Shown here: positions 1-53,564 of the stretch, in pieces
How positions within the stretch are numbered: position 1 is the stretch's first letter
Layout: every line of letters starts with the position of its first letter
IMG/VR virus record: IMGVR_UViG_3300032893_000063
Span: 1 to 53,564 of that record
Source of the DNA: a virus
Taxonomy: Duplodnaviria > Caudoviricetes
Direction: 5' to 3' (one strand)
DNA length: 53,564 nt
Notes under the pieces: generated by a model
The model's database searches: none
What the model saw: the letters and a program-made list of their open reading frames with translations, nothing else
What the model was told of the DNA's origin: nothing
Made by a program: the position numbers and the translations under genes

Positions 1-429
1 GCTAGGGGACTTGGAAGTACAACAGGAGGAGCTGCACTTAGTGGTGGTTTAGGCGGTTCTTATACTATTAATAGCCCCGCTTACGGAGTTGGATTTATAG
101 GGGGCCAGGGATCAGATAATGCTGCTAACGGCGGAACAACTAAAAATCCTGCTCCCGGCGGAAACTCTATGTTTGGTGGTGGGGGCGGGTGGCAGCAAGC
201 GACAGCCGCTGCAAGTGCAAATACAGGCGGAGGTGGGGCTGGATCGTACAACGGTAACACAACAGGCGGAAGCGGTGGTGGTGCCGGTGGGATTGACGCG
301 ATTGTCCCGTCTCCTAGTTCGTCTTATTCATACGCAGTGGGAACCGCAGGTCCTCATGGAACCGGAAACACATTCAACGGTCAAGATGGCGCAGCCGGGA
401 TTATTGTTATCGAGGAACACTATACTTAA
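1..429 (+). CDS. Gly-rich tail fibre protein, C-terminal part (truncated by window edge)
   Basis: Frame is open from base 1 to the stop at 429; ends GxxGAAGIIVIEEH, typical of Gly-rich fibre C-termini. Confidence 0.7.
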   Translation, partial: ARGLGSTTGGAALSGGLGGSYTINSPAYGVGFIGGQGSDNAANGGTTKNPAPGGNSMFGGGGGWQQATAAASANTGGGGAGSYNGNTTGGSGGGAGGIDAIVPSPSSSYSYAVGTAGPHGTGNTFNGQDGAAGIIVIEEHYT

Positions 430-431
430 TT

Positions 432-1448
432 ATGAGTAATGCACCAAGAATCGATAGATTAGAAAAGAATTATCTGATCAACGGAGGACTCGACTTCTGG
501 CAAAGGGGCGGAGCCTCGTCCTCTGTGAACGTCAATGCGGGTTCGTCATATGTCGGACCTGACCGCTTTAGAACGTCCTATTCTGGCACTACTGCTGGTG
601 CTCCACAACTTTCTAGAGTAGCAACCGGTCTTTCATCTCCAGCCCGAGTTAAGTACGATGCGCAGTGGAACGTAACGCTAATTACGGGTCCGCTTACAAT
701 GAACATGGAGCAACGAATTGAGGGGATCGAGGCGAGAGAGATCGCCTACGCAGGTTCCGCATCGTTCTCAGTTTGGGTAAACTCCGGATCTGGCGGCACC
801 ACCTCAGTGTCTGTTACCCTCAACGTCCCTACAGTAGAAGACAACTACTCTTCGGTGACGCAAATCTTCACGCAATCCACAACCATCTCCTCTAATACGT
901 GGACAAAGATTACCGCTACCAACATTTCTATCCCCTCTTCGGCATCGAGGGGGATCTCTGTCGTTGTTAGCATGACTCCAGCCGCATCAATCTTCACGAG
1001 CGTCAATTTTCTTTTTTCAGAATTCGTTTTGAACATCGGTAGCTTTAACTCCGATTTCTCCCGATATGGGGGATCGATTGGAAGAGAATTACAAGCGTGC
1101 CAAAGATATTATGAAAAAAGCTTCGATATCGACACGGCTGCTACAACAAACAGTGGAACAATAAATGGAGCGTATGAGCCCCCCTCCAGCGTCTCTGGGG
1201 CTTCCCCGATTCGGCAAGGTTCCGGCGTTCGGTTTATGGCTCTAAAAAGAGCTGTTCCTACTATTACTTTCTATAACCCACAGGCAGCTAACAACCAGAT
1301 GAGGAATAGAAGCAAAACCAACGACGCTGCGACAACAGCAACGGAAGCGCTTGGTTCCACCGGGTTTTCCTGCACAATCGCAGGACAGGCCAACTGGGTG
1401 GTTGGGGATACCCTATCTGTTCATTGGTCAGCAGACGCGGAGCTTTAA
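432..1448 (+). CDS. Tail fibre / carbohydrate-binding virion protein
   Basis: KNYLINGGLDFWQRG start and ELQACQRYYEKS ... HWSADAEL end, a common phage fibre module. Confidence 0.75.
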   Translation: MSNAPRIDRLEKNYLINGGLDFWQRGGASSSVNVNAGSSYVGPDRFRTSYSGTTAGAPQLSRVATGLSSPARVKYDAQWNVTLITGPLTMNMEQRIEGIEAREIAYAGSASFSVWVNSGSGGTTSVSVTLNVPTVEDNYSSVTQIFTQSTTISSNTWTKITATNISIPSSASRGISVVVSMTPAASIFTSVNFLFSEFVLNIGSFNSDFSRYGGSIGRELQACQRYYEKSFDIDTAATTNSGTINGAYEPPSSVSGASPIRQGSGVRFMALKRAVPTITFYNPQAANNQMRNRSKTNDAATTATEALGSTGFSCTIAGQANWVVGDTLSVHWSADAEL

Positions 1449-1451
1449 TCT

Positions 1452-1991
1452 ATGGCGCAGACACCTTTACAGCCTGTAGGAGCACTCGGTTCAGTACAGT
1501 TTTCAATTCTAACCCAGACTCAGTTTCAAGCTGTGTATGGGACGGGCTGGGTTTTGTGCCAAGGACAGAGCATTTCTGGAAGTGCTTTAGCATCACTTAC
1601 TGGAATCACCACGCTTCCAGATTGCCGGGGAATGTCTCTTCGCGGGAAGAATAACGGCAGATCGGATGGTAGCCAGAATCCAGACGGAGATGTGGCTTTA
1701 GGAACTTATCAGGCTGATAATTTTGCTTCACATACCCATGTTCAAAATACTCACGGCCATACCGTTAATGACTCTGGACATGGACACGGATCGTGGGCTT
1801 CGGACGTGTCTGGGCCAGATGCTGACGCTTATCTTCGTGGCGAGGCGCAGGGTGCAAATTACCCAAACACCGTAATTAGCGGGACGTCAAATATATCCCT
1901 AAATAACACAACAGCAACCAACCAAAATACCGGCGGTAATGAAACCCGAATGAGAAATATCACTCTTAACGTATTTATCAGGATCAACTAA
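1452..1991 (+). CDS. Tail collar-domain (short fibre-like) protein
   Basis: GWVLCQGQ, LPDCRGMSLRG, GTYQADNFASHTH, HxH repeats, GGNETRMRNI. Confidence 0.8.
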   Translation: MAQTPLQPVGALGSVQFSILTQTQFQAVYGTGWVLCQGQSISGSALASLTGITTLPDCRGMSLRGKNNGRSDGSQNPDGDVALGTYQADNFASHTHVQNTHGHTVNDSGHGHGSWASDVSGPDADAYLRGEAQGANYPNTVISGTSNISLNNTTATNQNTGGNETRMRNITLNVFIRIN

Positions 1992-1994
1992 TTT

Positions 1995-2711
1995 ATGGTC
2001 TACAAGATCATCCAAGTTTCCACACAAGCTATCGTCGCTACCTATACGGACATAAATCCTTATGGTGGAGACTGGTCTTGCAGTGCCAATCCGGATTTCA
2101 TTGCTCTTCAGGTTCCAGACGGGGCTGACCCCAATGGTCTTATCGTTCAAGACTCCCAGTTGATCTTTGACCAGCCCACCTTAGATGCGTGGCAGAGAGC
2201 CCAAAATAAAGCAGCCTTGGATGCTTATACTTCATCCAGAGAATCTCAGGCTGAATTAGACATACAAACTGCCTTACAGGTAGCCACTGGGCAAAACGAC
2301 GATTACACGACCCATCTGGCAATCGTAGCTTATGCGACGGACGTGGCTTTATTTACTAATGAGTGGAGCCAGACGCTAAACGGCGATGTTCTTAGCAATA
2401 GCGATCTTGTGCAGAATCTCTCTTCTACAGCGACACTGACTGTTGGAATGGCGGCAAGCGGTGGCGGGCTTCCTCTGGGTACCACTGTAGCGGAGGTGCA
2501 GACCTCTACGCGAGTTAAGCTTTCTGCTAAATCCACCCTTACGGCTAACCAAGAGCCGGTTACTTTTAGCCCTCTTCCGTCTGCTTTAAATATCTTGGCG
2601 CTTTACCGACCGATCTACGCACAGATCCAAGCCATCCGTTCTCAAAGAGATTTAGACATCGCCAACTTTATCCCGCCCTATCCCAGCGTAAACCCCGTTT
2701 ACCCGGCATAA
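1995..2711 (+). CDS. Hypothetical tail-fibre-associated protein
   Basis: 238-aa ORF tightly packed after the collar gene. Confidence 0.55.
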   Translation: MVYKIIQVSTQAIVATYTDINPYGGDWSCSANPDFIALQVPDGADPNGLIVQDSQLIFDQPTLDAWQRAQNKAALDAYTSSRESQAELDIQTALQVATGQNDDYTTHLAIVAYATDVALFTNEWSQTLNGDVLSNSDLVQNLSSTATLTVGMAASGGGLPLGTTVAEVQTSTRVKLSAKSTLTANQEPVTFSPLPSALNILALYRPIYAQIQAIRSQRDLDIANFIPPYPSVNPVYPA

Positions 2712-2741
2712 TTGTAGCTAGCGAGTCGGGCATAGACTCCG

Positions 2742-2747
2742 TATAAT
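2742..2747 (+). promoter_or_regulatory. sigma70-like -10 (TATAAT) 6 nt before the ATG at 2754
   Basis: Perfect TATAAT in a short intergenic gap. Confidence 0.4.
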
Positions 2748-2753
2748 GGAGCT

Positions 2754-3008
2754 ATGGGTCGTGAAGATTTCTCCGTCGAAAACGAATTAGTTGAGGTTAA
2801 AGTCCAGATCGCTCGAATCGATGAGCGACTAAAGAGCATTAGCGAGAAGCAGGACTGTACTCACGAAAGATTAGACGTCATTCTCACAAAAATGGGCAGC
2901 CATGCTAAGGCCATCGAACGTTACAAGACTGACCGGAAATGGATTGCGGGGATCTTCGGAGCCCTCTATGCCCTCCTCATTGCGTGGGTAGAGTATCGAT
3001 CTAAATAA
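2754..3008 (+). CDS. Holin/XhlA-like coiled-coil membrane protein
   Basis: Coiled coil (IARIDERLKSI) plus one C-terminal TM helix. Confidence 0.55.
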   Translation: MGREDFSVENELVEVKVQIARIDERLKSISEKQDCTHERLDVILTKMGSHAKAIERYKTDRKWIAGIFGALYALLIAWVEYRSK

Positions 3009-3076
3009 GGTTTTTACCCGCAAGACTCCTCTTACTCCTTCTGCTAAAATAAGGGCATTCCTATAGGAGGGATTTT

Positions 3077-3529
3077 ATGACTTCAGTAGTCAATGCAATT
3101 AATGACGTTCTGAATGCGGCAAGTGTCACCTGGGCTCAGCTCTTTGGTGATGTCATGGCTGCTTTTCAGGGATTTGGTGGCCTAGCCTGGTCGATGAAGA
3201 TTGCTGTCGTCGTGATGGTAATCATCGGGCTTATGAAGATCAGCTCGCTCAGCAGCTTCTGGGCTAAGCTCGGCTCAGCACAAGCCTGGCTTGCTCCGGC
3301 TTTGGGCCTGCTCTTAGGCGTCTTAACCCTTGGGGCAAGCGGTCAGCTTTCTTGGTCCGGAGTTTTTGCTTATATGGGATCTGGAGCAGGAGCTATCGCT
3401 CTTCACGAGCTTCTCGATGCGGTTAAGTCAATCCCGGGTCTAGGGTCTGCCTACGTTTCGATTATCAATATGATCGAAGGCATTCTTCCAGGACCCTTGG
3501 CCAAGAAAAAGCCGATGATTAAGGCGTAA
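3077..3529 (+). CDS. Holin-like multi-TM protein
   Basis: About 3 hydrophobic helices, basic C-terminus, AGGAGG RBS. Confidence 0.5.
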   Translation: MTSVVNAINDVLNAASVTWAQLFGDVMAAFQGFGGLAWSMKIAVVVMVIIGLMKISSLSSFWAKLGSAQAWLAPALGLLLGVLTLGASGQLSWSGVFAYMGSGAGAIALHELLDAVKSIPGLGSAYVSIINMIEGILPGPLAKKKPMIKA

Positions 3530-3535
3530 CCACCC

Positions 3536-3967
3536 ATGGGCATCATTCCAACCCCGGTAAATAACGTCGCAAATGCGATCAATGATGCGATTCAGATCGC
3601 GATCTTTGACGTGGCTTTAAACGCTCTTAAAGCCTATGCAATTGCCAATTTACCGTGGTTGGGATGGCCCGTTATCAACCAAATCTTTAACCTTGTTACT
3701 AATCTTATTGGGAAGTACGTTTATACCTATCTTTCGCAGATCGCTACCTTTACGGTGATCGATATGCAGACAGATGCGGAGCGGGCTGCTTATAGCCAGG
3801 CTTTAGTTAACCTTCAGGCTGCCTACACGACAGGAGATCAGAATGCAATCGGACAGGCCACGTCCCAAGTCAAAACAGCTTTGGCTTCTCTCATTCACTT
3901 TGATGGGAGCTCTACTGTTCAGCTTAGGGCAATTTTCAGGCTGCGCCAGAGTCACTATCAAAGATAG
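3536..3967 (+). CDS. Hypothetical membrane protein, possible i-spanin analogue
   Basis: Hydrophobic N-half, helical C-half; its 3' end overlaps a lipoprotein ORF. Confidence 0.4.
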   Translation: MGIIPTPVNNVANAINDAIQIAIFDVALNALKAYAIANLPWLGWPVINQIFNLVTNLIGKYVYTYLSQIATFTVIDMQTDAERAAYSQALVNLQAAYTTGDQNAIGQATSQVKTALASLIHFDGSSTVQLRAIFRLRQSHYQR

Positions 3968-4274
3968 TGAGTGGTGCGGCGATCTCGGAAGCCAGGGTGC
4001 GGCGTGCTTTCACACACTGACGACTGCTGAAGAGGACCTCCCTAAAGCAATCTGGGATCTCAGACGATTTGGCCAAGTTTGCACAACTGCCGATACCTTT
4101 GCAGACTGGAAACAGGTGATCGAGGATCTTTGCTCTTACTCGAATGACTGTGACTATCAGACCCAGCAGAGCATCCAAGAGTTCTTTAAAAAGGTCGACA
4201 AATTTAAGGCTAAGAGAGACCAAGTTCTTAAAGAGATGGACGCCGATATGCGTTACCGGCTGACTCATCCATAA
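3903..4274 (+). CDS. Cys-rich lipoprotein, possible o-spanin analogue
   Basis: MGALLFSLGQFSG-C lipobox-like start within ORF 3843..4274; start codon uncertain. Confidence 0.45.
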   Translation: MGALLFSLGQFSGCARVTIKDSEWCGDLGSQGAACFHTLTTAEEDLPKAIWDLRRFGQVCTTADTFADWKQVIEDLCSYSNDCDYQTQQSIQEFFKKVDKFKAKRDQVLKEMDADMRYRLTHP

Positions 4275-4305
4275 GCGTATGTTATTCTAGGCGTAGGAGA
4301 TCAAG

Positions 4306-4749
4306 ATGGCTAACCCGACAATCGTTTTCTTTGGGCAAATGCCCACCACGATCGTGATGCAGTCGACGAGTCAGTTTGACGGAACTACTCCGCAGACCAT
4401 CAGCTACCCTACGAATCCTGTGATGAGTCCAGCACTTTACGTCTTTGCTCCTCAGGCAGGAGGAGGTCTTTATAACTTTCATGATCTCGTGGGGACTCAG
4501 GAGTCCATTACTATCTTGAGCATTTCTTATAAGGGCGGTGGGAGCTTAGCAGTCAGCCGTTACTACTCCAACGTTGCCGGAACTCCATCAATCCCTGTAG
4601 GAACTATTACGACTGCGGGAGACCTTGTTTTTGAGACCGGAGATCTCACGCTTTCTCCTTACGAAGACCTTACTTTTATCAGCACAGGAGCAACCAACCC
4701 CATCGTAGCTGTCACTGCGATGCTCACCTCAAGCACTTGGGCGAGTTAA
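4306..4749 (+). CDS. Virion structural protein (hypothetical)
   Basis: AGGAG RBS; Thr/Gly/Pro-rich beta composition. Confidence 0.55.
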   Translation: MANPTIVFFGQMPTTIVMQSTSQFDGTTPQTISYPTNPVMSPALYVFAPQAGGGLYNFHDLVGTQESITILSISYKGGGSLAVSRYYSNVAGTPSIPVGTITTAGDLVFETGDLTLSPYEDLTFISTGATNPIVAVTAMLTSSTWAS

Positions 4750-4750
4750 A

Positions 4751-5128
4751 ATGCCATATTACGCTGGAGTAAGCGCCGAACAGTTAGCCAATATTTCGAC
4801 GAACCTGGAACTCCAGCAGAACGGTTCTCCAGCAGACCCCGTTGTTATCGAACAGTCTATTGGGATCGAACCCCTCCCCGTAAAGAGACAAGTTTGGTGG
4901 ATTGTGAGCACGGGCGGTGGATTAATCGTTACCGCGACTCCACAGATTGCCCCGGGAACCTTGCCCAACCAGGAACTCTATCTTGTCGGAACGGACCCCG
5001 TAAACTTCATCACGCTTGAAGACGGAAACGGTCTGAGTCTAAACGGAGAAGTAAGCATTGACGACCAGGAGACTCTTTATCTCATCTGGGATGGCAATAA
5101 CTGGAACGAAATCTCAAGGAGGAGATGA
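4751..5128 (+). CDS. Virion protein sharing its C-terminal module with the next gene
   Basis: QELYLVGTD...GLSLNG...WNEISRR resembles QELVIIGTD...GLSLNG...WVEDSRR in 5125..6564. Confidence 0.6.
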   Translation: MPYYAGVSAEQLANISTNLELQQNGSPADPVVIEQSIGIEPLPVKRQVWWIVSTGGGLIVTATPQIAPGTLPNQELYLVGTDPVNFITLEDGNGLSLNGEVSIDDQETLYLIWDGNNWNEISRRR

Positions 5129-6564
5129 CCGTGAACAAAACAAAACTAACAGCATTTTTAGCAATGATGCTTTTGTCTTGGTCAGCCCAAGCAAGCAGTA
5201 ACCGAATTCTCGATGGGCAGGAGATCACCAATAACGGTGCTGTCCTCACTCTTCCGACAACTACAGATACAATCGTAGGTCGAGCAACGAATGATACTCT
5301 TACAAATAAGACGATGAGCGGGTTGTCTAACACCTTCTCAAACATCTCTGGGTCATCGCTTGCTTCCGGAGCTGTGGTTACCAACTTAGGTTATACCCCG
5401 CTTAATAAGGCAGGGGATACCATGTCAGGTAGCCTGAACATGGGCGGATTTGCGATTACCAACCTAAGCGCTACCCCCCAGGCTAATGGCGCTGCCGTTC
5501 TTGATGGAAGTGCTAAGATCCCGGTCTCCGAGCTCCCAAGCACGGTCATGGAGTACCAAGGAGCCTGGAACGCCAACACCAACACACCTACTCTCGCCAA
5601 TACTGGGTGCGTTACCGGGACTAACGGCAACGTTTACCGAGTCAGCGTAGCAGGTACCCAAGATCTGGGCGCTGGAAGCATCACCTTCCAAGTAGGAGAT
5701 TTCGTCATTTGTAGCTCAACGCTTGGAGAGTGGCAGGATTCACCGGCTGCTGATGGGGTGACCTCTGTTAACGGTATGCAAGGAGCAGTGACAATCACTG
5801 CTTCTGGAATCGGTGCCGCCGCAAGCGGGGCCAACAGCGATATCACTTCTCTTTCCGGTCTAACTACTCCGCTCTCGGTTCCACAGGGAGGCACTGGGGC
5901 AGGAACTTGGACGTCAAAGGGTATCCTCTACGGAAACGGGACTTCAGCTCTTAACGTAACCGCCGCTGGAACTCAATATCAGGTGCTTCAAGCGGGTAGC
6001 GGTGGAACCCCTGCCTTTGATGCAGTTCATCTGGATCAATCTGCAGCTGTAACCGGAACTCTTCCGGTCAGTAACGGCGGTACAGGGGCCAGCACTTTGG
6101 CGCTCCATAACGTTCTTTTGGGTAACGGAACTTCCCCCGTGGCTACAGTAGCTCCTGGGACTTCAGGAAATGTTCTTACGTCTAACGGAACAACCTGGGT
6201 GAGTTCAGCCCCCTCGGTTACCAGCCCCTCTATCAACGGTGGGTCTGGGTCGCCAGAATCGGTTACTGCCGCAGGAGGAGTCACTCTTACGAGTATTGGC
6301 TATACGAACTATGTTTGGGTAGCTGGAAACGGAGGCGCAGTCACTGTGACTGCTACGCCATCTGTTACTGCCTGCGCTTCCGATGGGCAGGAGCTCGTGA
6401 TTATTGGGACTGACAATACCAACACTGTAACATTGCAGGACCAAAGCAATTTAGCTAGCAGCGGCTTGAGCCTAAACGGTAACTGGGTTGGCGCTAAGGA
6501 CAGTGCCATTACCCTTCACTGCGACACCACTCAGGGGCTGTGGGTTGAGGATTCTAGACGTTAA
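5125..6564 (+). CDS. Fibre-like protein with signal peptide
   Basis: GANSDITSLSGLTTPLSVPQGGTGA and LPVSNGGTGA fibre repeats, YQGAWNANTNTPTL; N-terminal ...LLSWSAQA. Confidence 0.7.
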   Translation: MTVNKTKLTAFLAMMLLSWSAQASSNRILDGQEITNNGAVLTLPTTTDTIVGRATNDTLTNKTMSGLSNTFSNISGSSLASGAVVTNLGYTPLNKAGDTMSGSLNMGGFAITNLSATPQANGAAVLDGSAKIPVSELPSTVMEYQGAWNANTNTPTLANTGCVTGTNGNVYRVSVAGTQDLGAGSITFQVGDFVICSSTLGEWQDSPAADGVTSVNGMQGAVTITASGIGAAASGANSDITSLSGLTTPLSVPQGGTGAGTWTSKGILYGNGTSALNVTAAGTQYQVLQAGSGGTPAFDAVHLDQSAAVTGTLPVSNGGTGASTLALHNVLLGNGTSPVATVAPGTSGNVLTSNGTTWVSSAPSVTSPSINGGSGSPESVTAAGGVTLTSIGYTNYVWVAGNGGAVTVTATPSVTACASDGQELVIIGTDNTNTVTLQDQSNLASSGLSLNGNWVGAKDSAITLHCDTTQGLWVEDSRR

Positions 6565-6587
6565 TACTAGACCTAGAGAGGAAACTC

Positions 6588-9500
6588 ATGAAGCGGGTTC
6601 GCCATCTTATCTTGGGGTTAGCCCTAATCTGGTGCTCCGCTGCAAACGCAGCGGGCACCAGAACTCTTGATGCGGATAATTTTATCGACTCAAGTCACGC
6701 CTCGACGTGGTTACAATACAGTTCCGGAAATACGACCATTAATGGAACGTTCACGACCCTAGGAACCCAAGATACCACCACTTTTGTTTTATCTGCATTC
6801 AGCGGACAAACAAATAACCTTGTTGAGATGGACGACTCTCAGGGCAACGCTAATGTTACTTTTGGTCCTGATGGAAACCTTGCTATCGGGTTCAATGACT
6901 TCTTACCCAGCGATGTTCTCCAACTTTATTCTGATGGTACTGGGAACCTGATCAATGGATTTAATCAGAGTTCCCAGGTGTTCTGGGTAACTGGAACTGG
7001 TGATACCCACGTACATTCAATTACAGCCCCTGATGGCCTAATCCTACCTACATCTATTTCGCAACCCACTTGTAACTCGACTAACCGAGGGTGGGTGTGG
7101 ATTGTCCAAGGTGGTGCCGGTGTTGCTGATAGCTATCAAGTTTGCGAAAAGAATTCTTCCAACGCCTATGTATGGACTACTTTAGGCGGCGTTACCACCA
7201 TGGGCGCATTTGGATCATCTCCCAACGCTAATGGTGCAACGATATCGGGTTCTACCCTCACACTTCAACCAGCAAGCACAAGTTTCTCTGGCGGGGTAAC
7301 GACGGGAACTCAAAGTTTTGCTGGAGATAAAACGCTCACGGGTACGACAACTGCGCACAATACCGGGTCCGCAATCAGCCTCATCGTTCAATCTAATGGC
7401 AGCTCTGCTGGATTTTTAATGGAAGATTCCGGCGCAAATCAGGTCTTATATATTTCGAACGACGGAAAGATCGTGATGCAGCCGGTGACAGCCAACAACG
7501 GTAGCAACCCTTGGATTGGGTACGCACAACCTTCGGGGGATACTAGAAACTTTATTACCTTTGGGGATTCCGTCCAAGGGCTTGGTTGTTCCGGAGTTCA
7601 CTGTACTTGGCAAGTTACGTCTGACGGTACTGTCCAGGGGAATCACGTAGGATTGGGCACCGCGTACTACGCGAATGGTACGACTGGAAACATCTGGTCG
7701 GCTGGAAATATCACAGCTACGAGCGCTGGGTCGTCGTTTGACGGTCTTGATCTTCAGTCTCAGACTCTTTCTAGCGTAACGCTCGTTAATGGAACTGATG
7801 TTGGAAATTCTGGAAATCTAAGCCTCACCTTACGAGGAGGCAATACTCCTGGATTCACTGTCGGGGCAAGTCTCTTTCTTGATGCTGGTCAGGGCAATAC
7901 TGGCTTTGGCGGCAACGGAACTTTGTCTGGCGGAGACGGAAGTAGCCAAGGTGGTTCGCTTACTATTTCTGGGGGTCACTCCAACTCTGCAGCTGGGGAT
8001 ATTACTCTTCAAGCCGGTCAGCCGACAGGAAGCCCAGCTACTCATGGAGCTCAAATTGTTCTCAATCACGGTGATGGTGGCTCAGGAGCTGGTGGTAATC
8101 TCCAACTTAACGGCGGAGATGACAACGGTGCTGCTGGGGGAGACGTCACAATAACTGCTGGCGGCGGGACTCCAGGCGGAGCCATTTATTTTCAATCAAA
8201 CACCACATTCTCAGGATTCATTGATGAGGCTCAGCAGAGCACTCCAGCCAACCCTGCGTCTGGGCACGACCGTCTCTACTTCAAAAGCGACGACAATCTT
8301 TACAAACTTACAAGTGGTGGCACTGAAACAATGATTGGTGGCGGCGGTGGCAACACCGGCATTGATCAAGAGAGCGCCGTCAATGGTAATACACCCTATA
8401 CCATGACAAAAACTGCAGGATTAACGCTTGAAATGGGTATTGGCGCTGGCTACAACGACGATAGCCAAGTGGTGAGGTTGCCAGACGCAACAACTTTACA
8501 AATAGGGGATGCGGTTGTTATCACTACTATTGCCTCAACCTACCCGGGTCAAACATTTCAATCTCACTACATAACAGTAAAGAAAAACAGCGGAGCTAAC
8601 CTCAGTGGATTCGGTAGCCCCATTCTTTATTGGAACCAGAGTATTGCCCTAGTCTGCACAGATAATTCTTCAGCAAACGGAAGCTGGCAGGTTACAAGTA
8701 CGACATTTAGTCGCGATAATGGGGATGACTTATTTCTTCAGGGGAACCTTTCCCTTTGGAACGGCGGAACAGTAGAGACTGATTATCTAGCCAGTTACGC
8801 CGGTAGCGGAATCAATTTACAGGATAGTCTTTTTGTATCCCCCGGGACCGATGTTATCCCCCTTACTGTCAACGAGATCAGTGGGGCCACGTCTGATTTT
8901 ATTAATTTGAAAACGTCTACGCCGGTTACCGTATTCAAAGTAGACCACCAAGGAAATACATCGATTACTGGCACCGCAGACGCAGTAGAGTTAACAGTAA
9001 ATGGGGCTAGCGGACAGACAAATAATGCGATTAATGTGCTCGGAGCATTGAACGGAGTTATTTTCACCGTAGGTTTTAATTCCAACCAATGGGGATTAGT
9101 TGGGATAAACGGAGACATAAATATTCAGGGATCAGATGATTCAACTGAAGTTACTGCCTCTGGATTTGGGCTTTCCAATTTCTCTGCTGACGTTACCTCT
9201 GGAAGTACCTGTCTTGCCAATCCAGATAATTTAACTGGTGTTGCTAACGGGCAGTATGTTTTTGACGAGTCTAACCCCTCGTATATTAGACTCGGAACAA
9301 TCGTAACAGGACTGCCTGGTGGATGCCCTGCGGGACAAGTCGAAATCTCTCTTCCGGCTACTGGGACTGCGACGGGAGACCAGATCGCAACGGGGCAGGA
9401 AGCGGATGTCGCCGATTATAACAGCGCCGGGGGCGTTACCTCACTCGCTGTATTGGGAAGCGGGAAAGTAGCTCTTACTAATGGCCCGCCCTTTTCGGGA

Positions 9501-9854
9501 ACCCCTCCCACAACTCTTAGTGGAGCAAGTGGACATCTTACTTCCGCAACAGTCGGTACTTACGGGGCGGGTAAGCTCGACCAAGCAGTCAGCATAAATA
9601 ACTTTACGGTAACCCCCGGAGAATTCACCTGCACTGTGAACCCAACAGTAAAACTCCAAGATTGTGGAACAAGCGCAACTTGTGCCTCTCCCGTAGATGT
9701 AAATAATGCCACGATCACTGCGGCAGGGACAATTACAACCGGGACACAACAGCAATCTAGAATACCCGCAGGAGATTATTGGAGAATCCAACTAACTGCC
9801 GGGACATGCACATTGTTGAACTTCAATGCTTCAGCTTTAGTGTATGTTGAATAA
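6588..9854 (+). CDS. Long Gly/Thr/Ser-rich fibre or adhesin-like protein with signal peptide
   Basis: 1088 aa, GGxxxLxGG beta repeats, N-terminal MKRVRHLILGLALIWCSAANA. Confidence 0.65.
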   Translation: MKRVRHLILGLALIWCSAANAAGTRTLDADNFIDSSHASTWLQYSSGNTTINGTFTTLGTQDTTTFVLSAFSGQTNNLVEMDDSQGNANVTFGPDGNLAIGFNDFLPSDVLQLYSDGTGNLINGFNQSSQVFWVTGTGDTHVHSITAPDGLILPTSISQPTCNSTNRGWVWIVQGGAGVADSYQVCEKNSSNAYVWTTLGGVTTMGAFGSSPNANGATISGSTLTLQPASTSFSGGVTTGTQSFAGDKTLTGTTTAHNTGSAISLIVQSNGSSAGFLMEDSGANQVLYISNDGKIVMQPVTANNGSNPWIGYAQPSGDTRNFITFGDSVQGLGCSGVHCTWQVTSDGTVQGNHVGLGTAYYANGTTGNIWSAGNITATSAGSSFDGLDLQSQTLSSVTLVNGTDVGNSGNLSLTLRGGNTPGFTVGASLFLDAGQGNTGFGGNGTLSGGDGSSQGGSLTISGGHSNSAAGDITLQAGQPTGSPATHGAQIVLNHGDGGSGAGGNLQLNGGDDNGAAGGDVTITAGGGTPGGAIYFQSNTTFSGFIDEAQQSTPANPASGHDRLYFKSDDNLYKLTSGGTETMIGGGGGNTGIDQESAVNGNTPYTMTKTAGLTLEMGIGAGYNDDSQVVRLPDATTLQIGDAVVITTIASTYPGQTFQSHYITVKKNSGANLSGFGSPILYWNQSIALVCTDNSSANGSWQVTSTTFSRDNGDDLFLQGNLSLWNGGTVETDYLASYAGSGINLQDSLFVSPGTDVIPLTVNEISGATSDFINLKTSTPVTVFKVDHQGNTSITGTADAVELTVNGASGQTNNAINVLGALNGVIFTVGFNSNQWGLVGINGDINIQGSDDSTEVTASGFGLSNFSADVTSGSTCLANPDNLTGVANGQYVFDESNPSYIRLGTIVTGLPGGCPAGQVEISLPATGTATGDQIATGQEADVADYNSAGGVTSLAVLGSGKVALTNGPPFSGTPPTTLSGASGHLTSATVGTYGAGKLDQAVSINNFTVTPGEFTCTVNPTVKLQDCGTSATCASPVDVNNATITAAGTITTGTQQQSRIPAGDYWRIQLTAGTCTLLNFNASALVYVE

Positions 9855-9868
9855 AAGGGGATAGAGTT

Positions 9869-10462
9869 ATGAGTGCCTTTCAAAACAAGCCCTGGGAAAC
9901 AGATATCTATCTCTCACTCTCAGGTATCCCCGCGCCCGGAATTATCTATAGTCAGGTGCTCGTCAAATACAAGAAGTTTGGTGCGGCAACCTTTACGACG
10001 AGAACTCTGGTTAACGGGGATCTCGTTGACTTGGGAGATGGGTTTTATACGCTTAAATGGCCCGATACTTTTACAGATACGCTTGGAACCTTCATGTACA
10101 TCATGACAAGCGTTCTTTTTGATAACTTCATCTACGACACCTTTGATGTAGAGCCACAGCCACTAGCTCTTTCTGTCCCTCCGGATATTTGCGTTGTTTC
10201 CGGAAACATCACTGATCTTGGAGGACATCCCTCTCAAAAGGTCCAAGTCAGTTTCAGGATTCCAGAATTCCCAGCTATCTCTGGGAACACCATTATCGAC
10301 GCTAATAAGATTTATACTACGCCAGATGCGGCGGGGAACTTTTCTATCAACTTGATCCAGGGCCAGACAGTCATTGTTGAGATTGAGCGGACGGGGATTT
10401 ACGCCCAAATTACAATCCCGATGGCCCCCTCGGCTGATCTTGTTAGTCTTCTCCCTCCCTAA
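9869..10462 (+). CDS. Virion protein with C-terminal Ig/prealbumin-like domain
   Basis: CVVSGNI...PDAAGNFSINLIQG resembles the C-terminus of 21244..22119. Confidence 0.55.
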   Translation: MSAFQNKPWETDIYLSLSGIPAPGIIYSQVLVKYKKFGAATFTTRTLVNGDLVDLGDGFYTLKWPDTFTDTLGTFMYIMTSVLFDNFIYDTFDVEPQPLALSVPPDICVVSGNITDLGGHPSQKVQVSFRIPEFPAISGNTIIDANKIYTTPDAAGNFSINLIQGQTVIVEIERTGIYAQITIPMAPSADLVSLLPP

Positions 10463-10463
10463 T

Positions 10464-10502
10464 AGCTAAAAAATAAACCGGCTCCTCAGAAGAGGAGCCG
10501 GT
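10464..10502 (-). terminator. Intrinsic terminator: hairpin then TTATTTTTTAGCT
   Basis: 11-bp stem accggctcctc/gaggagccggt at a convergent gene junction. Confidence 0.85.
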
Positions 10503-10611
10503 AGCAATCGCTTGCTTGTCGTTAACGTTAACTGCAATTGCGGATTACTTCTTGAGTCTCTTCCGCCGAGACTTACTCCATTACTGACTTCCTACAGCTT
10601 AATATGGTCGT

Positions 10612-11106
10612 CTAAGACGCCGTGCGATCGAAAGGAACGACGTTGTCGCGCCGTTTGCTGGGTCGAGGGGCCGCTGCCGCCGTGGGGTCCGCAAACGGGT
10701 TGGAGTCCGTCAACTCTCCCGTTCTCGGATCGGAACCTTCCAACATCTTGGGGATAACATGCATCCCCAGAGTGAAGAGCCCCACCCCCACCACAGTTTG
10801 AAGAACACCACTCAGGTTTGTCCTCCAATCCGTAGCAACTGCTCCTGCGACTTCTTCCGGCAGATGCTCAAGCCTTCTGCGATTGAGTTCGTGCCTTGCA
10901 GCTGCAAGGAGCTCGCACTCAATCTCGATGGCTGTCGCATCTTTGAAAACTTCCTTGTACTGCTCCAGAAAATCTGACTCGATTTCCCGAGCAATCTCGT
11001 AAATCTCCTTGGCTTCGACGAGCCTCTGCTCGCGCTGCCTTTGATTCTTTTCCAGACGTTCAGTCTCTTCTCTCAATGCTTTGGCGTCGTTTTTGTTGTT
11101 GCTCAT
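10612..11106 (-). CDS. Hypothetical early protein (coiled coil + TM segment)
   Basis: GGAGG RBS before the ATG at 11106 (MSNNKND); bracketed by the conserved promoter and terminator. Confidence 0.7.
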   Translation of the reverse strand: MSNNKNDAKALREETERLEKNQRQREQRLVEAKEIYEIAREIESDFLEQYKEVFKDATAIEIECELLAAARHELNRRRLEHLPEEVAGAVATDWRTNLSGVLQTVVGVGLFTLGMHVIPKMLEGSDPRTGELTDSNPFADPTAAAAPRPSKRRDNVVPFDRTAS

Positions 11107-11151
11107 ATTTGGGTCCTCCGTGAAAGCTGTAAGCAAACGACTGCCAAGAGA

Positions 11152-11159
11152 CTTATACC
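11152..11159 (-). promoter_or_regulatory. Conserved phage promoter GGTATAAG
   Basis: Identical 8-mer upstream of six - strand units. Confidence 0.75.
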
Positions 11160-11256
11160 CGAAACTCCTTTTATTTTGCTGTGCAGCATTAGAGATGCTT
11201 TTTGCGGGTGTGCGCGTAAAGTGGTATCCTTAAAGGGTAAATTAGGAGAATAGGAA

Positions 11257-12369
11257 ATGTCGCTCGTTCATCAGATCATTGATTTTGTTGACGATATTAA
11301 TCGGAGCATCCTCAAAGAAGCCGCCGCTTCTGTGCCGCCTCATCTTAAGGAAGGCAAAGTGCTCACTGCTGAAGAGCGAGAAAGACTTGAGCCCGAGCAG
11401 TTTGCTCTCGTTATGCGGACTAAGGAGGCGCAAGTCCTTAAAAAGTTTCCGGTAAACGACGAAGTTAATACCTGGCTTTCTTGCCAATATTTCAATAAAA
11501 CTGCCGAGCAACTGCCCTATGTAGCGCAGAAAGTGGCAGCAACGCACCTCAGACGAGCTTGTGCCGTCTATAATATCGAAGTGCCAGAAGTGATCGAAAA
11601 GCTTTCCTCTAACGAAGTGACAAGCAATCGCTATGATGAAGTAAAGAGCTGGGCAGAGGATCGGCTCCATTCCAAGGTGGCGAAAGTTGTCGAAATTGAG
11701 CCCGACGGAAGTTCTCACTTCTACGCCTTAGGTGATCGCTATGCGATGCCAAATCCTGAGTATGTGAAGAAGGCAGCCGCCTATTTTATTGACCATACCC
11801 GCGAGTTCTCAGACGCAGAGGACCGCGCTACATTTGCTTACCACGTAAGAGAGCGTGCCAAAGAACTGCAGGTGGCTCTCGAAAAGAAGGCAGAAGAATC
11901 TCTAAAGACTTACTCGGGGGATGCTTATGGAGATATGATCGGACCCCAACTCAAGATCCGAGAAGATCTGCTTTGGGCCAAACCAGAGATGGGGGTCGCG
12001 CTTTCTAAACTTGCTTCCCACCGAACAGGCACTGATCCAGCAACATTCTCTAAGGCTCTTTTTCTTTTTGATAAGAAAGCCGGACTGACCCGTTACTATG
12101 ACGGGCATATCGCAGATGCTTTTAAAGCCACTTTCGGAAATATGTTTAAGAAAGAGGCTTCCGGATATTCGTGGGAGGACGAATCCCTTGGACTCTCACT
12201 CAGCGAGAAAGACTTGGAAAAGGTTGCGGATCAAAAATATGAAAAGATTAAGGGCTATTTTGGGTCTTCTGTGGCGGATCAGCTTAAGAAGCATGCGGTT
12301 TCTATTTTTGAGTCCTTGCCTCGGGACGCCAAGGCAACCATCGCCAAGATTGCCAGGGGAGAAATTTAA
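11257..12369 (+). CDS. Putative head/prohead protein with KxA motifs
   Basis: AGGAG RBS; KEAA, KTAE, KVAA, KEAS motifs. Confidence 0.5.
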   Translation: MSLVHQIIDFVDDINRSILKEAAASVPPHLKEGKVLTAEERERLEPEQFALVMRTKEAQVLKKFPVNDEVNTWLSCQYFNKTAEQLPYVAQKVAATHLRRACAVYNIEVPEVIEKLSSNEVTSNRYDEVKSWAEDRLHSKVAKVVEIEPDGSSHFYALGDRYAMPNPEYVKKAAAYFIDHTREFSDAEDRATFAYHVRERAKELQVALEKKAEESLKTYSGDAYGDMIGPQLKIREDLLWAKPEMGVALSKLASHRTGTDPATFSKALFLFDKKAGLTRYYDGHIADAFKATFGNMFKKEASGYSWEDESLGLSLSEKDLEKVADQKYEKIKGYFGSSVADQLKKHAVSIFESLPRDAKATIAKIARGEI

Positions 12370-13233
12370 TTGAGCAATGGAAGATTCCAGCCTCCTCACG
12401 CCAAAAGAGAAGAGGGACTGCAACAAGTCAGGACTAGTTTAAAACTCCTGAAAACTACGGGTCAGGTGGTGGGGAGCCTCTCTGCCAAGAACCCTGAAAA
12501 AGCAGCTGCTCAGCTTGTAATGGCTGGGCTTAAGATGGCTGAGGTCAATGTTTTCTATAATCCCACAGCAAATCCTCTTAAACTTTTGGATGAGTTAAAA
12601 AAGCTTGGGATAGGGGCTTTAGCCTGGACTCCGGAAACCCTGATGTCCGCAATTGACAGAAAGTTTGGCGGGTGGAGTGAGGATCAAATCGCAGACGCTT
12701 TAGAGCATTTCCACAAGACTGGGACGCTAAAGACAGGAGTGCCGCAGCTTGTACGAGAAAAACTCTATGCTTTGCGAGTGATCTCAACGTCCAACTCAGC
12801 TCAAACTGAGTGGCATATTTTTGAGAAGATCGGCGGGGCATTTAACGACCGAATCGCACAGTTCGGAACGGTAGAGCCCCTGAATGCGGCGGAGTGCGCA
12901 AGAACGGTTGCAATTATTGAAGCAGTCCGACCCGACACCTATGAGAACGAGATCAAGGTGTACATTGCAGCGAGCTGCCATACCGATGGCCTATACACTG
13001 CTGATCCGGTAAAATGGATTCGAATGGCGGAACCCTACCTTCAGCAGATGAATTTCGAAGCGACAGGGGAACAGCTAGACCTCAACATCAGGACTCAGAT
13101 CGATTCGAGATTGACGAGCTATCGCCTGGAGAAGAAAAATCTGAGGGAAGTCCCAGATGATCTAATCTCGGTGCAAGCATCCAAGCTTTTGGCTATTGAT
13201 GAGTACGCCAAAGAAGTTCTTGAAGAGCCCTAA
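12370..13233 (+). CDS. Hypothetical protein (virion module)
   Basis: 287-aa ORF abutting the previous gene. Confidence 0.55.
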   Translation: MSNGRFQPPHAKREEGLQQVRTSLKLLKTTGQVVGSLSAKNPEKAAAQLVMAGLKMAEVNVFYNPTANPLKLLDELKKLGIGALAWTPETLMSAIDRKFGGWSEDQIADALEHFHKTGTLKTGVPQLVREKLYALRVISTSNSAQTEWHIFEKIGGAFNDRIAQFGTVEPLNAAECARTVAIIEAVRPDTYENEIKVYIAASCHTDGLYTADPVKWIRMAEPYLQQMNFEATGEQLDLNIRTQIDSRLTSYRLEKKNLREVPDDLISVQASKLLAIDEYAKEVLEEP

Positions 13234-13242
13234 GGAGAACTC

Positions 13243-16200
13243 ATGCGAAAGTGGATTTCAATCGCAGCCTTGATCTTGAGCCTGAGCTCTGCCCAAGCCG
13301 ATACCCCGCCAGCACGCGCAATCAACGCAGAAACATACGATGCTGCCGGTAACGCTATTACGAGCACTGTGAATGGCGCGAAGCGCGGGCTAGACACCTA
13401 CAATGTTAATCCCGCCTCAGCGCCGGTAAATACCCAGATCATTTGGAGCGGCTCCCCTATTGATCCGAGACAGGTCAACGCGATACAGGCAGGAACCTGG
13501 ACCATCAACTCACACACTCAGGATAGTGGCGGGGCCAACATCACCTCCACCATTTCGGGGGGCCACACCGGGCTTGACGTGAATGTTATTACAACGTCTC
13601 CTGTTTCTGGAATAGTGACCGCCAACCAGGGAACTCCGAATGTCTATACTGCTCCTTGGTTTGTCGAGCTTTCCGATGGGGCTCGTGTAGCTAATATCAC
13701 TGCAGCGCACGCCCTGACCGTAGACGGAAGCGCCGTTGTCCAGCCCGTATCCCAATCGGGAACCTGGAATATCAACGCGCTACAGTCTGGTGTGTGGTCT
13801 GTTGGCAGAACATGGACACTTTCTAGTGGAACGGATTCAGTCAGTGCTGTGCAGTCTGGGGATTGGAGTACACGAACGCTGGATGGTACTGGGACTGGAA
13901 TCACGAGCACCCTCATCTCAGGGGGACATCAGGCGCTCGATGTAAACGCCGTAGGTATTGGTACGACAACTATTACCGACTTAACGTCAACTGGGTCAAT
14001 TACTACCACGTGCGCTACGCCAACTTCGGCGTGCCCTGCTGGTTCTTTCATTGCCCTACCTATTAGCGGTGTCTCTGCAGCCCAGGTCGAAGTGAGTGGT
14101 ACTTTCACGGGGGCTTCGTTAAATGTAGACGGAACTGTTGATGGAACAACCTGGGTTGCACTTTTGACAACTACAGGCCCGGCTGGGGCATATACTCAGA
14201 ACTCATTTTCGACAGTCGCAAAGTATCGCGTCTACCGCGTAGCAGCCTTAACCCAACTTCGCGTAAGAGCTTCGGCGCTTACGAGTGGAAGCGTGGCAAT
14301 CAAGATTAACGCATCTAACGGAACGTCAATTGCGGAGCCAGTTCAAACTAACCCGGCAAATTTGAATTCAACCTCGTGGACAGCTGATGGTTCTGGGAAC
14401 TACATTACTTCCCAAGTTTCTGGGGCACAAAGAGCGCTGGATGTTGGAATAGACGTTGCAGGTGTTCAAGTAGATCCAAGAACTCGCACATGGAATCTCT
14501 CTTCTGGCGCGGATTCGATTGCGTCTGTGCAGTCTGGAACTTGGACTGTGCAACAAGGCGGGACGTGGACAGTGCAGCAGGGATCTCCCCCGTGGTCAGT
14601 TTCTCAATCCGGCACTTGGAATATCAACAATGTCTCAGGAACAGTGAGTCTACCCACCAATGCTGCACAAGAAACGGGCGGACATCTTGCTTCGGTCGAC
14701 AGTAAGCTAGGAACCCTTGGACAAAAGACCATGGCTGGGTCCGCTCCAGTTGTAATCGCATCGGATCAGAGCGCAATCCCAGCTTCTCAGAGCGGGTCCT
14801 GGACTGTCGCTGCCACACAAAGTGGTGCTTGGGCTGTGGGACAATCAGGAAGTTGGACAGTCACAGCAAATGCCGGAACAGGAACTTTCACAACTTCTGA
14901 TTTAGCTGATGGTTCAGTTGGTGCCGGTACTGCCGGAACAAAATCGATTCTTGCAGGAGTTATCTTTAACACCGTCCTGCCCACACTCACGAACGGACAA
15001 CAAGCAGCTCTCCAAGCAGACTCTAGCGGAAGACTCCTCGTTGGCTCTATTGCTTCTGCTCTTCCGACGGGTTCAAATACTATTGGATCTGTGAACCAAG
15101 CGGGTGCTCCGTGGTCGGAGAACATCACCCAAATTGGTGGGTCGGCATTGGCACTCGGACAGGCCACCATGGCGAGTTCCGTCCCGGTCGTGATTGCATC
15201 CAACCAAAGCGCGGTGTCTGTTGCGCAAAACGGAACATGGACGACAGGTCGTACTTGGACTCTATCAAGCGGAACCGACTCCGTGGCGGCAACTCAAAGC
15301 GGTTCTTGGACGGTAGGACAAAGCGGAGCCTGGATCGTCAAGGCGCAACTTCAAGACAACGCTGGCACAGGTATTACGTTAGGCCAAAAGACAATGGCAA
15401 ACTCTGTTCCGGTGGTTATTTCGTCTGACCAGGCGGCAGTTCCAGCCTCCCAGTCTGGATCGTGGACCGTCACCGCTAATGCTGGAACGGGTACATTTAC
15501 CACATCCGATCTTGCTGATGGCTCAGTTGGTGCTGGCACTGCTGGAACTCGTTCTCTTCTTGGGGGTGCCGTGTTCAATACATCCCTTCCCACACTTACC
15601 AACGGTCAGCAAGCAGCCCTTCAATCGGATTCTAGCGGTCGGTTAATTATCCGCCCACTGCTTAGCGCAACGGATACAGTAAATGCGGTCCAAAGTGGTA
15701 CCTGGACAGTTGCTCAAGGGACGGCGGCATCTCTTTCCGGTTACTGGCCCGTTCGCGTAACAGATGGTACAAATACGATGCCCACTATGGATGTCGTGGG
15801 TCGAGCCGGATTTCAGAAGATTACAGACGGAACCAATACGGCTGCAGTAAAAGCCGCCTCTACAGCCGCCGTGGCCACCGATCCCGCACTTGTGGTTGCG
15901 ATTTCTCCAAATAACACAGTAGCGGTTACACAATCTGGAACCTGGACAACTGCCCGCTCTTGGACATTATCGAGTGGGACTGACTCCGTGACAGCCGTAC
16001 AGTCTGGAACCTGGGCGCAAAACCTCACTCAGGTCGGAGGATCTTCTGTGACGCTTGGGCAAAAGACCATGGCAAACTCTATTCCTACCGCTAAAGCGTC
16101 CGACCAGACTCAAGATGTAGGAAGAAATACGTTTGCTAACTTTAGAAACGTCAACTCCACGACTAACATCACAACCTCTGCTTTCGTCACGGCTGTCACC

Positions 16201-16434
16201 TCGACAAGTAAGCAGATCAACACTTTTGATTATTACGATACCTCTGGACAGGAAATGCTTGTCTGTTATGCCGCAACTTGCGGAGCTCTAGCAAGTGGCC
16301 AGACTTGTAAGTATCTGCCGGGCTACGGAAGTGGAAATACGGACTGGAACGTCCCGTCTGGTCAGTGCATAGGCGTTGAAGCAGTCAGTGCAAACGCAAC
16401 CGTGGGAGTAACGGTATTTAACTTCAACAATTAA
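13243..16434 (+). CDS. Repetitive fibre-like protein (QSGxW repeats) with signal peptide
   Basis: Many QSG(T/S/A)W units, repeated GQKTMAxSxPVVIxSDQ, N-terminal ...LSLSSAQA. Confidence 0.7.
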   Translation: MRKWISIAALILSLSSAQADTPPARAINAETYDAAGNAITSTVNGAKRGLDTYNVNPASAPVNTQIIWSGSPIDPRQVNAIQAGTWTINSHTQDSGGANITSTISGGHTGLDVNVITTSPVSGIVTANQGTPNVYTAPWFVELSDGARVANITAAHALTVDGSAVVQPVSQSGTWNINALQSGVWSVGRTWTLSSGTDSVSAVQSGDWSTRTLDGTGTGITSTLISGGHQALDVNAVGIGTTTITDLTSTGSITTTCATPTSACPAGSFIALPISGVSAAQVEVSGTFTGASLNVDGTVDGTTWVALLTTTGPAGAYTQNSFSTVAKYRVYRVAALTQLRVRASALTSGSVAIKINASNGTSIAEPVQTNPANLNSTSWTADGSGNYITSQVSGAQRALDVGIDVAGVQVDPRTRTWNLSSGADSIASVQSGTWTVQQGGTWTVQQGSPPWSVSQSGTWNINNVSGTVSLPTNAAQETGGHLASVDSKLGTLGQKTMAGSAPVVIASDQSAIPASQSGSWTVAATQSGAWAVGQSGSWTVTANAGTGTFTTSDLADGSVGAGTAGTKSILAGVIFNTVLPTLTNGQQAALQADSSGRLLVGSIASALPTGSNTIGSVNQAGAPWSENITQIGGSALALGQATMASSVPVVIASNQSAVSVAQNGTWTTGRTWTLSSGTDSVAATQSGSWTVGQSGAWIVKAQLQDNAGTGITLGQKTMANSVPVVISSDQAAVPASQSGSWTVTANAGTGTFTTSDLADGSVGAGTAGTRSLLGGAVFNTSLPTLTNGQQAALQSDSSGRLIIRPLLSATDTVNAVQSGTWTVAQGTAASLSGYWPVRVTDGTNTMPTMDVVGRAGFQKITDGTNTAAVKAASTAAVATDPALVVAISPNNTVAVTQSGTWTTARSWTLSSGTDSVTAVQSGTWAQNLTQVGGSSVTLGQKTMANSIPTAKASDQTQDVGRNTFANFRNVNSTTNITTSAFVTAVTSTSKQINTFDYYDTSGQEMLVCYAATCGALASGQTCKYLPGYGSGNTDWNVPSGQCIGVEAVSANATVGVTVFNFNN
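14842..15646 (+). repeat. Internal ~65-codon duplication (about 14842-15037 and 15451-15646)
   Basis: QSGSWTVTANAGTGTFTTSDLADGSVGAGTAGT...LPTLTNGQQAALQxDSSGRL occurs twice. Confidence 0.8.
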
Positions 16435-16435
16435 T

Positions 16436-16894
16436 ATGATGCTACTGCTGATGGCTTTTCTTATTAATGCAGCGTGGGCTAATCCGGGGGCGGAAGGTAT
16501 CTACACCTATGCCTTTGGCGCTTATAATGAAGCCACAGCTACTGGCGCAACCACCACAACCTCCGGTACCGACGGTGTGATGAACAGCATGACGATTACC
16601 CCTCCAGCAGGGACCTACATCGTCATTTTTTCGACGTGGTGTTCCCACAGCACAAATGGAGCTACAGTCACTATCAGCATCTACAATAATGGAACGCAAG
16701 ACACAGGCTCCTTAGTTACGATCTTGCCAAGGGTCACCTCTAGCGCTGGAACTCCCGCTACCTTTGATCTTCCTGTAGGAATCATAAGCGTAGAGGTAGC
16801 GACGGGTTCCGACGCAATTGCAATCGAATGGAGCACAAGTTCGGGTACCGCAACTTGCACTAACAGAACCTTAGATTTAGTGAGGCTACAGTGA
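16436..16894 (+). CDS. Small beta-sandwich protein with signal peptide (paralogue 1)
   Basis: Near-identical motifs to 16891..17340 (MTITPxAGxY, TATCTNRTLDL). Confidence 0.7.
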   Translation: MMLLLMAFLINAAWANPGAEGIYTYAFGAYNEATATGATTTTSGTDGVMNSMTITPPAGTYIVIFSTWCSHSTNGATVTISIYNNGTQDTGSLVTILPRVTSSAGTPATFDLPVGIISVEVATGSDAIAIEWSTSSGTATCTNRTLDLVRLQ

Positions 16895-17340
16895 GGTTCT
16901 TCATTCTTACACTCCTACTGATAAGTCAATCCGCTGGGGCCGCCATTCGAGCCAATCCTCAGGGTATTTCTTACGAGGCTTCCGCGACTGCGGCGACCAC
17001 CACAACTTCCGGCACTAACTCAGTAATGAGCGGGATGACCATCACTCCAGCCGCAGGAAATTACCTCGTTTTGTTTTCTGGGTGGTGTACGCATAACAGT
17101 AACGGAGATACGATCACTATCAGCATTTTTAACAACGGGTCTCAGGTGACAGCCAGTATTCGAACTATACTTCCTAGGATCACCTCTAGTTTCGGAACCC
17201 CGGCGGCTTCAGACATGGCTGTAATGACTAACGGCGTAGTTACTGCAACAGGAAGCGGGGCTGTAACAATTGACTGGAGCACTACCGGTGCCACAGCCAC
17301 CTGTACCAATAGAACGCTAGACCTAATTCGGTTGAAGTGA
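16891..17340 (+). CDS. Small beta-sandwich protein with signal peptide (paralogue 2)
   Basis: Tandem paralogue; GTGA start/stop overlap. Confidence 0.7.
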   Translation: MRFFILTLLLISQSAGAAIRANPQGISYEASATAATTTTSGTNSVMSGMTITPAAGNYLVLFSGWCTHNSNGDTITISIFNNGSQVTASIRTILPRITSSFGTPAASDMAVMTNGVVTATGSGAVTIDWSTTGATATCTNRTLDLIRLK

Positions 17341-17346
17341 GGAAAT

Positions 17347-18117
17347 ATGCTAGTTAGCTGGACCACACTCAAATCTTTTGCCACAGATCGAAATATCGCC
17401 TCGCTCCAATATGTGCAGGCAAACGGCAAGTATGTCATCACCGCGATCGATAGTTCGTTCCAGGTGACTTGCAATATTCCCATCTCCACCCCGCCTGGCG
17501 CAGATCAGTCAGACTTTGAAGAAAATTATCTTCCAAATGCAAATCAGACACCGAAGATTGAGGTTGTTACCCAGTACGAACTCAATAACAAAACCTTGAG
17601 GTGCCTCTGTGCATTTAACACCACGAACTCAAATGGAACTGCCATTTTTGCGATCCCTATTCCTGGGGAAGGGCGGTGGGTCGCCTACGGAGATGCAGAA
17701 TTTGAGGTCAGGCACATGGGGGACTACGTTTCTAAAGTTGAGGTGAGAGACCTCGACCGAGAGATTGCCTGGGGGCTCGCTTTGGCGCAAGATCCCAATG
17801 CCCAAGCTCCGCTGGATGATTCGGTGGTCATTTCGCTAGGCGATCAAGTTCCCGGCGGTCCTTTTCCTCTTTATCCGATCGTTAATCACTACGATGAAAA
17901 AGAACTCCCAAACCCGCTTCCAGAGAATGCTATCGGAGATATTAAAGGTGGAATGTCCATGACTTTCCAATACGGAAACACAGAGGTGCAGCCCGTGGGA
18001 GGTTATGGCTTCATCCCAGGCGGATTATATCTTTACATTGAAGTCCAAAAAGCTGCCGGACATACGGCAGCAGGACAAATGTGCGCGGTGTCGGTTGATC
18101 TCGCGGAGAATGACTAA
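17347..18117 (+). CDS. Hypothetical virion protein
   Basis: 256-aa ORF in a tightly coupled operon. Confidence 0.55.
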   Translation: MLVSWTTLKSFATDRNIASLQYVQANGKYVITAIDSSFQVTCNIPISTPPGADQSDFEENYLPNANQTPKIEVVTQYELNNKTLRCLCAFNTTNSNGTAIFAIPIPGEGRWVAYGDAEFEVRHMGDYVSKVEVRDLDREIAWGLALAQDPNAQAPLDDSVVISLGDQVPGGPFPLYPIVNHYDEKELPNPLPENAIGDIKGGMSMTFQYGNTEVQPVGGYGFIPGGLYLYIEVQKAAGHTAAGQMCAVSVDLAEND

Positions 18118-18665
18118 TGGATTTCCTACCAGGCGATGTTGCTTTTGTCATGCACTGGGATAACTGGATGAGTAAAGCCATTTCGTGGTTTACTCAAATC
18201 CCGGGGCTGCCCAGGTTCTCTCATACAGTTCTTATCGTCGAGTCTGCGCCGGATCGGACGTACACTTCAGAAACTTCTGATTACGAGTCAACCATCGGAT
18301 GGATTGAGCGCTACACGACTGATCCCAATGTTTATATGGAAGTGTGGAGACTCCCAGACATGACGGACGGGGAAAGGGCTACTGCGGTTATGCGGGGGCT
18401 TTCCCAGCAGGAAACAGTCTACCCCTATTGGCAACTTCTATCCTTAGCTATCCGTGGAATTTTAAAGAAGATCGGGATTCATATTGGGAACATCCTTCCC
18501 TGGGGTTATGATTGTAATGAACATGTCCACTACTCCTTGTTAAAGACACATTACCCAGAACTAGCGAATACGGAACCCCATTCCCTAGACAATCTGGATT
18601 TTTATAAACTTTATACAGGGATTAGCGGAGCTCAAAAGATTTACACTAAACAGGTGGGTCAATGA
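18117..18665 (+). CDS. Permuted papain-like (YiiX/YebB-type NlpC/P60) hydrolase
   Basis: PGDV, FSHTVL (catalytic His), YPYWQL, YDCNEHV (catalytic Cys) in permuted order. Confidence 0.7.
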   Translation: MDFLPGDVAFVMHWDNWMSKAISWFTQIPGLPRFSHTVLIVESAPDRTYTSETSDYESTIGWIERYTTDPNVYMEVWRLPDMTDGERATAVMRGLSQQETVYPYWQLLSLAIRGILKKIGIHIGNILPWGYDCNEHVHYSLLKTHYPELANTEPHSLDNLDFYKLYTGISGAQKIYTKQVGQ

Positions 18666-20890
18666 TTCCAGTTCTAGCGGGGACAAGCCTGGCTTTCGAA
18701 TATACCGCCTACGACGGAACGGCTACGTTGAGCGTCGCGATGAAAATCTACGACGTTACGACGGGTTCCCCATCTTTCGTGAACACGATTGCCATGACCC
18801 ACATGATTAATGGCACCTATGTGGGCTACTTCACCCCTCTTGCCGGTAAAATCTACGCCATCAACAAAATGGTCTATACGGACGGCACATTCGCTACACC
18901 ATCATCCCTGTACAGCCCGGGAAGCGAAACCATTCAGGCATCCACCGAGCAGACTCAAATTACGGCGATTCAGGGCACCCTGACCACAATGAGTGGGCAG
19001 CTCACCTCAGTACAGGGAGATACGAGCACTCTCGTTTCAAGACTTACTGCTGGGAGAGCTTCTAATCTGGATAATCTGGATGCAACAGTTAGCTCCAGAG
19101 CTACACAAGCTTCTGTGGACGCCATCCAGAATAATACAAACTTTGTGGGGATCGTTCCTGCCACCCTCCTCATTCCGGACACTGGAAGCACCCTTTATGT
19201 TTTCTATGCCAATCTCTATGACGAAGTGGGAAGCCCGGTTGATCCTGACGGGGGAATTCTACAGGTAACTATCACAACCGCAGGCGGAGGTATCGTTGTT
19301 CCTACCACGCCGATGACCCACGATGGACTTGGGCGCTATCATTTTAACTATTCCGTTACTTCCATCGATACACCACAACCGCTGACGGTTATCTTCACCT
19401 ACTCTTATTTGAGCGTTCCTTTTACACAACTGAGAGTAACGCAAACAAGCGAATACCAGAGCAGCCTCGATACTCTTCTTAGCCGACTCACTGCAACCAG
19501 GGCAGCGAATTTGGATAACCTAGATACGACAATCTCTTCTAGAGCAAGCGCTGCGGCGATCTCAGCCATCCAGGCAGTTCTTAATCAATTTCACTTTAAC
19601 GGGAATAATGTCCTTGCTGAGACCGTCATTAATGACGATAAATCAGGCTACTCACTCAGCCCAGGATTCGTTGCTACGATCGTAAGCGCCGTGTGGGACG
19701 AGCTTCTTTCCAGCCACACTCTTGCTGGAACAATGGGATACGCCCAGAATCTTCTTGGCGGTATCTCATCGAATGTTCTTTCTCTTCGCTCTGACTATAC
19801 GACTGTAAGAGCTGCTAAGCTCGACAACCTCGATGCGGCGGTATCGACTCGTGCGGATTTCGCCAGCGTTTCGGCTGTCGGTACCCAGGTATCTAACGTC
19901 CAGACGAGCGTTAACAACGTCAACAGCAAGCTTGGCACTCCCGTGGGTGCGTCGGTTTCAGCAGATATAGCCGCAGTCAAAGCAGACACGTCGGCAATCA
20001 ATGCCAAAACCACCAACCTACCAAGCGACCCCGCAAGCGAATCAGCAGTCGAAGCGGCCATCGCTGCGGCAACAGGTTCTCTGCCAACGATTGGTGTTGA
20101 AGTCGCTGCAATTAAGGCGAAGACAGATAATCTTCCTGTCGATCCGGCAAGTGAAAGCTCAGTGGTGGCAATCCCGACCAACCCGCTCCTTACCACCGAC
20201 ACAAGGCTTAACCACCTGGATGCCAATATCTCTAGTCGAGCAACTCCAGCCGATCTGTCCCCGCTCTCAACGGCTTCCCAGGTCTCTGCTTCGACCTCGG
20301 CAATTCTCACGGCTATTGCAGGGGTAGACGCAGATTTGGCCCCTCTGGCTACCACTGCTCAACTTACAGCGGCCACGGCTCCACTGGCTCAACAAAGCAC
20401 TCTCCTCAACGTCGAAAGCGAAGTGCTGGCGATCTCTGGATCTCAAATCACACCTGCTGATGTCTGGACATATACCCCAAGAAGTCTTGATGTGCCGGTC
20501 GATACAACAATTGACCTTACACCAATCGCCAAGACCACGGACGTCACTACAGCAGAAGCCAATATCATTTCCGCAATTCCACAATTCGACTGTCAGATGG
20601 CTACGGCAATTGATCCGGCTACCGACACGATCACATTCCAGGTTTGGCTGGAGCAGGCAAACAGCGTGGTTATCAGCCCACAGACTGCCGAAATCAACGT
20701 CTACAACAGCGCGGGCAACCCTGTAATTTCCGGATTGACGTCGTCTTCTCCTTCTTCAGTGGGCGTATTTACCCTAAGCCAAATCAATGCAAGCAACACT
20801 TTGGCAGCAAACCAAGCTTATACGGTAACAGTGACAATCACCCAGGGAGTTAACACTTACGAAACTACGAAGGCGTTTACGGTGTTCTAA
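18662..20890 (+). CDS. Long structural protein with helical repeats
   Basis: Repeats RAxxLDNLDxxxSSRA and KTxNLPxDPASES. Confidence 0.6.
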   Translation: MIPVLAGTSLAFEYTAYDGTATLSVAMKIYDVTTGSPSFVNTIAMTHMINGTYVGYFTPLAGKIYAINKMVYTDGTFATPSSLYSPGSETIQASTEQTQITAIQGTLTTMSGQLTSVQGDTSTLVSRLTAGRASNLDNLDATVSSRATQASVDAIQNNTNFVGIVPATLLIPDTGSTLYVFYANLYDEVGSPVDPDGGILQVTITTAGGGIVVPTTPMTHDGLGRYHFNYSVTSIDTPQPLTVIFTYSYLSVPFTQLRVTQTSEYQSSLDTLLSRLTATRAANLDNLDTTISSRASAAAISAIQAVLNQFHFNGNNVLAETVINDDKSGYSLSPGFVATIVSAVWDELLSSHTLAGTMGYAQNLLGGISSNVLSLRSDYTTVRAAKLDNLDAAVSTRADFASVSAVGTQVSNVQTSVNNVNSKLGTPVGASVSADIAAVKADTSAINAKTTNLPSDPASESAVEAAIAAATGSLPTIGVEVAAIKAKTDNLPVDPASESSVVAIPTNPLLTTDTRLNHLDANISSRATPADLSPLSTASQVSASTSAILTAIAGVDADLAPLATTAQLTAATAPLAQQSTLLNVESEVLAISGSQITPADVWTYTPRSLDVPVDTTIDLTPIAKTTDVTTAEANIISAIPQFDCQMATAIDPATDTITFQVWLEQANSVVISPQTAEINVYNSAGNPVISGLTSSSPSSVGVFTLSQINASNTLAANQAYTVTVTITQGVNTYETTKAFTVF

Positions 20891-21105
20891 TGTCGATCAG
20901 ATGTTTTGCTCAACAGACAATCATCGCCTTCCTGTTTGGATCGGAGGCTGCATTGGTACCACCGCCACCACCTGCTACCCCAGGGAATCAACCTGAGGAC
21001 GAGAAGGCGCTAAATTTTCCACAGCTTTTAGGATTTACAGCAAACTACAGCACCCAACCCATTACTCCGTCAACGGAGCCCGCAGATGAAAACACCCAGC
21101 CCTAA
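20890..21105 (+). CDS. Small hypothetical protein
   Basis: TAATG coupling with the upstream gene. Confidence 0.45.
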   Translation: MSIRCFAQQTIIAFLFGSEAALVPPPPPATPGNQPEDEKALNFPQLLGFTANYSTQPITPSTEPADENTQP

Positions 21106-21247
21106 ATTCGCCGCCGGGTTCAGGAAGACTGCCATGCATGAAGTTAAGGATATGCAGGAGCGGGCTATTTTCGCGATGAATGCTAAACACCCCAACTACA
21201 GCAAAAAGGGAATCCTTGCTATGCTGAGGCGAAGAGGTGTGAAGTGA
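21086..21247 (+). CDS. 53-aa basic protein, FxxGFxKTA family (not in ORF track)
   Basis: MKTPSPKFAAGFRKTAMHEV...; stop overlaps the next GTG start. Confidence 0.65.
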   Translation: MKTPSPKFAAGFRKTAMHEVKDMQERAIFAMNAKHPNYSKKGILAMLRRRGVK

Positions 21248-22119
21248 GTGTCACGATTAACTGGACGTCTTATGTCGACTCCACGGTAGATAGCTTTAAG
21301 ATCTATAGAGCTATCACAGGGATCAGTGTTCCGTTTCCTAATTCGCTGCAGACTGGGGACACCTTTTCGTTTTCAGCCACGAGCCAGACTGTTCAAAGAG
21401 TGACAATCGGGGCAACAGATATCGCGTCTGTGGCGGCGGCTATCAATAGCCAAGCACAAGGGCTCCAAGCCACTGCAAGCCAGTCGGGGCTTATTCTTTT
21501 CGTTCGTTGCACTGCAACAATTAACCCAAAGCTAAAACTCTATCCATGCCCTTTTTTGGCCCACACCGGAATCCCGGTCCAAATCGTTGTCCCCCAGCTT
21601 AATCCAACCCTGGTAACTACCGTGGCTTCGGTTACGCCACCCCACAATTACAGTTATGCCGATGCGGATGGCTCACCCTATGACTGGTACTACATTACCT
21701 CAGTTACCAGCTCAATAGAGAGCATTCCAAGTATCTGGCAACAGCCTTTAGTTACCCCGGGAACGCTCTGTGTGGTCGAAGGGCGAGTTAAAACGATTCA
21801 GAACAGCCCCATTGTGGGGGCGTTGGTCAAAGCCTCTCCAATTGGCGGTGTAGCGGTCTCAGATGATTCTGGGCTGACATTCCCGCCTATAACAGCCTAC
21901 TCTGATTCGTTTGGGCGTTGGACAATCCCAGTGCTGCAGGGCACCCAAATCCTGTTCCAGATCCCAGCAATCGGCTATAATCAAGTAGTTGAGATTCCGG
22001 CACAACCTTACATGCTCTTTAGTAATCTTGTGCCGGTGAATGATTATTACTTTAGCCCAGATGGGGACATTCTCGGGACCCCAACTGCAACTGCGGATTT
22101 TGAGAACCTAGATTTTTAA
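21244..22119 (+). CDS. Virion structural protein (FN3-like N-terminus, Ig-like C-terminus)
   Basis: INWTS...FKIYRA...WYYITSV...ES pattern. Confidence 0.6.
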   Translation: MSVTINWTSYVDSTVDSFKIYRAITGISVPFPNSLQTGDTFSFSATSQTVQRVTIGATDIASVAAAINSQAQGLQATASQSGLILFVRCTATINPKLKLYPCPFLAHTGIPVQIVVPQLNPTLVTTVASVTPPHNYSYADADGSPYDWYYITSVTSSIESIPSIWQQPLVTPGTLCVVEGRVKTIQNSPIVGALVKASPIGGVAVSDDSGLTFPPITAYSDSFGRWTIPVLQGTQILFQIPAIGYNQVVEIPAQPYMLFSNLVPVNDYYFSPDGDILGTPTATADFENLDF

Positions 22120-22131
22120 CGAAGGAAGCGG

Positions 22132-24009
22132 ATGTTAAGCGCCAACGACGGCTCACCAGATGTCGCAAGTCTAGACCCGAACCTTCGCTTAGTAGGCGAT
22201 AGGAACAGGACTCGCTACCCATCACCCTTCTTCGACGTTTCGCAGCAGTATGTCCCGCCCACGATTAAAGAGCTCTTCAAGTGGGTCTATTACTACGCGA
22301 CAAACAACTCCTTCCTTGGCCCGGCTCTTTCCAAGATCGCACGCTACCCGGTCACCGACCTTATCTTAGAAGATAACAATCCCGAGCTTGTTGAGAATTG
22401 GAAAATGCTCCTCAACAACACTCTCCAGATTAAGACGTTTCTCATGGAAACGAATCTCGATCTTGTAACTTACGGGAACGCCTTTGTTACGATTCACTAT
22501 CCTGCGGCACGCTTCATCAAATGCGAAAAGTGTCGCGAAACTTACCCTTGGAAGATGATCCAAAAGAAGATCGATAATCTTAGGATCAAAATCAAATGTC
22601 CCAAGTGTGGGTATGACGGCGACGCCATTATTAAAGACGCGCCCTACAAGTCTGCCGAAAACATCAGACTTGTGCGAATCAACCCAGAATTTATCGATAT
22701 TAAATATAACGACGCAACTGGACGCCACACCTATCTCTATTCAATTCCAGATAAGCTTAAGCGCCAGATTATGAGCGGTGATCCAGACATCCTGGAAGAC
22801 ACACCACAGATTTATATCGACGCAATTAAACAGAGAAAGAAGATTAAGCTCAGTACCCAGAACCTGTTTCATCTAAAGCGCCCCACCCTTGCCGGTAAGG
22901 ACATGGGCTGGGGAATGCCGCTGATTGCGGTAGCGCTGAAGGATCTCTACTACTTCTACACCCTCCGTCGCGGGCAGGAGGCTATCATTAATGAACACAT
23001 CGTACCGTTTGATGTCCTTTTTCCGCAGGCTAACGGAAAGTTTGATCCTTATGTCCACTCCGATCTTTCTTCCTGGAAACGAGAAATCGAAAGACAACTC
23101 GCCCACAGAAGAAAAGACCCTAACTATAAGGCTGTGCTCCCCTTTCCGGTTGGCTTTGAGCGTATTGGCGGAGACGGCAAGGCTCTTCTTCTAACACCGG
23201 AGCTCGACTTCTTAGCTAAGACCATCATTGGCTCTGTTGGCATACCGCAAGAGTTCGTCTTCGGCGGAACCATGAGCTGGACAGGCTCCAGCATTAGCTT
23301 AAGAACCCTGGAGAACGACTTCCTTCACCATCGCTCCCAACTTCTTCAGCTAACAATCTGGCTTGTCGAAAGACTCAGAATCTATCTGAGCATACCGACG
23401 CCAAAGACAATCAAGTTCTCCGATTTTAAGATGGCTGATGACATGCAGAAGCTTCAGCTCTTGATGGGAATGGCGTCAAATGACAAGCTTGATTGGGATA
23501 GCCTCCAAAAAGAGCTCGGCTACGACCCAGAAGTTATCAGAAAGAAAATCGAAGAACAGAAGCTCTTTGAAGCCAAAATGCTTGAGATTCAAACTGTACG
23601 CGCTGCCGAAGCTCAGGCCAAGGCTCAGAAAGTTCAAATGCGCTACATGCAGCAAATGCAAGAAGATGCCGTTGCGCAAAATGCTCAGATGGCTGACCAG
23701 ATGGGCGACGGTCAGGTCCCTGTTCCCGGAGCAGACCCGGAAGGGGAAGCGGCTGACGCTCAGGATAAGACCATCCAAACCTGGGCTAAAAAGTTAGTAG
23801 GACAAGACCCCAATACCCAAGCTCAAGCTCTCGCTAGGTTACACCAGCAATCCCCAGAATTTGCGGCAAAACTCAAACTCGCCATCTCACAACTTTCACA
23901 ACCTCAGATGCCAGAGGTATCGCAAGGACCGGCACAACCCACTCCGCAAGGAGCGGATATGCGCCCGCTTCCAACTCAGAGACCTCCTCGTAGAAAAGGA
24001 GGCGTCTGA
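22132..24009 (+). CDS. Putative portal protein with Zn-ribbon insertion
   Basis: 625 aa; DLVTYGNAFV, LFHLKRP...GWGMP, IGSVGIPQEFVFGG; CEKC...CPKC; Gln/Pro-rich tail. Confidence 0.7.
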   Translation: MLSANDGSPDVASLDPNLRLVGDRNRTRYPSPFFDVSQQYVPPTIKELFKWVYYYATNNSFLGPALSKIARYPVTDLILEDNNPELVENWKMLLNNTLQIKTFLMETNLDLVTYGNAFVTIHYPAARFIKCEKCRETYPWKMIQKKIDNLRIKIKCPKCGYDGDAIIKDAPYKSAENIRLVRINPEFIDIKYNDATGRHTYLYSIPDKLKRQIMSGDPDILEDTPQIYIDAIKQRKKIKLSTQNLFHLKRPTLAGKDMGWGMPLIAVALKDLYYFYTLRRGQEAIINEHIVPFDVLFPQANGKFDPYVHSDLSSWKREIERQLAHRRKDPNYKAVLPFPVGFERIGGDGKALLLTPELDFLAKTIIGSVGIPQEFVFGGTMSWTGSSISLRTLENDFLHHRSQLLQLTIWLVERLRIYLSIPTPKTIKFSDFKMADDMQKLQLLMGMASNDKLDWDSLQKELGYDPEVIRKKIEEQKLFEAKMLEIQTVRAAEAQAKAQKVQMRYMQQMQEDAVAQNAQMADQMGDGQVPVPGADPEGEAADAQDKTIQTWAKKLVGQDPNTQAQALARLHQQSPEFAAKLKLAISQLSQPQMPEVSQGPAQPTPQGADMRPLPTQRPPRRKGGV

Positions 24010-24392
24010 TGGACGAGCAAAGAGGACTTGTCCCTGGCTTAATGGGGGAGGCAGTTGCCTTTGAAAAAAGCCCATTCATTCAAGGTTTCCTGGCTGGTGT
24101 GAAAGGAGCTCTTCTGGGTGCTCCAGCGGGGGCGGCAGTCCAGCTTGCCCGAGGCAAGAGCCCGCTTCTAGGAGCGATTATCGGTGGATTGGGGACGGGC
24201 CTCATTAGCGGAGTTGCTAAAACTCTTGCCCAGAAAGTAGAAAATGTCGATGTTGAGGAAGCCATGAGATATCACGCCATGCAGCTTAAGGCGAGAGAGC
24301 CCATGATCTTCATGCCTCCCCCGGCTACGTTTGGAAGAATTTTCTCTCGAATGCACCAAAGAGAACACGCAGGATTCACACATGCTGATTGA
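24009..24392 (+). CDS. Gly-zipper small virion/membrane protein
   Basis: GALLGAPAGAA and GAIIGGLGTG motifs. Confidence 0.55.
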   Translation: MDEQRGLVPGLMGEAVAFEKSPFIQGFLAGVKGALLGAPAGAAVQLARGKSPLLGAIIGGLGTGLISGVAKTLAQKVENVDVEEAMRYHAMQLKAREPMIFMPPPATFGRIFSRMHQREHAGFTHAD

Positions 24393-24594
24393 AAAAACAG
24401 TGAGATCGATCAGACGCTTTGATCTTAACAACGCTTCCGATTTAGAAGAGTACAATCGCCTTCTTCAAAATCCAGCCGTTAAGATCATTGATCGGCAAAT
24501 TCTAGAAGAAAAAGAAGCTCACTTTGAGAAGGACTTTAGCGAGACCTCAACCCACCACGTAGCTTACTTGGAGATTGAGGAATGCAGTTTGTAA
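24382..24594 (+). CDS. Small hypothetical protein
   Basis: Start MLIEKT overlaps the upstream stop region. Confidence 0.55.
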   Translation: MLIEKTVRSIRRFDLNNASDLEEYNRLLQNPAVKIIDRQILEEKEAHFEKDFSETSTHHVAYLEIEECSL

Positions 24595-25031
24595 CGGGAT
24601 TTAAAAAAACAGCTGCCTATGGGGCTTCGACTCTCTCCGGGGACACTGGCCAGGGATTCAAGGTGGTCGATACCGAGCCTATGCCTTTTGTAGCTGGTGC
24701 GGGAGGAATGTCCCCCTCCGGGATTCCAAGCTATAAGCCCACCGAAACAAGTAAGGTCCCGTGGTCGCCCTACAAGAGTCGTAAGGCAGCCGAAAAGGCG
24801 AGAGCTCTTGAAATTGCCATGCTAAGCAAAATGGCTTCGCAAGGCGACCCCCGTGATCCTACAGCTTACGTGGGCAATCAGGGACAGGGGGCAGATACCC
24901 TAGTGTCCCAATTAAAGTACGAGACGGGGTACAATAACATCACGGAAGATATGGGTTATAATAAGGTGAAATACAAAGATAGCCCAACTCTCAAGCGACT
25001 AAAGAGATACCGAAAGGGAGCAGAAAGATGA
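24582..25031 (+). CDS. FxxGFxKTA-family protein
   Basis: MQFVTGFKKTAA. Confidence 0.65.
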   Translation: MQFVTGFKKTAAYGASTLSGDTGQGFKVVDTEPMPFVAGAGGMSPSGIPSYKPTETSKVPWSPYKSRKAAEKARALEIAMLSKMASQGDPRDPTAYVGNQGQGADTLVSQLKYETGYNNITEDMGYNKVKYKDSPTLKRLKRYRKGAER

Positions 25032-25402
25032 ACTCATTTGTGAAGGGATTTGAGAAGACAGCGGCTGGTGCTGCCGCCGCTAAAGGATGGGGGGAAACCC
25101 TTAAGCGCGGGCTTGTTGGCGCAAAGCAAATGGGTGGGGGATTTATGAAGGGCCTTAAGGCAAGCGGAGACGTTGCTCTTAAGGAACATCTTTCCCCAGG
25201 CACGGCTCTCAAACACATCCAGGATGCGACCAAGGGAACGCTGAAGACACAAAGGGGACGACAACAAATTGGTGAAGCTCTTGGGAAAGCTGCCCCATCC
25301 GTAGCTGCAACCGGTGCGTACGCTTATGGAGCCAAGAAGCTTTACGATAAGACGCTAGGGAACAGTGATCAGAAAAGCTACGCTCCGGGAGGCTACTACT
25401 AA
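25028..25402 (+). CDS. FxxGFxKTA-family protein
   Basis: MNSFVKGFEKTAA; basic and Ala/Gly-rich. Confidence 0.65.
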   Translation: MNSFVKGFEKTAAGAAAAKGWGETLKRGLVGAKQMGGGFMKGLKASGDVALKEHLSPGTALKHIQDATKGTLKTQRGRQQIGEALGKAAPSVAATGAYAYGAKKLYDKTLGNSDQKSYAPGGYY

Positions 25403-25584
25403 TGGCATTTACGAAGGGATTTGTAAAAACAGCTCAAGGTCTTGGAGACATGATCAACGCCAACATTACCAAGGCAATGGGTAACGTAGGGAAAGCTGTA
25501 CCAAGACCTCCCACACCGCCTGCCACTACAAGCGTCATGGGACAAGCCTTTGGTAGCATCCGCAAAGCATTCGGCGGAGCCTGA
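25402..25584 (+). CDS. FxxGFxKTA-family protein
   Basis: MAFTKGFVKTAQ. Confidence 0.65.
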   Translation: MAFTKGFVKTAQGLGDMINANITKAMGNVGKAVPRPPTPPATTSVMGQAFGSIRKAFGGA

Positions 25585-25585
25585 T

Positions 25586-25617
25586 AGCTAAAAAAGAGGG
25601 GCCGTGACGCCCCTCTT
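25586..25617 (-). terminator. Intrinsic terminator: hairpin then T-tract and AGCT
   Basis: Stem aagaggggc/gcccctctt at a convergent junction. Confidence 0.8.
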
Positions 25618-25619
25618 AA

Positions 25620-25850
25620 TCATGACAGAAGCCCTTCAAGCTCTGTCTTGATTATATTCTCTACCCCCATAATCGCCTTCACAGTGTCCGCACTGAATGG
25701 AACTTCCTTGGCAGAATAGCCATCGTTGAAGTCCTGTGAGGCGATCTCCCTGTCCCCCATCATAACTGCGTACTTACCAGCCACTTTGGGGAGCTTTGTT
25801 TTCTCGTCCTGCACGACCTTCCAGCTTTTCAGAACCAGCTGGCACTGCAT
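25620..25850 (-). CDS. Hypothetical early protein
   Basis: Coupled ORF in a - strand island. Confidence 0.6.
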   Translation of the reverse strand: MQCQLVLKSWKVVQDEKTKLPKVAGKYAVMMGDREIASQDFNDGYSAKEVPFSADTVKAIMGVENIIKTELEGLLS

Positions 25851-26065
25851 CAGAGCTCCAGCTTCACAGGTTCGGGGAGTTCAAGCTTCTTCAGCTCAGC
25901 CTTGTCATCTGCGATCTTCTGTTGAAGATGCCTGATCTCGGCTTCGCTATTTACGATACGCTCAACAAGCTGGCGAACACGATCCTCACATTTTTTCTCG
26001 TTCCGCTCGTTAATTTCATCGACCACCTTATTCACAACGCCAGAGGCGCTACGATTATCACTCAC
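25850..26065 (-). CDS. Hypothetical coiled-coil protein
   Basis: Heptad pattern; coupled start/stop. Confidence 0.6.
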   Translation of the reverse strand: MSDNRSASGVVNKVVDEINERNEKKCEDRVRQLVERIVNSEAEIRHLQQKIADDKAELKKLELPEPVKLEL

Positions 26066-26412
26066 GTTTTACCTACTCTTTCTATGGCTTCTAGAGCCGC
26101 TGCTGGGACACTTTCTGCGGGAACAATTGCGAGACGTTCCGGAAACTGAAGCGTAACAATTCTGGAGTTTGCCCTCCACGGCTGATCTGCAGTCCACCCA
26201 CGATAGACCCCCTTAACTTGAACAGTTGCCGGAGCTTCATCGGGGTTTTTGGGATCTTTCTCCCAGAAGTATACTGCGGATTTCTTTCGAGTAAGGCCAA
26301 CGACCTTACCCAGATGAAGAACCGCAGACCGACCAGCCAACGCAGCGTAGACGATGTAATCCCCCTCGATGATACTGCGGCCAGTAACATCCTTATGATC
26401 TACTGTTCTCAA
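26062..26412 (-). CDS. Hypothetical protein (SH3/KOW-like)
   Basis: DVTGRSIIEGDYIVY...GKVVG. Confidence 0.55.
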   Translation of the reverse strand: MRTVDHKDVTGRSIIEGDYIVYAALAGRSAVLHLGKVVGLTRKKSAVYFWEKDPKNPDEAPATVQVKGVYRGWTADQPWRANSRIVTLQFPERLAIVPAESVPAAALEAIERVGKT

Positions 26413-26828
26413 TCAACCCTCTCAATCGTCCCATAATCGGTGATCTCTTCTACGACCCAGGTGCTTGTATCTTCAATGGTATGCCCGTACTCGGTTCCCA
26501 AAGATTGGGATACCGAGAGCGCAGCTGCAAGTTCCTTCGCCTCCTCTGGATTCCTTGCCTCCACCCCCACCGTGTTAACCCACACTTCTCTGATCCCTAC
26601 ATGGTATCTTTTGAGCTTTTTGGAAGAGCTGTCTTTTGTGTTTCCGCTCTCGATGTCCTTTGAGTCTTCCCTCTGTTTTGAAGGCTTTTCCGCAGAAGTC
26701 ACAGATGTTCCCTCCTTTTGGCATGACTGCCTCCAAGAGCGAAGCTTGGCTATCGATCTCTTTAGATTTACGGTAGCTTCGTATAGCGGATTCATGTTTA
26801 TTGAGGATTTCTTTGATTGTCTCTTCAT
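26409..26828 (-). CDS. Hypothetical protein; C-terminal VEARNPEEAKELA domain
   Basis: C-half is a common small phage domain; start uncertain because of a 254-nt overlap. Confidence 0.45.
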   Translation of the reverse strand: MKRQSKKSSINMNPLYEATVNLKRSIAKLRSWRQSCQKEGTSVTSAEKPSKQREDSKDIESGNTKDSSSKKLKRYHVGIREVWVNTVGVEARNPEEAKELAAALSVSQSLGTEYGHTIEDTSTWVVEEITDYGTIERVD

Positions 26829-27012
26829 TTTTCATCGCCCATTCGAAAAAGTCTTTGCAGTTGACCTTACAAACCCCTTTCGCCCGCAAGGCGATGCACG
26901 CATGAGAGTGCTTCTGGTGCAAGAAAAGGGGGCAGTGGAGAATTTTATAGGGAAGGCTTGGGGCCTTTTCCTTGAAGGAAGTCTGTAGCGGCTTTCTTCT
27001 TGTCTTCATCAC
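26575..27012 (-). CDS. C2H2 zinc-finger protein
   Basis: CDFCGKAFKTEGRLKGHRERKH. Confidence 0.6.
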   Translation of the reverse strand: MMKTRRKPLQTSFKEKAPSLPYKILHCPLFLHQKHSHACIALRAKGVCKVNCKDFFEWAMKNEETIKEILNKHESAIRSYRKSKEIDSQASLLEAVMPKGGNICDFCGKAFKTEGRLKGHRERKHKRQLFQKAQKIPCRDQRSVG

Positions 27013-27220
27013 GGATAGCCCTCCACAGTTTGATGAATCGAGTTCTCAGCCTCTGCTTTGGAAAAGAGAATACGTAACAGTATTCTTTCCCAAACATAGT
27101 ATTGAGAACGGAGTAATCAAGTGCCTTTCCGTCGCACTCCTGACAAGCCAGCAGCTCTACAAAAATTCTCCGAGCTTCCGGCACAGTGACGACATACTTA
27201 AACTGAGGTTTCTTTCTCAT
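26945..27220 (-). CDS. Hypothetical protein
   Basis: 91-aa ORF in the island. Confidence 0.5.
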   Translation of the reverse strand: MRKKPQFKYVVTVPEARRIFVELLACQECDGKALDYSVLNTMFGKEYCYVFSFPKQRLRTRFIKLWRAIRDEDKKKAATDFLQGKGPKPSL

Positions 27221-27223
27221 AGA

Positions 27224-27610
27224 TCACCAAGTCAAGCCACTGTTGTAGTGCCTTGAAAACGGATCGCCATAATTTTGATTTGAAGTCTGGGGAGCTGCGG
27301 TCTTGTGTTTAGAAAGACCCTCCGTTGCTGAACTGAGTACTTGATTGCAGATTTCTACGATGAAGTTGAATAGAGAGAGAAGAAGCGCCTTCTTGGTAAA
27401 ATCCCAAAGAACGCCCATGAGCCTCCAAGCCAAGCTTTTAATTTTTTCGAGCCAAGCCCAATTCCTGGTCTTCTTTGCCAGGAAGGCTTGGTTTTCTAAA
27501 CTTCGTGCTGTTCCTAAAAGATCCTTGGCTTCCGCTGCCAGAGTTGGTTTGGTCGCCACCGGTTCTTTGGTAGCCTCCTCAAAGGGGGGACTATCAAAGG
27601 GATTTGCCAT
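27224..27610 (-). CDS. Hypothetical early protein
   Basis: GGAGG RBS before MANPFDS at 27610. Confidence 0.6.
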   Translation of the reverse strand: MANPFDSPPFEEATKEPVATKPTLAAEAKDLLGTARSLENQAFLAKKTRNWAWLEKIKSLAWRLMGVLWDFTKKALLLSLFNFIVEICNQVLSSATEGLSKHKTAAPQTSNQNYGDPFSRHYNSGLTW

Positions 27611-27674
27611 CCGAGCCTCCTTGTTGTGCTGGGTAATCTCAGGTAAACTCAAGCTAATGTGTCTACCCAAAGTC

Positions 27675-27682
27675 CTTATACC
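27675..27682 (-). promoter_or_regulatory. Conserved phage promoter GGTATAAG
   Basis: Same 8-mer; divergent from the RNAP gene. Confidence 0.75.
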
Positions 27683-27720
27683 AACAATGCCTTCTTTTTT
27701 TACTAACTAATTGAAATCAA

Positions 27721-30700
27721 ATGAGAACTTTCTCTGGTCCAGAACAGTTTGATGCGCTCAAGAAAACGGTCGTCGAGTCGTATCAGAAGCTTTTCCCGGT
27801 ACAGAAAGATCCTAACGGAGCAAGTCTCCACCTCAATAAAATCTGGGTGGACGATCAAGCGCTTGACCCACACGACTATGTAGACCAGAAGAAAACCCGT
27901 CTAGCGGGCAATACCTGGGGAGCTCCAGTCTACGCTTCTCTTGAACTTAGAGACGGCACCGGTAAGGTCGTCGATCGCATGGAGAAAGTTCGTCTAGCGA
28001 CTATCCCAAGACTGACCCCACGTGGCTCCTACATCGTAGGTGGAAACGAATACCAGGTTGCTAACCAGCTCCGAATGAAAATGGGTCCTTATGTTGTTCG
28101 TACTCAAAAGGGTGACCAATATAAGGCTGTCTTGAGTCTGGGCGGTGAATTTAATAAGCGTCCCGAAATCCACTTTGACCCTATATCCAATAAATACACC
28201 GCTGTGATCGATCAAAGCAGGATGCCTTTGTACCCCCTCATGCACGCCATGGGAGTAAGTGACGAGGAGATGAGAAAAAACTGGGGTCCGGAGATTTTTG
28301 CAGCTAACCGTGTAGATCCCGATAAATATGTTCTCCGTTTTGCCGAGAAACTGACCAGAACGAAAACAGACAATCCCCAGACCGCTTCTGAAGCAATCAA
28401 GGCTTACGCCAAGACTGCGGTGACCGACCCCAAGGTTTCAGAAGTAACGCTTGGGAAAGCCTACCCGCACCTTCACCCAGGAATGCTTCTTGATACGAGC
28501 AAAAAGCTTTTAAACGTTTATCAGGAAAAGGCAGAACCAGACGATCCGGAAAACCTTCTTTTTAAAGAAGTCCTCTCCGCAGATGATATGTTGAGAGACT
28601 CCCTCTCTCAAAAGCAAAAGGTTAATAACCTTAAATTCATGTTGGCAAGGCACCTCGGTAAGAGGACTGCAATTAAAGACATGATTAACTTTAAGAAGCT
28701 CTCCGCCCCAGTGGAGTACTTCTTTACGCACGATGATCGTGTTTCTACCCCGGAACAGTACAACCCTGTTCACATGCTCTCAGAGACGCACAAGCTTACT
28801 ATGACCGGTACCGGGGGTATTAAAGATCCTCACACGATCATGCCAGAGATTCGTGAGGTTCATCCCTCTCACGTAGGATTTGTTGATCCCGTCCATACGC
28901 CTGAATCCGAAAAGATCGGCGTCATGCTTCATCTTACGACTGGAGCAATGAAAGAAGGGCGGGATGTCAAAACCCCAGTTATCAACACAAGAACTGGAAA
29001 GACAGAGTATCTTACGCCCCTAGAGCTTTATCGAAAGAATGTGGCTTTTCCTGACGAAGCCAAGCTCTCAGACGGGAAAGTCCAGTGGCGCTCTAGTCAG
29101 GTTAAAACACAAAAACTGGGGAAGCTAGGAGTCGTCAAACCATCCGAAGTAGAGTATGTGCTCCCCTCTCAGGCGACTCTTTTTAGCCACTCTACGAACC
29201 TGATCCCCTTTTTACAGAACGATCAGGGAAACCGCGCCATGATGGGCACCAAACATCTTGGGCAGGCAATCCCGCTCGTTGCCAGGGAAGCTCCTCTTGT
29301 TCAAACTGATATTGGGAATGGAACTACATTCCATAAGGCAATCGGAGAGCAATTCTCAGTTCATGCCCCAGTCGATGGTAAAGTAACCAAAGTCACACCA
29401 GATCATATTGAAATCGGAAAGACTAGAATCCCCCTTTACAACGATTTCCCGCTGAACCAGAAGACTTACCTTCACCACGAACCGGTAGTAAAAGTGGGAG
29501 ACACCGTTAGGAAAGGACAGCTTCTTGCTGATTCCAATTTCACTAAGAACGGGACTCTGGCTCTGGGGAAAAATCTTACTGTTGCTTACGTCCCTTATCC
29601 CGGACTTACATTTGAAGACGGCATCGTAATCACCGAAAGCGCTGCCAAGAAGCTCGCTTCTCAGAACATCTATAAGCATACTTTTGAAGTCGAATCCGGA
29701 ACGAGAATGGCTGACTTCAAAAAGTACACTGCTTATTACCCGAATACAGTAAGCAAAGAACTAAAATCCAAGTTCGACGAAGATGGGGTCATCCGCAAAG
29801 GATCGCTTGTTAACCCAAATGATCTTCTGATCATGGGGCTTAAATACGATCTCGCTAGCCCAGAGAATGCCACCCTTCGCAGGATCAACAAAGCTCTCCA
29901 AAAGCCTTGGTCCAATGCTGGGGTGAAATATAAGGGAGAGTTCCAAGGCGTTGTCACCGACGTAGTGAAAAGAGCCGGACAGATCGATGTCTTCGTAAAG
30001 GCAGTCGAGCCTGCAAAAGAATCAGACAAATTATCCGGGGTACACGGTAACAAGGGTGTAATCACTAAAATCCTCCCCGACAATGAGGCCCCAAGATTAG
30101 CCAATGGAACTATTCCAGACGTGCTGCTAAACCCTCATGGCATTATCGGTCGTATTAACCTAGGCCAAATCTACGAAAGTGCCGCATCTAAGATCGCAGA
30201 AAAAACCGGTAAGCCTTATGTAGTAAAGAACTTTTCTGGGGAAAACATAAACGACAAGATCCAAGAAGAGCTTAAAAAGCACGGAATTTCCGACATGGAA
30301 GAGATGATTCTTCCTAACGGGAAATCTATCGGAAAAGTAAGTGTAGGTAAGCCTTATATTCTTAGACTCGCTAAAACAGGCAAGTCCGGATTCTCAGCTC
30401 GCATGCCGATGACAAGCTACGACTTAAACCGACAACCTGTGAAGGGCGGGGAAGAGGGCACTAAGGCTCTGGACCTGATGACTTTCTATTCGATGCTTTC
30501 CCACGGGGCTAAAAAGAACCTGATTGATGCTCACCAGAAGAGCGAACAAAACGACGAGTATTGGCATGCCATCGAAATGGGTAAACCGCTTCCGGCCCCA
30601 AAGCCCACTTTCGCATTTAATAAATTCATTTCGCTTCTGCATGGGGCTGGAATAAATACGGTTAAGCAAGGCCAAGATGTGGTGCTAGCCCCTCTTACGG

Positions 30701-33700
30701 ATGGGGCAGTTAAAAGACTCAGCAATGGGGCTGTTACTGAGCCTGAGTTTCTTTACGGAAAGGATCTCAAAGAAAAGCGTGGGGGATTGTTTGATCCCAT
30801 TACAACAGGCGGAAAGTTTGGAGCCCATTACGCCCATATCGAACTTCCCGCAGCAATGCCTAACCCTGTCTTTGAGAAGGCGATCCGAACGCTCACAAAT
30901 CTTAAGCCAGGCGACTATAACGACATCATTGCCGGACTTAAGCATGTCAACGTGGACGGGGCTGTCTTAAGCGAGCCTGCCAAAAATACTCTTACGGGCG
31001 GTCCTGGTATCTCTAGACTCCTAGGCAGAATTGATATCGATCGCGATCTCAAGACGTTTAAAGATAATCTAGCAAAAGCTAAAAATGAGACTGAGGTAGA
31101 CATCCTCAATCGAAAGATGCGCTATCTTTCTGCGCTTAAGGAACTTAACCTTAAGCCCGAAGAAGCCTACATGAGAAAACTCGTCCCCGTAGTGCCACCC
31201 CAATACAGACCCGTTTACGAAACCCCAAAACAGGGTTTAAGGGTATCTCCGGTCAACTACCTCTACCAGAGCGTGGGACTCCTTTCCAAGTCACACGATT
31301 ACCCAGTCATGAAACTTCTCCCTGAGAGTGAGAAGGCAGAGCTCAACACGGATACGTATAAATCCACAAGAGCTCTTGCTGGACTTGAGCCTGTTCTTAC
31401 AAGAAGTAAGGATCATCCGATTGAGGGCTTCATTTCTCAGATCACCGGATCAAAGCCTAAAAAGGGCTTTTTTATCAGCAAGATCTTGGACCGAAGACAA
31501 GACCTAGTGGGTCGCGGTGTTATTACCGCCGCCCCAGATCTTGACGTGGATGAACTTGGAATTCCTGAAAAGATGGCTTGGAATATCTTCCGCCCATTTA
31601 TCGTAAGAGAATACACTGCGGCAGGAATCGGAGCCGACGTAGCTAGAAAAGAAATCGAGGCTCGTGATTCCAGGGCCAAGCAGATGCTTGAAGCTGCGAT
31701 GAACAAGAGAACCGTCTTGATGAATCGAGCCCCCTCTCTGCACAAATTCTCCATCATGTCCTTTAAGCCCAAGCTGACTGACGGTCTTGCCGTGAGGGTG
31801 CCGCCTCTTGTTTTGAAAGGGTTCGGAGGAGACTTCGACGGAGATGCAGTAACGATCCACGTTCCTACAAGCGACGAAGCTATCAATGAGTCTCGAAAGA
31901 TGTTCCCCTCAAATAACCTTTTTAAGCCGGGGACTGGCGAACTTATGATCATGCCATCTCAGGAAAGCGCTATTGGACTTTATTTCTTATCCCAAAGTGC
32001 TGAGGGTAGGAAAAAGATCAACTCTCTCCTTCCTGATAAGTTTAAGATAGACTCTGAGCTCAGCGCTAAGGCTGCCAGGCAGCTTTATAACAAGATCGCT
32101 AAAGAAGCCCCCAAGGATTACCACAACATTGTTTTTGATCTTAAAATGCTGGGGGATAAGACTGCCTATGAAAAGGGATTCTCAGTTGGCTTAAAAGACC
32201 TCGTCGTAGATACGGGGGTCAAGCAAAAGATCTTCTCAGCCGCAGATAAGAAAGCGGACGAAATTAAAAGAACAACTAAGCCTGGAATCGAACAAGATCG
32301 AAAGGTCTCGGATGTCTATAGCGCGGCTTCAAAAGAGGCTTACGAAACTATCAAGCGGGATTTGAAGGGTAAAAACAATAGCTTTTACCACATGGTTACA
32401 AGTGGTGCTCGCGGTAAGGACAGCCAACTCATGCAGCTACTCTCTGCGCCAGGAGTGGTTGCTGGGGCTAAAGATCGCCCAATTCCCATCCCGATTAAAA
32501 AGTCCTACGCAGAGGGGCTTAACACGAGTGATTACTTTGTTTCTTCTTACGGTGTTCGTAAGGGTATGACCGACCGGGTTCTTCAGACCTCTGCTCCAGG
32601 GGCGCTCAATAAAGAAATCATGGCAAGCACCCTAGATAACATTGTTACGGCTAGCGATTGCGGAACAGAAAGGGGAATCGATCTCCCTACCTCAAGTTCT
32701 GACGTCTACGATCGCTACCTCTCAAAAAGCCAAGCGGGGTTCCCAAGAAATACTCTTGTCACACCACAGCTCATCTCCGCATTGACTAAAAAGGGCGTCA
32801 AAACAATCCACGTCCGGTCCCCTTTAAAGTGCCTTGCGACCAAGGGAACCTGTGCGCATTGTTACGGAATTGACGAGCACGGACAACTTCCTCCAATTGG
32901 AGAAAATATCGGGGCCAAGTCTGGTCAGGCAATCTCTGAGCCGATGACCCAAATGACCATGAAGACTTTCCACACGGGTGGCGTGGCTGGAGAAGCCCCT
33001 GTTGCTAAGGGTTTCGAACGCATCAAACAGCTTCTTGAGATGCCTAAGCACACTGCCGGGGAAGCAACCCTTTCAAGAATCGATGGCCCAGTTACCAAGA
33101 TCGCGCCTGTGGCCACAGGAGGGTACGAAGTTCACGTGGGCACCGAGATTCACAAGGTACCCCCGCAGCGCGAGTTAAAAGTAAAGAAGGGAGACCATGT
33201 CTTGGCCGGAGATGTTCTTTCTTCGGGAGTGATCAAGCCCCAAGAGCTTCTCAAGTATAAGGGAATGCCCGCAGCCCAAAATTACATTGTCGACGAGCTT
33301 CATAAGGCTTATCAGGGGCAGGACATCCCTATGCAACGTAAAATCTTTGAAACCGTTGTGCGCTCCGTTGGGAATCTAACTCGCGTCGTTCATGCCCCAA
33401 AGCACGCTGAATTCAATGTGGGAGATATCATCCCCTACACCACCGCTGTTCACTATAACGAGACCCGGGCAGAAAAACTCCCTGCCTCCGAAGCTACTGG
33501 ATATCATTTACAATTCCCTGTTGGTAACCTCCCGCAATTCCACGTGATTACGGACAAGGACGTTTCTTATCTGAAGGGGATGGGATACAATCAAATAGAT
33601 GTGCTAAAGGAACCGCTCAAGCACGCACCTATTTTGACAGGTATTGATCGACTCCCGATCAATAAGAAAAATTGGATGGCGCAGCTAGGCTATCGCTACA

Positions 33701-33819
33701 TCAAAAACACGCTAACAGACGGAGCTGCTGAAGCGTGGAAAACAAAGTTGCAGGACACCCACCCCGTTCCTGCCTTTGCTTACGGTGCAACGTTTGGGCA
33801 GAAAAAGGAGCACTACTAA
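27721..33819 (+). CDS. Phage two-barrel RNA polymerase, fused beta + beta' polypeptide
   Basis: beta motifs HTPESEKIG, NDQGNRAMMG, DKLSGVHGNKGVI, LNPHGIIGRINLGQ; beta' motifs NRAPSLH, GGDFDGD, SGARG, SYAEGL, EPMTQMTMKTFHTGG. Confidence 0.95.
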   Translation: MRTFSGPEQFDALKKTVVESYQKLFPVQKDPNGASLHLNKIWVDDQALDPHDYVDQKKTRLAGNTWGAPVYASLELRDGTGKVVDRMEKVRLATIPRLTPRGSYIVGGNEYQVANQLRMKMGPYVVRTQKGDQYKAVLSLGGEFNKRPEIHFDPISNKYTAVIDQSRMPLYPLMHAMGVSDEEMRKNWGPEIFAANRVDPDKYVLRFAEKLTRTKTDNPQTASEAIKAYAKTAVTDPKVSEVTLGKAYPHLHPGMLLDTSKKLLNVYQEKAEPDDPENLLFKEVLSADDMLRDSLSQKQKVNNLKFMLARHLGKRTAIKDMINFKKLSAPVEYFFTHDDRVSTPEQYNPVHMLSETHKLTMTGTGGIKDPHTIMPEIREVHPSHVGFVDPVHTPESEKIGVMLHLTTGAMKEGRDVKTPVINTRTGKTEYLTPLELYRKNVAFPDEAKLSDGKVQWRSSQVKTQKLGKLGVVKPSEVEYVLPSQATLFSHSTNLIPFLQNDQGNRAMMGTKHLGQAIPLVAREAPLVQTDIGNGTTFHKAIGEQFSVHAPVDGKVTKVTPDHIEIGKTRIPLYNDFPLNQKTYLHHEPVVKVGDTVRKGQLLADSNFTKNGTLALGKNLTVAYVPYPGLTFEDGIVITESAAKKLASQNIYKHTFEVESGTRMADFKKYTAYYPNTVSKELKSKFDEDGVIRKGSLVNPNDLLIMGLKYDLASPENATLRRINKALQKPWSNAGVKYKGEFQGVVTDVVKRAGQIDVFVKAVEPAKESDKLSGVHGNKGVITKILPDNEAPRLANGTIPDVLLNPHGIIGRINLGQIYESAASKIAEKTGKPYVVKNFSGENINDKIQEELKKHGISDMEEMILPNGKSIGKVSVGKPYILRLAKTGKSGFSARMPMTSYDLNRQPVKGGEEGTKALDLMTFYSMLSHGAKKNLIDAHQKSEQNDEYWHAIEMGKPLPAPKPTFAFNKFISLLHGAGINTVKQGQDVVLAPLTDGAVKRLSNGAVTEPEFLYGKDLKEKRGGLFDPITTGGKFGAHYAHIELPAAMPNPVFEKAIRTLTNLKPGDYNDIIAGLKHVNVDGAVLSEPAKNTLTGGPGISRLLGRIDIDRDLKTFKDNLAKAKNETEVDILNRKMRYLSALKELNLKPEEAYMRKLVPVVPPQYRPVYETPKQGLRVSPVNYLYQSVGLLSKSHDYPVMKLLPESEKAELNTDTYKSTRALAGLEPVLTRSKDHPIEGFISQITGSKPKKGFFISKILDRRQDLVGRGVITAAPDLDVDELGIPEKMAWNIFRPFIVREYTAAGIGADVARKEIEARDSRAKQMLEAAMNKRTVLMNRAPSLHKFSIMSFKPKLTDGLAVRVPPLVLKGFGGDFDGDAVTIHVPTSDEAINESRKMFPSNNLFKPGTGELMIMPSQESAIGLYFLSQSAEGRKKINSLLPDKFKIDSELSAKAARQLYNKIAKEAPKDYHNIVFDLKMLGDKTAYEKGFSVGLKDLVVDTGVKQKIFSAADKKADEIKRTTKPGIEQDRKVSDVYSAASKEAYETIKRDLKGKNNSFYHMVTSGARGKDSQLMQLLSAPGVVAGAKDRPIPIPIKKSYAEGLNTSDYFVSSYGVRKGMTDRVLQTSAPGALNKEIMASTLDNIVTASDCGTERGIDLPTSSSDVYDRYLSKSQAGFPRNTLVTPQLISALTKKGVKTIHVRSPLKCLATKGTCAHCYGIDEHGQLPPIGENIGAKSGQAISEPMTQMTMKTFHTGGVAGEAPVAKGFERIKQLLEMPKHTAGEATLSRIDGPVTKIAPVATGGYEVHVGTEIHKVPPQRELKVKKGDHVLAGDVLSSGVIKPQELLKYKGMPAAQNYIVDELHKAYQGQDIPMQRKIFETVVRSVGNLTRVVHAPKHAEFNVGDIIPYTTAVHYNETRAEKLPASEATGYHLQFPVGNLPQFHVITDKDVSYLKGMGYNQIDVLKEPLKHAPILTGIDRLPINKKNWMAQLGYRYIKNTLTDGAAEAWKTKLQDTHPVPAFAYGATFGQKKEHY

Positions 33820-34295
33820 TGTTTTCGGAAGGCTTCGAAAAATCAGCAGCGGTAAGGGAAGTGGGAAGAGCCGCAGGTAAATTTGTTTCTGCCCCATTCA
33901 AAGCTTTGGGGGCCGCAGGATTAGAAGCAGCACGGGGAGCTCGTCGGGGTGCCAAGGGTTTCGCCGAAGGTTTGGCTTCTGGATTGCCCATGAAAAGACT
34001 CTCACCCTCTATGAAAGTAAAGCCAGAGCGCGGGGCTGGATTGGCTTATAAGCACGTTTCTAGAGAAGCACGCCAGGGTAAACTGCCTGTCTCAATGCCA
34101 ACTGCTTATAAGTTCGAAAAGGAAAAAGTTCAGCAGAAGATGAAGGAGAGACTGAAGAAAATCAAAGAAGGCCCATCCTTCGTTTCCAAGCATCCCCTTC
34201 TTTCTGCTGTTGGAGCCTACGCAGGCTATAAGTACCTTACGTCACCTTCTGATGATAAGACTCCTGAGCCACAGGTTTATAGGCCATCTTACTAA
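33819..34295 (+). CDS. FxxGFxKTA-family basic protein
   Basis: TAATG-coupled start MFSEGFEKSAA. Confidence 0.65.
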   Translation: MFSEGFEKSAAVREVGRAAGKFVSAPFKALGAAGLEAARGARRGAKGFAEGLASGLPMKRLSPSMKVKPERGAGLAYKHVSREARQGKLPVSMPTAYKFEKEKVQQKMKERLKKIKEGPSFVSKHPLLSAVGAYAGYKYLTSPSDDKTPEPQVYRPSY

Positions 34296-34297
34296 TC

Positions 34298-35035
34298 ATG
34301 TTTACTGACGGCTATGAGAAGACCGCAGCCAAAGTAAAAAAGAAATCTGAGCAAAGGCCAGATCCTAACGCTCGTCCCCATCTTCTCTATCCTGCTGTCC
34401 CAGAGAATTTCGATGGGTGGCCAGATAAGACTGCTCAGCCTGTAAATTTCAAAGGAATCCGTATCCCCGGAACTACGTCAGTTCCAAAGGTACCCTCACT
34501 TCAGCCCGCTATGAGAACAGCCCCGCCCAGACAACCCCACATGGCGGCAACAAAAGTGGGACTACCTCAAGCACAAACGCAACCCTCAATGAAGCCTTTG
34601 CCTACCGCGCCTCACGCGAGCGCTATTGGCAAACCACCGGGAGCACTTCCTCCAGGTGTATCTGTAAAAGACCAATTCGGAAGAATGAAAACGGGTGCTG
34701 TCGGATCTCAGTTTGCAAAGCCCCCGCAGTTGGGGTTGCCTAAGGCGTGGCCTATTGGTAAACCAATTACGCCCAAACCACGAAACCCAATCTATACTCC
34801 AGCGGCACATTTGAAAGACGAATTTGGAAAGGTAAAAGATCTCCCCGCCAATATCCCCATGCCAACTAAGGTTGCGGCAGCAAAACCAGTGTTTGGAAAG
34901 ATGAAGGCAAAGCCGCTTCTCTCCACTTTAAGAGAAGCGTTTGTTGGACCCCAATTGCAGACTGAACCATTGGGAGCGACAATGCCAAACCAAGGTACGG
35001 GTGGCGGCATCACCGGAGGATATGGATCAAACTGA
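34298..35035 (+). CDS. FxxGFxKTA-family Pro/Lys-rich protein
   Basis: MFTDGYEKTAA. Confidence 0.65.
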   Translation: MFTDGYEKTAAKVKKKSEQRPDPNARPHLLYPAVPENFDGWPDKTAQPVNFKGIRIPGTTSVPKVPSLQPAMRTAPPRQPHMAATKVGLPQAQTQPSMKPLPTAPHASAIGKPPGALPPGVSVKDQFGRMKTGAVGSQFAKPPQLGLPKAWPIGKPITPKPRNPIYTPAAHLKDEFGKVKDLPANIPMPTKVAAAKPVFGKMKAKPLLSTLREAFVGPQLQTEPLGATMPNQGTGGGITGGYGSN

Positions 35036-35243
35036 ATTTCAGAAATGGGTAAGATTAGCGATGGACGAAGGAATACGGCTTACCCAAGAATTCGAGGTCC
35101 ATAAGTCAACAGTCAAGAAATGGGCTTCCGGGGTGGCGATTCCGCTGCCGCTCATGCAGTGCCTCATTGTGCGATACATTCAAAAGCGACTGGAAAAGAA
35201 AAAGCTAAAAAATTGCCCCAAAGGGGCGAGTGGGGCAGGCTAA
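35022..35243 (+). CDS. Small HTH-like protein
   Basis: GGAGG RBS; FEVHKSTVKKWASG..P resembles an XRE-type recognition helix. Confidence 0.5.
   Translation: MDQTEFQKWVRLAMDEGIRLTQEFEVHKSTVKKWASGVAIPLPLMQCLIVRYIQKRLEKKKLKNCPKGASGAG
35203..35237 (-). terminator. Intrinsic terminator: hairpin then ATTTTTTAGCT
   Basis: tgcccca/tggggca stem plus the conserved tail. Confidence 0.65.
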
Positions 35244-35390
35244 CCCCAATGCCTCAAACCTTCGTGAGCAGCACCCCTTTCGGGGCCAGACTCGCTAGGG
35301 TTTGAGGTAGGGCCTTAGCCTAAGACCCCGCATTATCCACTCCATCGGACGCTGGCGGGTAAAGAGATAAACATATCTCTTCCTCACTTA
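35203..35390 (-). ncRNA. Candidate structured small RNA (~180 nt)
   Basis: Own GGTATAAG promoter and terminator, four consecutive hairpins, only short mini-ORFs. Confidence 0.5.
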
Positions 35391-35391
35391 T

Positions 35392-35399
35392 CTTATACC
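35392..35399 (-). promoter_or_regulatory. Conserved phage promoter GGTATAAG
   Basis: Same 8-mer. Confidence 0.65.
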
Positions 35400-35402
35400 C
35401 GA

Positions 35403-35861
35403 TTATAGGGTATTCAGGAATGTCTCTAGTTGAGGAAGGATTTCTGGTTTTGCGAGATTGAAAACTGGGATTCCATTCTCTGCTGCTACCATAATCGCAG
35501 TTCTTGTCCCGCCCACCGCCTTGCCTTCTTTAGTCCAGCAGACAACGAATTCAGACGGGGTATGAAGATCTCGTCCAAGAACCTGTAATACATTCCGACC
35601 ATGATACCCACGTGATAAACGATCACAAGCACCCCAATTCGGATGAATCTTGCTAGCGATTTGTTCAGCTGCCTCGGTAGTATCGGTAGCATAATAAATC
35701 TCCTTTTCTTTAGCCCCTCTTTCAAAAGCTTGATCAGCGCCGATAGCTCCGCCTGATCTCAGAGTAAACCTCAAGTTAACTAAATGCTCGGCGATTGATG
35801 TCATCATTTTTTGAACGGCTATTGGAGTTTGTCTCGACCCAACTCCGGTGTAATAACGCAT
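35403..35861 (-). CDS. SLOG/DprA-like (Smf) nucleotide-binding protein
   Basis: YTGVGSR, LRSGGAIGAD, VVCWT...GGTRTAI...IPVFNL. Confidence 0.8.
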   Translation of the reverse strand: MRYYTGVGSRQTPIAVQKMMTSIAEHLVNLRFTLRSGGAIGADQAFERGAKEKEIYYATDTTEAAEQIASKIHPNWGACDRLSRGYHGRNVLQVLGRDLHTPSEFVVCWTKEGKAVGGTRTAIMVAAENGIPVFNLAKPEILPQLETFLNTL

Positions 35862-36169
35862 TCTTGGATCTCCTCGGGGTCAGCCTCTAGCCTCTCGAAA
35901 TGCTCTTTTGTTTCTTCGGAGAGTGTGATGAGCCCTTTATCTAGACAATAGCGCATGGACTCAATGTAGAGAGGGCCTAAATGAAAGGTGTGCGCCTTGT
36001 AGACGTGAATCAGATCGAAAAGATAATTATCATCCGCAATAGATTCTTCTGAGAGTTGTTCGAAGTAAGGGGCGTTCTCTTTAATAAAGTCTCGCATTCC
36101 GCCTACATCATGCTCTCGCATAATCCGTAGTAGTTCATATTTCTGGTCTCGGAGAGGCATCTTCTTCAT
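35819..36169 (-). CDS. Hypothetical protein
   Basis: Coupled ORF. Confidence 0.55.
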   Translation of the reverse strand: MKKMPLRDQKYELLRIMREHDVGGMRDFIKENAPYFEQLSEESIADDNYLFDLIHVYKAHTFHLGPLYIESMRYCLDKGLITLSEETKEHFERLEADPEEIQECVITPELGRDKLQ

Positions 36170-36534
36170 TAGTCCTCCGAAATCATTTTAAGGAACACAA
36201 GATCAGAATCGTTACACCAACGATCCCAATTGTGAAACTTATCGCAGCTTGGGCTCTTATAGCCAAGTCTAGCGATCTGCTGAGTCCCCACGTGGATGTA
36301 CTTGGCGATATATTCCTTGTCCCACTTTTCCCAATCCTTGTACTTCTGATCCAGGTCATTACAGCGAAGCCAGCTTTCCTGAATGGGCTCGTAGGTCCTG
36401 GGGTTAATCCTTCTACCAGAATATTCCGCCTCATCGTCGTCAGCAGACAGGACGCAGTTGTGAAGCTTGATTTCAACTAGCTGATCCGAACGTACTTGGC
36501 AGTCGTTCTTGCGATCATAAAAGAGTGCAATCAT
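36169..36534 (-). CDS. Hypothetical protein
   Basis: Coupled ORF. Confidence 0.55.
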   Translation of the reverse strand: MIALFYDRKNDCQVRSDQLVEIKLHNCVLSADDDEAEYSGRRINPRTYEPIQESWLRCNDLDQKYKDWEKWDKEYIAKYIHVGTQQIARLGYKSPSCDKFHNWDRWCNDSDLVFLKMISED

Positions 36535-36592
36535 AAATTCCTAATTTCCTAAAAGAAATGGGGGCGAGATTTCTCCCGCCCCCAGAGACTAC

Positions 36593-37009
36593 TCAGAACG
36601 GAATGTCGTCATTTGCGGCAGCTCCGCCTGCAGCCGGAGCCGCAGAAGCAGCAGCGCCTGCAGCCGCAGGCTTCCCGGCACCCGCTCCGCCCAGGAACTG
36701 AACCCGATCAGCGACGATCTCGGTGGTGTAATTCTTCTTCCCTTCCTTGTCGTCCCACTGGCGAGTCTGAAGGCGACCCTCGATATAGACCTCGCGACCT
36801 TTCGAGAGATACTGCTGGCAGAGTTCCGCAGTCTTATTCCAGACCACGATCTTGTGCCATTCCGTCTTCTCCTGCTTGTTTCCAGATTTGTCCGTCCAGT
36901 TCTCATTGGTTGCAATACTGAAGTTCGCTACAGCAGCCCCAGCCGGTGTATAACGCACCTCCGGGTTCTGCCCCAGCCGACCAATAAGAATCACCTTATT
37001 TACACTCAT
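36593..37009 (-). CDS. ssb: Single-stranded DNA-binding protein
   Basis: [30 protein letters not shown]-terminal DDIPF. Confidence 0.95.
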
Positions 37010-37075
37010 CTCATTCTCCTTAAAAGGCTCGTGGGAAGGGATAGAGGCTCCCCACGAGCCCGGTTGTGTTTTCTG

Positions 37076-37237
37076 CTACGGATCAACGATCAACACCATA
37101 GCAGCGCCTAGGATCATTGCCGCAAGAATATCGAAGGGAATCCCAACGCCTCCTGCAACAACCAGGATTAAAGCGCCTGACCCAACTACTTGAGCCATCT
37201 TCTTTTTTCCTGTTTTGGAGGGCCTACTTCCGTTCAT
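37076..37237 (-). CDS. 53-aa two-TM membrane protein (not in ORF track)
   Basis: GGAGG RBS; MNGSRPSKTGKKKMAQVVGSGALILVVAGG...; first gene after the promoter. Confidence 0.6.
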   Translation of the reverse strand: MNGSRPSKTGKKKMAQVVGSGALILVVAGGVGIPFDILAAMILGAAMVLIVDP

Positions 37238-37260
37238 GGATAAGTCCTCCTTCCAGAGAG

Positions 37261-37268
37261 CTTATACC
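37261..37268 (-). promoter_or_regulatory. Conserved phage promoter GGTATAAG
   Basis: Same 8-mer. Confidence 0.75.
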
Positions 37269-37317
37269 AAAGAGAGGGAACTTTGTTCCTTTTAGTTTTG
37301 CTGTTATGATTGGGAAT

Positions 37318-38451
37318 ATGGCAATAGAAAAGAGCCCTTACGAGGGGACTTTCGATTCCCTAAATGGCCGCGCAGCTCTAGGTCGCGTAGTTGACGTAGA
37401 CGTAACTAATCGACGTTGCCGAGTAAAAACGCTAGGGATGCAATCCCCAAAACTAATGTCGGGCAAGGGAACGGGAACCGGTACCGATGACCACGACATC
37501 CCAGATGTACAATGGATCACCACTTCCGCAAGCGACGCAGGTGCCGAAGATACTTCTATTCCCCAAGTAGGGCAGCTTGGAGTTTTACTCTACATCAATC
37601 ATGAGCCGTATCTTATCGGCTTCTTCAGAGCACTTCAGCCGCAAGGAACAGGAGAAGAATCTGGTCCGCTAGAGGACCTGGTCACTCAAGGTGATCGCAT
37701 TCTTACAACGATCGGCGGAAATAGTGTCATTCTAAGATCTGGTGGGTCCGTTGAAGTTAAAAGCACGGCTCTATGTCGCACTTACTGGCTACCCTCTAAC
37801 ATCCTCTCATCTGTTTGCCAGGAGTGGGAGCTTTCCACCGACGGAGGTTTTACTCAGTGGGTGAGAGATAAGACCAATAACGACACGCTTCTTGAATTCT
37901 TTATCCAAGATAATCAGCAACCCACAAATTGTATTGATCTTCAGCTAGGAAATTCTGATAACGGGAACACCCTAGATTTCGTTATGGGTGAGGTGGACGG
38001 AGATACGTTTGATTTCGTATCTCAGAAGATCTCGCTTTCCATTGATCCTGACGGAACCCTGACTGTGAATGTAGGGATCGGGAATAAAGCGACGCTGGTA
38101 ATTGATGCAAATACTGGCGATACGACATTTACCACTCAAGGTAATCTTACTCAAACCGTCCAGGGGAATGTCAGCCAAACTGTGCAAGGAAACGTCACGC
38201 AGAATGTGACCGGGGATGTGTCAGCCACGATCAGCGGCAAAATGTCTTCAACCGTAACCGGAGAAGTGGACATCACTACAAGTGCAGATGCGACCATCAA
38301 AGCAAGTGGGACCGTAGACGTTGAGGCTCCAAAAATAAAATTAAACGGAGAAGCTTCCGGGGTAACAACCGCCAACTCACACCAGGGAGTTATCGACTTT
38401 ATTACCGGAGTCCCTGTTTTGCCTAGCGAAACCACTTATTCCGATATCTAA
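37318..38451 (+). CDS. Baseplate central spike (gp5/gpV-like)
   Basis: N-terminal OB-fold (GRVVDVD...CRV...PQVGQ) and C-terminal VQGNVxQT octapeptide beta-helix; start moved to MAIEKS. Confidence 0.8.
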   Translation: MAIEKSPYEGTFDSLNGRAALGRVVDVDVTNRRCRVKTLGMQSPKLMSGKGTGTGTDDHDIPDVQWITTSASDAGAEDTSIPQVGQLGVLLYINHEPYLIGFFRALQPQGTGEESGPLEDLVTQGDRILTTIGGNSVILRSGGSVEVKSTALCRTYWLPSNILSSVCQEWELSTDGGFTQWVRDKTNNDTLLEFFIQDNQQPTNCIDLQLGNSDNGNTLDFVMGEVDGDTFDFVSQKISLSIDPDGTLTVNVGIGNKATLVIDANTGDTTFTTQGNLTQTVQGNVSQTVQGNVTQNVTGDVSATISGKMSSTVTGEVDITTSADATIKASGTVDVEAPKIKLNGEASGVTTANSHQGVIDFITGVPVLPSETTYSDI

Positions 38452-38460
38452 GAGGATATA

Positions 38461-39168
38461 ATGCCGGTTGTTGGCCCAGTCCTATCCGGACTCATAGAAA
38501 CCAACGTAGATTCTTTCATGGGGGCGCTTCACGGAGTTCATCCGCTGTCCCAAGAAAATCCAGCATATTTCATCGCTCTATGTACAGCAGTGGGAACCGG
38601 AATCGCTCTGGGAAGTCCCCTCATTACATTTACGACCAGCGATAGCGGACTAACGGCTGTGCCGCCCGTTCCTGGTGTCGGGTCTGGGATTGGCATTGTG
38701 ATTGACGATTCCTACTTTAGAGAACAGATTTATATCAACGCACGAAACGCCATCCTCGCTCGTTTTGGCGAAACAAATCATGATCCTTATCCCCCTTCCG
38801 CAGGGAATAGCGGGGAGTATCTCGACGCTCTTGCTCATGGTATTGCCGTCTCCGTAAAAACCCACTTTTCTACAGCATGGATTCTTACCTCGGCCCATCC
38901 CCAGGTTTATCAGGGCACTGGCACAATCAGTGATGGAAACTTTAGCGGACTTTCGAGCTCTCTAGTAAAATCCTCTATTGTAGCCTCAGGGCCAACCCTG
39001 CTAGGCATATACTTTCCAGACCTGGCTCAAGCTATAGCAGATGCCTATGTATCGACGATTGAGACCATGTCGACAGGAACCGTTACTATTACAGGGGTTT
39101 GCGTGCCCTCGATTAGTCAGGTCTGCGCCGTTCCCGGTTCGGGATCTGGAACAGGGACTGCTACCTAA
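38461..39168 (+). CDS. Putative spike-associated baseplate protein
   Basis: Follows the spike; internal two-fold repeat ending G-x-G-x-G. Confidence 0.5.
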   Translation: MPVVGPVLSGLIETNVDSFMGALHGVHPLSQENPAYFIALCTAVGTGIALGSPLITFTTSDSGLTAVPPVPGVGSGIGIVIDDSYFREQIYINARNAILARFGETNHDPYPPSAGNSGEYLDALAHGIAVSVKTHFSTAWILTSAHPQVYQGTGTISDGNFSGLSSSLVKSSIVASGPTLLGIYFPDLAQAIADAYVSTIETMSTGTVTITGVCVPSISQVCAVPGSGSGTGTAT

Positions 39169-39221
39169 ACCCTAGGAACTATTGTAAGATAGAGGAAGTA
39201 TCTACCCAAGGAGACTTTGAC

Positions 39222-41939
39222 ATGGCGGGTCTAGAAAACTTATTCGCTGCGGAACCTACACTTCCTAATGTCCAAACGACAAAACTGCCCGATGATCCGC
39301 AGCAATGGGCTGAAGTAATCACCACCCGGCTAAGAGAGCAGTATCCTGAAGTAACCCGGTTGCCACTCACCGTAGAATATCGCAAGAAAGACCCACAAAG
39401 CGGGACAGCGATCGGTGCAGTTCAGGTTTCTGACCCCGGGACAGGGCGCAGTCTTTTTGTTCCTATTATCGTAAAGAAGTTTGAACTCTATCCTCTCGAC
39501 ATCTGGATGGAGGCTAAGACGCAGGAAGTTCACCCGCTCACGAATGATACTTTTAAAGAAGAGTTCTTTGCTACCTCGATGTCAGATGGCCTTGACCAGC
39601 GCCCATTCGATGCCGCAGGCCAGTACTTCAACGATCCTTCTCTTTGGACCACCAACTACCCGCCTCTTCAGGGCCGTTACAGCTATGCCTCAGCAGGGTT
39701 TGAAATCCTCGATCAGATCTCAGACACCATTACTCCTGAACAAGTAGAAGCTTTCCGTAAGATCCTAGAAAAGCATGCCTACGTCATCCCCAAGTTTAAG
39801 GCGATGAAGAAGGCTGCCAACGCTCTTGAAGCGGTCACTAAGATCGCTCAGATGCAGAGGTCCAAAGTTCATACTAATGATTTTGGAATCTCTGCTTCTA
39901 AGCTCATCCCGGTTGGAGCTGCCTACGTCAAGCGTGAGGGCTACGACAAGTACTCTGTTATTTCTATGGCAGACCAGCTTTTCGATATCTCTGCCAGCGA
40001 GTACATGAACCGTGAGGACTGCGCTAAGTTTCTCTCCAAGATCTATCCTAAGCCTTGGGACTTCCTCCATGAAGTTGATCAAGAAGGCGAAAAGATGATC
40101 ATCATGAAGAAGGCTCCTGAAAAGGGAGTTTTCCTCTATGATGACATTCGCCCCAATGCGGAGGCAGCTAATGAGTTTGCTGTTTACGACGTTCGTAATA
40201 AGGCTGGCATGCACGTACTTGGCGTTGTTATTCCTTATGTTGTTGATTTTAGTGGTAAGAAGGTAAATCAAAAACTCTTCCTAAGCGAACAGCACTCCTG
40301 CATGCAATCCGGAATTGCTGGAGTAAAGCGCGAGAATAGCGATCATTTTCTTAAGATGTTCCGCCACCCCAGAGCTGCTCGCGTGGGCCAAACAGGAACG
40401 TTCATCTTTATTGATGACGGGAAAGCGGTAGCCACGGTACCCGTGACCATCAAGGCTATCGAAGAACACGGCCCTATTACCGCTATTACTCTTGATGGAC
40501 AAAAGATTAAGATCAAGAGGAGCTATTCTGACGATGCCATGTCTGAGCCCGTAGGCCCAGCCATGAAAAAGAAGCCTAATTTTCTTGATGCCCACGGAAT
40601 GGTCGAGGTTCGTCCGAAAGAGTACATCATTCCTCGCAGAATGACTTGGTATCCGATGGAAGGGTTTCAGGATGTCACTGCGACCCCCGACGAATACATT
40701 AAAGAAGCTTCGGCTGAAAAGCTTGAGCTTGACCCGCTGGTGATCCGCTGGACTGGGATTGTCTACGATGTCTCTGGGGCAGGAATGGAGAAGGTCTCTC
40801 TTGATGAAAGAAGGACTAAGCTTCTTCTAGCTACTCGCGGAGCAACGCTCGATAAGATCGCACAGATCATCAAAAAAGCCAGAGAACACGGAAAAGCCAA
40901 GGTCCACGGAACCCTTCCTCTTCGAAAGAAGGCAGATATCATCAAGTACGCGCAGGAAATTTATGCTGACCTTGAGAAGATCTGCTCTGGCTTAAGATCG
41001 GATCTTGTGAAGGAAGCTGCTGAGATCGACGATGCCATGACTGTCGATGCTCTTCTCTCGCTTGGATTTATCAACCCAGAGAACCTGGCGAAGTTCGTCT
41101 CTTACCGCCCAGTTCTAGTTAAGGTTCTTGATTACCTGGCAGAGCTCACCTTGGCTGCCCGACTAGGTCTTAAGGATCTAACAGAGTCAGCTCTTGTTAC
41201 GGCAATGGGAAGACTCCAGGAAGTGGTTGAGGGCTTAAAGAAGGTTGAGAACGGTCTTAAGAAGCCTAGTATTAAGACCGCTGCAGCAAAGGCAGCGCCT
41301 GGAATTATGCAGACCCTCAGTAAAGAACTTACTCCGCGCACACCAGAGGGCAGAAAGTTTGTGGCTGGGGCTGGACGGTTTGCAAGAAGAGCTGCTCCCA
41401 TCGCCGTCGGAGGATACATTGCCGGTAAGGCTCTTGGACATGACAAGCAAGGTGCAGCAACATGCCCAGCCTGCAAAAAGAAAGGTTGCGAATGCGGAGG
41501 CAAGTGCTCCTGCTGCAAAGAACACGCAAAAAAGCTTTCTGGAAAAGGAGTTGCTGAGGGCATCTATACCGCAGAGAAAAAGGCAGCCGCAGCCAAAGAG
41601 AAACCAAACGCTATGGTTCAGGCTGAACAAGCGCAAGGACCAGGAGCTCCCATGGGAGCCCTTCCCCCGGGTATGCCGGGAGTATCTGCCCACAGCAAAG
41701 CCCACTCTGGTAATCCTAAGGGAGAAAATCCCTTTGCCGACGGAATGGCTGATGGTGAGATGGGCACCCACATGTACATTGATAAGTGGAGAAGAGATGC
41801 TAAGGCCATGCTTCAGTACATGAACGGCAAGCGTATCTCTGAGCAAAATAAAGCCACCTCAGGAATGGCTCTTGGAATCCCGCCAAAGGGTGCGCCGAAG
41901 CCTAAGCAGCCGGGAGCAGCTGGCGGAACGAAAAAGTGA
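39222..41939 (+). CDS. Large putative head/core protein with KxA motifs and a Cys-rich segment
   Basis: 905 aa; KEAS, KEAA, KTAA; CPACKKKGCECGGKCSCCKEH. Confidence 0.55.
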   Translation: MAGLENLFAAEPTLPNVQTTKLPDDPQQWAEVITTRLREQYPEVTRLPLTVEYRKKDPQSGTAIGAVQVSDPGTGRSLFVPIIVKKFELYPLDIWMEAKTQEVHPLTNDTFKEEFFATSMSDGLDQRPFDAAGQYFNDPSLWTTNYPPLQGRYSYASAGFEILDQISDTITPEQVEAFRKILEKHAYVIPKFKAMKKAANALEAVTKIAQMQRSKVHTNDFGISASKLIPVGAAYVKREGYDKYSVISMADQLFDISASEYMNREDCAKFLSKIYPKPWDFLHEVDQEGEKMIIMKKAPEKGVFLYDDIRPNAEAANEFAVYDVRNKAGMHVLGVVIPYVVDFSGKKVNQKLFLSEQHSCMQSGIAGVKRENSDHFLKMFRHPRAARVGQTGTFIFIDDGKAVATVPVTIKAIEEHGPITAITLDGQKIKIKRSYSDDAMSEPVGPAMKKKPNFLDAHGMVEVRPKEYIIPRRMTWYPMEGFQDVTATPDEYIKEASAEKLELDPLVIRWTGIVYDVSGAGMEKVSLDERRTKLLLATRGATLDKIAQIIKKAREHGKAKVHGTLPLRKKADIIKYAQEIYADLEKICSGLRSDLVKEAAEIDDAMTVDALLSLGFINPENLAKFVSYRPVLVKVLDYLAELTLAARLGLKDLTESALVTAMGRLQEVVEGLKKVENGLKKPSIKTAAAKAAPGIMQTLSKELTPRTPEGRKFVAGAGRFARRAAPIAVGGYIAGKALGHDKQGAATCPACKKKGCECGGKCSCCKEHAKKLSGKGVAEGIYTAEKKAAAAKEKPNAMVQAEQAQGPGAPMGALPPGMPGVSAHSKAHSGNPKGENPFADGMADGEMGTHMYIDKWRRDAKAMLQYMNGKRISEQNKATSGMALGIPPKGAPKPKQPGAAGGTKK

Positions 41940-42109
41940 GTTTCACAAAGGGACTAAAGAAGCTCGCTCTTAGTAAATCCACCATTCAAAGAGCTGCACA
42001 AGCCGCCGAGAAGAAGGTTGGGCGTATGCCTCCAGGCATGCGTAATTACGCTCATATGAAGCCTGTGGAGCAGTTTAATCGGTTCCAAAAGGCATTGGCG
42101 AAGAAATAG
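41936..42109 (+). CDS. 57-aa basic protein, FxxGFxKTA-like (not in ORF track)
   Basis: GTGA overlap; MSFTKGLKKLALSKS... Confidence 0.6.
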   Translation: MSFTKGLKKLALSKSTIQRAAQAAEKKVGRMPPGMRNYAHMKPVEQFNRFQKALAKK

Positions 42110-42126
42110 CGCCGCGTCAAGATCAT

Positions 42127-42156
42127 TTGACATTTCGCCACGCACCCCTCAATACT
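42127..42156 (+). promoter_or_regulatory. sigma70-like promoter TTGACA-N18-AATACT
   Basis: Perfect -35 directly before the 42165 start. Confidence 0.45.
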
Positions 42157-42164
42157 AAAGAGGT

Positions 42165-43073
42165 ATGAACCTACCCTACCATCGTGCTCTTCTATGGCTT
42201 TATGTGGAGAATCACGATGAGCATCACATCAAGCAGCAGTTCGATGAGGTAACGCTGCCTCTTCCGGATAAAGACGTTTTACAAGATCACCAGGAGCTCG
42301 CAACCAAGCTCCCGCTCTCTCCTTTGACACAAAAAAGAGTTCAACAAAAGAAGTATGACGAGAACGACCACAAGATCCTTCAGAAACTAGGATTTGAGGA
42401 GATCTACCTCAAATCAGTGGAACGGGCTCCTGAAGAGTGGGAGGAAGTTTCAAGGCTTCTTAGAAATCCAGTCTGTCGCGTGGCTATAGATGTAGGGATT
42501 CTCTGCCGCTATAGCGTGGAGGATTTGGCCCAGATTATCCCCGTGACTTTCCAGGAGAAAGTCACCGAGACGGGACTTAAGCTCTACCATAAATACTTTT
42601 TTGACCACACAAGGATGACTAAGGCAGATTGGAGAGCCTATCTTCGGATCTGTGCAGAGATTCCTTATCTCTATATCAGGCTTCACACCGCATTGACCAA
42701 ACCCAAGAAAGAGGCGATGTATTTAGCCGGGCTCCCATCGAAACCCGCTTTTACTGAATTCTTGAAGAATGTTCTTGCGACGGCTGAATACAAGTTTGAT
42801 TTCTACTCCCGCCACAACAACAAGGAATCAGATTCCCAAGCTCGCTCCTGGGCCAAAGTTGGATTTGATGCCGGAGTTCGCTACGAGCGCTTCTCTTCAA
42901 GTGATGTCACTGACTTCTCTAAAGCAGTCCAAACTGAGTTTGAATCTTTAAGAAACGACATGCCTACGATTTCCACTGAGATGCTAAGTGAAGTAAAGCC
43001 TACCGGAAACGAGGGAGAAGAAAAGGTTCAAGCCCCTGTCGAGCCCACTTTGTTCCCTGACTCAGAGCCCTAA
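42165..43073 (+). CDS. Hypothetical protein, possible terminase small subunit
   Basis: 302-aa helical protein upstream of TerL; positional inference only. Confidence 0.45.
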   Translation: MNLPYHRALLWLYVENHDEHHIKQQFDEVTLPLPDKDVLQDHQELATKLPLSPLTQKRVQQKKYDENDHKILQKLGFEEIYLKSVERAPEEWEEVSRLLRNPVCRVAIDVGILCRYSVEDLAQIIPVTFQEKVTETGLKLYHKYFFDHTRMTKADWRAYLRICAEIPYLYIRLHTALTKPKKEAMYLAGLPSKPAFTEFLKNVLATAEYKFDFYSRHNNKESDSQARSWAKVGFDAGVRYERFSSSDVTDFSKAVQTEFESLRNDMPTISTEMLSEVKPTGNEGEEKVQAPVEPTLFPDSEP

Positions 43074-43504
43074 TAGTCAACTATTTTATGCTTAGAACGT
43101 TTATCGAGGGGGCCTCTATGTTTAGAGGAACGCTGAGCTCTGTTGCCAATGCTGATGAACATGTGCCACTTTTATGCCCCGCATCTAAACGTTGACGACC
43201 CATGTAAGGCTTCAGTACCCTTAAAAAAAGGACATCGAAGGGATCTATGAGGGCTATGTGCATCCATAGAAATAGATGTATACCATAGAGAAATTTTTTA
43301 TATAGAACCCCCATTTTTTAGATTTTTTATTACCGTATGGCTCTCTATGATTTTTAGGGGCACATGGCCCACGCGTACACCCGTGCAGAGCGTTACGAAA
43401 ATAGACCGACAAAAAGAGTTCAATTTGTCGTAGGGGAACACTAGCAACTATAGCGTTGTATATATTAACCGGCGAAGCCCTCTAAGATCGTGTAACTTAA
43501 AACC

Positions 43505-45127
43505 ATGAGCGGACTAAGTATCGAAAAAGAGTTCCTAAAGAACGGGGACGTTAAGACTAAACTCAAAGCTCTGAAGACAGATTGGATCTCTAGGCTTGTC
43601 TACCTCGACGGGAAACCCTTTAGCTTTAGCGGTCGCAACTATCTTCTTCCAATCTATAACAATCCCTCATCTCGTAAGCTTTTAATGTGTGGTCGTCAGG
43701 TTGAAAAGACGACTATGCTTGCCAACGAAATCATTATCAGTTCGGTCATTCAGCCCTACTATAAAACCCTCTATGTTAGTCCGAGCCATAGCCAGACCAG
43801 AGCTTTTTCAAACCAGAAGCTCAAGCCATGGATTACGGACTCTCCTATTATTTCGAAATACTTCCAGTCATCCAAGATTTCTCAGCAGGTTTTTGAGCGT
43901 GGATTTACAAACGGGAGTTTGTGTTTTTTAAGATCAGCCTTCCTTACCGCCGACCGTGTTCGTGGTCTTTCCTCCTACATGCTTTGCTTAGATGAGCTCC
44001 AGGACTTACTCACTTCTAATATCCCGGTCATTGAAGAGTGCCTCTCCCACGCACCCAACCCGATTGAAATCATGTCAGGCACCCCTAAGAGCCTAGAGAA
44101 TCCCATCCAGCTTTACTGGGAGGGTTCTAGCCAATGTGAATGGCTTGTTCCGTGTGATCACCACACGCCCGTTTACTACAACTACCTCGATGAGCAGAAT
44201 ATAGGACTTGATGGACCCATATGTAAAAAATGCGGGAATCCCATCGATCCGGCAAGGGGACAGTGGGTTGCCTTTAGCAGTGAAAGAGAAATCATGGGCT
44301 ATAGAATCAGCCAGCTCATGGTTCCCTGGTATCAGGACCCCAGAAAGTGGAAGGAACTCGTCTGGAAAAAAGAGAATCTTTCTAAGGGAAGCCTTTATAA
44401 CGAATGCTTGGGAATCAGCTACGACTCCGCAAGTAAGCCCATTACTCGGGCGGAACTCATCTCCTGTTGCTCAACCAAACATCAGTTCTGCCACCGCCCA
44501 ACTCAGTTTACTAATCGTGTTGAGCTTTTTGCTGGAGTAGATTGGGGTGAAGGAACAGACGGGACCGAGCGAGGGGCCAAGGGAAAGATCAGAAACGCGT
44601 CTTACACAGTTCTCGCCATTGGGCTTTATCTTGATCAAAAGCACTTTCATTATCTCTACTATAGACGCTTTGAAGGCAAGGATGCTCTCCCAGGTAACTG
44701 TGTGAATGAGATTATTCGAATCTGCAAGGACTTCCGCGTGAAGTGTATCGGAGCTGACTGGGGTCATGGGTGGGGAGTAAACGAAAGACTTGAAGAGGCT
44801 TTTGGTACCACGAGAGTGATTAAGTTTCAGCACGTGGGAAACCAGAGACAGCGCAAGAAATACGACGAAATCGGGCACAAGTTTCAGCTAGCTCGAAACG
44901 AAGTCATCACCGATTTCATCATGGATATCAAAGACCACAAGATCGTTTGGCCCGATTGGGAACACGTAAAAAATTATCTTTGCGATCTGGAACATATTTA
45001 CTGCGAATATAAAGAGGCTACTCGACAGATGGTCTATGACCACAAGCCCAGCGAACCCGACGATGCACTTCATGCTTCGATCTACTGCAAAGAAGCGGCG
45101 GATAACTATTACGGGAAGCAGCGATAA
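43505..45127 (+). CDS. terL: Terminase large subunit (GpA-like)
   Basis: GRQVEKTT Walker A, LCLDE Walker B, SGTPK, CDH...CKKC, AGVDWG nuclease, PDDALHA. Confidence 0.9.
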   Translation: MSGLSIEKEFLKNGDVKTKLKALKTDWISRLVYLDGKPFSFSGRNYLLPIYNNPSSRKLLMCGRQVEKTTMLANEIIISSVIQPYYKTLYVSPSHSQTRAFSNQKLKPWITDSPIISKYFQSSKISQQVFERGFTNGSLCFLRSAFLTADRVRGLSSYMLCLDELQDLLTSNIPVIEECLSHAPNPIEIMSGTPKSLENPIQLYWEGSSQCEWLVPCDHHTPVYYNYLDEQNIGLDGPICKKCGNPIDPARGQWVAFSSEREIMGYRISQLMVPWYQDPRKWKELVWKKENLSKGSLYNECLGISYDSASKPITRAELISCCSTKHQFCHRPTQFTNRVELFAGVDWGEGTDGTERGAKGKIRNASYTVLAIGLYLDQKHFHYLYYRRFEGKDALPGNCVNEIIRICKDFRVKCIGADWGHGWGVNERLEEAFGTTRVIKFQHVGNQRQRKKYDEIGHKFQLARNEVITDFIMDIKDHKIVWPDWEHVKNYLCDLEHIYCEYKEATRQMVYDHKPSEPDDALHASIYCKEAADNYYGKQR

Positions 45128-45168
45128 CTAAAAAATTAAAGTGGTGGGGGATCGAGTCCCCCACCACT
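45127..45168 (-). terminator. Intrinsic terminator closing the RAMP-array unit
   Basis: 12-bp stem agtggtggggga/tcccccaccact followed on - by TTAATTTTTTAGTT. Confidence 0.85.
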
Positions 45169-45190
45169 AGGCATTTCAAGAGGTGCATGC

Positions 45191-45619
45191 CTGCCCCTCC
45201 AGTCCCGTCGTCTACAGACCTTTCCCATCTACTGCTGCCTCTCTCCGCCATTCCACTCCAGTACTTGCTTGTGACCGCGTATCCGCTCTCCGCGCTTCCA
45301 ATATCCTCCATTACTGCCTTTCCCGTAATGTCCAACCCTCTCAAGTCATCTGGCGGCCACTCCGCTCCTTTACTGCCCTTCCCTTCCACTTAATTCGCTA
45401 CCGGTACGATGACGTCCGGGCGCTTACGATCCGGTTCTGCCATTCAGGTCCTATCTGATCGGTGCGCTTCCGTTACATTGCGATCCTCTACTGCCGATCC
45501 TGTGACCTCCAAGGGCGTCGTTACCGCTCCGCTCTAAGCGACTCGTCTCCCCTGCTGCCACTCCGGTGGAAGTCCATGCTGGTCCAGTCATGCGCAAACG
45601 TAGCCTATCCTTTTCTGCC
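45191..45619 (-). ncRNA. Putative guide-RNA array: 7 units of GGCAG-HA-NN-(GGA-like triplet+NN)n
   Basis: GGCAG starts at 45619, 45559, 45495, 45441, 45377, 45318, 45239, 45195; spacings 60, 64, 54, 64, 59, 79, 44 (5n+4 except the first); 27 of 72 pentamers begin GGA and 54 of 72 have A at position 3. Confidence 0.85.
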
Positions 45620-45630
45620 ATTTCATTAAT

Positions 45631-45667
45631 TTTGGTGGAGACCCGAGCGAGTCAGGCCCCCACCAAA
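45631..45667 (-). promoter_or_regulatory. Hairpin between the RAMP gene and the array (leader/processing element)
   Basis: tttggtgg/ccaccaaa stem. Confidence 0.55.
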
Positions 45668-45675
45668 TTCAATGA

Positions 45676-46305
45676 CTACCGGCGCTTTACTTCAAACATC
45701 CCGAGATTGCCACTCTTCTCAGGTCTGTACTCGCACAGACCAATCGAGAATCCGGCATTCTCATAGAGGTTCAGAAGTTGCTCCGCTGTGATGATATCGG
45801 GGCGATATTGGACGACAAATGTAATTTCCCACTTATCGAATCGCCCACGGGTTCGGGTAGCGGGCTTCTTGTTTCCAAAAGTCCCCACCCGAACCGTTCT
45901 TCGATCAACCTCTGGACGAGGCCCTCTGATTTCACAAAGACCTCCAGCCTCTTCAATAATGTGAAATGCTCCTTTTGCTTCAGTCATTGAGATCCCCTCA
46001 ATGAATCGGCAAGCAGACACCGCACAGTTCTTGATACCTGAAGCAGGAACTCCATATGAGTTTCTCTTCCCCGGCATTCGGTAAAGAGAGTCTTCAAATT
46101 CCTGTTCGACGGTCTTTGGGATTTTCTTTCCCTTGGCCACCTTTCGGTAACTGTCCTCGATCTCCTGCCTTGATTTCTCATCAAAGCGGTTAACGAGAAG
46201 AGGAGTGACCCCTCGAATGGTTATTTTTGCCAACTTTTTGTTGATTGGCGGAATAACGATTGTTTTTGACTCTTCCTTTTTGCTTTCCTGCTTTTTTCCT
46301 TTCAT
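45676..46305 (-). CDS. Cas7/RAMP-like RNA-binding protein
   Basis: ITIRGVTPLLVN first strand, VPASGIKNC helix start, WEITFVVQY strand, C-terminal Gly loop AGFSIGLCEYRPEKSGNLGMFEV. Confidence 0.75.
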   Translation of the reverse strand: MKGKKQESKKEESKTIVIPPINKKLAKITIRGVTPLLVNRFDEKSRQEIEDSYRKVAKGKKIPKTVEQEFEDSLYRMPGKRNSYGVPASGIKNCAVSACRFIEGISMTEAKGAFHIIEEAGGLCEIRGPRPEVDRRTVRVGTFGNKKPATRTRGRFDKWEITFVVQYRPDIITAEQLLNLYENAGFSIGLCEYRPEKSGNLGMFEVKRR

Positions 46306-46771
46306 ACCGTTTTTGCACCTCTTGTATTGCTTTGAAAACCGGTCTTAATTCCTTGACCTGCTCAAAGCGTTCATATCGAAGCTTCCAGCTTCGAAGACCT
46401 TGAATTGCTTCCTCAAGAACCTGGCTCCACAAATCTTTATCTTTGTAAGCTATGCTCGTATCTACATAAGTCCTTGTTTTACTAGTTCCCACGTAGACGC
46501 TTACAGACTTAGGAACATCCCTGACCCCGTTGACTTCGACAAATAGACACTGGATCAGTTTCCTTGCTTGTTGGAGCCTATAGAGTTCTGCAGCCCTGGA
46601 ATCGTCCCATTCAAAGTATTTGTGGATAGGTGAGTTTCCAGGTCTTGCTGCATCAACAATTTCTTTAGGAGTATAAACGCCGTCTGGAAATCGCCGATCT
46701 AAAAAGGCTCCGATGATTTTAGCGTCCCGGTTATTGAACGTAGTACCAGGACGTGCTGTATAATGTTTCAC
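46190..46771 (-). CDS. Conserved phage protein (FEWDD motif), partner of the RAMP gene
   Basis: TPKEIVDAARP..SPIHKYFEWDDSRAAELYRLQQARKLI; AAGGAG RBS with GTG start. Confidence 0.7.
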   Translation of the reverse strand: MKHYTARPGTTFNNRDAKIIGAFLDRRFPDGVYTPKEIVDAARPGNSPIHKYFEWDDSRAAELYRLQQARKLIQCLFVEVNGVRDVPKSVSVYVGTSKTRTYVDTSIAYKDKDLWSQVLEEAIQGLRSWKLRYERFEQVKELRPVFKAIQEVQKRYERKKAGKQKGRVKNNRYSANQQKVGKNNHSRGHSSSR

Positions 46772-46789
46772 GTTTTACTCCTTAATTAA

Positions 46790-46818
46790 GTGAGGGGAGC
46801 TCAGATGGCTCCCCTCAC
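46790..46818. terminator. Intergenic hairpin
   Basis: gtgaggggagc/gctcccctcac 11-bp stem. Confidence 0.55.
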
Positions 46819-46825
46819 GTACTGA

Positions 46826-47689
46826 TTAGTTCACCACAATCGACACAGGCGCAGTAAGCGTCGTGGGGATTGAGGCTGGCGCAGTATACGCCGATATCGA
46901 AAGGTACTGGGCCGGAGCCTGGTTACCTACCGGTATCGAAGTACAGGTGCCATTCATAGCGCGATAGGATGCCGCAGTCAGGGTCTGGATCGTATTCGTC
47001 GTACGATACACACCACCAGCCGTGAACTGGAAAGTCACATTTGCTGGCGCTTGCATCGCAGAAACGTAAGCCGATCCTGTGCAGGTGGACGAGGTGAAAT
47101 AAGTTTGCACCAGATTCCCACCCAGAGTCATGTTCGTATAAGTCACCGCAACTTGATTGGTCGTGTCCCATACCACATAAGTATAGGTTCCAACGTTTTG
47201 GTTATTATACGTACCGTTCCCGTTCCAAGCGCTTTGCAGCAAGCCATTACCCACCTCTACGCCGTTCGCATAGAGCGAGATTGAGCTTGTTGCAGGAGTT
47301 CCTGGGTTACCCTGAGGACCTTGCGGACCTTGTGGGCCTTGGGAACCTTGAGCACCTGCGACGCCTTGAGATCCTTGAGGACCTTGAGCGCCTGTTGCTC
47401 CGACAGCACCGGTAGCGCCCACAGCACCATTGACACCATTTGTGCCGTTGGTTCCGTTTGCGCCGTTGGCAATAAACGCACCACTCCCGTCGCCGCAGGA
47501 AATTTGAGCACCTCCTGTAGCGGCAGCAGCAGCAGAGCATCCATTGGTTTGCACAAGCATCTTAGTGGGCGAACTCACAGTAGAAGTGCTCACCGAACTC
47601 GTGCTTTGGATATCGGACGAACTATTGCAGCCAGTCGCAGCAACGAACATCAGCGTAAGGGCAGACACCATCAACATAGCGTTCTTCAT
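46826..47689 (-). CDS. Collagen-repeat lipoprotein
   Basis: Lipobox AATG-C; about 20 Gly-X-Y triplets; GGAGG RBS. Confidence 0.8.
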   Translation of the reverse strand: MKNAMLMVSALTLMFVAATGCNSSSDIQSTSSVSTSTVSSPTKMLVQTNGCSAAAAATGGAQISCGDGSGAFIANGANGTNGTNGVNGAVGATGAVGATGAQGPQGSQGVAGAQGSQGPQGPQGPQGNPGTPATSSISLYANGVEVGNGLLQSAWNGNGTYNNQNVGTYTYVVWDTTNQVAVTYTNMTLGGNLVQTYFTSSTCTGSAYVSAMQAPANVTFQFTAGGVYRTTNTIQTLTAASYRAMNGTCTSIPVGNQAPAQYLSISAYTAPASIPTTLTAPVSIVVN

Positions 47690-47711
47690 TTGGGCCTCCT
47701 TTGGTTATGAG

Positions 47712-48059
47712 CTATTTCCAGCCCACTGCTTTTTTCTCTTCGCTCGTGAGAGTGATCCATTTTTGTTTTTGGTAAGCCTCCTTTTCATAAGGATTTTCTC
47801 GGTAAGCTTTGTCCAAATTTCGAAAACGGATCAGATCGCGAACGAAGTAGAATTGATAGAGAAGGTTGAATTTCCAGAACCCAACCTCTTTAGTTTGTCT
47901 GACATGAACTATTTCATGTCGTATCGTTGTCTTAGGAACGTGCCCCCTATCCTTTTCAAAAAGCACGAAAGGATAGAGGACACAGGCGTCACATCTGAGA
48001 AACTCCGGAAGCCACCGGGCTTGGAGCCATTTCTGTCCGTAAAGAACTCTGAGTCGCAT
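47712..48059 (-). CDS. Small zincin-like metallopeptidase-domain protein
   Basis: HEIVHVRQ...NPYEKEAY. Confidence 0.7.
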   Translation of the reverse strand: MRLRVLYGQKWLQARWLPEFLRCDACVLYPFVLFEKDRGHVPKTTIRHEIVHVRQTKEVGFWKFNLLYQFYFVRDLIRFRNLDKAYRENPYEKEAYQKQKWITLTSEEKKAVGWK

Positions 48060-48234
48060 CTGACCTCCTGTTCTTTATCTTTCGTAGGATAATCGTCTTT
48101 TGGGCTCCCCACACAAACTTGCGAATAATGGGGCCGTCCACGTCGATTGTCCCTCGACAAAGACTGCAATCGTATTTCTTCTCTCCGGTTCCAACAAAAA
48201 CTTGTTGTCCACATCCATGGCATTTCATGTACAT
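47989..48234 (-). CDS. Small Zn-ribbon protein
   Basis: CHGC...CSLC. Confidence 0.5.
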   Translation of the reverse strand: MYMKCHGCGQQVFVGTGEKKYDCSLCRGTIDVDGPIIRKFVWGAQKTIILRKIKNRRSDATQSSLRTEMAPSPVASGVSQM

Positions 48235-48323
48235 TTTATTCCCCCCTATAAAATAAAAAGCCAAGCCCACTAGGTATGGCGGTGGGCTTGGCTTTTCTAA
48301 CCAACAGCATGTTGGCTAGCTTG

Positions 48324-48455
48324 TTAAGTCCTCATCAGATAAAGCGCAGCTACAATAATGAGCACGCCAACTATGAAGATAATTCTTGAAATTCTTGGCG
48401 CAGGATCTGTACCTTGCTTTTGAAGCAATCCCGCGAAAATCGGATAGTAGCTCAA
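48324..48455 (-). CDS. 43-aa single-TM protein (not in ORF track)
   Basis: G-rich RBS, TTG start, IIFIVGVLIIVAALYL. Confidence 0.45.
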   Translation of the reverse strand: MSYYPIFAGLLQKQGTDPAPRISRIIFIVGVLIIVAALYLMRT

Positions 48456-48513
48456 ATTCCCCCCTCTTTGAGTAAGATGGGGGCGACGATACTGCTAATC
48501 GCCCCCACGTAGG

Positions 48514-49074
48514 TTAGTTCGCGTGAACTGAAGTCTCGTGAGTGAAACCGTTGGAAAGAGGAGCGTGTGCTTCCTCGTCCGTAACGTTTCCGTACTTCTC
48601 GTTGAGAGTCCTCAGCTCGGTAGCGATATACCTCTTAGCGACACCGATTTTGTCCCGAATCACATCAGCTTGCTGATCGAGATTTGAAAGGATCTCGTCC
48701 TGCTTATTGATGTATTCTTCGGCTTCGGTGAGCGACGTAAAGCTCAGCTCCCGCTCCACACGAACCTTGCGGATAGCCGTCTTTCTAGCTGCAACCCGAA
48801 AGCTACGCCTGGTGGGCGTAGTCGTGGTTCCGCTATTCCTGGCCTTCAGGGTTTCCCCTGCCCGTTGATGGCGCTCAAATTCAGCGCGTTCCTCGTCGGT
48901 GGGGTCAGGAAGTTCACGGAGCCTTTCGATTCCGGCTGCGAATTTCTCCGGAAGCTCATAGCTTGACGGCTTTTTCTTGTAATACGAAACCGCCGTCATT
49001 TTAAGCAACCGAGAGACCTTCTTGTCCGTTGCGGCTTTCTCCCTAGCTAGACGCCAGAGTTCTCCTACTGTCAT
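48514..49074 (-). CDS. Hypothetical basic coiled-coil protein
   Basis: AAGGAG RBS before MTVGELW. Confidence 0.6.
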   Translation of the reverse strand: MTVGELWRLAREKAATDKKVSRLLKMTAVSYYKKKPSSYELPEKFAAGIERLRELPDPTDEERAEFERHQRAGETLKARNSGTTTTPTRRSFRVAARKTAIRKVRVERELSFTSLTEAEEYINKQDEILSNLDQQADVIRDKIGVAKRYIATELRTLNEKYGNVTDEEAHAPLSNGFTHETSVHAN

Positions 49075-49173
49075 ATCATCTCCTTTACACGTGTTTTTTG
49101 TTGATGATGATGACTGGCTCACGCCAGTCAAACTACCCACCGATGAAGATGGGCAGTTTGCCAGGCGCGAACA

Positions 49174-49374
49174 TCAGTAGTCCCTATTTGACCAGAACTT
49201 CCAGTTTCGGATGGCCCATTGTCTGGCCTCCCGTTCTGTGATTTCGTTCATTAAGAACGAGCAAAGTCCCGCGCCAATAGCACAAATCCAGCCACTCTCT
49301 CCGTCTTCCGTAATGAAGAAGTAGAAAGCAGCGAGGATAAAAACCGCCATGAAAAAGATAGCAAAGTTTTTCAT
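49174..49374 (-). CDS. Small two-TM membrane protein
   Basis: Hydrophobic helices; AAGGAG RBS. Confidence 0.6.
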   Translation of the reverse strand: MKNFAIFFMAVFILAAFYFFITEDGESGWICAIGAGLCSFLMNEITEREARQWAIRNWKFWSNRDY

Positions 49375-49435
49375 TGGGTCTCCTTTCTATGGTAGAGGGA
49401 CCGCAGTTTTCCGCGATCCCTCTGTCCCCAAAGAG

Positions 49436-49627
49436 TCAGTGCTTCGTAGCTTGGGGCTTCGAGGCAGCCGACTTCTTTTTCTTGTGACTCCTCTTCGGAG
49501 CCTGCTTTTCTGTTCCTCCGAGAACTCCGAGCTGACGGAGGACGAAGTATCCGCCGGTTGCCGCACCAGCAGTAACTCCGATAGTGACCGCGTTTCTCTT
49601 CACAAACTCCCACGTATCAGTGAACAT
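49436..49627 (-). CDS. Small membrane protein with basic tail
   Basis: AAGGAG RBS; first gene after the promoter. Confidence 0.6.
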   Translation of the reverse strand: MFTDTWEFVKRNAVTIGVTAGAATGGYFVLRQLGVLGGTEKQAPKRSHKKKKSAASKPQATKH

Positions 49628-49692
49628 CGATTTCTCCTTTTGTTCTTGGTTTTGGGGACGAAGTAAAAATTTATATTCTTACTTCTACATAG

Positions 49693-49700
49693 CTTATACC
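49693..49700 (-). promoter_or_regulatory. Conserved phage promoter GGTATAAG
   Basis: Same 8-mer. Confidence 0.75.
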
Positions 49701-49715
49701 CTGTTTTTGACGCTT

Positions 49716-50063
49716 TTAGTCAGGAAGGTATAGGCCATTAGTTCGGATCACGTTAACGATAGTTTCTCTCGTTTTCGTAGACGGTTTTAAGATCTTGGTA
49801 GCGTAGCTTGAGGTAGCCTCCGTATCTGCCGTGTGCAAAATAAGAGGAATTTTCAAGTTTTTGCAGATCTCTTCTGTGACATCAAATTCCATCCCGTTAT
49901 AGTCACTGACTACAAGCTGGCTTCCGCGAATCTGTGGCACAGCCTCCCTGGGGTTAATCGCTGTTCGCACTTCCCACCCGAGTTCCTTAAAAACGCGGAC
50001 AATGCAGGCCATGATCATGTCATCGTCTTCGATAACAAGAGCTGTCTTCTTTTTTTCTTCCAT
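49716..50063 (-). CDS. Stand-alone response-regulator receiver (CheY-like) domain
   Basis: LVIEDDD acidic pocket, LVVSD phosphoacceptor, HTA, ILKP. Confidence 0.8.
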   Translation of the reverse strand: MEEKKKTALVIEDDDMIMACIVRVFKELGWEVRTAINPREAVPQIRGSQLVVSDYNGMEFDVTEEICKNLKIPLILHTADTEATSSYATKILKPSTKTRETIVNVIRTNGLYLPD

Positions 50064-50134
50064 AAGTCCCTCTCTTGAGTTGGAGAAAGACCTAGAGCTC
50101 TCGAAACGAGGGACCTAGGTCTTTCTCCAATTCC

Positions 50135-50422
50135 TTATTCTGAAAAGAGTCTCCATCTTCTCTTCCTAATCACGATCGTTTCAGGAAGACGCCTCTTTTC
50201 TCTCTCGAAACTCCTCTCCGCCTCTTGGTGTTCCCGGAGCCTATTCTTAGCGTCCCACCGGTACTGGATATAAATCCCCCCAATAACAAAGAGGATCGTC
50301 ATCCAGAGAAATGGGAGCTCATGCTTCTTGTAATAGATGAACCCGGTAAACCAAGGAAACAGAGGAAGAATATCCGTGACTGTTTCTGATTCGGTCATTC
50401 TCTGAATGAACGTCATAGTCAC
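50135..50422 (-). CDS. Small membrane protein
   Basis: Two hydrophobic segments. Confidence 0.55.
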   Translation of the reverse strand: MTMTFIQRMTESETVTDILPLFPWFTGFIYYKKHELPFLWMTILFVIGGIYIQYRWDAKNRLREHQEAERSFEREKRRLPETIVIRKRRWRLFSE

Positions 50423-50592
50423 CTCTTCTTGGGTTTGCTCTTCCTGTTCCTTTTCTTAGAACTGTCACTTCGGGAAGGCACCATTCCTCTCTGGTATCCA
50501 GTGAAAGAGTCCACCACGTTAGTGATGACTCCTCCTACCAGCATACCGAAGACAACAGTCTTAATTGGATTTTCGTAGATTGTCTTAATCAT
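50419..50592 (-). CDS. Small membrane protein with basic tail
   Basis: AAGGAG RBS before MIKTIYEN. Confidence 0.5.
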   Translation of the reverse strand: MIKTIYENPIKTVVFGMLVGGVITNVVDSFTGYQRGMVPSRSDSSKKRNRKSKPKKR

Positions 50593-50773
50593 CGTGCTTT
50601 CTCCTTTGGGTTTTGACGTTATTTCCCGCAGGCTGTCTCGAAGGCGTAGGTGCGGGTTGCACCTGCGCTTGCGAGGCGGTCTCCGGAAGATCGGTTGCGC
50701 CGACAGGTGGTCCATTACGGATCATCTCTTCGGCAGTGAATGCTCCCATAAACAACAGAACTGCGACCCACAT
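50585..50773 (-). CDS. Small secreted/membrane protein
   Basis: Hydrophobic N-terminus; coupled ORF. Confidence 0.45.
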   Translation of the reverse strand: MWVAVLLFMGAFTAEEMIRNGPPVGATDLPETASQAQVQPAPTPSRQPAGNNVKTQRRKHDD

Positions 50774-50774
50774 A

Positions 50775-51050
50775 TCAGGCTGCTTTCCTTCTTCGGTCGA
50801 GTCCTATCCTGTTGGTAGGAACCGTCTTTTCTTTCAAATCCGCCATGAATTCCTCAAGGCTACGGATCTGATCTTTGTAGACGCTTCCATACCGTTTCAG
50901 CGTTGCCAATGGAAACCGAAGTTGGTCCAAAGCGATCTGTCTCGCCTGTTCAACTCCGTTTGGATCTCTACGGTCTGAACCAGACCGTCGCTCCCTATTG
51001 AATGGCGGGGGCGGAACCAGTGGCCTTCTAAAAGGCGGGGGCTGTTTCAT
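50775..51050 (-). CDS. Hypothetical protein (ERRSGSDRR motif)
   Basis: GAGGAG RBS. Confidence 0.55.
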   Translation of the reverse strand: MKQPPPFRRPLVPPPPFNRERRSGSDRRDPNGVEQARQIALDQLRFPLATLKRYGSVYKDQIRSLEEFMADLKEKTVPTNRIGLDRRRKAA

Positions 51051-51101
51051 GCTTCTCTCCTCTCGGTTAAGGTAGTGGGCCTACCCCATGTGATAAGCCC
51101 A

Positions 51102-51407
51102 CTACAAAGTGACAAGGACTTGTTTCAACCCGCGATATGCCGGATCGATGCTCATATACCACCTGAACTGTTCAAGATAGAACTTCCAGACGTAAAGAGC
51201 TCCCTGGTGAACGTCTCTGAAATCTGGAGTAAAGTCACCACTCTCTCCTCCAAATTGATGAGCAAGTTTAGTTGCAAGACGAATGATTTCTCCGTTGGTG
51301 GTTTTCTTACTTACGAGTTGAATCATTCTTTCTCGAACTTCTTGTGCCCACCTCTTCCTTGCCAGCTCCATAACTTGCTGGCCTGTGTGCTCTTTTGCTT
51401 GATTCAT
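51102..51407 (-). CDS. Hypothetical protein
   Basis: GGAGG RBS. Confidence 0.55.
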   Translation of the reverse strand: MNQAKEHTGQQVMELARKRWAQEVRERMIQLVSKKTTNGEIIRLATKLAHQFGGESGDFTPDFRDVHQGALYVWKFYLEQFRWYMSIDPAYRGLKQVLVTL

Positions 51408-51696
51408 GCTCTTCCTCCAACAATTCGTTCCTGATAGTGCCGATTCTAGTTGCTACGTCTGACATTACTTTCTTGGTCTTTTCCATGGCGATGATGCCTT
51501 CTGCTAATTGAAGCGCATCCTCAGCTGTGAGCCCTAATCTCTTTACTCCGATCGAGTTAATAAGATTGACGAGCTTGTGGTTGTACTTACCCAAAAACAT
51601 GGTTTCGACTTCAAGAACTTTGTTAATGTCACCCAGCATCTCTTTAGTATCGAGCGCCATCAGGCGGCTTTCTAGGACACTAGTTCTCTTAGACAT
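51307..51696 (-). CDS. Hypothetical coiled-coil protein
   Basis: First ORF after the structured leader. Confidence 0.55.
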   Translation of the reverse strand: MSKRTSVLESRLMALDTKEMLGDINKVLEVETMFLGKYNHKLVNLINSIGVKRLGLTAEDALQLAEGIIAMEKTKKVMSDVATRIGTIRNELLEEEHESSKRAHRPASYGAGKEEVGTRSSRKNDSTRK

Positions 51697-51838
51697 TGCT
51701 TTTCCTTCCCATACCTAAAGAACCCACAAACACAAAAGCCCCACCGCATAGACTTCAGCAGCAGGGCTCTCGCTTGTGATTCGGGAATTGGATACTGCAA
51801 AATAGAGGTGTCTAAAATGATACCTCTATCTCAAACAT

Positions 51839-51846
51839 CTTATACC
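51839..51846 (-). promoter_or_regulatory. Conserved phage promoter GGTATAAG
   Basis: Same 8-mer. Confidence 0.75.
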
Positions 51847-51885
51847 CTGAAAAAGGGTAATTTTGACCCCTTTTAGGGGGGTAAT

Positions 51886-52083
51886 TTAGGGGGTCTTTTT
51901 GGGCATTTGGGTGCCCTTGAGAAAGCCGCTTACGTTAAAGGCTTGAGGAACCTTTTCAGGCTCCAAGGCAGCGTACGGTACGCCACTTCTAACTTGAGAC
52001 CGCAAAGCACGCATCTTTGAGGCTTCGCCTGCTGCGGCAGAAACGGAGGGGGCTTTGAGCTTGAAACCTTTCCAGAAGGGCAT
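51886..52083 (-). CDS. Small basic protein, FxxGFxxKA variant
   Basis: MPFWKGFKLKAPS; lies between a terminator and the next early promoter. Confidence 0.55.
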   Translation of the reverse strand: MPFWKGFKLKAPSVSAAAGEASKMRALRSQVRSGVPYAALEPEKVPQAFNVSGFLKGTQMPKKTP

Positions 52084-52102
52084 AGGGTCATTCTATCCTA
52101 AT

Positions 52103-52141
52103 AGCTAAAAAAACTGAATAGGGGCGTTAACCCCTATTCAG
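52103..52141 (-). terminator. Intrinsic terminator: hairpin then TTTTTTTAGCT
   Basis: 11-bp stem ctgaatagggg/cccctattcag. Confidence 0.85.
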
Positions 52142-52413
52142 TTGAGCCAAGGCTTTCTTCGAATGTCGGAGGGCGGTGGGACCTCCGGCGCAGTTGGCTC
52201 GTTTACTGCCCCCGAGAGGATTTTCCTGGCGACTTGCTTTAACCGGATCTGTTCAACCACCATCTCATTCTTAATGGTTTCAATTTCCTTCAAGGTGCTA
52301 GTCAGGTTGTCGTTGATTTTAAGCTGTGCCTTATAAGAAACCCGCTCCCGGTGAAGATAGTAAAGACTCACGATTGAAGAAAGCCCCAAAAGTAGGGTGA
52401 GTAAGGTCTGCAT
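52138..52413 (-). CDS. N-terminally anchored coiled-coil protein
   Basis: TM helix followed by heptads. Confidence 0.55.
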   Translation of the reverse strand: MQTLLTLLLGLSSIVSLYYLHRERVSYKAQLKINDNLTSTLKEIETIKNEMVVEQIRLKQVARKILSGAVNEPTAPEVPPPSDIRRKPWLN

Positions 52414-52417
52414 GCCC

Positions 52418-52678
52418 CTAGTTTAGCATAGGACGGTTTGACTCGGCACGAAATGCCTCAGTCACCCTGGCATGCCTTTCCTGGTCTTCTGAAGTGACCG
52501 CGTGGGCAGAGTAGCCGGTAGGCTCCTTCCCAGAATATAAAACGATTTCTGAGGCAAAATCGACTTCCGCTTCCTGCCCTCGGATAACGACATTTTTCAA
52601 TTCTGCCTCTAACCGGTTAGCAGCATCTCGCAACTCTTTGGGTGTTGTTTTGATCCTAAGTCTTGTTCGTGAATGCAT
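52418..52678 (-). CDS. Hypothetical protein
   Basis: AAGGAG RBS. Confidence 0.55.
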   Translation of the reverse strand: MHSRTRLRIKTTPKELRDAANRLEAELKNVVIRGQEAEVDFASEIVLYSGKEPTGYSAHAVTSEDQERHARVTEAFRAESNRPMLN

Positions 52679-52687
52679 TGAGTCTCC

Positions 52688-53564
52688 TTATTTTGTCCAA
52701 TACGGTTCTAGGTGTCCCTCCACTTCGACAGGCACCCTCTTACAATACCTTTGTCCACACTCGATCATAATCTTCTTCTGAAGCTCGTGAACCTCTTCGG
52801 CGTCCCTCTTAGCAATATCTAAGACGGTTTCGTCGTAAACTGAGTTGTAGAATCTGGCATCGTATTTACGTTCTTTGCACTTTTTTCTGATCTCGTACAT
52901 CGACTCCTTGGTCCACTCCACATTTGTAGATTGAACCGGGTGGTTTCCGCCTTCTCGTTCGATCGCTGCCCACTGTCCCTGGATTTTGTCCTCAGCAATT
53001 TTGTAGCACTGGTCGATTTGCTCTTCGGAAAGCTCAAGCTTTTTGCTCTTTTTCAGGACCTCCGCTTTGATCTGCCCGAGAACCTTATGATAGTTCGGGG
53101 CGTGCCAGCGTCGCTTTCTTCCAGCGATATTGGCAATGACGAGGTCCCTACGAGCCGCTCTTCGGTTTTTATCGAGCCAAGCGATAGCAACAGTGAACGT
53201 GGACTTATATTTCCTAAAGAGGTCCTTACACTCCTCCAGTGAAATCTTATGTCCCATTCCGTTGAGCTTGTCATAGAGTTTTTGTGGACCCATTCCATAA
53301 GCCAGTCCGAAATTCAAGTTTTTGACTGGCGTTCGAATCGGGTCTTTTTTATCGACTTTCTCCCTGTTAAAAAGCATTGCAGCCACATAGCAGTGGAAAT
53401 CCACTCCTGAGTTGAATCCGGCAACCATAAGAGGGTCGCCAGACTGGTCTGCAATAATTCTTAATTCCGCCCCAGAAAAGTCCACTGTGGAAATGAGTCT
53501 TCCATCGTCCGTAATGAAAGCATTTCGGAAATACTTCTCTTGCGGAATGTTGAGCACATTCGGT
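52688..53564 (-). CDS. polA: Family A DNA polymerase, C-terminal polymerase domain (5' part outside the window)
   Basis: NIP, motif A DFSGAELRIIA, motif B KNLNFGLAYG, NHPVQST, motif C VYDE. Confidence 0.92.
   Translation of the reverse strand, partial: PNVLNIPQEKYFRNAFITDDGRLISTVDFSGAELRIIADQSGDPLMVAGFNSGVDFHCYVAAMLFNREKVDKKDPIRTPVKNLNFGLAYGMGPQKLYDKLNGMGHKISLEECKDLFRKYKSTFTVAIAWLDKNRRAARRDLVIANIAGRKRRWHAPNYHKVLGQIKAEVLKKSKKLELSEEQIDQCYKIAEDKIQGQWAAIEREGGNHPVQSTNVEWTKESMYEIRKKCKERKYDARFYNSVYDETVLDIAKRDAEEVHELQKKIMIECGQRYCKRVPVEVEGHLEPYWTK

Follow-up and report, generated by a model that had tools for sequence, protein, structure and literature searches.

Whether RNA polymerase subunits beta and beta', joined in a single open reading frame (ORF), make up a genuine phage enzyme, and whether this enzyme is active and carried in the virion, is the question raised by the window, a 53,564-nucleotide stretch of DNA analysed as a whole. 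The window is from an uncultured, large phage of a large and barely studied family. The fused gene (27721..33819, + strand, as are all parts of the enzyme described below) spanned 2032 codons plus the stop, with no internal stop. Pfam domains of beta were found in the N-terminal part (Rpb2_3, residues 345-409; Rpb2_6, 578-909) and those of beta' behind them (Rpb1_2, 1321-1394; Rpb1_4, 1525-1583; Rpb1_5, 1599-1777), all with scores above gathering. The claim of an earlier note, made from the letters alone, that both catalytic subunits lie on one ORF was thus borne out. The beta-like part (residues 1-981; 27721..30663) held Rpb2_3, Rpb2_6 and the two catalytic lysines, which were located in DKLSGVHGNKGVITKI (765-785). 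At the fusion junction (30652..30690), the alignment showed that the beta C-terminus (...LLHGAGINTV) is followed immediately, without a linker, by the N-terminal segment of beta' (KQGQDVVLAPLTD...). In the family HMM, positions 846-984 corresponded to the beta C-terminus and 999-1036 to beta' 29-66. The junction was crossed in one stretch by all 150 best representative matches, and 110 of these 150 had a chain of at least 1900 aa in a continuous ORF.

The chain was trimmed relative to bacterial cores, as the note had also said: it has 2032 aa, whereas a compact bacterial pair, that of Brevibacillus, totals 2386 aa (1181+1205) and the annotated Salmonella subunits total 2787 aa (1380+1407). These comparisons show that the beta C-terminus is fused directly to the beta' N-terminus, and that the trimming has removed lineage-specific inserts, the Zn ribbon of beta' and some of the beta lobe. 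The flap-tip and clamp-helix regions were retained in the alignment, the latter as a counterpart of the beta' clamp helices (residues 1168-1225; 31222..31395) that is the predicted docking site of a sigma-like protein. Alignment to Salmonella and Brevibacillus beta placed the counterpart of rifampicin cluster I at residues 334-369 (28720..28827), a heavily substituted stretch that presumably includes the drug-contacting residues. A clade-specific C-terminal tail (...PVPAFAYGATFGQKKEHY; 33757..33816) stood where the bacterial beta' C-terminal segment would be, and its terminal Tyr was also present in Salmonella phage Arash and Vibrio phage D69.

The architecture was common to at least 120 metagenomic proteins, and a full-length orthologue (81% identical) was encoded in a complete relative of 182 kb (G001). 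In a quick LG+G4 tree search, a branch (SH-aLRT 100) separated 19 bacteria from the phage sequences, and 20 family members formed a clade with Arash and D69 (SH-aLRT 99). Many of the aligned sequences carried a flag for unusual composition, and the cellular sequences were all bacterial, a narrow sample taken from the best tblastn loci only and covering at least six phyla. The enzyme therefore fell outside the 19 bacteria and with phage sequences, in line with the earlier note. A cellular fused rpoBC gene mis-binned into a viral contig was considered, since fused genes of this kind exist in bacteria: two NCBIfam equivalog models describe them (the organisms are, we presume, Helicobacter and Wolbachia), and a Paceibacterota MAG contained one as a single ORF of 2281 aa. 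The bacterial fusions are also head-to-tail, beta to beta' in one ORF, but their models have approximately 2840-2890 positions and are cellular, whereas the 2032-aa chain is a phage gene. The Paceibacterota gene nested inside the Patescibacteria, whereas the window gene fell outside the 19 bacteria; the window gene is located between portal, baseplate and terminase genes. The NCBIfam scores of the 2032-aa chain were far below the cut-offs for rpoC (498.7 vs 963.5 bits), rpoB (NF001616; 343.3 vs 896) and fused rpoBC (NF007172, 481.1 vs 5372; NF011417, 410.8 vs 4632). Among 185,579 species genomes, at least 600 stretches matched and 599 loci were confirmed; the best 80 of these at least 599 loci were without exception conventional rpoB-rpoC genes of bacteria, with identities of 25-30%. 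As far as these analyses reach, tree position, phage neighbours and scores ruled out the cellular reading, to which we assign a negligible probability. At the level of sequence, the enzyme was confirmed as a genuine single-chain beta-beta' enzyme of a phage lineage rather than an artefact or the product of a bacterial gene.

The beta' N-terminal Zn ribbon was missing and the second Zn site was kept, both as first noticed. At the deleted site (residues 1022-1045; 30784..30855), GGLFDPITTGGKFGAHYAHIEL was Cys-free, and its alignment to the Zn-ribbon region contained a gap of 32 residues in which all four Cys are lost; this gap was common to 34/34 family members and Arash. The second site (C1647, C1704, C1711 and C1714; 32659..32862) was invariant in 34/34. 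The catalytic motif, identified by translation and family alignment, was GGDFDGD (residues 1369-1375; 31825..31845), with D1371, D1373 and D1375 invariant in all 34 aligned relatives. The NRAP Arg, K778 (the second Lys of GNKG) and D769-K770 were likewise invariant across the aligned relatives, as were Q1744 and H1751 of the trigger-loop counterpart (residues 1735-1757; 32923..32991), in which the window also kept M1747. The earlier note had described a change from NADFDGD to GGDFDGD. The change itself stands, with a correction of its extent: judged from the aligned sequences, GGDFDGD is derived and confined to one subclade (19/120 cluster representatives), and the family consensus is still NADFDGD, NADxDGD being present in 71/120 relatives.

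The break in the universally conserved NADFDGD and the loss of the Zn ribbon could mean that the protein is an inactive relic or has become structural. Asn458 has been termed universally conserved among cellular RNA polymerases (RNAPs) (PMC7862312), and NADxDGD served as a quality criterion in a survey of phage RNAPs (PMC7481178). Against this reading, the Asp triad and the Gly were invariant, as were the remaining catalytic residues, and the mean column identity in the family alignment was 52% over 2032 residues. The Asn was absent in 30/120 relatives, replaced in several ways, with full-length open frames in all 30, and the aligned Arash motif was AADYDGD. In E. coli RNAP, N458S lowers sugar selectivity less than 5-fold, and Arg425 is reported as the main determinant (PMC7862312). 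We regard a relic as very improbable. With all beta/beta' Pfam domains present and the catalytic residues kept, the enzyme looks active, and Gly-Gly for Asn-Ala before the Asp triad would be a tolerated, subclade-wide and non-inactivating change.

The closest systems were Arash and the Vibrio phages D69, D148 and D181, at only 29-33% identity. Arash gp206 and gp216 share with the window enzyme the fusion of beta to the N-terminal half of beta', the 32-residue Zn-ribbon deletion, the absence of Asn before the Asp triad and a C-terminal tail ending in Tyr. Arash also has portal, terminase, capsid and sigma-like genes homologous to those of the window's family, with the portal gene just upstream of the RNAP. 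In contrast to the one continuous ORF of the window, the enzyme of Arash and the Vibrio phages is encoded by two genes, cut after approximately residue 1425-1433. Nine genes lie between the two in Arash; in the Vibrio phages, small ORFs or a homing endonuclease intervene. Arash encodes a second, canonical sigma factor (gp196), of which a homologue was searched for in G001 and not found.

The family probably corresponds to the mReC lineage (multimeric-RNAP-encoding Caudovirales) described by Weinheimer and Aylward (2020) from metagenomic and IMG/VR contigs (PMC7481178). Like the window family, mReC have beta and beta' alignable with cellular subunits, branch outside Bacteria and carry phage hallmark genes around the RNAP (PMC7481178). 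The window enzyme matched beta and beta' profiles (Pfam and NCBIfam models as a proxy for COG0085/COG0086), was at least 800 aa long in a complete ORF and branched deeply, outside the sampled Bacteria only. Inclusion in mReC required NADxDGD (PMC7481178), so the window enzyme, with GGDFDGD, would be excluded by this filter. In the main text of that survey, beta and beta' figure as two subunits, and a fusion is nowhere stated. A capsid was called in 8/97 mReC contigs, and the eight capsid proteins matched Gp23 (PF07068; PMC7481178). A search for PF07068 in the genomes G000-G002 gave zero matches, and the control was also positive nowhere. The capsid homologue of G001 had no Pfam capsid match, and the Arash major capsid protein matched PF05065 weakly. 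PF03237, the terminase (TerL) type of mReC, scored 23.3 bits in G001 (cut-off 22) and 11.8-13.4 bits in the window.

Phages of the phiKZ/AR9 type also encode a two-barrel enzyme related to cellular beta/beta' and lacking alpha; early genes are transcribed by a set that is packaged in the virion (PMC7824862, PMC7598289). Their enzymes are split into 4-5 polypeptides in two paralogous sets, with no sigma factor (PMC7824862), whereas the window lineage has one chain, one locus (in G001) and a sigma-family partner. The distinction from phiKZ-type RNAPs drawn in the earlier note held: in addition to being one ORF, the enzyme was nearer to bacterial beta' in the PDB (E 1e-106) than to the PHROG RNAP families (E 1e-33 to 4e-6). 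The crAss-like gp66, YonO and the tape-measure-fused RNAP of P23-45 have both barrels on one polypeptide, as here, and those of crAss-like phages and P23-45 are carried in the virion and act early. These single-chain enzymes are too divergent to be detected by cellular beta/beta' models (PMC7481178), and most accessory domains are absent from them. The window enzyme, in contrast, has retained its flap and clamp helices, the bridge helix, the trigger loop and the second Zn site. The virion RNAP of N4 is packaged in the capsid, injected and transcribes early genes; we propose it as a functional analogy only, since it is a T7-like single-subunit polymerase of unrelated fold (PMC7824862).

The absence of an adjacent alpha or sigma gene, claimed earlier, was upheld: 17 neighbouring ORFs compared with Pfam (10 also with PHROGs) gave zero sigma and zero alpha matches, and Sigma70_r2, RNA_pol_L and RNA_pol_A_bac had zero matches in the window. 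However, a sigma-70-family gene was present elsewhere in related genomes. G001 contained a single beta/beta' locus and zero matches to RNA_pol_L or RNA_pol_A_bac (controls positive in 14/14 genomes). Far from its RNAP gene it encoded a 284-aa homologue of Arash gp10 (E 2.5e-19), a divergent sigma-70-family protein that scored 25.4 for Sigma70_r3 (gathering 25.3). A profile of this family had 47 PDB matches, of which 44 were sigma factors (best E 1e-7), covering regions 2 to 4. The gene was absent from the 53.6-kb window and not found in a 73%-complete relative (G002). Sigma-family protein and fused RNAP co-occurred on contigs matching in size in at least 11 cases; for instance, P0122, a copy 86-87% identical to the G001 protein, was on a contig of 88,718 bases, exactly the length of the longest contig bearing P0001. 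When RNAP residues 985-1335 were co-folded with P0122, the ipSAE was 0.82, compared with 0.46 for the best control; this mark was attained by 58/80 solved complexes and 2/110 mismatched pairs. Contact agreement between runs was at least 60%, the partner pLDDT was at least 67, and the interface comprised RNAP residues 1173-1215, i.e. the clamp helices. The phage sigma-like protein may thus dock on the clamp helices, although the co-fold may reflect likeness only, because it resembles solved sigma-beta' complexes.

The earlier note had placed the RNAP on the late strand, which agrees with its surroundings on the + strand: a portal protein homologue upstream (22132..24009; 28% identical to Arash gp204, E 6e-76), and a baseplate hub/lysozyme-like gene and the large terminase subunit downstream (43505..45127; 28% identical to Arash gp1; Pfam GpA_ATPase 40.6 bits). 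The coupling to one tagged protein had to be widened. The ATG of a 158-aa ORF (33819..34295, +) is preceded by AAAAAGGAG and overlaps the stop codon of the RNAP gene in the sequence TAATG; a search for family matches to this ORF gave none. Its N-terminus (MFSEGFEKSAA) shares the 'tag', an MF-x-x-G-F/Y-x-K-x-A-A motif, with that of the following 245-aa Pro-rich ORF (34298..35035, +; MFTDGYEKTAA).

The promoters proposed earlier, built on GGTATAAG, were enriched in the window (six sites, 0.78 expected; six attained in 0/100 shuffles), but all six were on the minus strand before early-type genes and not on the late strand. One (27675..27682) was in the gap of 50 bp that precedes the RNAP gene, facing away from this gene towards a minus-strand ORF (27224-27610); a motif search located the others at 11152-11159, 35392-35399, 37261-37268, 49693-49700 and 51839-51846. 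An example of early-type cargo behind such sites is an SSB gene (36593..37009, minus strand; Pfam SSB E 2e-44), downstream of the site at 37268. The same placement upstream of minus-strand early-type genes was observed in relatives and in Arash: 10/11 sites were on the minus strand in G001 (expected 1.5) and 30/31 in Arash (expected 1.35, Poisson 8e-30). The motif is not clade-wide, because it was unenriched in D69, which is sister to Arash: 3 sites were forward and 6 reverse, compared with 7 and 4 for a backwards control. Its minus-strand placement fits a packaged early enzyme as the putative reader.

Because the motif contains a -10-like TATAA, host sigma-70 holoenzyme may read it. In a hybrid of this kind the phage chain would replace host beta/beta' and work with host alpha, omega and/or sigma-70. 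In favour of the hybrid, a G stands two bases upstream of TATAA, like that of extended -10 elements, the chain has kept the flap-tip and clamp-helix regions, and a search for alpha or omega genes in the phage detected none. We nevertheless consider the hybrid improbable. The final base of GGTATAAG is G, at the place of the conserved T that closes the sigma-70 -10 hexamer, and the 8-mer is common to a wetland phage and a Salmonella phage. The lineage has a sigma-family protein of its own, the conserved bacterial beta' C-terminal segment has been swapped for the clade-specific tail, and host alpha would be out of reach for the assembly of a packaged enzyme.

That the enzyme is packaged, as the earlier note suggested, is supported by homology to Arash only. 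In the virion mass spectrometry of Arash, gp206 had the most spectra (3516), gp216 had 1210 and gp10 had 467 (PMC10585845). By our own semi-quantitative arithmetic this is 2.0-2.3 spectra per residue for each of the three, similar values as expected of a stoichiometric complex. The order portal-then-RNAP was common to the window, Arash and D69, three lineages at approximately 30% protein identity. The suggestion is weakened by possible carry-over of abundant proteins, which the Arash authors allow for; clearly non-structural enzymes, namely ribonucleotide reductases, RNA ligases and a helicase, were likewise present in their preparation (PMC10585845). The polymerase may instead serve middle or late transcription in the cell, as the non-virion RNAP of phiKZ-type phages does, and the Arash signal would then be carry-over. 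At approximately half the value of the major capsid protein per residue, gp206 is high for a packaged enzyme and implausibly so for a minor internal protein, and the one polymerase locus of G001 may have to serve all phases. Conversely, the conserved portal-RNAP adjacency, the location of the RNAP gene, which is on the structural strand and has no GGTATAAG site directed at it, and the similar spectra per residue of the three Arash proteins argue against a non-packaged enzyme, which we consider unlikely but the most serious of the alternatives.

We therefore slightly favour, at somewhat better than even chances, an active beta-beta' chain of a phage lineage that would work without alpha or omega and be packaged. 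Promoter specificity would come from a dedicated, divergent protein of the sigma-70 family, whose gene is in the structural-gene block of these phages and which would dock on the retained clamp helices. Polymerase and sigma, whose genes are both on the structural strand, would be made late alongside the head proteins and enter the cell by injection from the capsid into which they had been packaged; the minus-strand early and DNA-metabolism genes would then be transcribed from promoters built around GGTATAAG. This view leaves late-gene transcription unaccounted for, the sole polymerase gene being on the late strand. Beyond the earlier note, it adds the single locus without alpha, the distant sigma gene, the clamp-helix co-fold and the motif on the early strand. 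Taken together as a two-polypeptide holoenzyme, Asn-free and composed of an alpha/omega-independent chain and a dedicated sigma, packaged, injected and directed to a clade-specific promoter with a -10-like element ending in G (GGTATAAG), the proposal is tentative, and we rate it a little below even. If true, no simpler sigma-dependent RNA polymerase of the cellular type would be known; it would occur in hundreds of phage lineages, and Arash would be a cultured relative on hand.

The polymerase gene (27721-33819, plus strand) was an open frame of 2032 codons, in which Pfam placed beta domains at the front (Rpb2_3, residues 345-409; Rpb2_6, 578-909) and beta′ domains behind them (Rpb1_2, 1321-1394; Rpb1_4, 1525-1583; Rpb1_5, 1599-1777). 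This bore out the earlier reading of a beta-beta′ enzyme in a single ORF. The window, a 53,564-base IMG/VR virus record, was judged 34% complete. The first ~50 kb of its relative G001 (182,359 bases, judged 100% complete) were collinear with it, and the G001 orthologue of the polymerase was full length with 81% identity. No recognisable Shine-Dalgarno sequence was present at 27683-27720, before the start codon (..ctaattgaaatcaaATG); the downstream ORF has AAAAAGGAG.

The anatomy of the enzyme was derived by aligning a 34-member family profile with the Salmonella rpoB-rpoC locus. Profile positions 846-984 corresponded to the beta C-terminus and were followed directly by beta′ (999-1036, beta′ residues 29-66). 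In the multiple alignment, ...FNKFISLLHGAGINTV was contiguous with KQGQDVVLAPLTD..., so there is no linker at the junction. Compared with the compact Brevibacillus beta and beta′ pair (2386 aa), the losses in the polymerase were chiefly 26 N-terminal residues, a 91-residue stretch of beta (284-374), 41 residues where the subunits join, the 32-residue Zn ribbon, 19, 55 and 34 residues in beta′, and 20 C-terminal residues; the large Salmonella-specific inserts were absent too. The catalytic features were retained, namely the NRAP Arg, the Asp triad, the bridge helix, the Gln, Met and His of the trigger loop and both beta Lys of HGNKG, as were the segments aligning with the clamp helices and the flap tip. 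The second Zn site retained its full set of four Cys, in agreement with the earlier note that this site was kept and the beta′ N-terminal Zn ribbon lost. The aligned counterpart of rifampicin cluster I, with what we take to be the contacting residues, was heavily substituted, so the polymerase would be expected to be rifampicin-insensitive. Its C-terminus was a clade-specific tail ending in Tyr, common to Salmonella phage Arash and Vibrio phage D69.

At the active site, the 34 aligned members had the consensus NADFDGD, with the subclade of the window being variable. Among 120 listed relatives, NADFDGD occurred in 44, GGDFDGD in 19, NADVDGD in 12, NADIDGD in nine and GADFDGD in five, besides rarer forms, and 30 of the 120 lacked the Asn, the change taking several forms. 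The Arash motif was AADYDGD. Five of the 120 had no contiguous motif: one was a beta-only piece of 1140 aa and four had intein domains that may split it. Intein or LAGLIDADG domains were seen in many family polymerases of 2355-2945 aa (P0006, P0010, P0013, P0021, P0058, P0081, P0087, P0089, P0109 and others), and the lack of a contiguous xxDxDGD in four intein carriers suggests an intein in or beside their catalytic loop. A search of representatives also listed members of 3000-4739 aa. The accessible part of PMC7862312 calls Asn458 universally conserved, reports that N458S lowered sugar selectivity less than 5-fold and names Arg425 as the main determinant of this selectivity; the counterpart of Arg425 was retained in the polymerase. 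Judged by alignment, GGDFDGD is a genuine, derived and frequent change. The earlier note was thus right that it replaces NADFDGD in this enzyme, with the correction that it is the trait of a subclade (19 of 120 listed relatives).

A nucleotide search of 50,697 phage records with the polymerase gene gave no match, and a protein search of phage records returned 72. Cultured full-length relatives among these were limited to Vibrio phages D181, D148 and D69 and Salmonella phage Arash, with 29-33% identity. Of the remaining records, those that spanned at least 80% of the query were unannotated entries labelled as Enterococcus and Staphylococcus 'phage' (26% identity) and probably represent bacterial DNA. 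A large protein database held at least 120 relatives (39-85% identity) on contigs of up to 186 kb; most were 1985-2119 aa long, and some, with intein domains, 2355-2945 aa. With a 301-residue query spanning the junction, 487 representatives (50% clusters) were retrieved at E ≤1e-30. The junction was covered in one stretch in all 150 representatives listed, 110 of which were at least 1900 aa long.

The best solved-structure matches were bacterial beta′ chains (E 1e-106), and all 60 structure matches listed were of bacterial-type beta/beta′ by the annotation of the listing, which may include jumbo-phage chains. NCBIfam scores were far under the rpoB, rpoC and rpoBC cut-offs. The earlier note had proposed a phylogeny against bacterial RNA polymerases (RNAPs), and there the enzyme fell with phages: 19 bacteria lay on one side of a branch (SH-aLRT 100), and 20 family members formed a clade with Arash and D69 (SH-aLRT 99; family alone 94). 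This was a quick LG+G4 tree of 43 rows and 1940 columns, with SH-aLRT support only, bacteria picked from the best tblastn loci, and archaea and eukaryotes left out; two rows were half empty and many were flagged for odd composition. The YerA41/Carin-5 phage group, to which the Carin-5/GN1 type belongs, formed a long separate branch, apart from the bacteria and from the family of the window. In Cobetia phage Carin-5 (L108, 1020-7845) and Yersinia phage GN1 (L109, 1015-7741), a small sigma-like gene shares an operon with the genes for beta (~1085 aa) and beta′ (~926 aa), both unsplit. A Candidatus Paceibacterota MAG contig (L032, 172-7017), from a candidate-phyla-radiation bacterium, carries a 2281-aa ORF spanning rpoB and rpoC. 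Since this fused gene nested in Patescibacteria, apart from the phages, it represents an independent cellular fusion. A one-genome-per-species scan gave only ordinary bacterial rpoB-rpoC among its best 80 matches, a view in which a prophage copy could have escaped. Rhizobium phage RHph_Y65 (Kleczkowskaviridae; L016, 8161-11544) has a lone 1127-aa beta′-like gene adjoining a DNA polymerase gene. It matches polymerase residues 1232-1754 (E 3e-63), and no beta gene was annotated in the stretch shown.

Homologues of the Arash portal (22132-24009, E 6e-76) and terminase (43505-45127, E 5e-64) were found in the window. Ten neighbouring ORFs searched against PHROGs and Pfam gave no match except a baseplate hub/lysozyme-like one. 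In Arash and D69, the portal gene is followed by one small ORF and then the polymerase gene, whereas in the window the two genes are separated by a few small ORFs, some on the minus strand. The Arash and D69 enzymes are also split after the catalytic domain (query residue ~1425-1433) into pieces of 1525 aa and roughly 606 aa, at the cyanobacterial rpoC1/rpoC2 boundary as judged by the ends and starts of those NCBIfam models. According to the accessible part of PMC10585845, mass spectrometry of Arash virions detected gp206, the larger homologue, most often (3516 spectra), with 1210 spectra for gp216, 467 for the annotated sigma gp10 and 1333 for the major capsid protein. The virions also held several metabolic enzymes, and the authors considered carry-over of abundant proteins possible (PMC10585845). 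From this 30%-identical homologue and the conserved gene order, we infer that the polymerase of the window may be packaged in virions.

Directly after gp216, the beta′ C-terminal gene, Arash encodes an SNF2-type helicase (gp217, 141261-142679; Pfam E 5e-21) that was found in virions. No gp217 homologue was found in G001. The arrangement resembles the link between SNF2 helicase and RNAP genes in phiKZ-type phages described in the accessible part of PMC7824862. Two ORFs after the polymerase gene of the window (33819-34295, its start overlapping the polymerase stop codon, and 34298-35035) have an N-terminal motif in common, MFSEGFEKSAA in the first and MFTDGYEKTAA in the second; their G001 counterparts (28568-29044 and 29050-29475) begin with MAFADGFKKEAA and MFTVGFLKEAA. 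Neither ORF had a family match, and the motif could be a targeting or processing signal.

G001 contained one beta/beta′ locus only. The controls matched in 14 of 14 genomes, but G001 gave no match to RNA_pol_L or RNA_pol_A_bac; Sigma70_r2 and Sigma70_r4 had no match there either. A sigma-like gene was nevertheless located on the structural strand (160,438-161,292), between genes homologous to those for gp6 and gp13, both virion proteins in Arash. Its product, a protein of 284 aa, is homologous to Arash gp10 (34% identity, E 2.5e-19) and barely reached the Sigma70_r3 gathering score. Of the matches of its family profile in the PDB (E ≤1), 44 of 47 were sigma factors, the best being RpoS (E 1e-7) with an alignment covering regions 2.3 to 4.2. 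The protein had 117 database relatives. Their longest contigs equalled those of fused-RNAP matches in size in at least 11 cases, one being an 88,718-base contig matching that with a protein identical to the polymerase of the window. Co-folding of polymerase residues 985-1335 with a member of this sigma-like family (P0122) gave an ipSAE of 0.82 (median of three runs) versus 0.46 for the best control; 58 of 80 solved complexes attained this mark, as did 2 of 110 mismatched pairs. Agreement between the runs was 60% of contacts or more, the partner pLDDT was at least 67, and the contacts fell on residues 1173-1215, the counterpart of the clamp helices. Because the co-fold mirrors solved sigma-beta′ complexes, it indicates likeness rather than proof of binding. 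The polymerase appears to use a sigma-family factor. The earlier note's statement that no alpha or sigma gene is adjacent held for the neighbourhood, but a sigma-family gene is present elsewhere in related genomes. In G002, a relative with 60% identity, a 174-aa ORF had a weak Sigma70_r4 match (G002:C1:71451-71570, minus; 22.8 bits versus a cut-off of 24.1) and could be a second, small specificity factor on the early strand. PF00940 had no match in G000-G002, where its control matched nowhere either.

The promoter-like 8-mer GGTATAAG occurred at six sites in the window, all on the minus strand, versus 0.78 expected, a number reached in none of 100 shuffles. Five sites lay between called ORFs and the sixth inside a TTG-started ORF (37117-38451) that is probably over-extended. 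All six are oriented towards minus-strand genes, SSB being one example; the site within the 50-bp gap ahead of the polymerase gene faces away from the polymerase. An upstream block, AAAATACCC, preceded GGTATAAG by 9-10 nt (17 sites pooled from the window and G001). Examples on the minus strand of the window are 11114-11159, 35354-35399 and 51801-51846, with G001 sites alike; the spacing is unlike that of a standard -35/-10 pair, and a weaker AG(G/T)C lies upstream of AAAATACCC at many sites. Minus-strand sites made up 10 of 11 in G001 (1.5 expected), 2 of 2 in locus L004 and 4 of 4 in L005. In Arash (OQ632216.1; loci L012, L027, L013 and L014), 30 of 31 sites were on the strand of early and DNA-metabolism genes, versus an analytic first-order expectation of 1.35 and 2 and 3 for the backwards-pattern control. 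Arash sites often extend as GGTATAAGtaaagtgtaa, with a Shine-Dalgarno sequence ~20 nt beyond; the word 'promoter' is absent from the main text of the Arash paper. The D69 counts (3 and 6 versus 7 and 4 in the control) argue against a clade-wide reading, and no enrichment was found in the unrelated phages Carin-5 and GN1. The polymerase may read the GGTATAAG promoters. TACC...GGTA as an N4-like hairpin promoter was dropped, its stem being just 4-5 bp and its loop 9-11 nt.

Weinheimer and Aylward described 97 metagenomic phage contigs, named mReC, whose beta and beta′ branch outside cells and whose RNAP genes lie among phage hallmark genes (PMC7481178, as far as accessible). The family of the window fits this description in branching and surroundings. 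In contrast to the fused polymerase, subunit fusion is not mentioned in the accessible main text of PMC7481178. The same source required NADxDGD for inclusion, which excludes the polymerase by its GGDFDGD and filtered out the whole subclade, and its capsid calls are Gp23-type, apparently unlike the capsid protein of the lineage of the window; PF07068 had no match in G000-G002, nor did its control match anywhere. The accessible parts of reviews of jumbo-phage RNAPs cover split enzymes only or YonO-like ones, or are silent on fusion (PMC7824862, PMC7598289, PMC13282480). In the literature outside subscription journals and supplements, searches turned up no account of a phage RNAP with beta and beta′ fused in this way. 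We consider it fairly probable that the family belongs to mReC. The earlier interpretation was right in outline, amended by the subclade-wide motif and the existence of a sigma factor.

An alpha dimer is thought necessary for the assembly of cellular-type RNAPs, and NADFDGD is, to our knowledge, thought invariant in them. Since G001 had no alpha gene and 30 of the 120 listed members had no Asn, the family suggests that neither requirement is absolute. One chain, guidance by a sigma factor, probable insensitivity to rifampicin and a short, defined promoter would together make such a polymerase a manageable minimal system for studying multisubunit-type initiation, and it could serve as an orthogonal expression tool. 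For the phages, early transcription independent of the host would gain a third route, in addition to the virion polymerases of the N4 and phiKZ types.

Follow-up and report, generated by a model that had tools for sequence, protein, structure and literature searches.

The module lies on the minus strand of the wetland phage IMGVR_UViG_3300032893_000063, at positions 45127–46818 (~1.7 kb) of the 53.5-kb stretch of DNA that was analysed (the window). The viral nature of the contig is evident from its genes for a terminase, tail fibres and a giant RNA polymerase. No tRNA genes were found in the 53.5 kb, and the phage looks lytic. Along the minus strand we observed a hairpin, the FEWDD gene, a gene encoding a 209-aa protein (vipr), a second hairpin, a 429-nt non-coding array and a terminator, so that every part of the layout described in the initial annotation was at its place. 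The first hairpin (46790–46818, minus strand) folds with −23.4 kcal/mol (z −4.57; none of 200 shuffles folded as well) and has no T run. It is located upstream of the module, directly past the stop codon of a collagen-like tail-fibre gene. The FEWDD open reading frame (ORF; 46190–46771, minus strand, 193 aa) is overlapped over its final 116 nt by the vipr ORF (45676–46305, minus strand). A 16-bp hairpin at 45631–45667 on the minus strand (−28.3 kcal/mol, z −5.7) separates the stop codon of vipr from the first GGCAG mark of the array. This element is not conserved, as the first GGCAG of the related locus L001 occurs 13 nt past the vipr match. The module is closed by a minus-strand intrinsic terminator at 45131–45168, with a 12-bp G+C-rich stem (45140–45168) followed by a T run; the region folds with −35.8 kcal/mol over a 70-nt stretch (z −5.65). 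The 3′ end of a convergent terminase gene faces this terminator.

The 209-aa protein had been taken for a Cas7-like RAMP, and its structure model (pLDDT 86.9) bears this out at the level of a predicted Cas7/Csm3-type fold. The best structural matches were all RNA-targeting Cas7 proteins of types III, III-E and VII (Csm3, Cmr4, Cas7-11). By sequence, the protein is a Vipr, a relative of the solved Vipr of Escherichia phage SUSP1. The single sequence reached SUSP1 Vipr with E 0.022, and a profile of 50 homologues matched the PDB entry 36pp_D ('SUSP1 Vipr protein') with E 3.7e-8. In the SUSP1 genome the same profile had a single match (E 3.2e-10), at the gene agp039, for which hhalign gave a probability of 96.5% (E 8.4e-10, 70 columns). 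In the alignment, Arg138, Asp177, Trp178 and Arg179 of SUSP1, which bind G (10.64898/2026.04.26.720927), pair with Arg153, Glu192, Tyr193 and Arg194 of the window protein. Arg153, Glu192 and Arg194 are invariant in our alignment (A1), and the G-loop reads GLCEYR in the window and GVGDWR in SUSP1. The Vipr proteins described so far are minimal RAMPs with an RRM core, a G-loop and a thumb. With this kinship and these aligned residues the window protein qualifies as a minimal-RAMP Vipr, and by analogy it should polymerise along a guide RNA with one protomer per pentamer.

The FEWDD protein had no Pfam or NCBIfam match and belongs with phrog_15946 (E 1.3e-21), in a family of 9,853 cluster representatives. 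Its AF2 model is confident (pLDDT 92.7), with an N-terminal domain formed by residues 1–108. Foldseek returned nothing against the PDB at E ≤ 0.001, three uncharacterised viral proteins in BFVD and only unnamed viral clusters in the ESM Atlas, and the FEWDD profile gave nothing below E 0.038 against PDB sequences. We found a FEWDD homologue adjoining vipr in 13 of the 14 nearest loci. Among cultured-phage records, Vipr was present in 34, and in 32 of them a FEWDD homologue lay beside it. VIPR operons include an accessory gene, of which vap1–6 are named, and the FEWDD protein is a candidate Vap. It has no detectable similarity to vap1 (agp038) of SUSP1 (hhalign 0.1%). Prediction of a Vipr–FEWDD complex gave a score of 0.00, i.e. 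no answer, which is evidence neither way.

The array (45191–45619, minus strand) carries eight GGCAG marks, which begin at 45619, 45559, 45495, 45441, 45377, 45318, 45239 and 45195 and delimit seven units of 60, 64, 54, 64, 59, 79 and 44 nt. Six of these lengths leave a remainder of 4 on division by 5 (4 mod 5). When the pentamers are read in register with GGCAG, the three fixed positions are G in 63, A in 60 and G in 47 of 86 pentamers, and the remaining two positions are mixed; on these counts the pentamer reads GGA-NN. The initial annotation was thus right about the pentamer, although the array is looser than in relatives, with 55–73% conservation of the fixed bases compared to about 90–99% in the related locus L010. 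Self-identity is 0.366, 0.379 and 0.355 at lags 5, 10 and 15; the remaining lags, to a maximum of 20, give 0.20–0.33. The period-5 statistic of 0.111 was not reached by any of 1000 dinucleotide-preserving shuffles (mean 0.00, sd 0.016, max 0.059), which confirms the anticipated autocorrelation peak (z 7.2), and the 12 best 200-nt period-5 windows of the whole 53.5-kb stretch all fall within 45176–45651. Tandem Repeats Finder detected no tandem repeats in 44900–47100, none of CRISPR size, as expected for a pattern with two of five bases free, and an Rfam search of 44900–47000 returned nothing, including no CRISPR repeat family. The proposal that the array is not CRISPR therefore holds. Contigs of two other studies are letter-identical to it across 45354–45672 and 45440–45622, and we found no array variants in contigs from three wetland runs. 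The sequencing runs listed for this stretch included no RNA run.

Each guide is predicted to run from the last G of one GGCAG through the next GGCAG, so that neighbours would share one base. The seven minus-strand guides delimited in this way are guide 1 (45555–45615, 61 nt, 12 pentamers plus one extra internal base), guide 2 (45491–45555, 65 nt, 13 pentamers), guide 3 (45437–45491, 55 nt, 11 pentamers), guide 4 (45373–45437, 65 nt, 13 pentamers), guide 5 (45314–45373, 60 nt, 12 pentamers), guide 6 (45235–45314, 80 nt, 16 pentamers) and guide 7 (45191–45235, 45 nt, 9 pentamers).

The array is a shared property of these loci, as had been anticipated for homologues. A phased tract of period 5 directly follows vipr, on the same strand, in all 14 nearest loci (33–63% identity). 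In ten of these 14, each with at least three GGCAG marks, the 4 mod 5 rule applies to 66 of 86 spacings. Moreover, 52 rows were surveyed, SUSP1 and the window among them, and in 50 the top-scoring 150-nt segment for period 5 reached at least 0.12 and adjoined the vipr match. The window scored 0.14, one of the lowest values for GGA-type loci, compared to 0.2–0.37 in most relatives. A search of genome_contigs returned only three distant loci, all in MAGs. The window locus is one of 16 rows that form a Vipr clade with strong support (100/99). In this clade a FEWDD homologue lies beside vipr in all 13 rows searched for one, and the arrays mostly have GGCAG, or a word close to it, as punctuation. 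We must also note that the same boundary word is common to the wetland phage and a mycobacteriophage whose Vipr is ~33% identical.

An alternative reading of the 429-nt tract, in which it either encodes protein or is a G-rich DNA repeat that functions as such and not as guides, could point to the ORFs of 55–123 aa that both of its strands allow. However, none of the five ORFs inside the array matched Pfam at E ≤ 1, in line with the earlier judgement that it holds no credible coding sequence, and its period is 5 and not 3 (self-identity of 0.258 at lag 3 and 0.277 at lag 6). In relatives the tract always follows the vipr strand and keeps the fixed triplet while the free bases vary, and in the window it ends in a minus-strand terminator. 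We therefore regard this alternative as hardly credible. We read the locus as a complete VIPR (Viral Interference Programmable Repeat) system, composed of vipr, a conserved accessory gene and a staggered array of seven vrRNAs, with a probability of about 0.85.

The system class was published in 2026 (10.64898/2026.04.26.720920), and the reference to such a phage system in the initial annotation was correct. The novelty that it implied was not: both the class and the array layout appeared in print in April–June 2026, and the locus is therefore a further example and no new discovery. As far as the available text of that report goes, VIPR comprises types I–VII; vrRNAs contain 9–16 pentamers each; their consensus is GGY "or a related consensus" (NNNGG, YNNNG, NNNNG); and in staggered arrays neighbouring vrRNAs overlap by 1 nt (10.64898/2026.04.26.720920, fig. 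S18 legend). The available text of another report mentions 21 clusters with non-GGY triplets (10.64898/2026.10.21.760802). The window agrees with the staggered VIPR systems so described in having a lone RAMP (Vipr) with one accessory gene in a virus, an array of pentamers, each made of a fixed triplet plus two free bases and numbering 9–16 per guide, a one-base offset between neighbouring guides, and no CRISPR array, cas1 or cas2. The unit lengths of 4 mod 5 fit the published 1-nt overlap, as do the spacings in relatives, with the RNA ends being predicted; the earlier proposal of GGCAG as a guide boundary fits the same layout. The difference lies in the fixed triplet, which is GGA in the window and GGY or a related consensus in the published text. 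We did not find the triplet GGA named in the available text of the VIPR papers, although figs. S16–S18 of 10.64898/2026.04.26.720920 may show GGA arrays, and GGCAG is not named in the available text of that report, figures aside.

The solved example, type II VIPR of SUSP1 (vipr agp039, vap1 agp038; NC_028808.2), is likewise a phage-borne two-gene operon with flanking guide genes, and the Vipr proteins are homologous. According to the published description, SUSP1 vrRNAs are ~100 nt long with a conserved 3′ tail and a pseudoknot, whereas the guides in the window are tail-less and abut at GGCAG, which leaves no room for a 3′ tail. SUSP1 also has GGY in place of GGA, and vap1 in place of the FEWDD gene. 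With a partner unlike vap1 and no structured 3′ tail, the window locus falls outside type II (SUSP1 / P. fulva). Another counterpart is found in Mycobacterium phage Brocalys (genus Cheoctovirus), where gp45/gp46 comprise a Vipr homologue (~33% identity) and an adjoining FEWDD homologue, an arrangement shared by 26 further Mycobacterium phage records. Brocalys, the one record of this group whose DNA was read, has a pentamer array punctuated by GGCAG, as in the window. Nevertheless, its fixed triplet is GGC, its array lies upstream of vipr, and the locus is placed within a temperate-phage immunity region, unlike that in the window.

Backbone subunits of CRISPR-Cas class 1 effectors, namely Csm3 and Cmr4 of type III and Cas7 of type VII, also polymerise on guide RNA with a fixed step. 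That step is 6 nt along a contiguous spacer, compared to 5 nt in the window array, and the effectors are multi-subunit assemblies that occur together with further cas genes and with CRISPR repeats, all of which the window lacks. Among the 29 larger window ORFs, which were scanned against PHROGs, none matched a Cas family. The Cas7-like fold is the only feature shared with types III and VII, and the setting is the non-CRISPR context expected of VIPR.

As to the third fixed base, the proposal of a GGA variant of a GGY system proved correct for the clade holding the window locus, in which this base is A in ten rows, C in three and T in three. The G-loop of the GGA rows follows AGF..GL[CHN]E[YFW]R, whereas SUSP1 and GGY rows outside the clade mostly have G[IV]G[DE][FWY]R. 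The third-base pocket of SUSP1 is said to exclude purines (10.64898/2026.04.26.720927), so a GGA guide would need a changed pocket; a GGY>GGA change was among the perturbations tested in the SUSP1 work, according to the available text (10.64898/2026.04.26.720920). It is conceivable, though on balance doubtful, that the clade has changed which base the VIPR code fixes at the third position.

How the module may operate can be inferred from what has been published on SUSP1. The minus strand would be transcribed through both genes and the array, stopping at the terminator 45140–45168, and the transcript would be processed at GGCAG into seven guides of 45–80 nt. Vipr protomers would then coat each guide as a filament, one per pentamer, gripping the fixed GGA and exposing the two free bases. 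This matches the earlier suggestion of one subunit per 5-nt step with target-reading NN bases, which is what the SUSP1 cryo-EM structure displays, as far as its description is available (10.64898/2026.04.26.720927), and would apply here by homology. The exposed dinucleotides would read double-stranded DNA, with one target base skipped per repeat, and the bound DNA, probably of a rival mobile element, would be silenced.

Searches for such DNA gave no match. Within the contig, no self-target rose above shuffled-guide controls at skips of 0–3, and the absence of self-targets was likewise reported for published VIPR systems in the available text of 10.64898/2026.04.26.720920. When 66 guides, taken from the window and from nine related loci, were compared with 306 kb of local DNA, the mean best match was 0.733–0.746 over all four skip lengths, which is noise. 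The search of public collections covered three of the seven guides (5, 2 and 3). Exact 1-nt-skip patterns had 0 matches in viral_contigs for all three and 0 in metagenome_contigs for guides 5 and 2; an exact pattern misses targets with even one mismatch. Seven whole related phage records contained 0 matches to the three patterns at up to three mismatches, and no relative of the phage terminase, sought in order to gather rival phages, was found in viral_contigs. These blanks, together with structural matches that are all RNA-targeting Cas7 proteins, would suit a VIPR-like system that reads RNA in the manner of Csm3, Cmr4 and Cas7-11. However, the homologous SUSP1 Vipr, the sole tested relative, binds dsDNA on either strand, and all VIPR types have DNA-related accessory genes, as far as the available text states (10.64898/2026.04.26.720920). 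We therefore consider RNA reading very unlikely.

The lack of a target for the guides tried could also reflect a decaying or idle VIPR locus, in which the genes are intact, the guides have drifted and silencing has been lost; the looser fixed positions and the low period-5 score of the array would agree with this. Yet neither ORF is interrupted, the key G-binding residues are retained, six of the seven units still have a length of 4 mod 5, and the terminator is intact. Array parts recur letter for letter in contigs of two other studies, internal degeneracy is frequent in working vrRNAs according to the available text (10.64898/2026.04.26.720920), and exact-match searches would overlook targets with a single mismatch. 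Decay is thus an unlikely explanation compared to a complete VIPR system.

The locus leaves the picture of VIPR itself unchanged. It is a clean, compact example from an environmental phage, with seven predicted guides and a natural GGA-type repeat within a family whose studied member reportedly rejects purines at that position. The FEWDD protein is a tightly linked partner from a very large viral family, unlike vap1 and with no match to a known fold; both it and Vipr are still labelled hypothetical in phage genomes. If the GGA Vipr proteins require A where SUSP1 excludes purines, these would be natural orthogonal protein–guide pairs. In the same way, GGCAG, as a conserved word, would serve specifically to mark boundaries, and the FEWDD family would be an uncharacterised class of accessory proteins. 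The main uses would lie in engineering orthogonal guide–protein pairs and in annotating phage genomes.

The module spanned positions 45127–46818, and its parts followed one another on the minus strand in the order given by the initial annotation. An upstream hairpin (46790–46818), recognised by folding, preceded a 193-aa ORF carrying the FEWDD motif (46190–46771) and the 209-aa vipr ORF (45676–46305). These were followed by a second folded hairpin of 16 bp (45631–45667), a 429-nt array tract defined by its pentamer phasing (45191–45619), and an intrinsic terminator with a stem at 45140–45168 and a subsequent T run. The module's neighbours were a same-strand gene for a collagen-like tail fibre on one side and a convergent large-terminase gene on the other. 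The window, a contig of 53,564 bp, is a phage, with genes for tail fibres, a baseplate hub, a DNA polymerase and an RNA-polymerase-like protein of 2032 aa; no tRNA genes were found in it.

As reported in the text of the first VIPR preprint (10.64898/2026.04.26.720920), a VIPR system combines guide RNAs termed vrRNAs with a minimal RAMP and, in most cases, a single accessory gene (vap). The 209-aa protein matched no Pfam or NCBIfam model, and its sole family match was phrog_4652, of unknown function. Of 246 candidates from a word-based search, 165 were relatives at E ≤ 0.001, the best being 70% identical and all unannotated. The profile built from 50 relatives (A1) had a single hit among solved structures, 36pp_D (“SUSP1 Vipr protein”, from the Escherichia phage SUSP1), with an E-value of 3.7e-8 (0.022 for the single 209-aa sequence). 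The structure library used with Foldseek reaches only to 8 April 2026 and hence contains no Vipr structures. In the SUSP1 genome, the A1 profile matched one place alone, gene agp039 (E 3.2e-10; hhalign probability 96.5%), and the alignment took in both thumb and G-loop. In SUSP1, residues R138, D177, W178 and R179 are described as holding the two guanines (10.64898/2026.04.26.720927); they aligned with R153, E192, Y193 and R194 of the window protein, of which R153, E192 and R194 were invariant in A1. Judged from these alignments, the 209-aa protein is a Vipr.

Eight copies of GGCAG, a word that occurred 77 times on the entire minus strand of the window, delimited seven units in the tract, measuring 60, 64, 54, 64, 59, 79 and 44 nt. 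Phasing the tract on GGCAG showed a bias at three positions of each pentamer (G 63/86, A 60/86, G 47/86) and a mixture at the other two, so that the repeat reads GGA-NN, as had been proposed from inspection of the sequence. The expected period-5 autocorrelation peak was also present. Self-identity at lags 5, 10 and 15 was 0.366, 0.379 and 0.355 (0.20–0.33 for the remaining lags to 20), and the period-5 statistic of 0.111 lay above all 1000 dinucleotide-preserving shuffles (0.00 ± 0.016, maximum 0.059). When the entire contig was scanned, the 12 best-scoring 200-nt windows for period 5 all fell inside the tract. The unit length was 4 mod 5 in six of the seven units, which implies that the last G of each GGCAG both closes one phased series and opens the next. 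Counted with this shared G, the predicted guides measure 61, 65, 55, 65, 60, 80 and 45 nt, or 9 to 16 pentamers, with a single additional internal base in guide 1. A coding region or a known RNA family does not account for the 429-nt tract: it showed no period 3, none of the five ORFs that can be drawn across it had a Pfam match, and no Rfam family was detected there. The array was looser than those of relatives, and some of its guides may thus be worn.

Relatives of the 209-aa protein were encoded by 46 viral contigs. Arrays beside homologues, which the initial annotation had anticipated, were found in all 14 nearest loci (33–63% identity), each with a period-5 tract directly after vipr on the same strand. 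In the ten of these loci with three or more marks, 66 of 86 GGCAG spacings were 4 mod 5. The boundary mark differed in some close relatives, being GGCGG in L005 and L006 (860–1360) and GGCTG in L007 (3600–4130). A clear period-5 tract adjoined vipr in 50 of the 52 loci compared, SUSP1 and the window among them.

The fixed triplet was GGA in the window, L001–L008, L010 and L011, GGC in L009, L048 and the Mycobacterium phage Brocalys, and GGT/GTT in L012–L014 and L049. All of these fell in one clade of 16 (support 100/99) of a tree of 34 distinct rows, midpoint-rooted for drawing only. The third-base A label needed up to three changes on this tree, and a single origin is possible. The G-loop common to the GGA loci was AGF..GL[CHN]E[YFW]R, and that of the GGC loci and SUSP1 was GVG[DE][WY]R. 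As this difference follows phylogeny, it provides a lead towards, and no proof of, a switch in triplet specificity.

Thirteen of the 14 nearest loci had a FEWDD homologue beside vipr, nine times on its upstream side and four times on its downstream side; the 14th locus ends 583 nt after vipr. Among cultured-phage records, 32 had a FEWDD homologue, in the neighbouring gene, versus 34 with a Vipr. The family comprised 9,853 cluster representatives at E ≤ 0.001, with no annotation in Pfam, NCBIfam or ESM Atlas clusters. In the confident predicted model (pLDDT 92.7), a small α/β domain leads into a long helical hairpin, and structure searches, including Foldseek against PDB and BFVD, gave no convincing fold match. 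The FEWDD ORF overlapped vipr by 116 nt in a different frame (46190–46305, minus strand). The overlapped tail coincided with the low-confidence end of the model (pLDDT 59–64), most homologues are only about 155–180 aa long, and in L002–L004 the FEWDD tblastn match likewise passed the start of the vipr match.

In Brocalys (L047, NC_031262.1, 32.1–34.0 kb), the Vipr is gp45 and the FEWDD homologue gp46, each of them listed as a hypothetical protein. Upstream of gp45, a 237-nt gap contains a GGC-NN array with GGCAG marks, and the locus as a whole adjoins immunity repressor, antirepressor and excisionase genes. Both proteins were found in 26 further Mycobacterium phage records. Contigs from three wetland metagenome runs, each run belonging to a different study and one possibly the window's source, also contained the phage sequence of the window (44000–48000), with low coverage; two of the three were letter-identical to it across parts of the array.

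Elsewhere in the window, the 2032-aa ORF (27721–33819, plus strand) matched several PHROG RNA polymerase β/β′ families (phrog_25354, 7e-121; phrog_24349, 4e-72); by these matches it represents a giant phage RNA polymerase made as a single chain. The collagen-repeat, tail-fibre-like protein (46826–47689, minus strand; Pfam Collagen, 3e-9) contains a Gly-X-Y repeat (47216–47483) that attracts many unrelated metagenome contigs. A DprA-like DNA recombination-mediator protein is encoded at 35403–35861 on the minus strand (phrog_768, E 6e-52); the phage otherwise looks lytic. Most large ORFs at 6588–24009 on the plus strand (e.g. 1088, 1063, 742 and 625 aa) had no PHROG match at E ≤ 1e-5, and a pattern search among viral contigs gave no relative of the terminase, so the phage lineage is poorly sampled.

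The published vrRNA is described as 9–16 pentamers, each with a constant GGY plus a free NN, the system as recognising dsDNA with one base skipped per repeat and as comprising seven types and six vap genes, and “staggered arrays” as vrRNAs with a 1-nt overlap (10.64898/2026.04.26.720920). In the reported structure, each repeat has one protomer, and purines are kept out of the pocket for the third base (10.64898/2026.04.26.720927). A later preprint extended this picture (10.64898/2026.10.15.759431), as did another with 21 clusters of non-GGY triplets (10.64898/2026.10.21.760802). Figures apart, the main texts of 10.64898/2026.04.26.720927 and 10.64898/2026.10.15.759431 and the text of 10.64898/2026.10.21.760802 name no natural GGA repeat, and that of 10.64898/2026.10.15.759431 does not contain the word GGCAG. 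In the supplement of 10.64898/2026.04.26.720920, the figures themselves apart, the sole mention of GGA is a GGY>GGA mutant (fig. S12), and its main text names no natural GGA repeat under the wordings GGR, GGN or “purine”. No guide targets were found in the window and related-locus DNA, or in public viral contigs with guides 2, 3 and 5 as exact 1-nt-skip patterns; analogy is the basis, in the window's clade, for the skip rule, the kind of target and which rival element would be hit. The locus resembles published VIPR in its class and in its staggered-array layout. It differs in carrying a GGA repeat instead of the fixed GGY, and in having a partner that, unlike that of SUSP1, is not vap1 (agp038), to which the FEWDD protein showed no similarity (hhalign 0.1%). 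The module described in the initial annotation is confirmed, and its VIPR-type reading is supported: the window locus is a further example of the published class, of the staggered-array kind, whose only unusual traits are the GGA repeat and the non-vap1 partner.

What the first reader, a model, noticed from the sequence alone, without database searches (positions are those of the whole stretch)
45442..45495. Guide unit 3 decodes (opposite strand) to a Walker B motif GYDVLVIDS
Seen: read on the + strand, the dinucleotides are AT,GG,TA,GA,GT,CT,GT,AT,GA,TC = (I/M)-G-Y-(D/E)-V-L-V-(I/M)-(D/E)-S. Known: GYDxhhIDS is the Walker B of phage Sak4/AAA_24 and RecA-like ATPases. Inference: a second, independent conserved-motif target. 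Its orientation is opposite to unit 7, which argues for dsDNA rather than mRNA targets.
Basis: partly seen in the sequence, partly recalled or inferred. Interest (0 to 1): 0.88.

Follow-up and report, generated by a model that had tools for sequence, protein, structure and literature searches.

The report
VIPR guide RNA aimed at ATPase motif
This stretch is one guide in a phage-borne VIPR array, a recently described RNA-guided gene-silencing system, and its variable bases spell the codons of the ATP-hydrolysis (Walker B) motif of a widespread phage ATPase family, so it probably serves to shut down rival phages.

Summary
Window 45442-45495 is ten 5-nt units plus TGCC, and the first two bases of each unit read AT GG TA GA GT CT GT AT GA TC.

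It is unit 3 of a seven-guide array (45196-45619, minus strand). The array lies just downstream of a 209-aa RAMP protein, which matches only the SUSP1 Vipr protein in the PDB (profile E = 2.8e-8). The locus is therefore a VIPR system, described in 2026 preprints: (GGY/NN)n guide RNAs whose NN bases pair with DNA and skip every third base. Here the repeat is GGA/NN.

- **Full 20-base pattern:** 0 hits in IMG/VR and 2 in GTDB genomes. One is MGYDVLVIDS in an AAA_24 gene; the other is a RuvA coincidence.
- **8-codon core:** 42 IMG/VR sites, 34 of them in frame at that motif in AAA_24-like genes. A reversed control gave 46 sites, none in an open frame.
- **Unit 7:** it decodes on the opposite strand to the serine-recombinase motif VWKLDRLG.

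This is a new member of a known kind. Expression and the true natural target remain untested.

The parts
45676..46305 (-). vipr gene: 209-aa RAMP-family protein (P0121), the predicted vrRNA-binding filament subunit
   Evidence: It matches phrog_4652. It has 165 unnamed homologues. A profile of 36 homologues hits only PDB 36pp 'SUSP1 Vipr protein', E = 2.8e-8, across the thumb and G-loop. The AF2 model has pLDDT 83. Its best Foldseek matches are Csm3/Cas7 RAMPs, E = 7e-6 and weaker.
46190..46771 (-). Candidate accessory gene (vap?), 193 aa (P0243). Its last 116 nt overlap the start of vipr.
   Evidence: It matches phrog_15946, function unknown, and has no Pfam match. A visibly similar ORF (shared ...FPDG...HKYF[ED]WDD...AAE...QA[RQ]...IQ...) lies directly upstream of the vipr homologue in L023, at 4433-4963. 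The role is inferred from position only.
45633..45667 (-). Hairpin between the vipr stop codon and the first guide unit
   Evidence: It is read directly. It shares the CCCCCACCA core with the terminator hairpin (family D6). Its function was not tested.
45196..45619 (-). vrRNA array: seven abutting guide units, each GGCA followed by 8-15 units of form (GGA-like triplet + NN). Units start at 45619, 45559, 45495, 45441, 45377, 45318 and 45239.
   Evidence: Searches give the parse. Over 70 five-base units, position 1 is G in 59%, position 2 is G in 70%, position 3 is A in 77%, and positions 4-5 are near uniform. The parser was tuned to GGA. Six of the seven unit lengths are 5n+4, so GGCAG and the next unit share one G.
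45442..45495 (-). Guide unit 3, the finding. RNA 5'-GGCA gtaGA ggaTC gcaAT gtaAC ggaAG cgcAC cgaTC agaTA ggaCC tgaAT-3'. The complementary (target) strand reads ATx GGx TAx GAx GTx CTx GTx ATx GAx TCx.
45196..45239 (-). Guide unit 7. Its NN bases on the RNA-sense strand read GTx TGx AAx CTx GAx CGx CTx GGx = V-[W/C]-[K/N]-L-[D/E]-R-L-G.
   Evidence: 120 sites read VWKLDRLG and 116 are in frame in ORFs of at least 150 codons.
45130..45195 (-). 3' end of the transcript: a last GGCAG, then a non-repeat tail and an intrinsic terminator (stem 45168-45140, then TTAATTTTTT)
   Evidence: The terminator was called on the minus strand only. The tail has no five-base register.

Best explanation
The region is one guide (unit 3) of a VIPR (Viral Interference Programmable Repeat) array carried by an uncultured wetland phage. 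The record is estimated 34% complete, and related contigs are 160-186 kb.

The array is transcribed on the minus strand together with or just after vipr, and ends at the terminator at 45140-45168. By analogy with the SUSP1 system, one Vipr protomer binds each 5-nt unit. It sequesters the GGA-like triplet and presents the two variable bases. These pair with a DNA strand while every third target base is skipped, forming an R-loop-like filament that blocks transcription.

For unit 3, the ten NN pairs are complementary to codon positions 1-2 of [I/M]-G-Y-[D/E]-V-L-V-[I/M]-[D/E]-S. This is the Walker B strand of AAA_24 (Sak4-related, RecA-fold) ATPases found in the replication and recombination modules of many phages and proviruses. 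The guide would therefore silence that gene in a competing phage or other mobile element, and synonymous mutations would not let the target escape.

**Shown here:** the sequence anatomy; Vipr homology and RAMP fold; minus-strand terminator; in-frame concentration of matches at the AAA_24 motif; opposite-strand decoding of unit 7.

**Inferred from the literature:** expression, processing, filament formation, the 1-nt skip rule for this GGA/NN subtype, silencing, and which element is the true target.
For: **The locus is a VIPR system.**
- The profile of the adjacent protein hits only SUSP1 Vipr in the PDB, E = 2.8e-8. E192-Y193-R194 align with SUSP1 residues D-W-R, which I take to be the G-loop residues D177-W178-R179 named in paper 2.
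- The fold is RAMP/Cas7-like.
- A 5-nt repeat array lies directly 3' of the gene on the same strand.
- A homologous gene plus GGA/NN array is present in L023.
- The locus sits on a viral record next to TerL.

**The guide matches the AAA_24 Walker B motif.**
- 34 of 42 exact 16-base sites lie in AAA_24-like genes at the same motif, falling in 34 sequence-distinct flank clusters.
- 25 of the 33 sites with the family context reach 18/20 NN matches and 4 reach 19/20.
- A reversed control pattern gave 0 of 46 sites in an open frame of at least 150 codons.
- A 20/20 match lies in an AAA_24 gene beside a DnaB-like gene in a bacterial MAG.
- In 150 family representatives (47-59% identical to that protein) the aligned segment has consensus AGYDVL[IV]IDS. 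The guide is compatible with at least 8 of 10 residues in 76 of the 150.
- 500 shuffled dinucleotide orders never reached 8/10 in any protein. Their mean best window was 4.08, against 7.33 for the real guide.

**The array fits published VIPR behaviour.**
- Unit 7 decodes to VWKLDRLG in 120 of 121 sites.
- Published VIPR guides are wobble-aligned, hit both strands and target recombinase active sites.
- There is no self-match in the window at up to 3 mismatches, and no AAA_24 gene in the window.
Against: - No IMG/VR record matches all 20 bases.
- The first guide dinucleotide (AT) disagrees with the family consensus Ala in 100 of 150 representatives, and none of the 150 has I or M there.
- The raw number of 16-base hits (42) is no higher than for the reversed control (46). 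Only the concentration in one family is informative.
- One of the two perfect genome hits is an unrelated RuvA gene. By my own estimate, about one chance hit is expected in 596 Gb, so perfect matches at that scale can be chance.
- The other guides do not converge on the same records. Unit 7 was found in 0 of 34 AAA_24-bearing records. Units 2 and 4 were found in 0 of 5. AAA_24 was found in 0 of 47 records carrying a unit-7 site. A 16-base core of unit 4 gave only 4 scattered hits.
- Only 3 of the 10 triplets in unit 3 are exact GGA. In SUSP1, perturbing the GGY motifs abolished silencing.
- The 150 representatives were gathered with a protein that the guide pattern itself had picked.
Confidence: 0.75

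Rival explanations
1. Unit 3 is a real VIPR guide, but the Walker B reading is a coincidence. Its true target is some other sequence in an unsampled competitor, and AAA_24 genes are not its natural target.
For: There is no 20/20 match in IMG/VR. An in-frame 20/20 match exists in an unrelated RuvA gene. The first codon mismatches the family consensus. The other guides do not converge on AAA_24-bearing records.
Against: 34 of 42 exact core sites fall on one motif of one family, in 34 distinct sequence contexts, against 0 of 46 control sites in an open frame. None of 500 shuffled guide orders reached 8/10 in any of the 150 family members, while the real guide did in 76. A second guide in the same array also spells a catalytic-domain motif.
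Confidence: 0.12
2. The array is a decaying or inactive relic. The triplets have drifted from the consensus that Vipr needs, so unit 3 no longer assembles a filament.
For: Only about one third of the triplets in the window array are exact GGA (3 of 10 in unit 3). Position frequencies are G 59%, G 70%, A 77%, against G 89%, G 87%, A 74% in L023. In SUSP1, perturbing GGY abolished silencing.
Against: Two units with equally degenerate triplets still spell exact conserved protein motifs in the correct register, which argues for continuing selection on the NN positions. The vipr ORF is intact and its conserved residues are kept. Paper 1 notes frequent internal degeneracy in working vrRNAs. Array segments are letter-identical in contigs of two other runs.
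Confidence: 0.08
3. Unit 3 acts as an antisense RNA on the ATPase mRNA rather than on DNA.
For: The unit 3 RNA is complementary to the coding strand, so it could pair with the mRNA. SUSP1 VIPR can accommodate an RNA target strand.
Against: Unit 7 has the same sense as its coding strand and cannot pair with mRNA. In SUSP1, RNA targets gave mostly incomplete filaments and completion needed a DNA third strand. Silencing also worked on either DNA strand.
Confidence: 0.04
4. The array is a TRAP-like RNA that binds a protein ring or acts as a sponge. The conserved triplets would be the only functional part and the dinucleotides would be meaningless spacers. This was my own first guess.
For: The 5-nt period with a conserved triplet and 2-nt spacers resembles the (G/U)AG-NN sites of TRAP (recalled, not from a call). 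The RNA strand is depleted in C (C is 37% of the + strand, so G is 37% and C 19% on the RNA strand).
Against: The adjacent protein is a Vipr/RAMP homologue, not a TRAP-like one. The 'spacers' of two units spell conserved protein motifs. Shuffled spacer orders do not.
Confidence: 0.01

Closest known systems
Type II VIPR of Escherichia phage SUSP1 and the Pseudomonas fulva prophage (bioRxiv 10.64898/2026.04.26.720920 and 10.64898/2026.04.26.720927)
   Same: A small RAMP protein homologous to Vipr lies next to an array of 5-nt repeats made of a fixed triplet plus a variable NN. The system is virus-encoded. Each guide has 8-15 repeats, against 9-16 published. Decoded targets are wobble-aligned in protein-coding genes on either strand. 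A second small gene lies upstream of vipr.
   Different: The fixed triplet is GGA-like, with a purine at position 3, where SUSP1 has a pocket described as excluding purines. There is no long invariant 3' tail or pseudoknot between guides: units abut with a shared G at GGCAG. The proteins are related only at profile level. The candidate accessory protein has no recognised DNA-binding domain. Nothing here has been tested experimentally.
'Staggered' VIPR arrays and non-canonical repeat types (paper 1, legend of fig. S18 and Methods: NNNGG, YNNNG, NNNNG; bioRxiv 10.64898/2026.10.21.760802: GAC/NN, CAC/NN, WGT/NN, TGH/NN)
   Same: Unit lengths of 5n+4 make the end of one guide (GGCAG) overlap the start of the next by 1 nt, as that legend describes. 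GGA/NN can be written as ANNGG, which falls under NNNGG.
   Different: I could read only legends and text, not the figures or supplements. I therefore cannot say whether this exact subtype, its clade or its type number is already catalogued. GGA/NN is not named in the passages I read.
SUSP1 vrRNA4 targeting the active-site strand of a satellite serine recombinase (bioRxiv 10.64898/2026.10.15.759431; passages only)
   Same: [quoted passage not shown] Escape therefore needs non-synonymous change in an essential motif. Unit 7 here also targets a serine-recombinase motif.
   Different: The target class of unit 3 is a Walker B strand of an AAA_24 ATPase. The footprint is 10 codons rather than 6. 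The competitor element is unknown.
Class 1 CRISPR Cas7 backbone (Csm3, Cmr4, Cas7)
   Same: The best structural matches of the protein model are Cas7-family RAMPs. One protomer binds per periodic RNA segment, with bases flipped out by a thumb.
   Different: The period is 5 nt with 2 paired bases, rather than 6 nt with 5 paired bases. No CRISPR repeats, cas genes or adaptation genes were seen near the locus.

Membership tests
VIPR system | Vipr protein: a minimal RAMP (RRM core, G-loop, thumb) homologous to described Viprs | tested here: met
   The profile of 36 homologues hits only PDB 36pp 'SUSP1 Vipr protein', E = 2.8e-8, over the thumb and G-loop. The single-sequence hit has E = 0.022. The AF2 model (pLDDT 83) best matches Csm3/Cas7 RAMPs. 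The Foldseek PDB copy ends 2026-04-08 and lists no Vipr entry.
VIPR system | Array of 5-nt repeats beside vipr, with a conserved triplet alternating with hypervariable NN (GGY/NN or a related consensus) | tested here: met
   There is a 5-nt periodicity unique in the window. Over 70 five-base units the profile is G 59%, G 70%, A 77%, N, N (the parser favoured GGA). The array is on the same strand as vipr and 3' of it. The variant triplet is GGA, not GGY.
VIPR system | vrRNAs are expressed, processed and co-purify with Vipr | not testable with these tools
   No RNA run is listed for this sequence. Strand assignment rests on the minus-strand terminator and on the orientation of flanking genes in L005 and L023.
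VIPR system | 1-nt skip rule: the NN bases match targets as NNx, with skips at codon wobble positions, on either strand | tested here: met
   Unit 3: 34 of 42 core sites lie in frame in AAA_24-like genes. Unit 7: 116 of 121 sites are in frame. The two decode on opposite strands. Only the 1-nt skip was tried; skips of 0, 2 and 3 nt were not compared.
VIPR system | Accessory vap gene in the locus | tested here: inconclusive
   The ORF at 46190-46771 is conserved upstream of the L023 vipr homologue. It matches only phrog_15946, function unknown, and has no Pfam domain. I could not compare it with vap1-6.
VIPR system | No self-targeting by its own guides | tested here: met
   The unit 3 pattern has 0 matches in the window at up to 3 mismatches, and the window has no AAA_24 gene. 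The record is only 34% complete. The other units were not tested against the window.
AAA_24 (PF13479) Walker B as the decoded target | The matched segment is the hydrophobic strand ending in Asp, downstream of Walker A, in proteins that pass the Pfam AAA_24 threshold | tested here: met
   9 of 10 hit ORFs, plus the MAG protein, score 65-110 bits against the cut-off of 27. In P0242, Walker A (GPSKTGKT) is at residues 18-25 and MGYDVLVIDS at 81-90. D is invariant and S is present in 149 of 150 representatives. Calling this strand 'Walker B' rests on general knowledge of RecA-fold ATPases.
Sak4 (phrog_124, Sak4-like ssDNA annealing protein) | Best family assignment is Sak4-like | tested here: not met
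   The best PHROG for all 4 proteins tested is phrog_1366, function unknown (E = 1e-76 to 1e-89). phrog_124 is a weaker second hit in 3 of the 4 (E = 1e-11 to 1e-13). These proteins are relatives of Sak4, not Sak4 proper.
CRISPR array or TIGR-Tas array | Repeat-spacer units of about 60-79 nt with cas genes, or 18-nt-period TIGR units with a Nop-domain Tas protein | tested here: not met
   The period is 5 nt. Rfam gave nothing above threshold. Neighbouring ORFs show no Cas or Tas families.
TRAP-type (G/U)AG-NN protein-binding RNA | A TRAP-like ring protein, with spacers carrying no information | tested here: not met
   The adjacent protein is a RAMP/Vipr homologue. The spacer dinucleotides spell conserved motifs, while shuffled orders do not.

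The most novel reading that the evidence does not exclude
The array may be a panel of guides directed at protein motifs. Each vrRNA would be tuned to the consensus codons of an active-site motif shared by a whole protein family: the AAA_24 Walker B for unit 3 and the serine-recombinase VWKLDRLG strand for unit 7. One guide could then silence that gene in many unrelated competitors at once, rather than in one particular rival.

This would be nucleic-acid immunity that recognises protein-level conservation across thousands of gene clusters (7,645 representative clusters for this ATPase family). It would be carried by a GGA/NN Vipr subtype whose position-3 pocket must differ from that of SUSP1.
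Probability: 0.3. Interest if true: 0.65.

Novelty: new member of a known kind. Interest (0 to 1): 0.4.

Why it matters
VIPR systems were described only in 2026 and have been characterised in two closely related type II systems. This locus differs in four respects:
- It sits in an uncultured wetland phage.
- It has a purine-containing GGA/NN repeat.
- Its guides abut with no tail between them.
- At least two guides can be decoded without any knowledge of the host, because they spell catalytic motifs of mobile-element proteins: an AAA_24 ATPase Walker B and a serine recombinase.

This supports the published idea that skipping wobble bases lets a guide hold on to amino-acid-determining positions. 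It extends the known target classes beyond recombinases and regulators. It also suggests a practical method: decoding NN strings into peptides can name the targets of orphan VIPR arrays from metagenomes.

It does not change the known mechanism.

Tried and rejected
**Searches that found nothing useful**
- Rfam (E up to 10) over 44900-45900 gave only a 14-bit chance hit.
- blastn of 43505-46305 against GenBank phages found no match.
- TerL as a single query in IMG/VR found no relatives. An alignment query was needed.

**Ideas dropped**
- My first idea was a TRAP-like protein-binding RNA with meaningless spacers. I dropped it once the neighbouring protein matched Vipr.
- The two closest TerL relatives (89-91% identity, L083 and L084) have no array after TerL, so they gave no comparison of NN turnover.

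**Convergence of several guides on one element: none found**
- Unit 7 at up to 2 mismatches: 0 of 34 AAA_24-bearing records.
- Units 2 and 4 at up to 3 mismatches: 0 of 5 records, including the MAG with the perfect unit-3 site.
- Unit 7 in that MAG: 5 sites against 5 for the reversed control. The best site is on another contig and not in recombinase context.
- AAA_24 in records with a unit-7 site: 0 of 47.
- A 16-base core of unit 4: 4 scattered IMG/VR hits with no common family.
- Units 1, 5 and 6 were decoded but not searched.

**Sequencing runs**
- No RNA holder is listed.
- Contigs of three wetland DNA runs cover parts of the array with no differences. They gave no information on guide variation or RNA ends.

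**Not done**
- A mismatch-tolerant (at least 80% NN) search of public collections, as in the paper, was not possible because collection scans are exact-match only.
- Skip lengths of 0, 2 and 3 nt were not compared.
- Supplementary data of the papers (for example the lists of natural targets) could not be seen. They may already list AAA_24 targets or this subtype.

Full report
**1. The observation**

Window 45442-45495 on the + strand reads ATTCA GGTCC TATCT GATCG GTGCG CTTCC GTTAC ATTGC GATCC TCTAC TGCC. Read as codon positions 1-2 they give [I/M]-G-[Y/stop]-[D/E]-V-L-V-[I/M]-[D/E]-S.

The segment lies in a non-coding stretch (about 45130-45675) between a GpA-type large terminase gene (43505-45127, +) and a convergent 209-codon ORF (45676-46305, -).

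The 5-nt period is not an impression:
- Base autocorrelation over 45170-45630 is 0.35-0.375 at lags 5, 10, 15 and 20, against 0.20-0.28 at most other lags.
- The top nine of all 300-nt windows scored lie at 45051-45551.

**2. What the region is**

I first thought of a TRAP-like protein-binding RNA with meaningless spacers. Three lines of evidence replaced that idea.

*Recurrence in relatives.* Among 80 IMG/VR loci encoding TerL relatives, eight have the same kind of 5-nt periodic array (L005, L006, L007, L021, L022, L023, L024, L029).
- In the loci where flanks are present, the array always abuts the 3' end of a minus-strand gene. It is followed by a hairpin plus T-run oriented for the minus strand.
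- In the window, the terminator scan calls a 12-bp stem plus TTAATTTTTT on the minus strand at 45168-45140.
- The RNA is therefore the minus strand. On that strand the units read GGA-like triplet + NN. Over 70 five-base units, position 1 is G in 59%, position 2 is G in 70%, position 3 is A in 77%, and positions 4-5 are near uniform. L023 gives G 89%, G 87%, A 74% (the parser was tuned to GGA).

*The adjacent protein.* P0121 has no Pfam match but belongs to phrog_4652 and has 165 unnamed homologues.
- A profile of 36 of them hits a single PDB sequence, 36pp 'SUSP1 Vipr protein', at E = 2.8e-8 across the thumb and G-loop. The single-sequence hit has E = 0.022.
- An AlphaFold2 model (pLDDT 83) finds Csm3/Cas7 RAMPs as its best structural matches.

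*The literature.* The PDB name led to three 2026 preprints.
- Paper 1 is 10.64898/2026.04.26.720920. I read the Results and Methods sections 20, 26 and 27, plus passages.
- Paper 2 is 10.64898/2026.04.26.720927. I read part 1 of 2 of the Results.
- Together they describe VIPR systems. A minimal RAMP, Vipr, polymerises on vrRNAs made of alternating GGY/NN units. The NN bases pair with a DNA strand while every third target base is skipped. The skips fall mostly on codon wobble positions, targets lie on either strand, and the outcome is transcriptional silencing of competing phages and satellites.
- Alternative repeats (NNNGG, YNNNG, NNNNG) and 'staggered' arrays, whose guides overlap by 1 nt, are also mentioned.

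The window locus fits this description. It has vipr (45676-46305), a conserved upstream ORF of unknown function (46190-46771), and seven guide units. Six of the seven unit lengths are 5n+4, so that GGCAG and the next unit share one G.

**3. Testing the specific claim for unit 3**

*The full 20-base pattern.*
- It has no match in IMG/VR.
- It has none in the window at up to 3 mismatches.
- It has two matches in 596 Gb of GTDB genomes, where by my own estimate about one chance match is expected.
- One hit is in frame as MGYDVLVIDS in a 320-aa protein of a Candidatus Obscuribacterales MAG. That protein is AAA_24 (PF13479, E = 1.9e-19), with Walker A GPSKTGKT at residues 18-25 and the motif at residues 81-90. 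It lies three genes from a DnaB-like helicase.
- The other hit is IGYEVLVIDS in a RuvA gene, which is a coincidence.

*The 8-codon core (16 fixed bases).*
- It has 42 sites in IMG/VR.
- 33 have the context Y[D/E]VLVIDS..H.W. A 34th is AAA_24 by Pfam.
- 9 of 10 ORFs tested pass the AAA_24 threshold.
- The 42 sites fall in 34 different flank clusters.
- Among the 33 family sites, the match to all 20 guide bases is 18 in 25 sites, 19 in 4 and 16 in 4.

*The control.* The same pattern read backwards gave 46 sites, so the raw count means nothing. None of the 46 lies in an open frame of at least 150 codons in the decoded register.

*The protein family.*
- The MAG protein has 7,645 representative clusters as relatives.
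- In the best 150 (47-59% identical), the aligned segment has consensus AGYDVL[IV]IDS.
- The guide is compatible with at least 8 of 10 residues in 76 of them, and with 9 in 18.
- 500 shuffled orders of the same dinucleotides never reached 8/10 in any protein. Their mean best window was 4.08 (sd 0.21), against 7.33 for the real guide.
- These representatives were gathered with a protein that the guide itself had selected, so this test is conditional on the family.

*Family name.* The best PHROG is phrog_1366 (unknown function). 'Sak4-like ssDNA annealing protein' (phrog_124) is a weaker second hit in 3 of 4 proteins. AAA_24 is therefore exact and Sak4 approximate.

**4. Orientation and unit 7**

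Decoding all units shows that unit 7 (45239-45196) reads V-[W/C]-[K/N]-L-[D/E]-R-L-G on the RNA-sense strand.
- 120 of 121 sites read VWKLDRLG, and 116 are in frame in ORFs of at least 150 codons, with contexts such as GDTLVVWKLDRLGRS.
- I recognise this as the serine-recombinase (resolvase) motif from general knowledge. I did not run Pfam on these ORFs.

Unit 3 decodes on the strand complementary to the RNA. That fits DNA rather than mRNA targeting, and it fits the published data.

Paper 3 (10.64898/2026.10.15.759431, passages only) shows a SUSP1 guide aimed at the active-site strand of a satellite recombinase. It argues that skipping wobble bases blocks escape by synonymous mutation.

**5. 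What remains open or speaks against**

- No RNA data exist for this sequence.
- Only 3 of the 10 triplets in unit 3 are exact GGA, and the window array is more degenerate than that of L023.
- The first guide dinucleotide, AT, disagrees with the family consensus Ala. The real target may therefore be a subgroup with I or M there, like the MAG gene.
- I found no element hit by several guides:
  - unit 7 in 0 of 34 AAA_24 records;
  - units 2 and 4 in 0 of 5;
  - AAA_24 in 0 of 47 records with a unit-7 site;
  - a unit-4 core gave 4 unrelated hits.
- The natural competitor is thus unidentified.
- The record is 34% complete, so absence of self-targets is provisional.

**6. Comparison and novelty**

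The system works like, and by the tests above is a member of, the VIPR family. It differs from the characterised type II systems in three ways:
- its GGA/NN repeat, where SUSP1 has a pocket at position 3 said to exclude purines;
- its abutting guides, which have no tail;
- a protein that is only profile-level similar.

Paper 1 and paper 4 (10.64898/2026.10.21.760802, passages only) already report non-canonical repeats and staggered arrays. I could not see figures or supplements, so this subtype may already be catalogued.

'Walker' has no occurrence in papers 1 and 3, and 'ATPase' and 'Sak4' none in paper 3. Papers 2 and 4 were not searched for these words, and the target lists are in supplements. 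An AAA_24 Walker B target therefore appears new in print, but only tentatively.

**Verdict:** This is a new member of a known kind, of moderate interest.

Noticed in passing
L029:1560-2545; L007:5620-6545; L024:6100-7350; L005:6660-6930 (minus-strand RNA): There is a second kind of 5-nt array, up to about 1 kb long, in TerL-related phages. 'AC' (or [A/G]C) recurs every 5 nt, occasionally 6, on the + strand, which is GU-NNN on the RNA strand, and that RNA strand is depleted in C (9-19%). Each array abuts a 240-304-aa minus-strand protein ending in GLGQWRN[AS]GxGxF. It may be the YNNNG or WGT/NN type of VIPR. Protein similarity to Vipr is weak (phrog_4652 E = 0.0046; PDB 36pp E = 1.1).
   Followed up: partly
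L083:2020-2900; L084:1471-2400: The two closest TerL relatives (89-91% identity) have no array and no vipr after TerL. They carry unrelated genes there. The vipr-array module therefore sits in a variable spot downstream of the terminase gene.
   Followed up: partly
window 45196-45239: Guide unit 7 spells VWKLDRLG. 120 of 121 IMG/VR sites read this and 116 are in frame. Most of the 47 records later examined are classed as proviruses.
   Followed up: yes
window 46190-46305: The candidate accessory ORF (46190-46771) overlaps the start of vipr by 116 nt. Its last 50 or so residues lie beyond the phrog_15946 match. In L023 the two genes do not overlap.
   Followed up: no
L294:7104-7691: A RuvA gene of an Acutalibacteraceae genome contains a perfect 20/20 in-frame match (IGYEVLVIDS) to the unit-3 pattern. 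Perfect NNx matches in very large collections can therefore be chance.
   Followed up: yes
window 45354-45794: Contigs from two other wetland metagenome runs (X2, X3) carry parts of the array and of vipr with no differences, including all of unit 3. All three runs date from 2019 and may be one campaign.
   Followed up: partly
window 46826-47689 and 47309-47393: A collagen-repeat, tail-fibre-like ORF lies just beyond the VIPR module. It contains a 9-nt / 27-nt tandem repeat.
   Followed up: no
window 45141-45169 and 45633-45667: The two hairpins that bracket the array share the core CCCCCACCA / GGTGG (family D6). Only the distal one has a T-run. The proximal one might be a processing or attenuation element.
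   Followed up: no
window 45560-45619, 45496-45559, 45378-45441, 45319-45377, 45240-45318: Units 1, 2, 4, 5 and 6 decode to peptide-like strings, for example unit 4 as L-L-T-[I/M]-L-G-[D/E]-R-G-L-[D/E]-G. No target family was found for unit 4. Unit 2 was tried only against 5 records. Units 1, 5 and 6 were not searched.
   Followed up: partly
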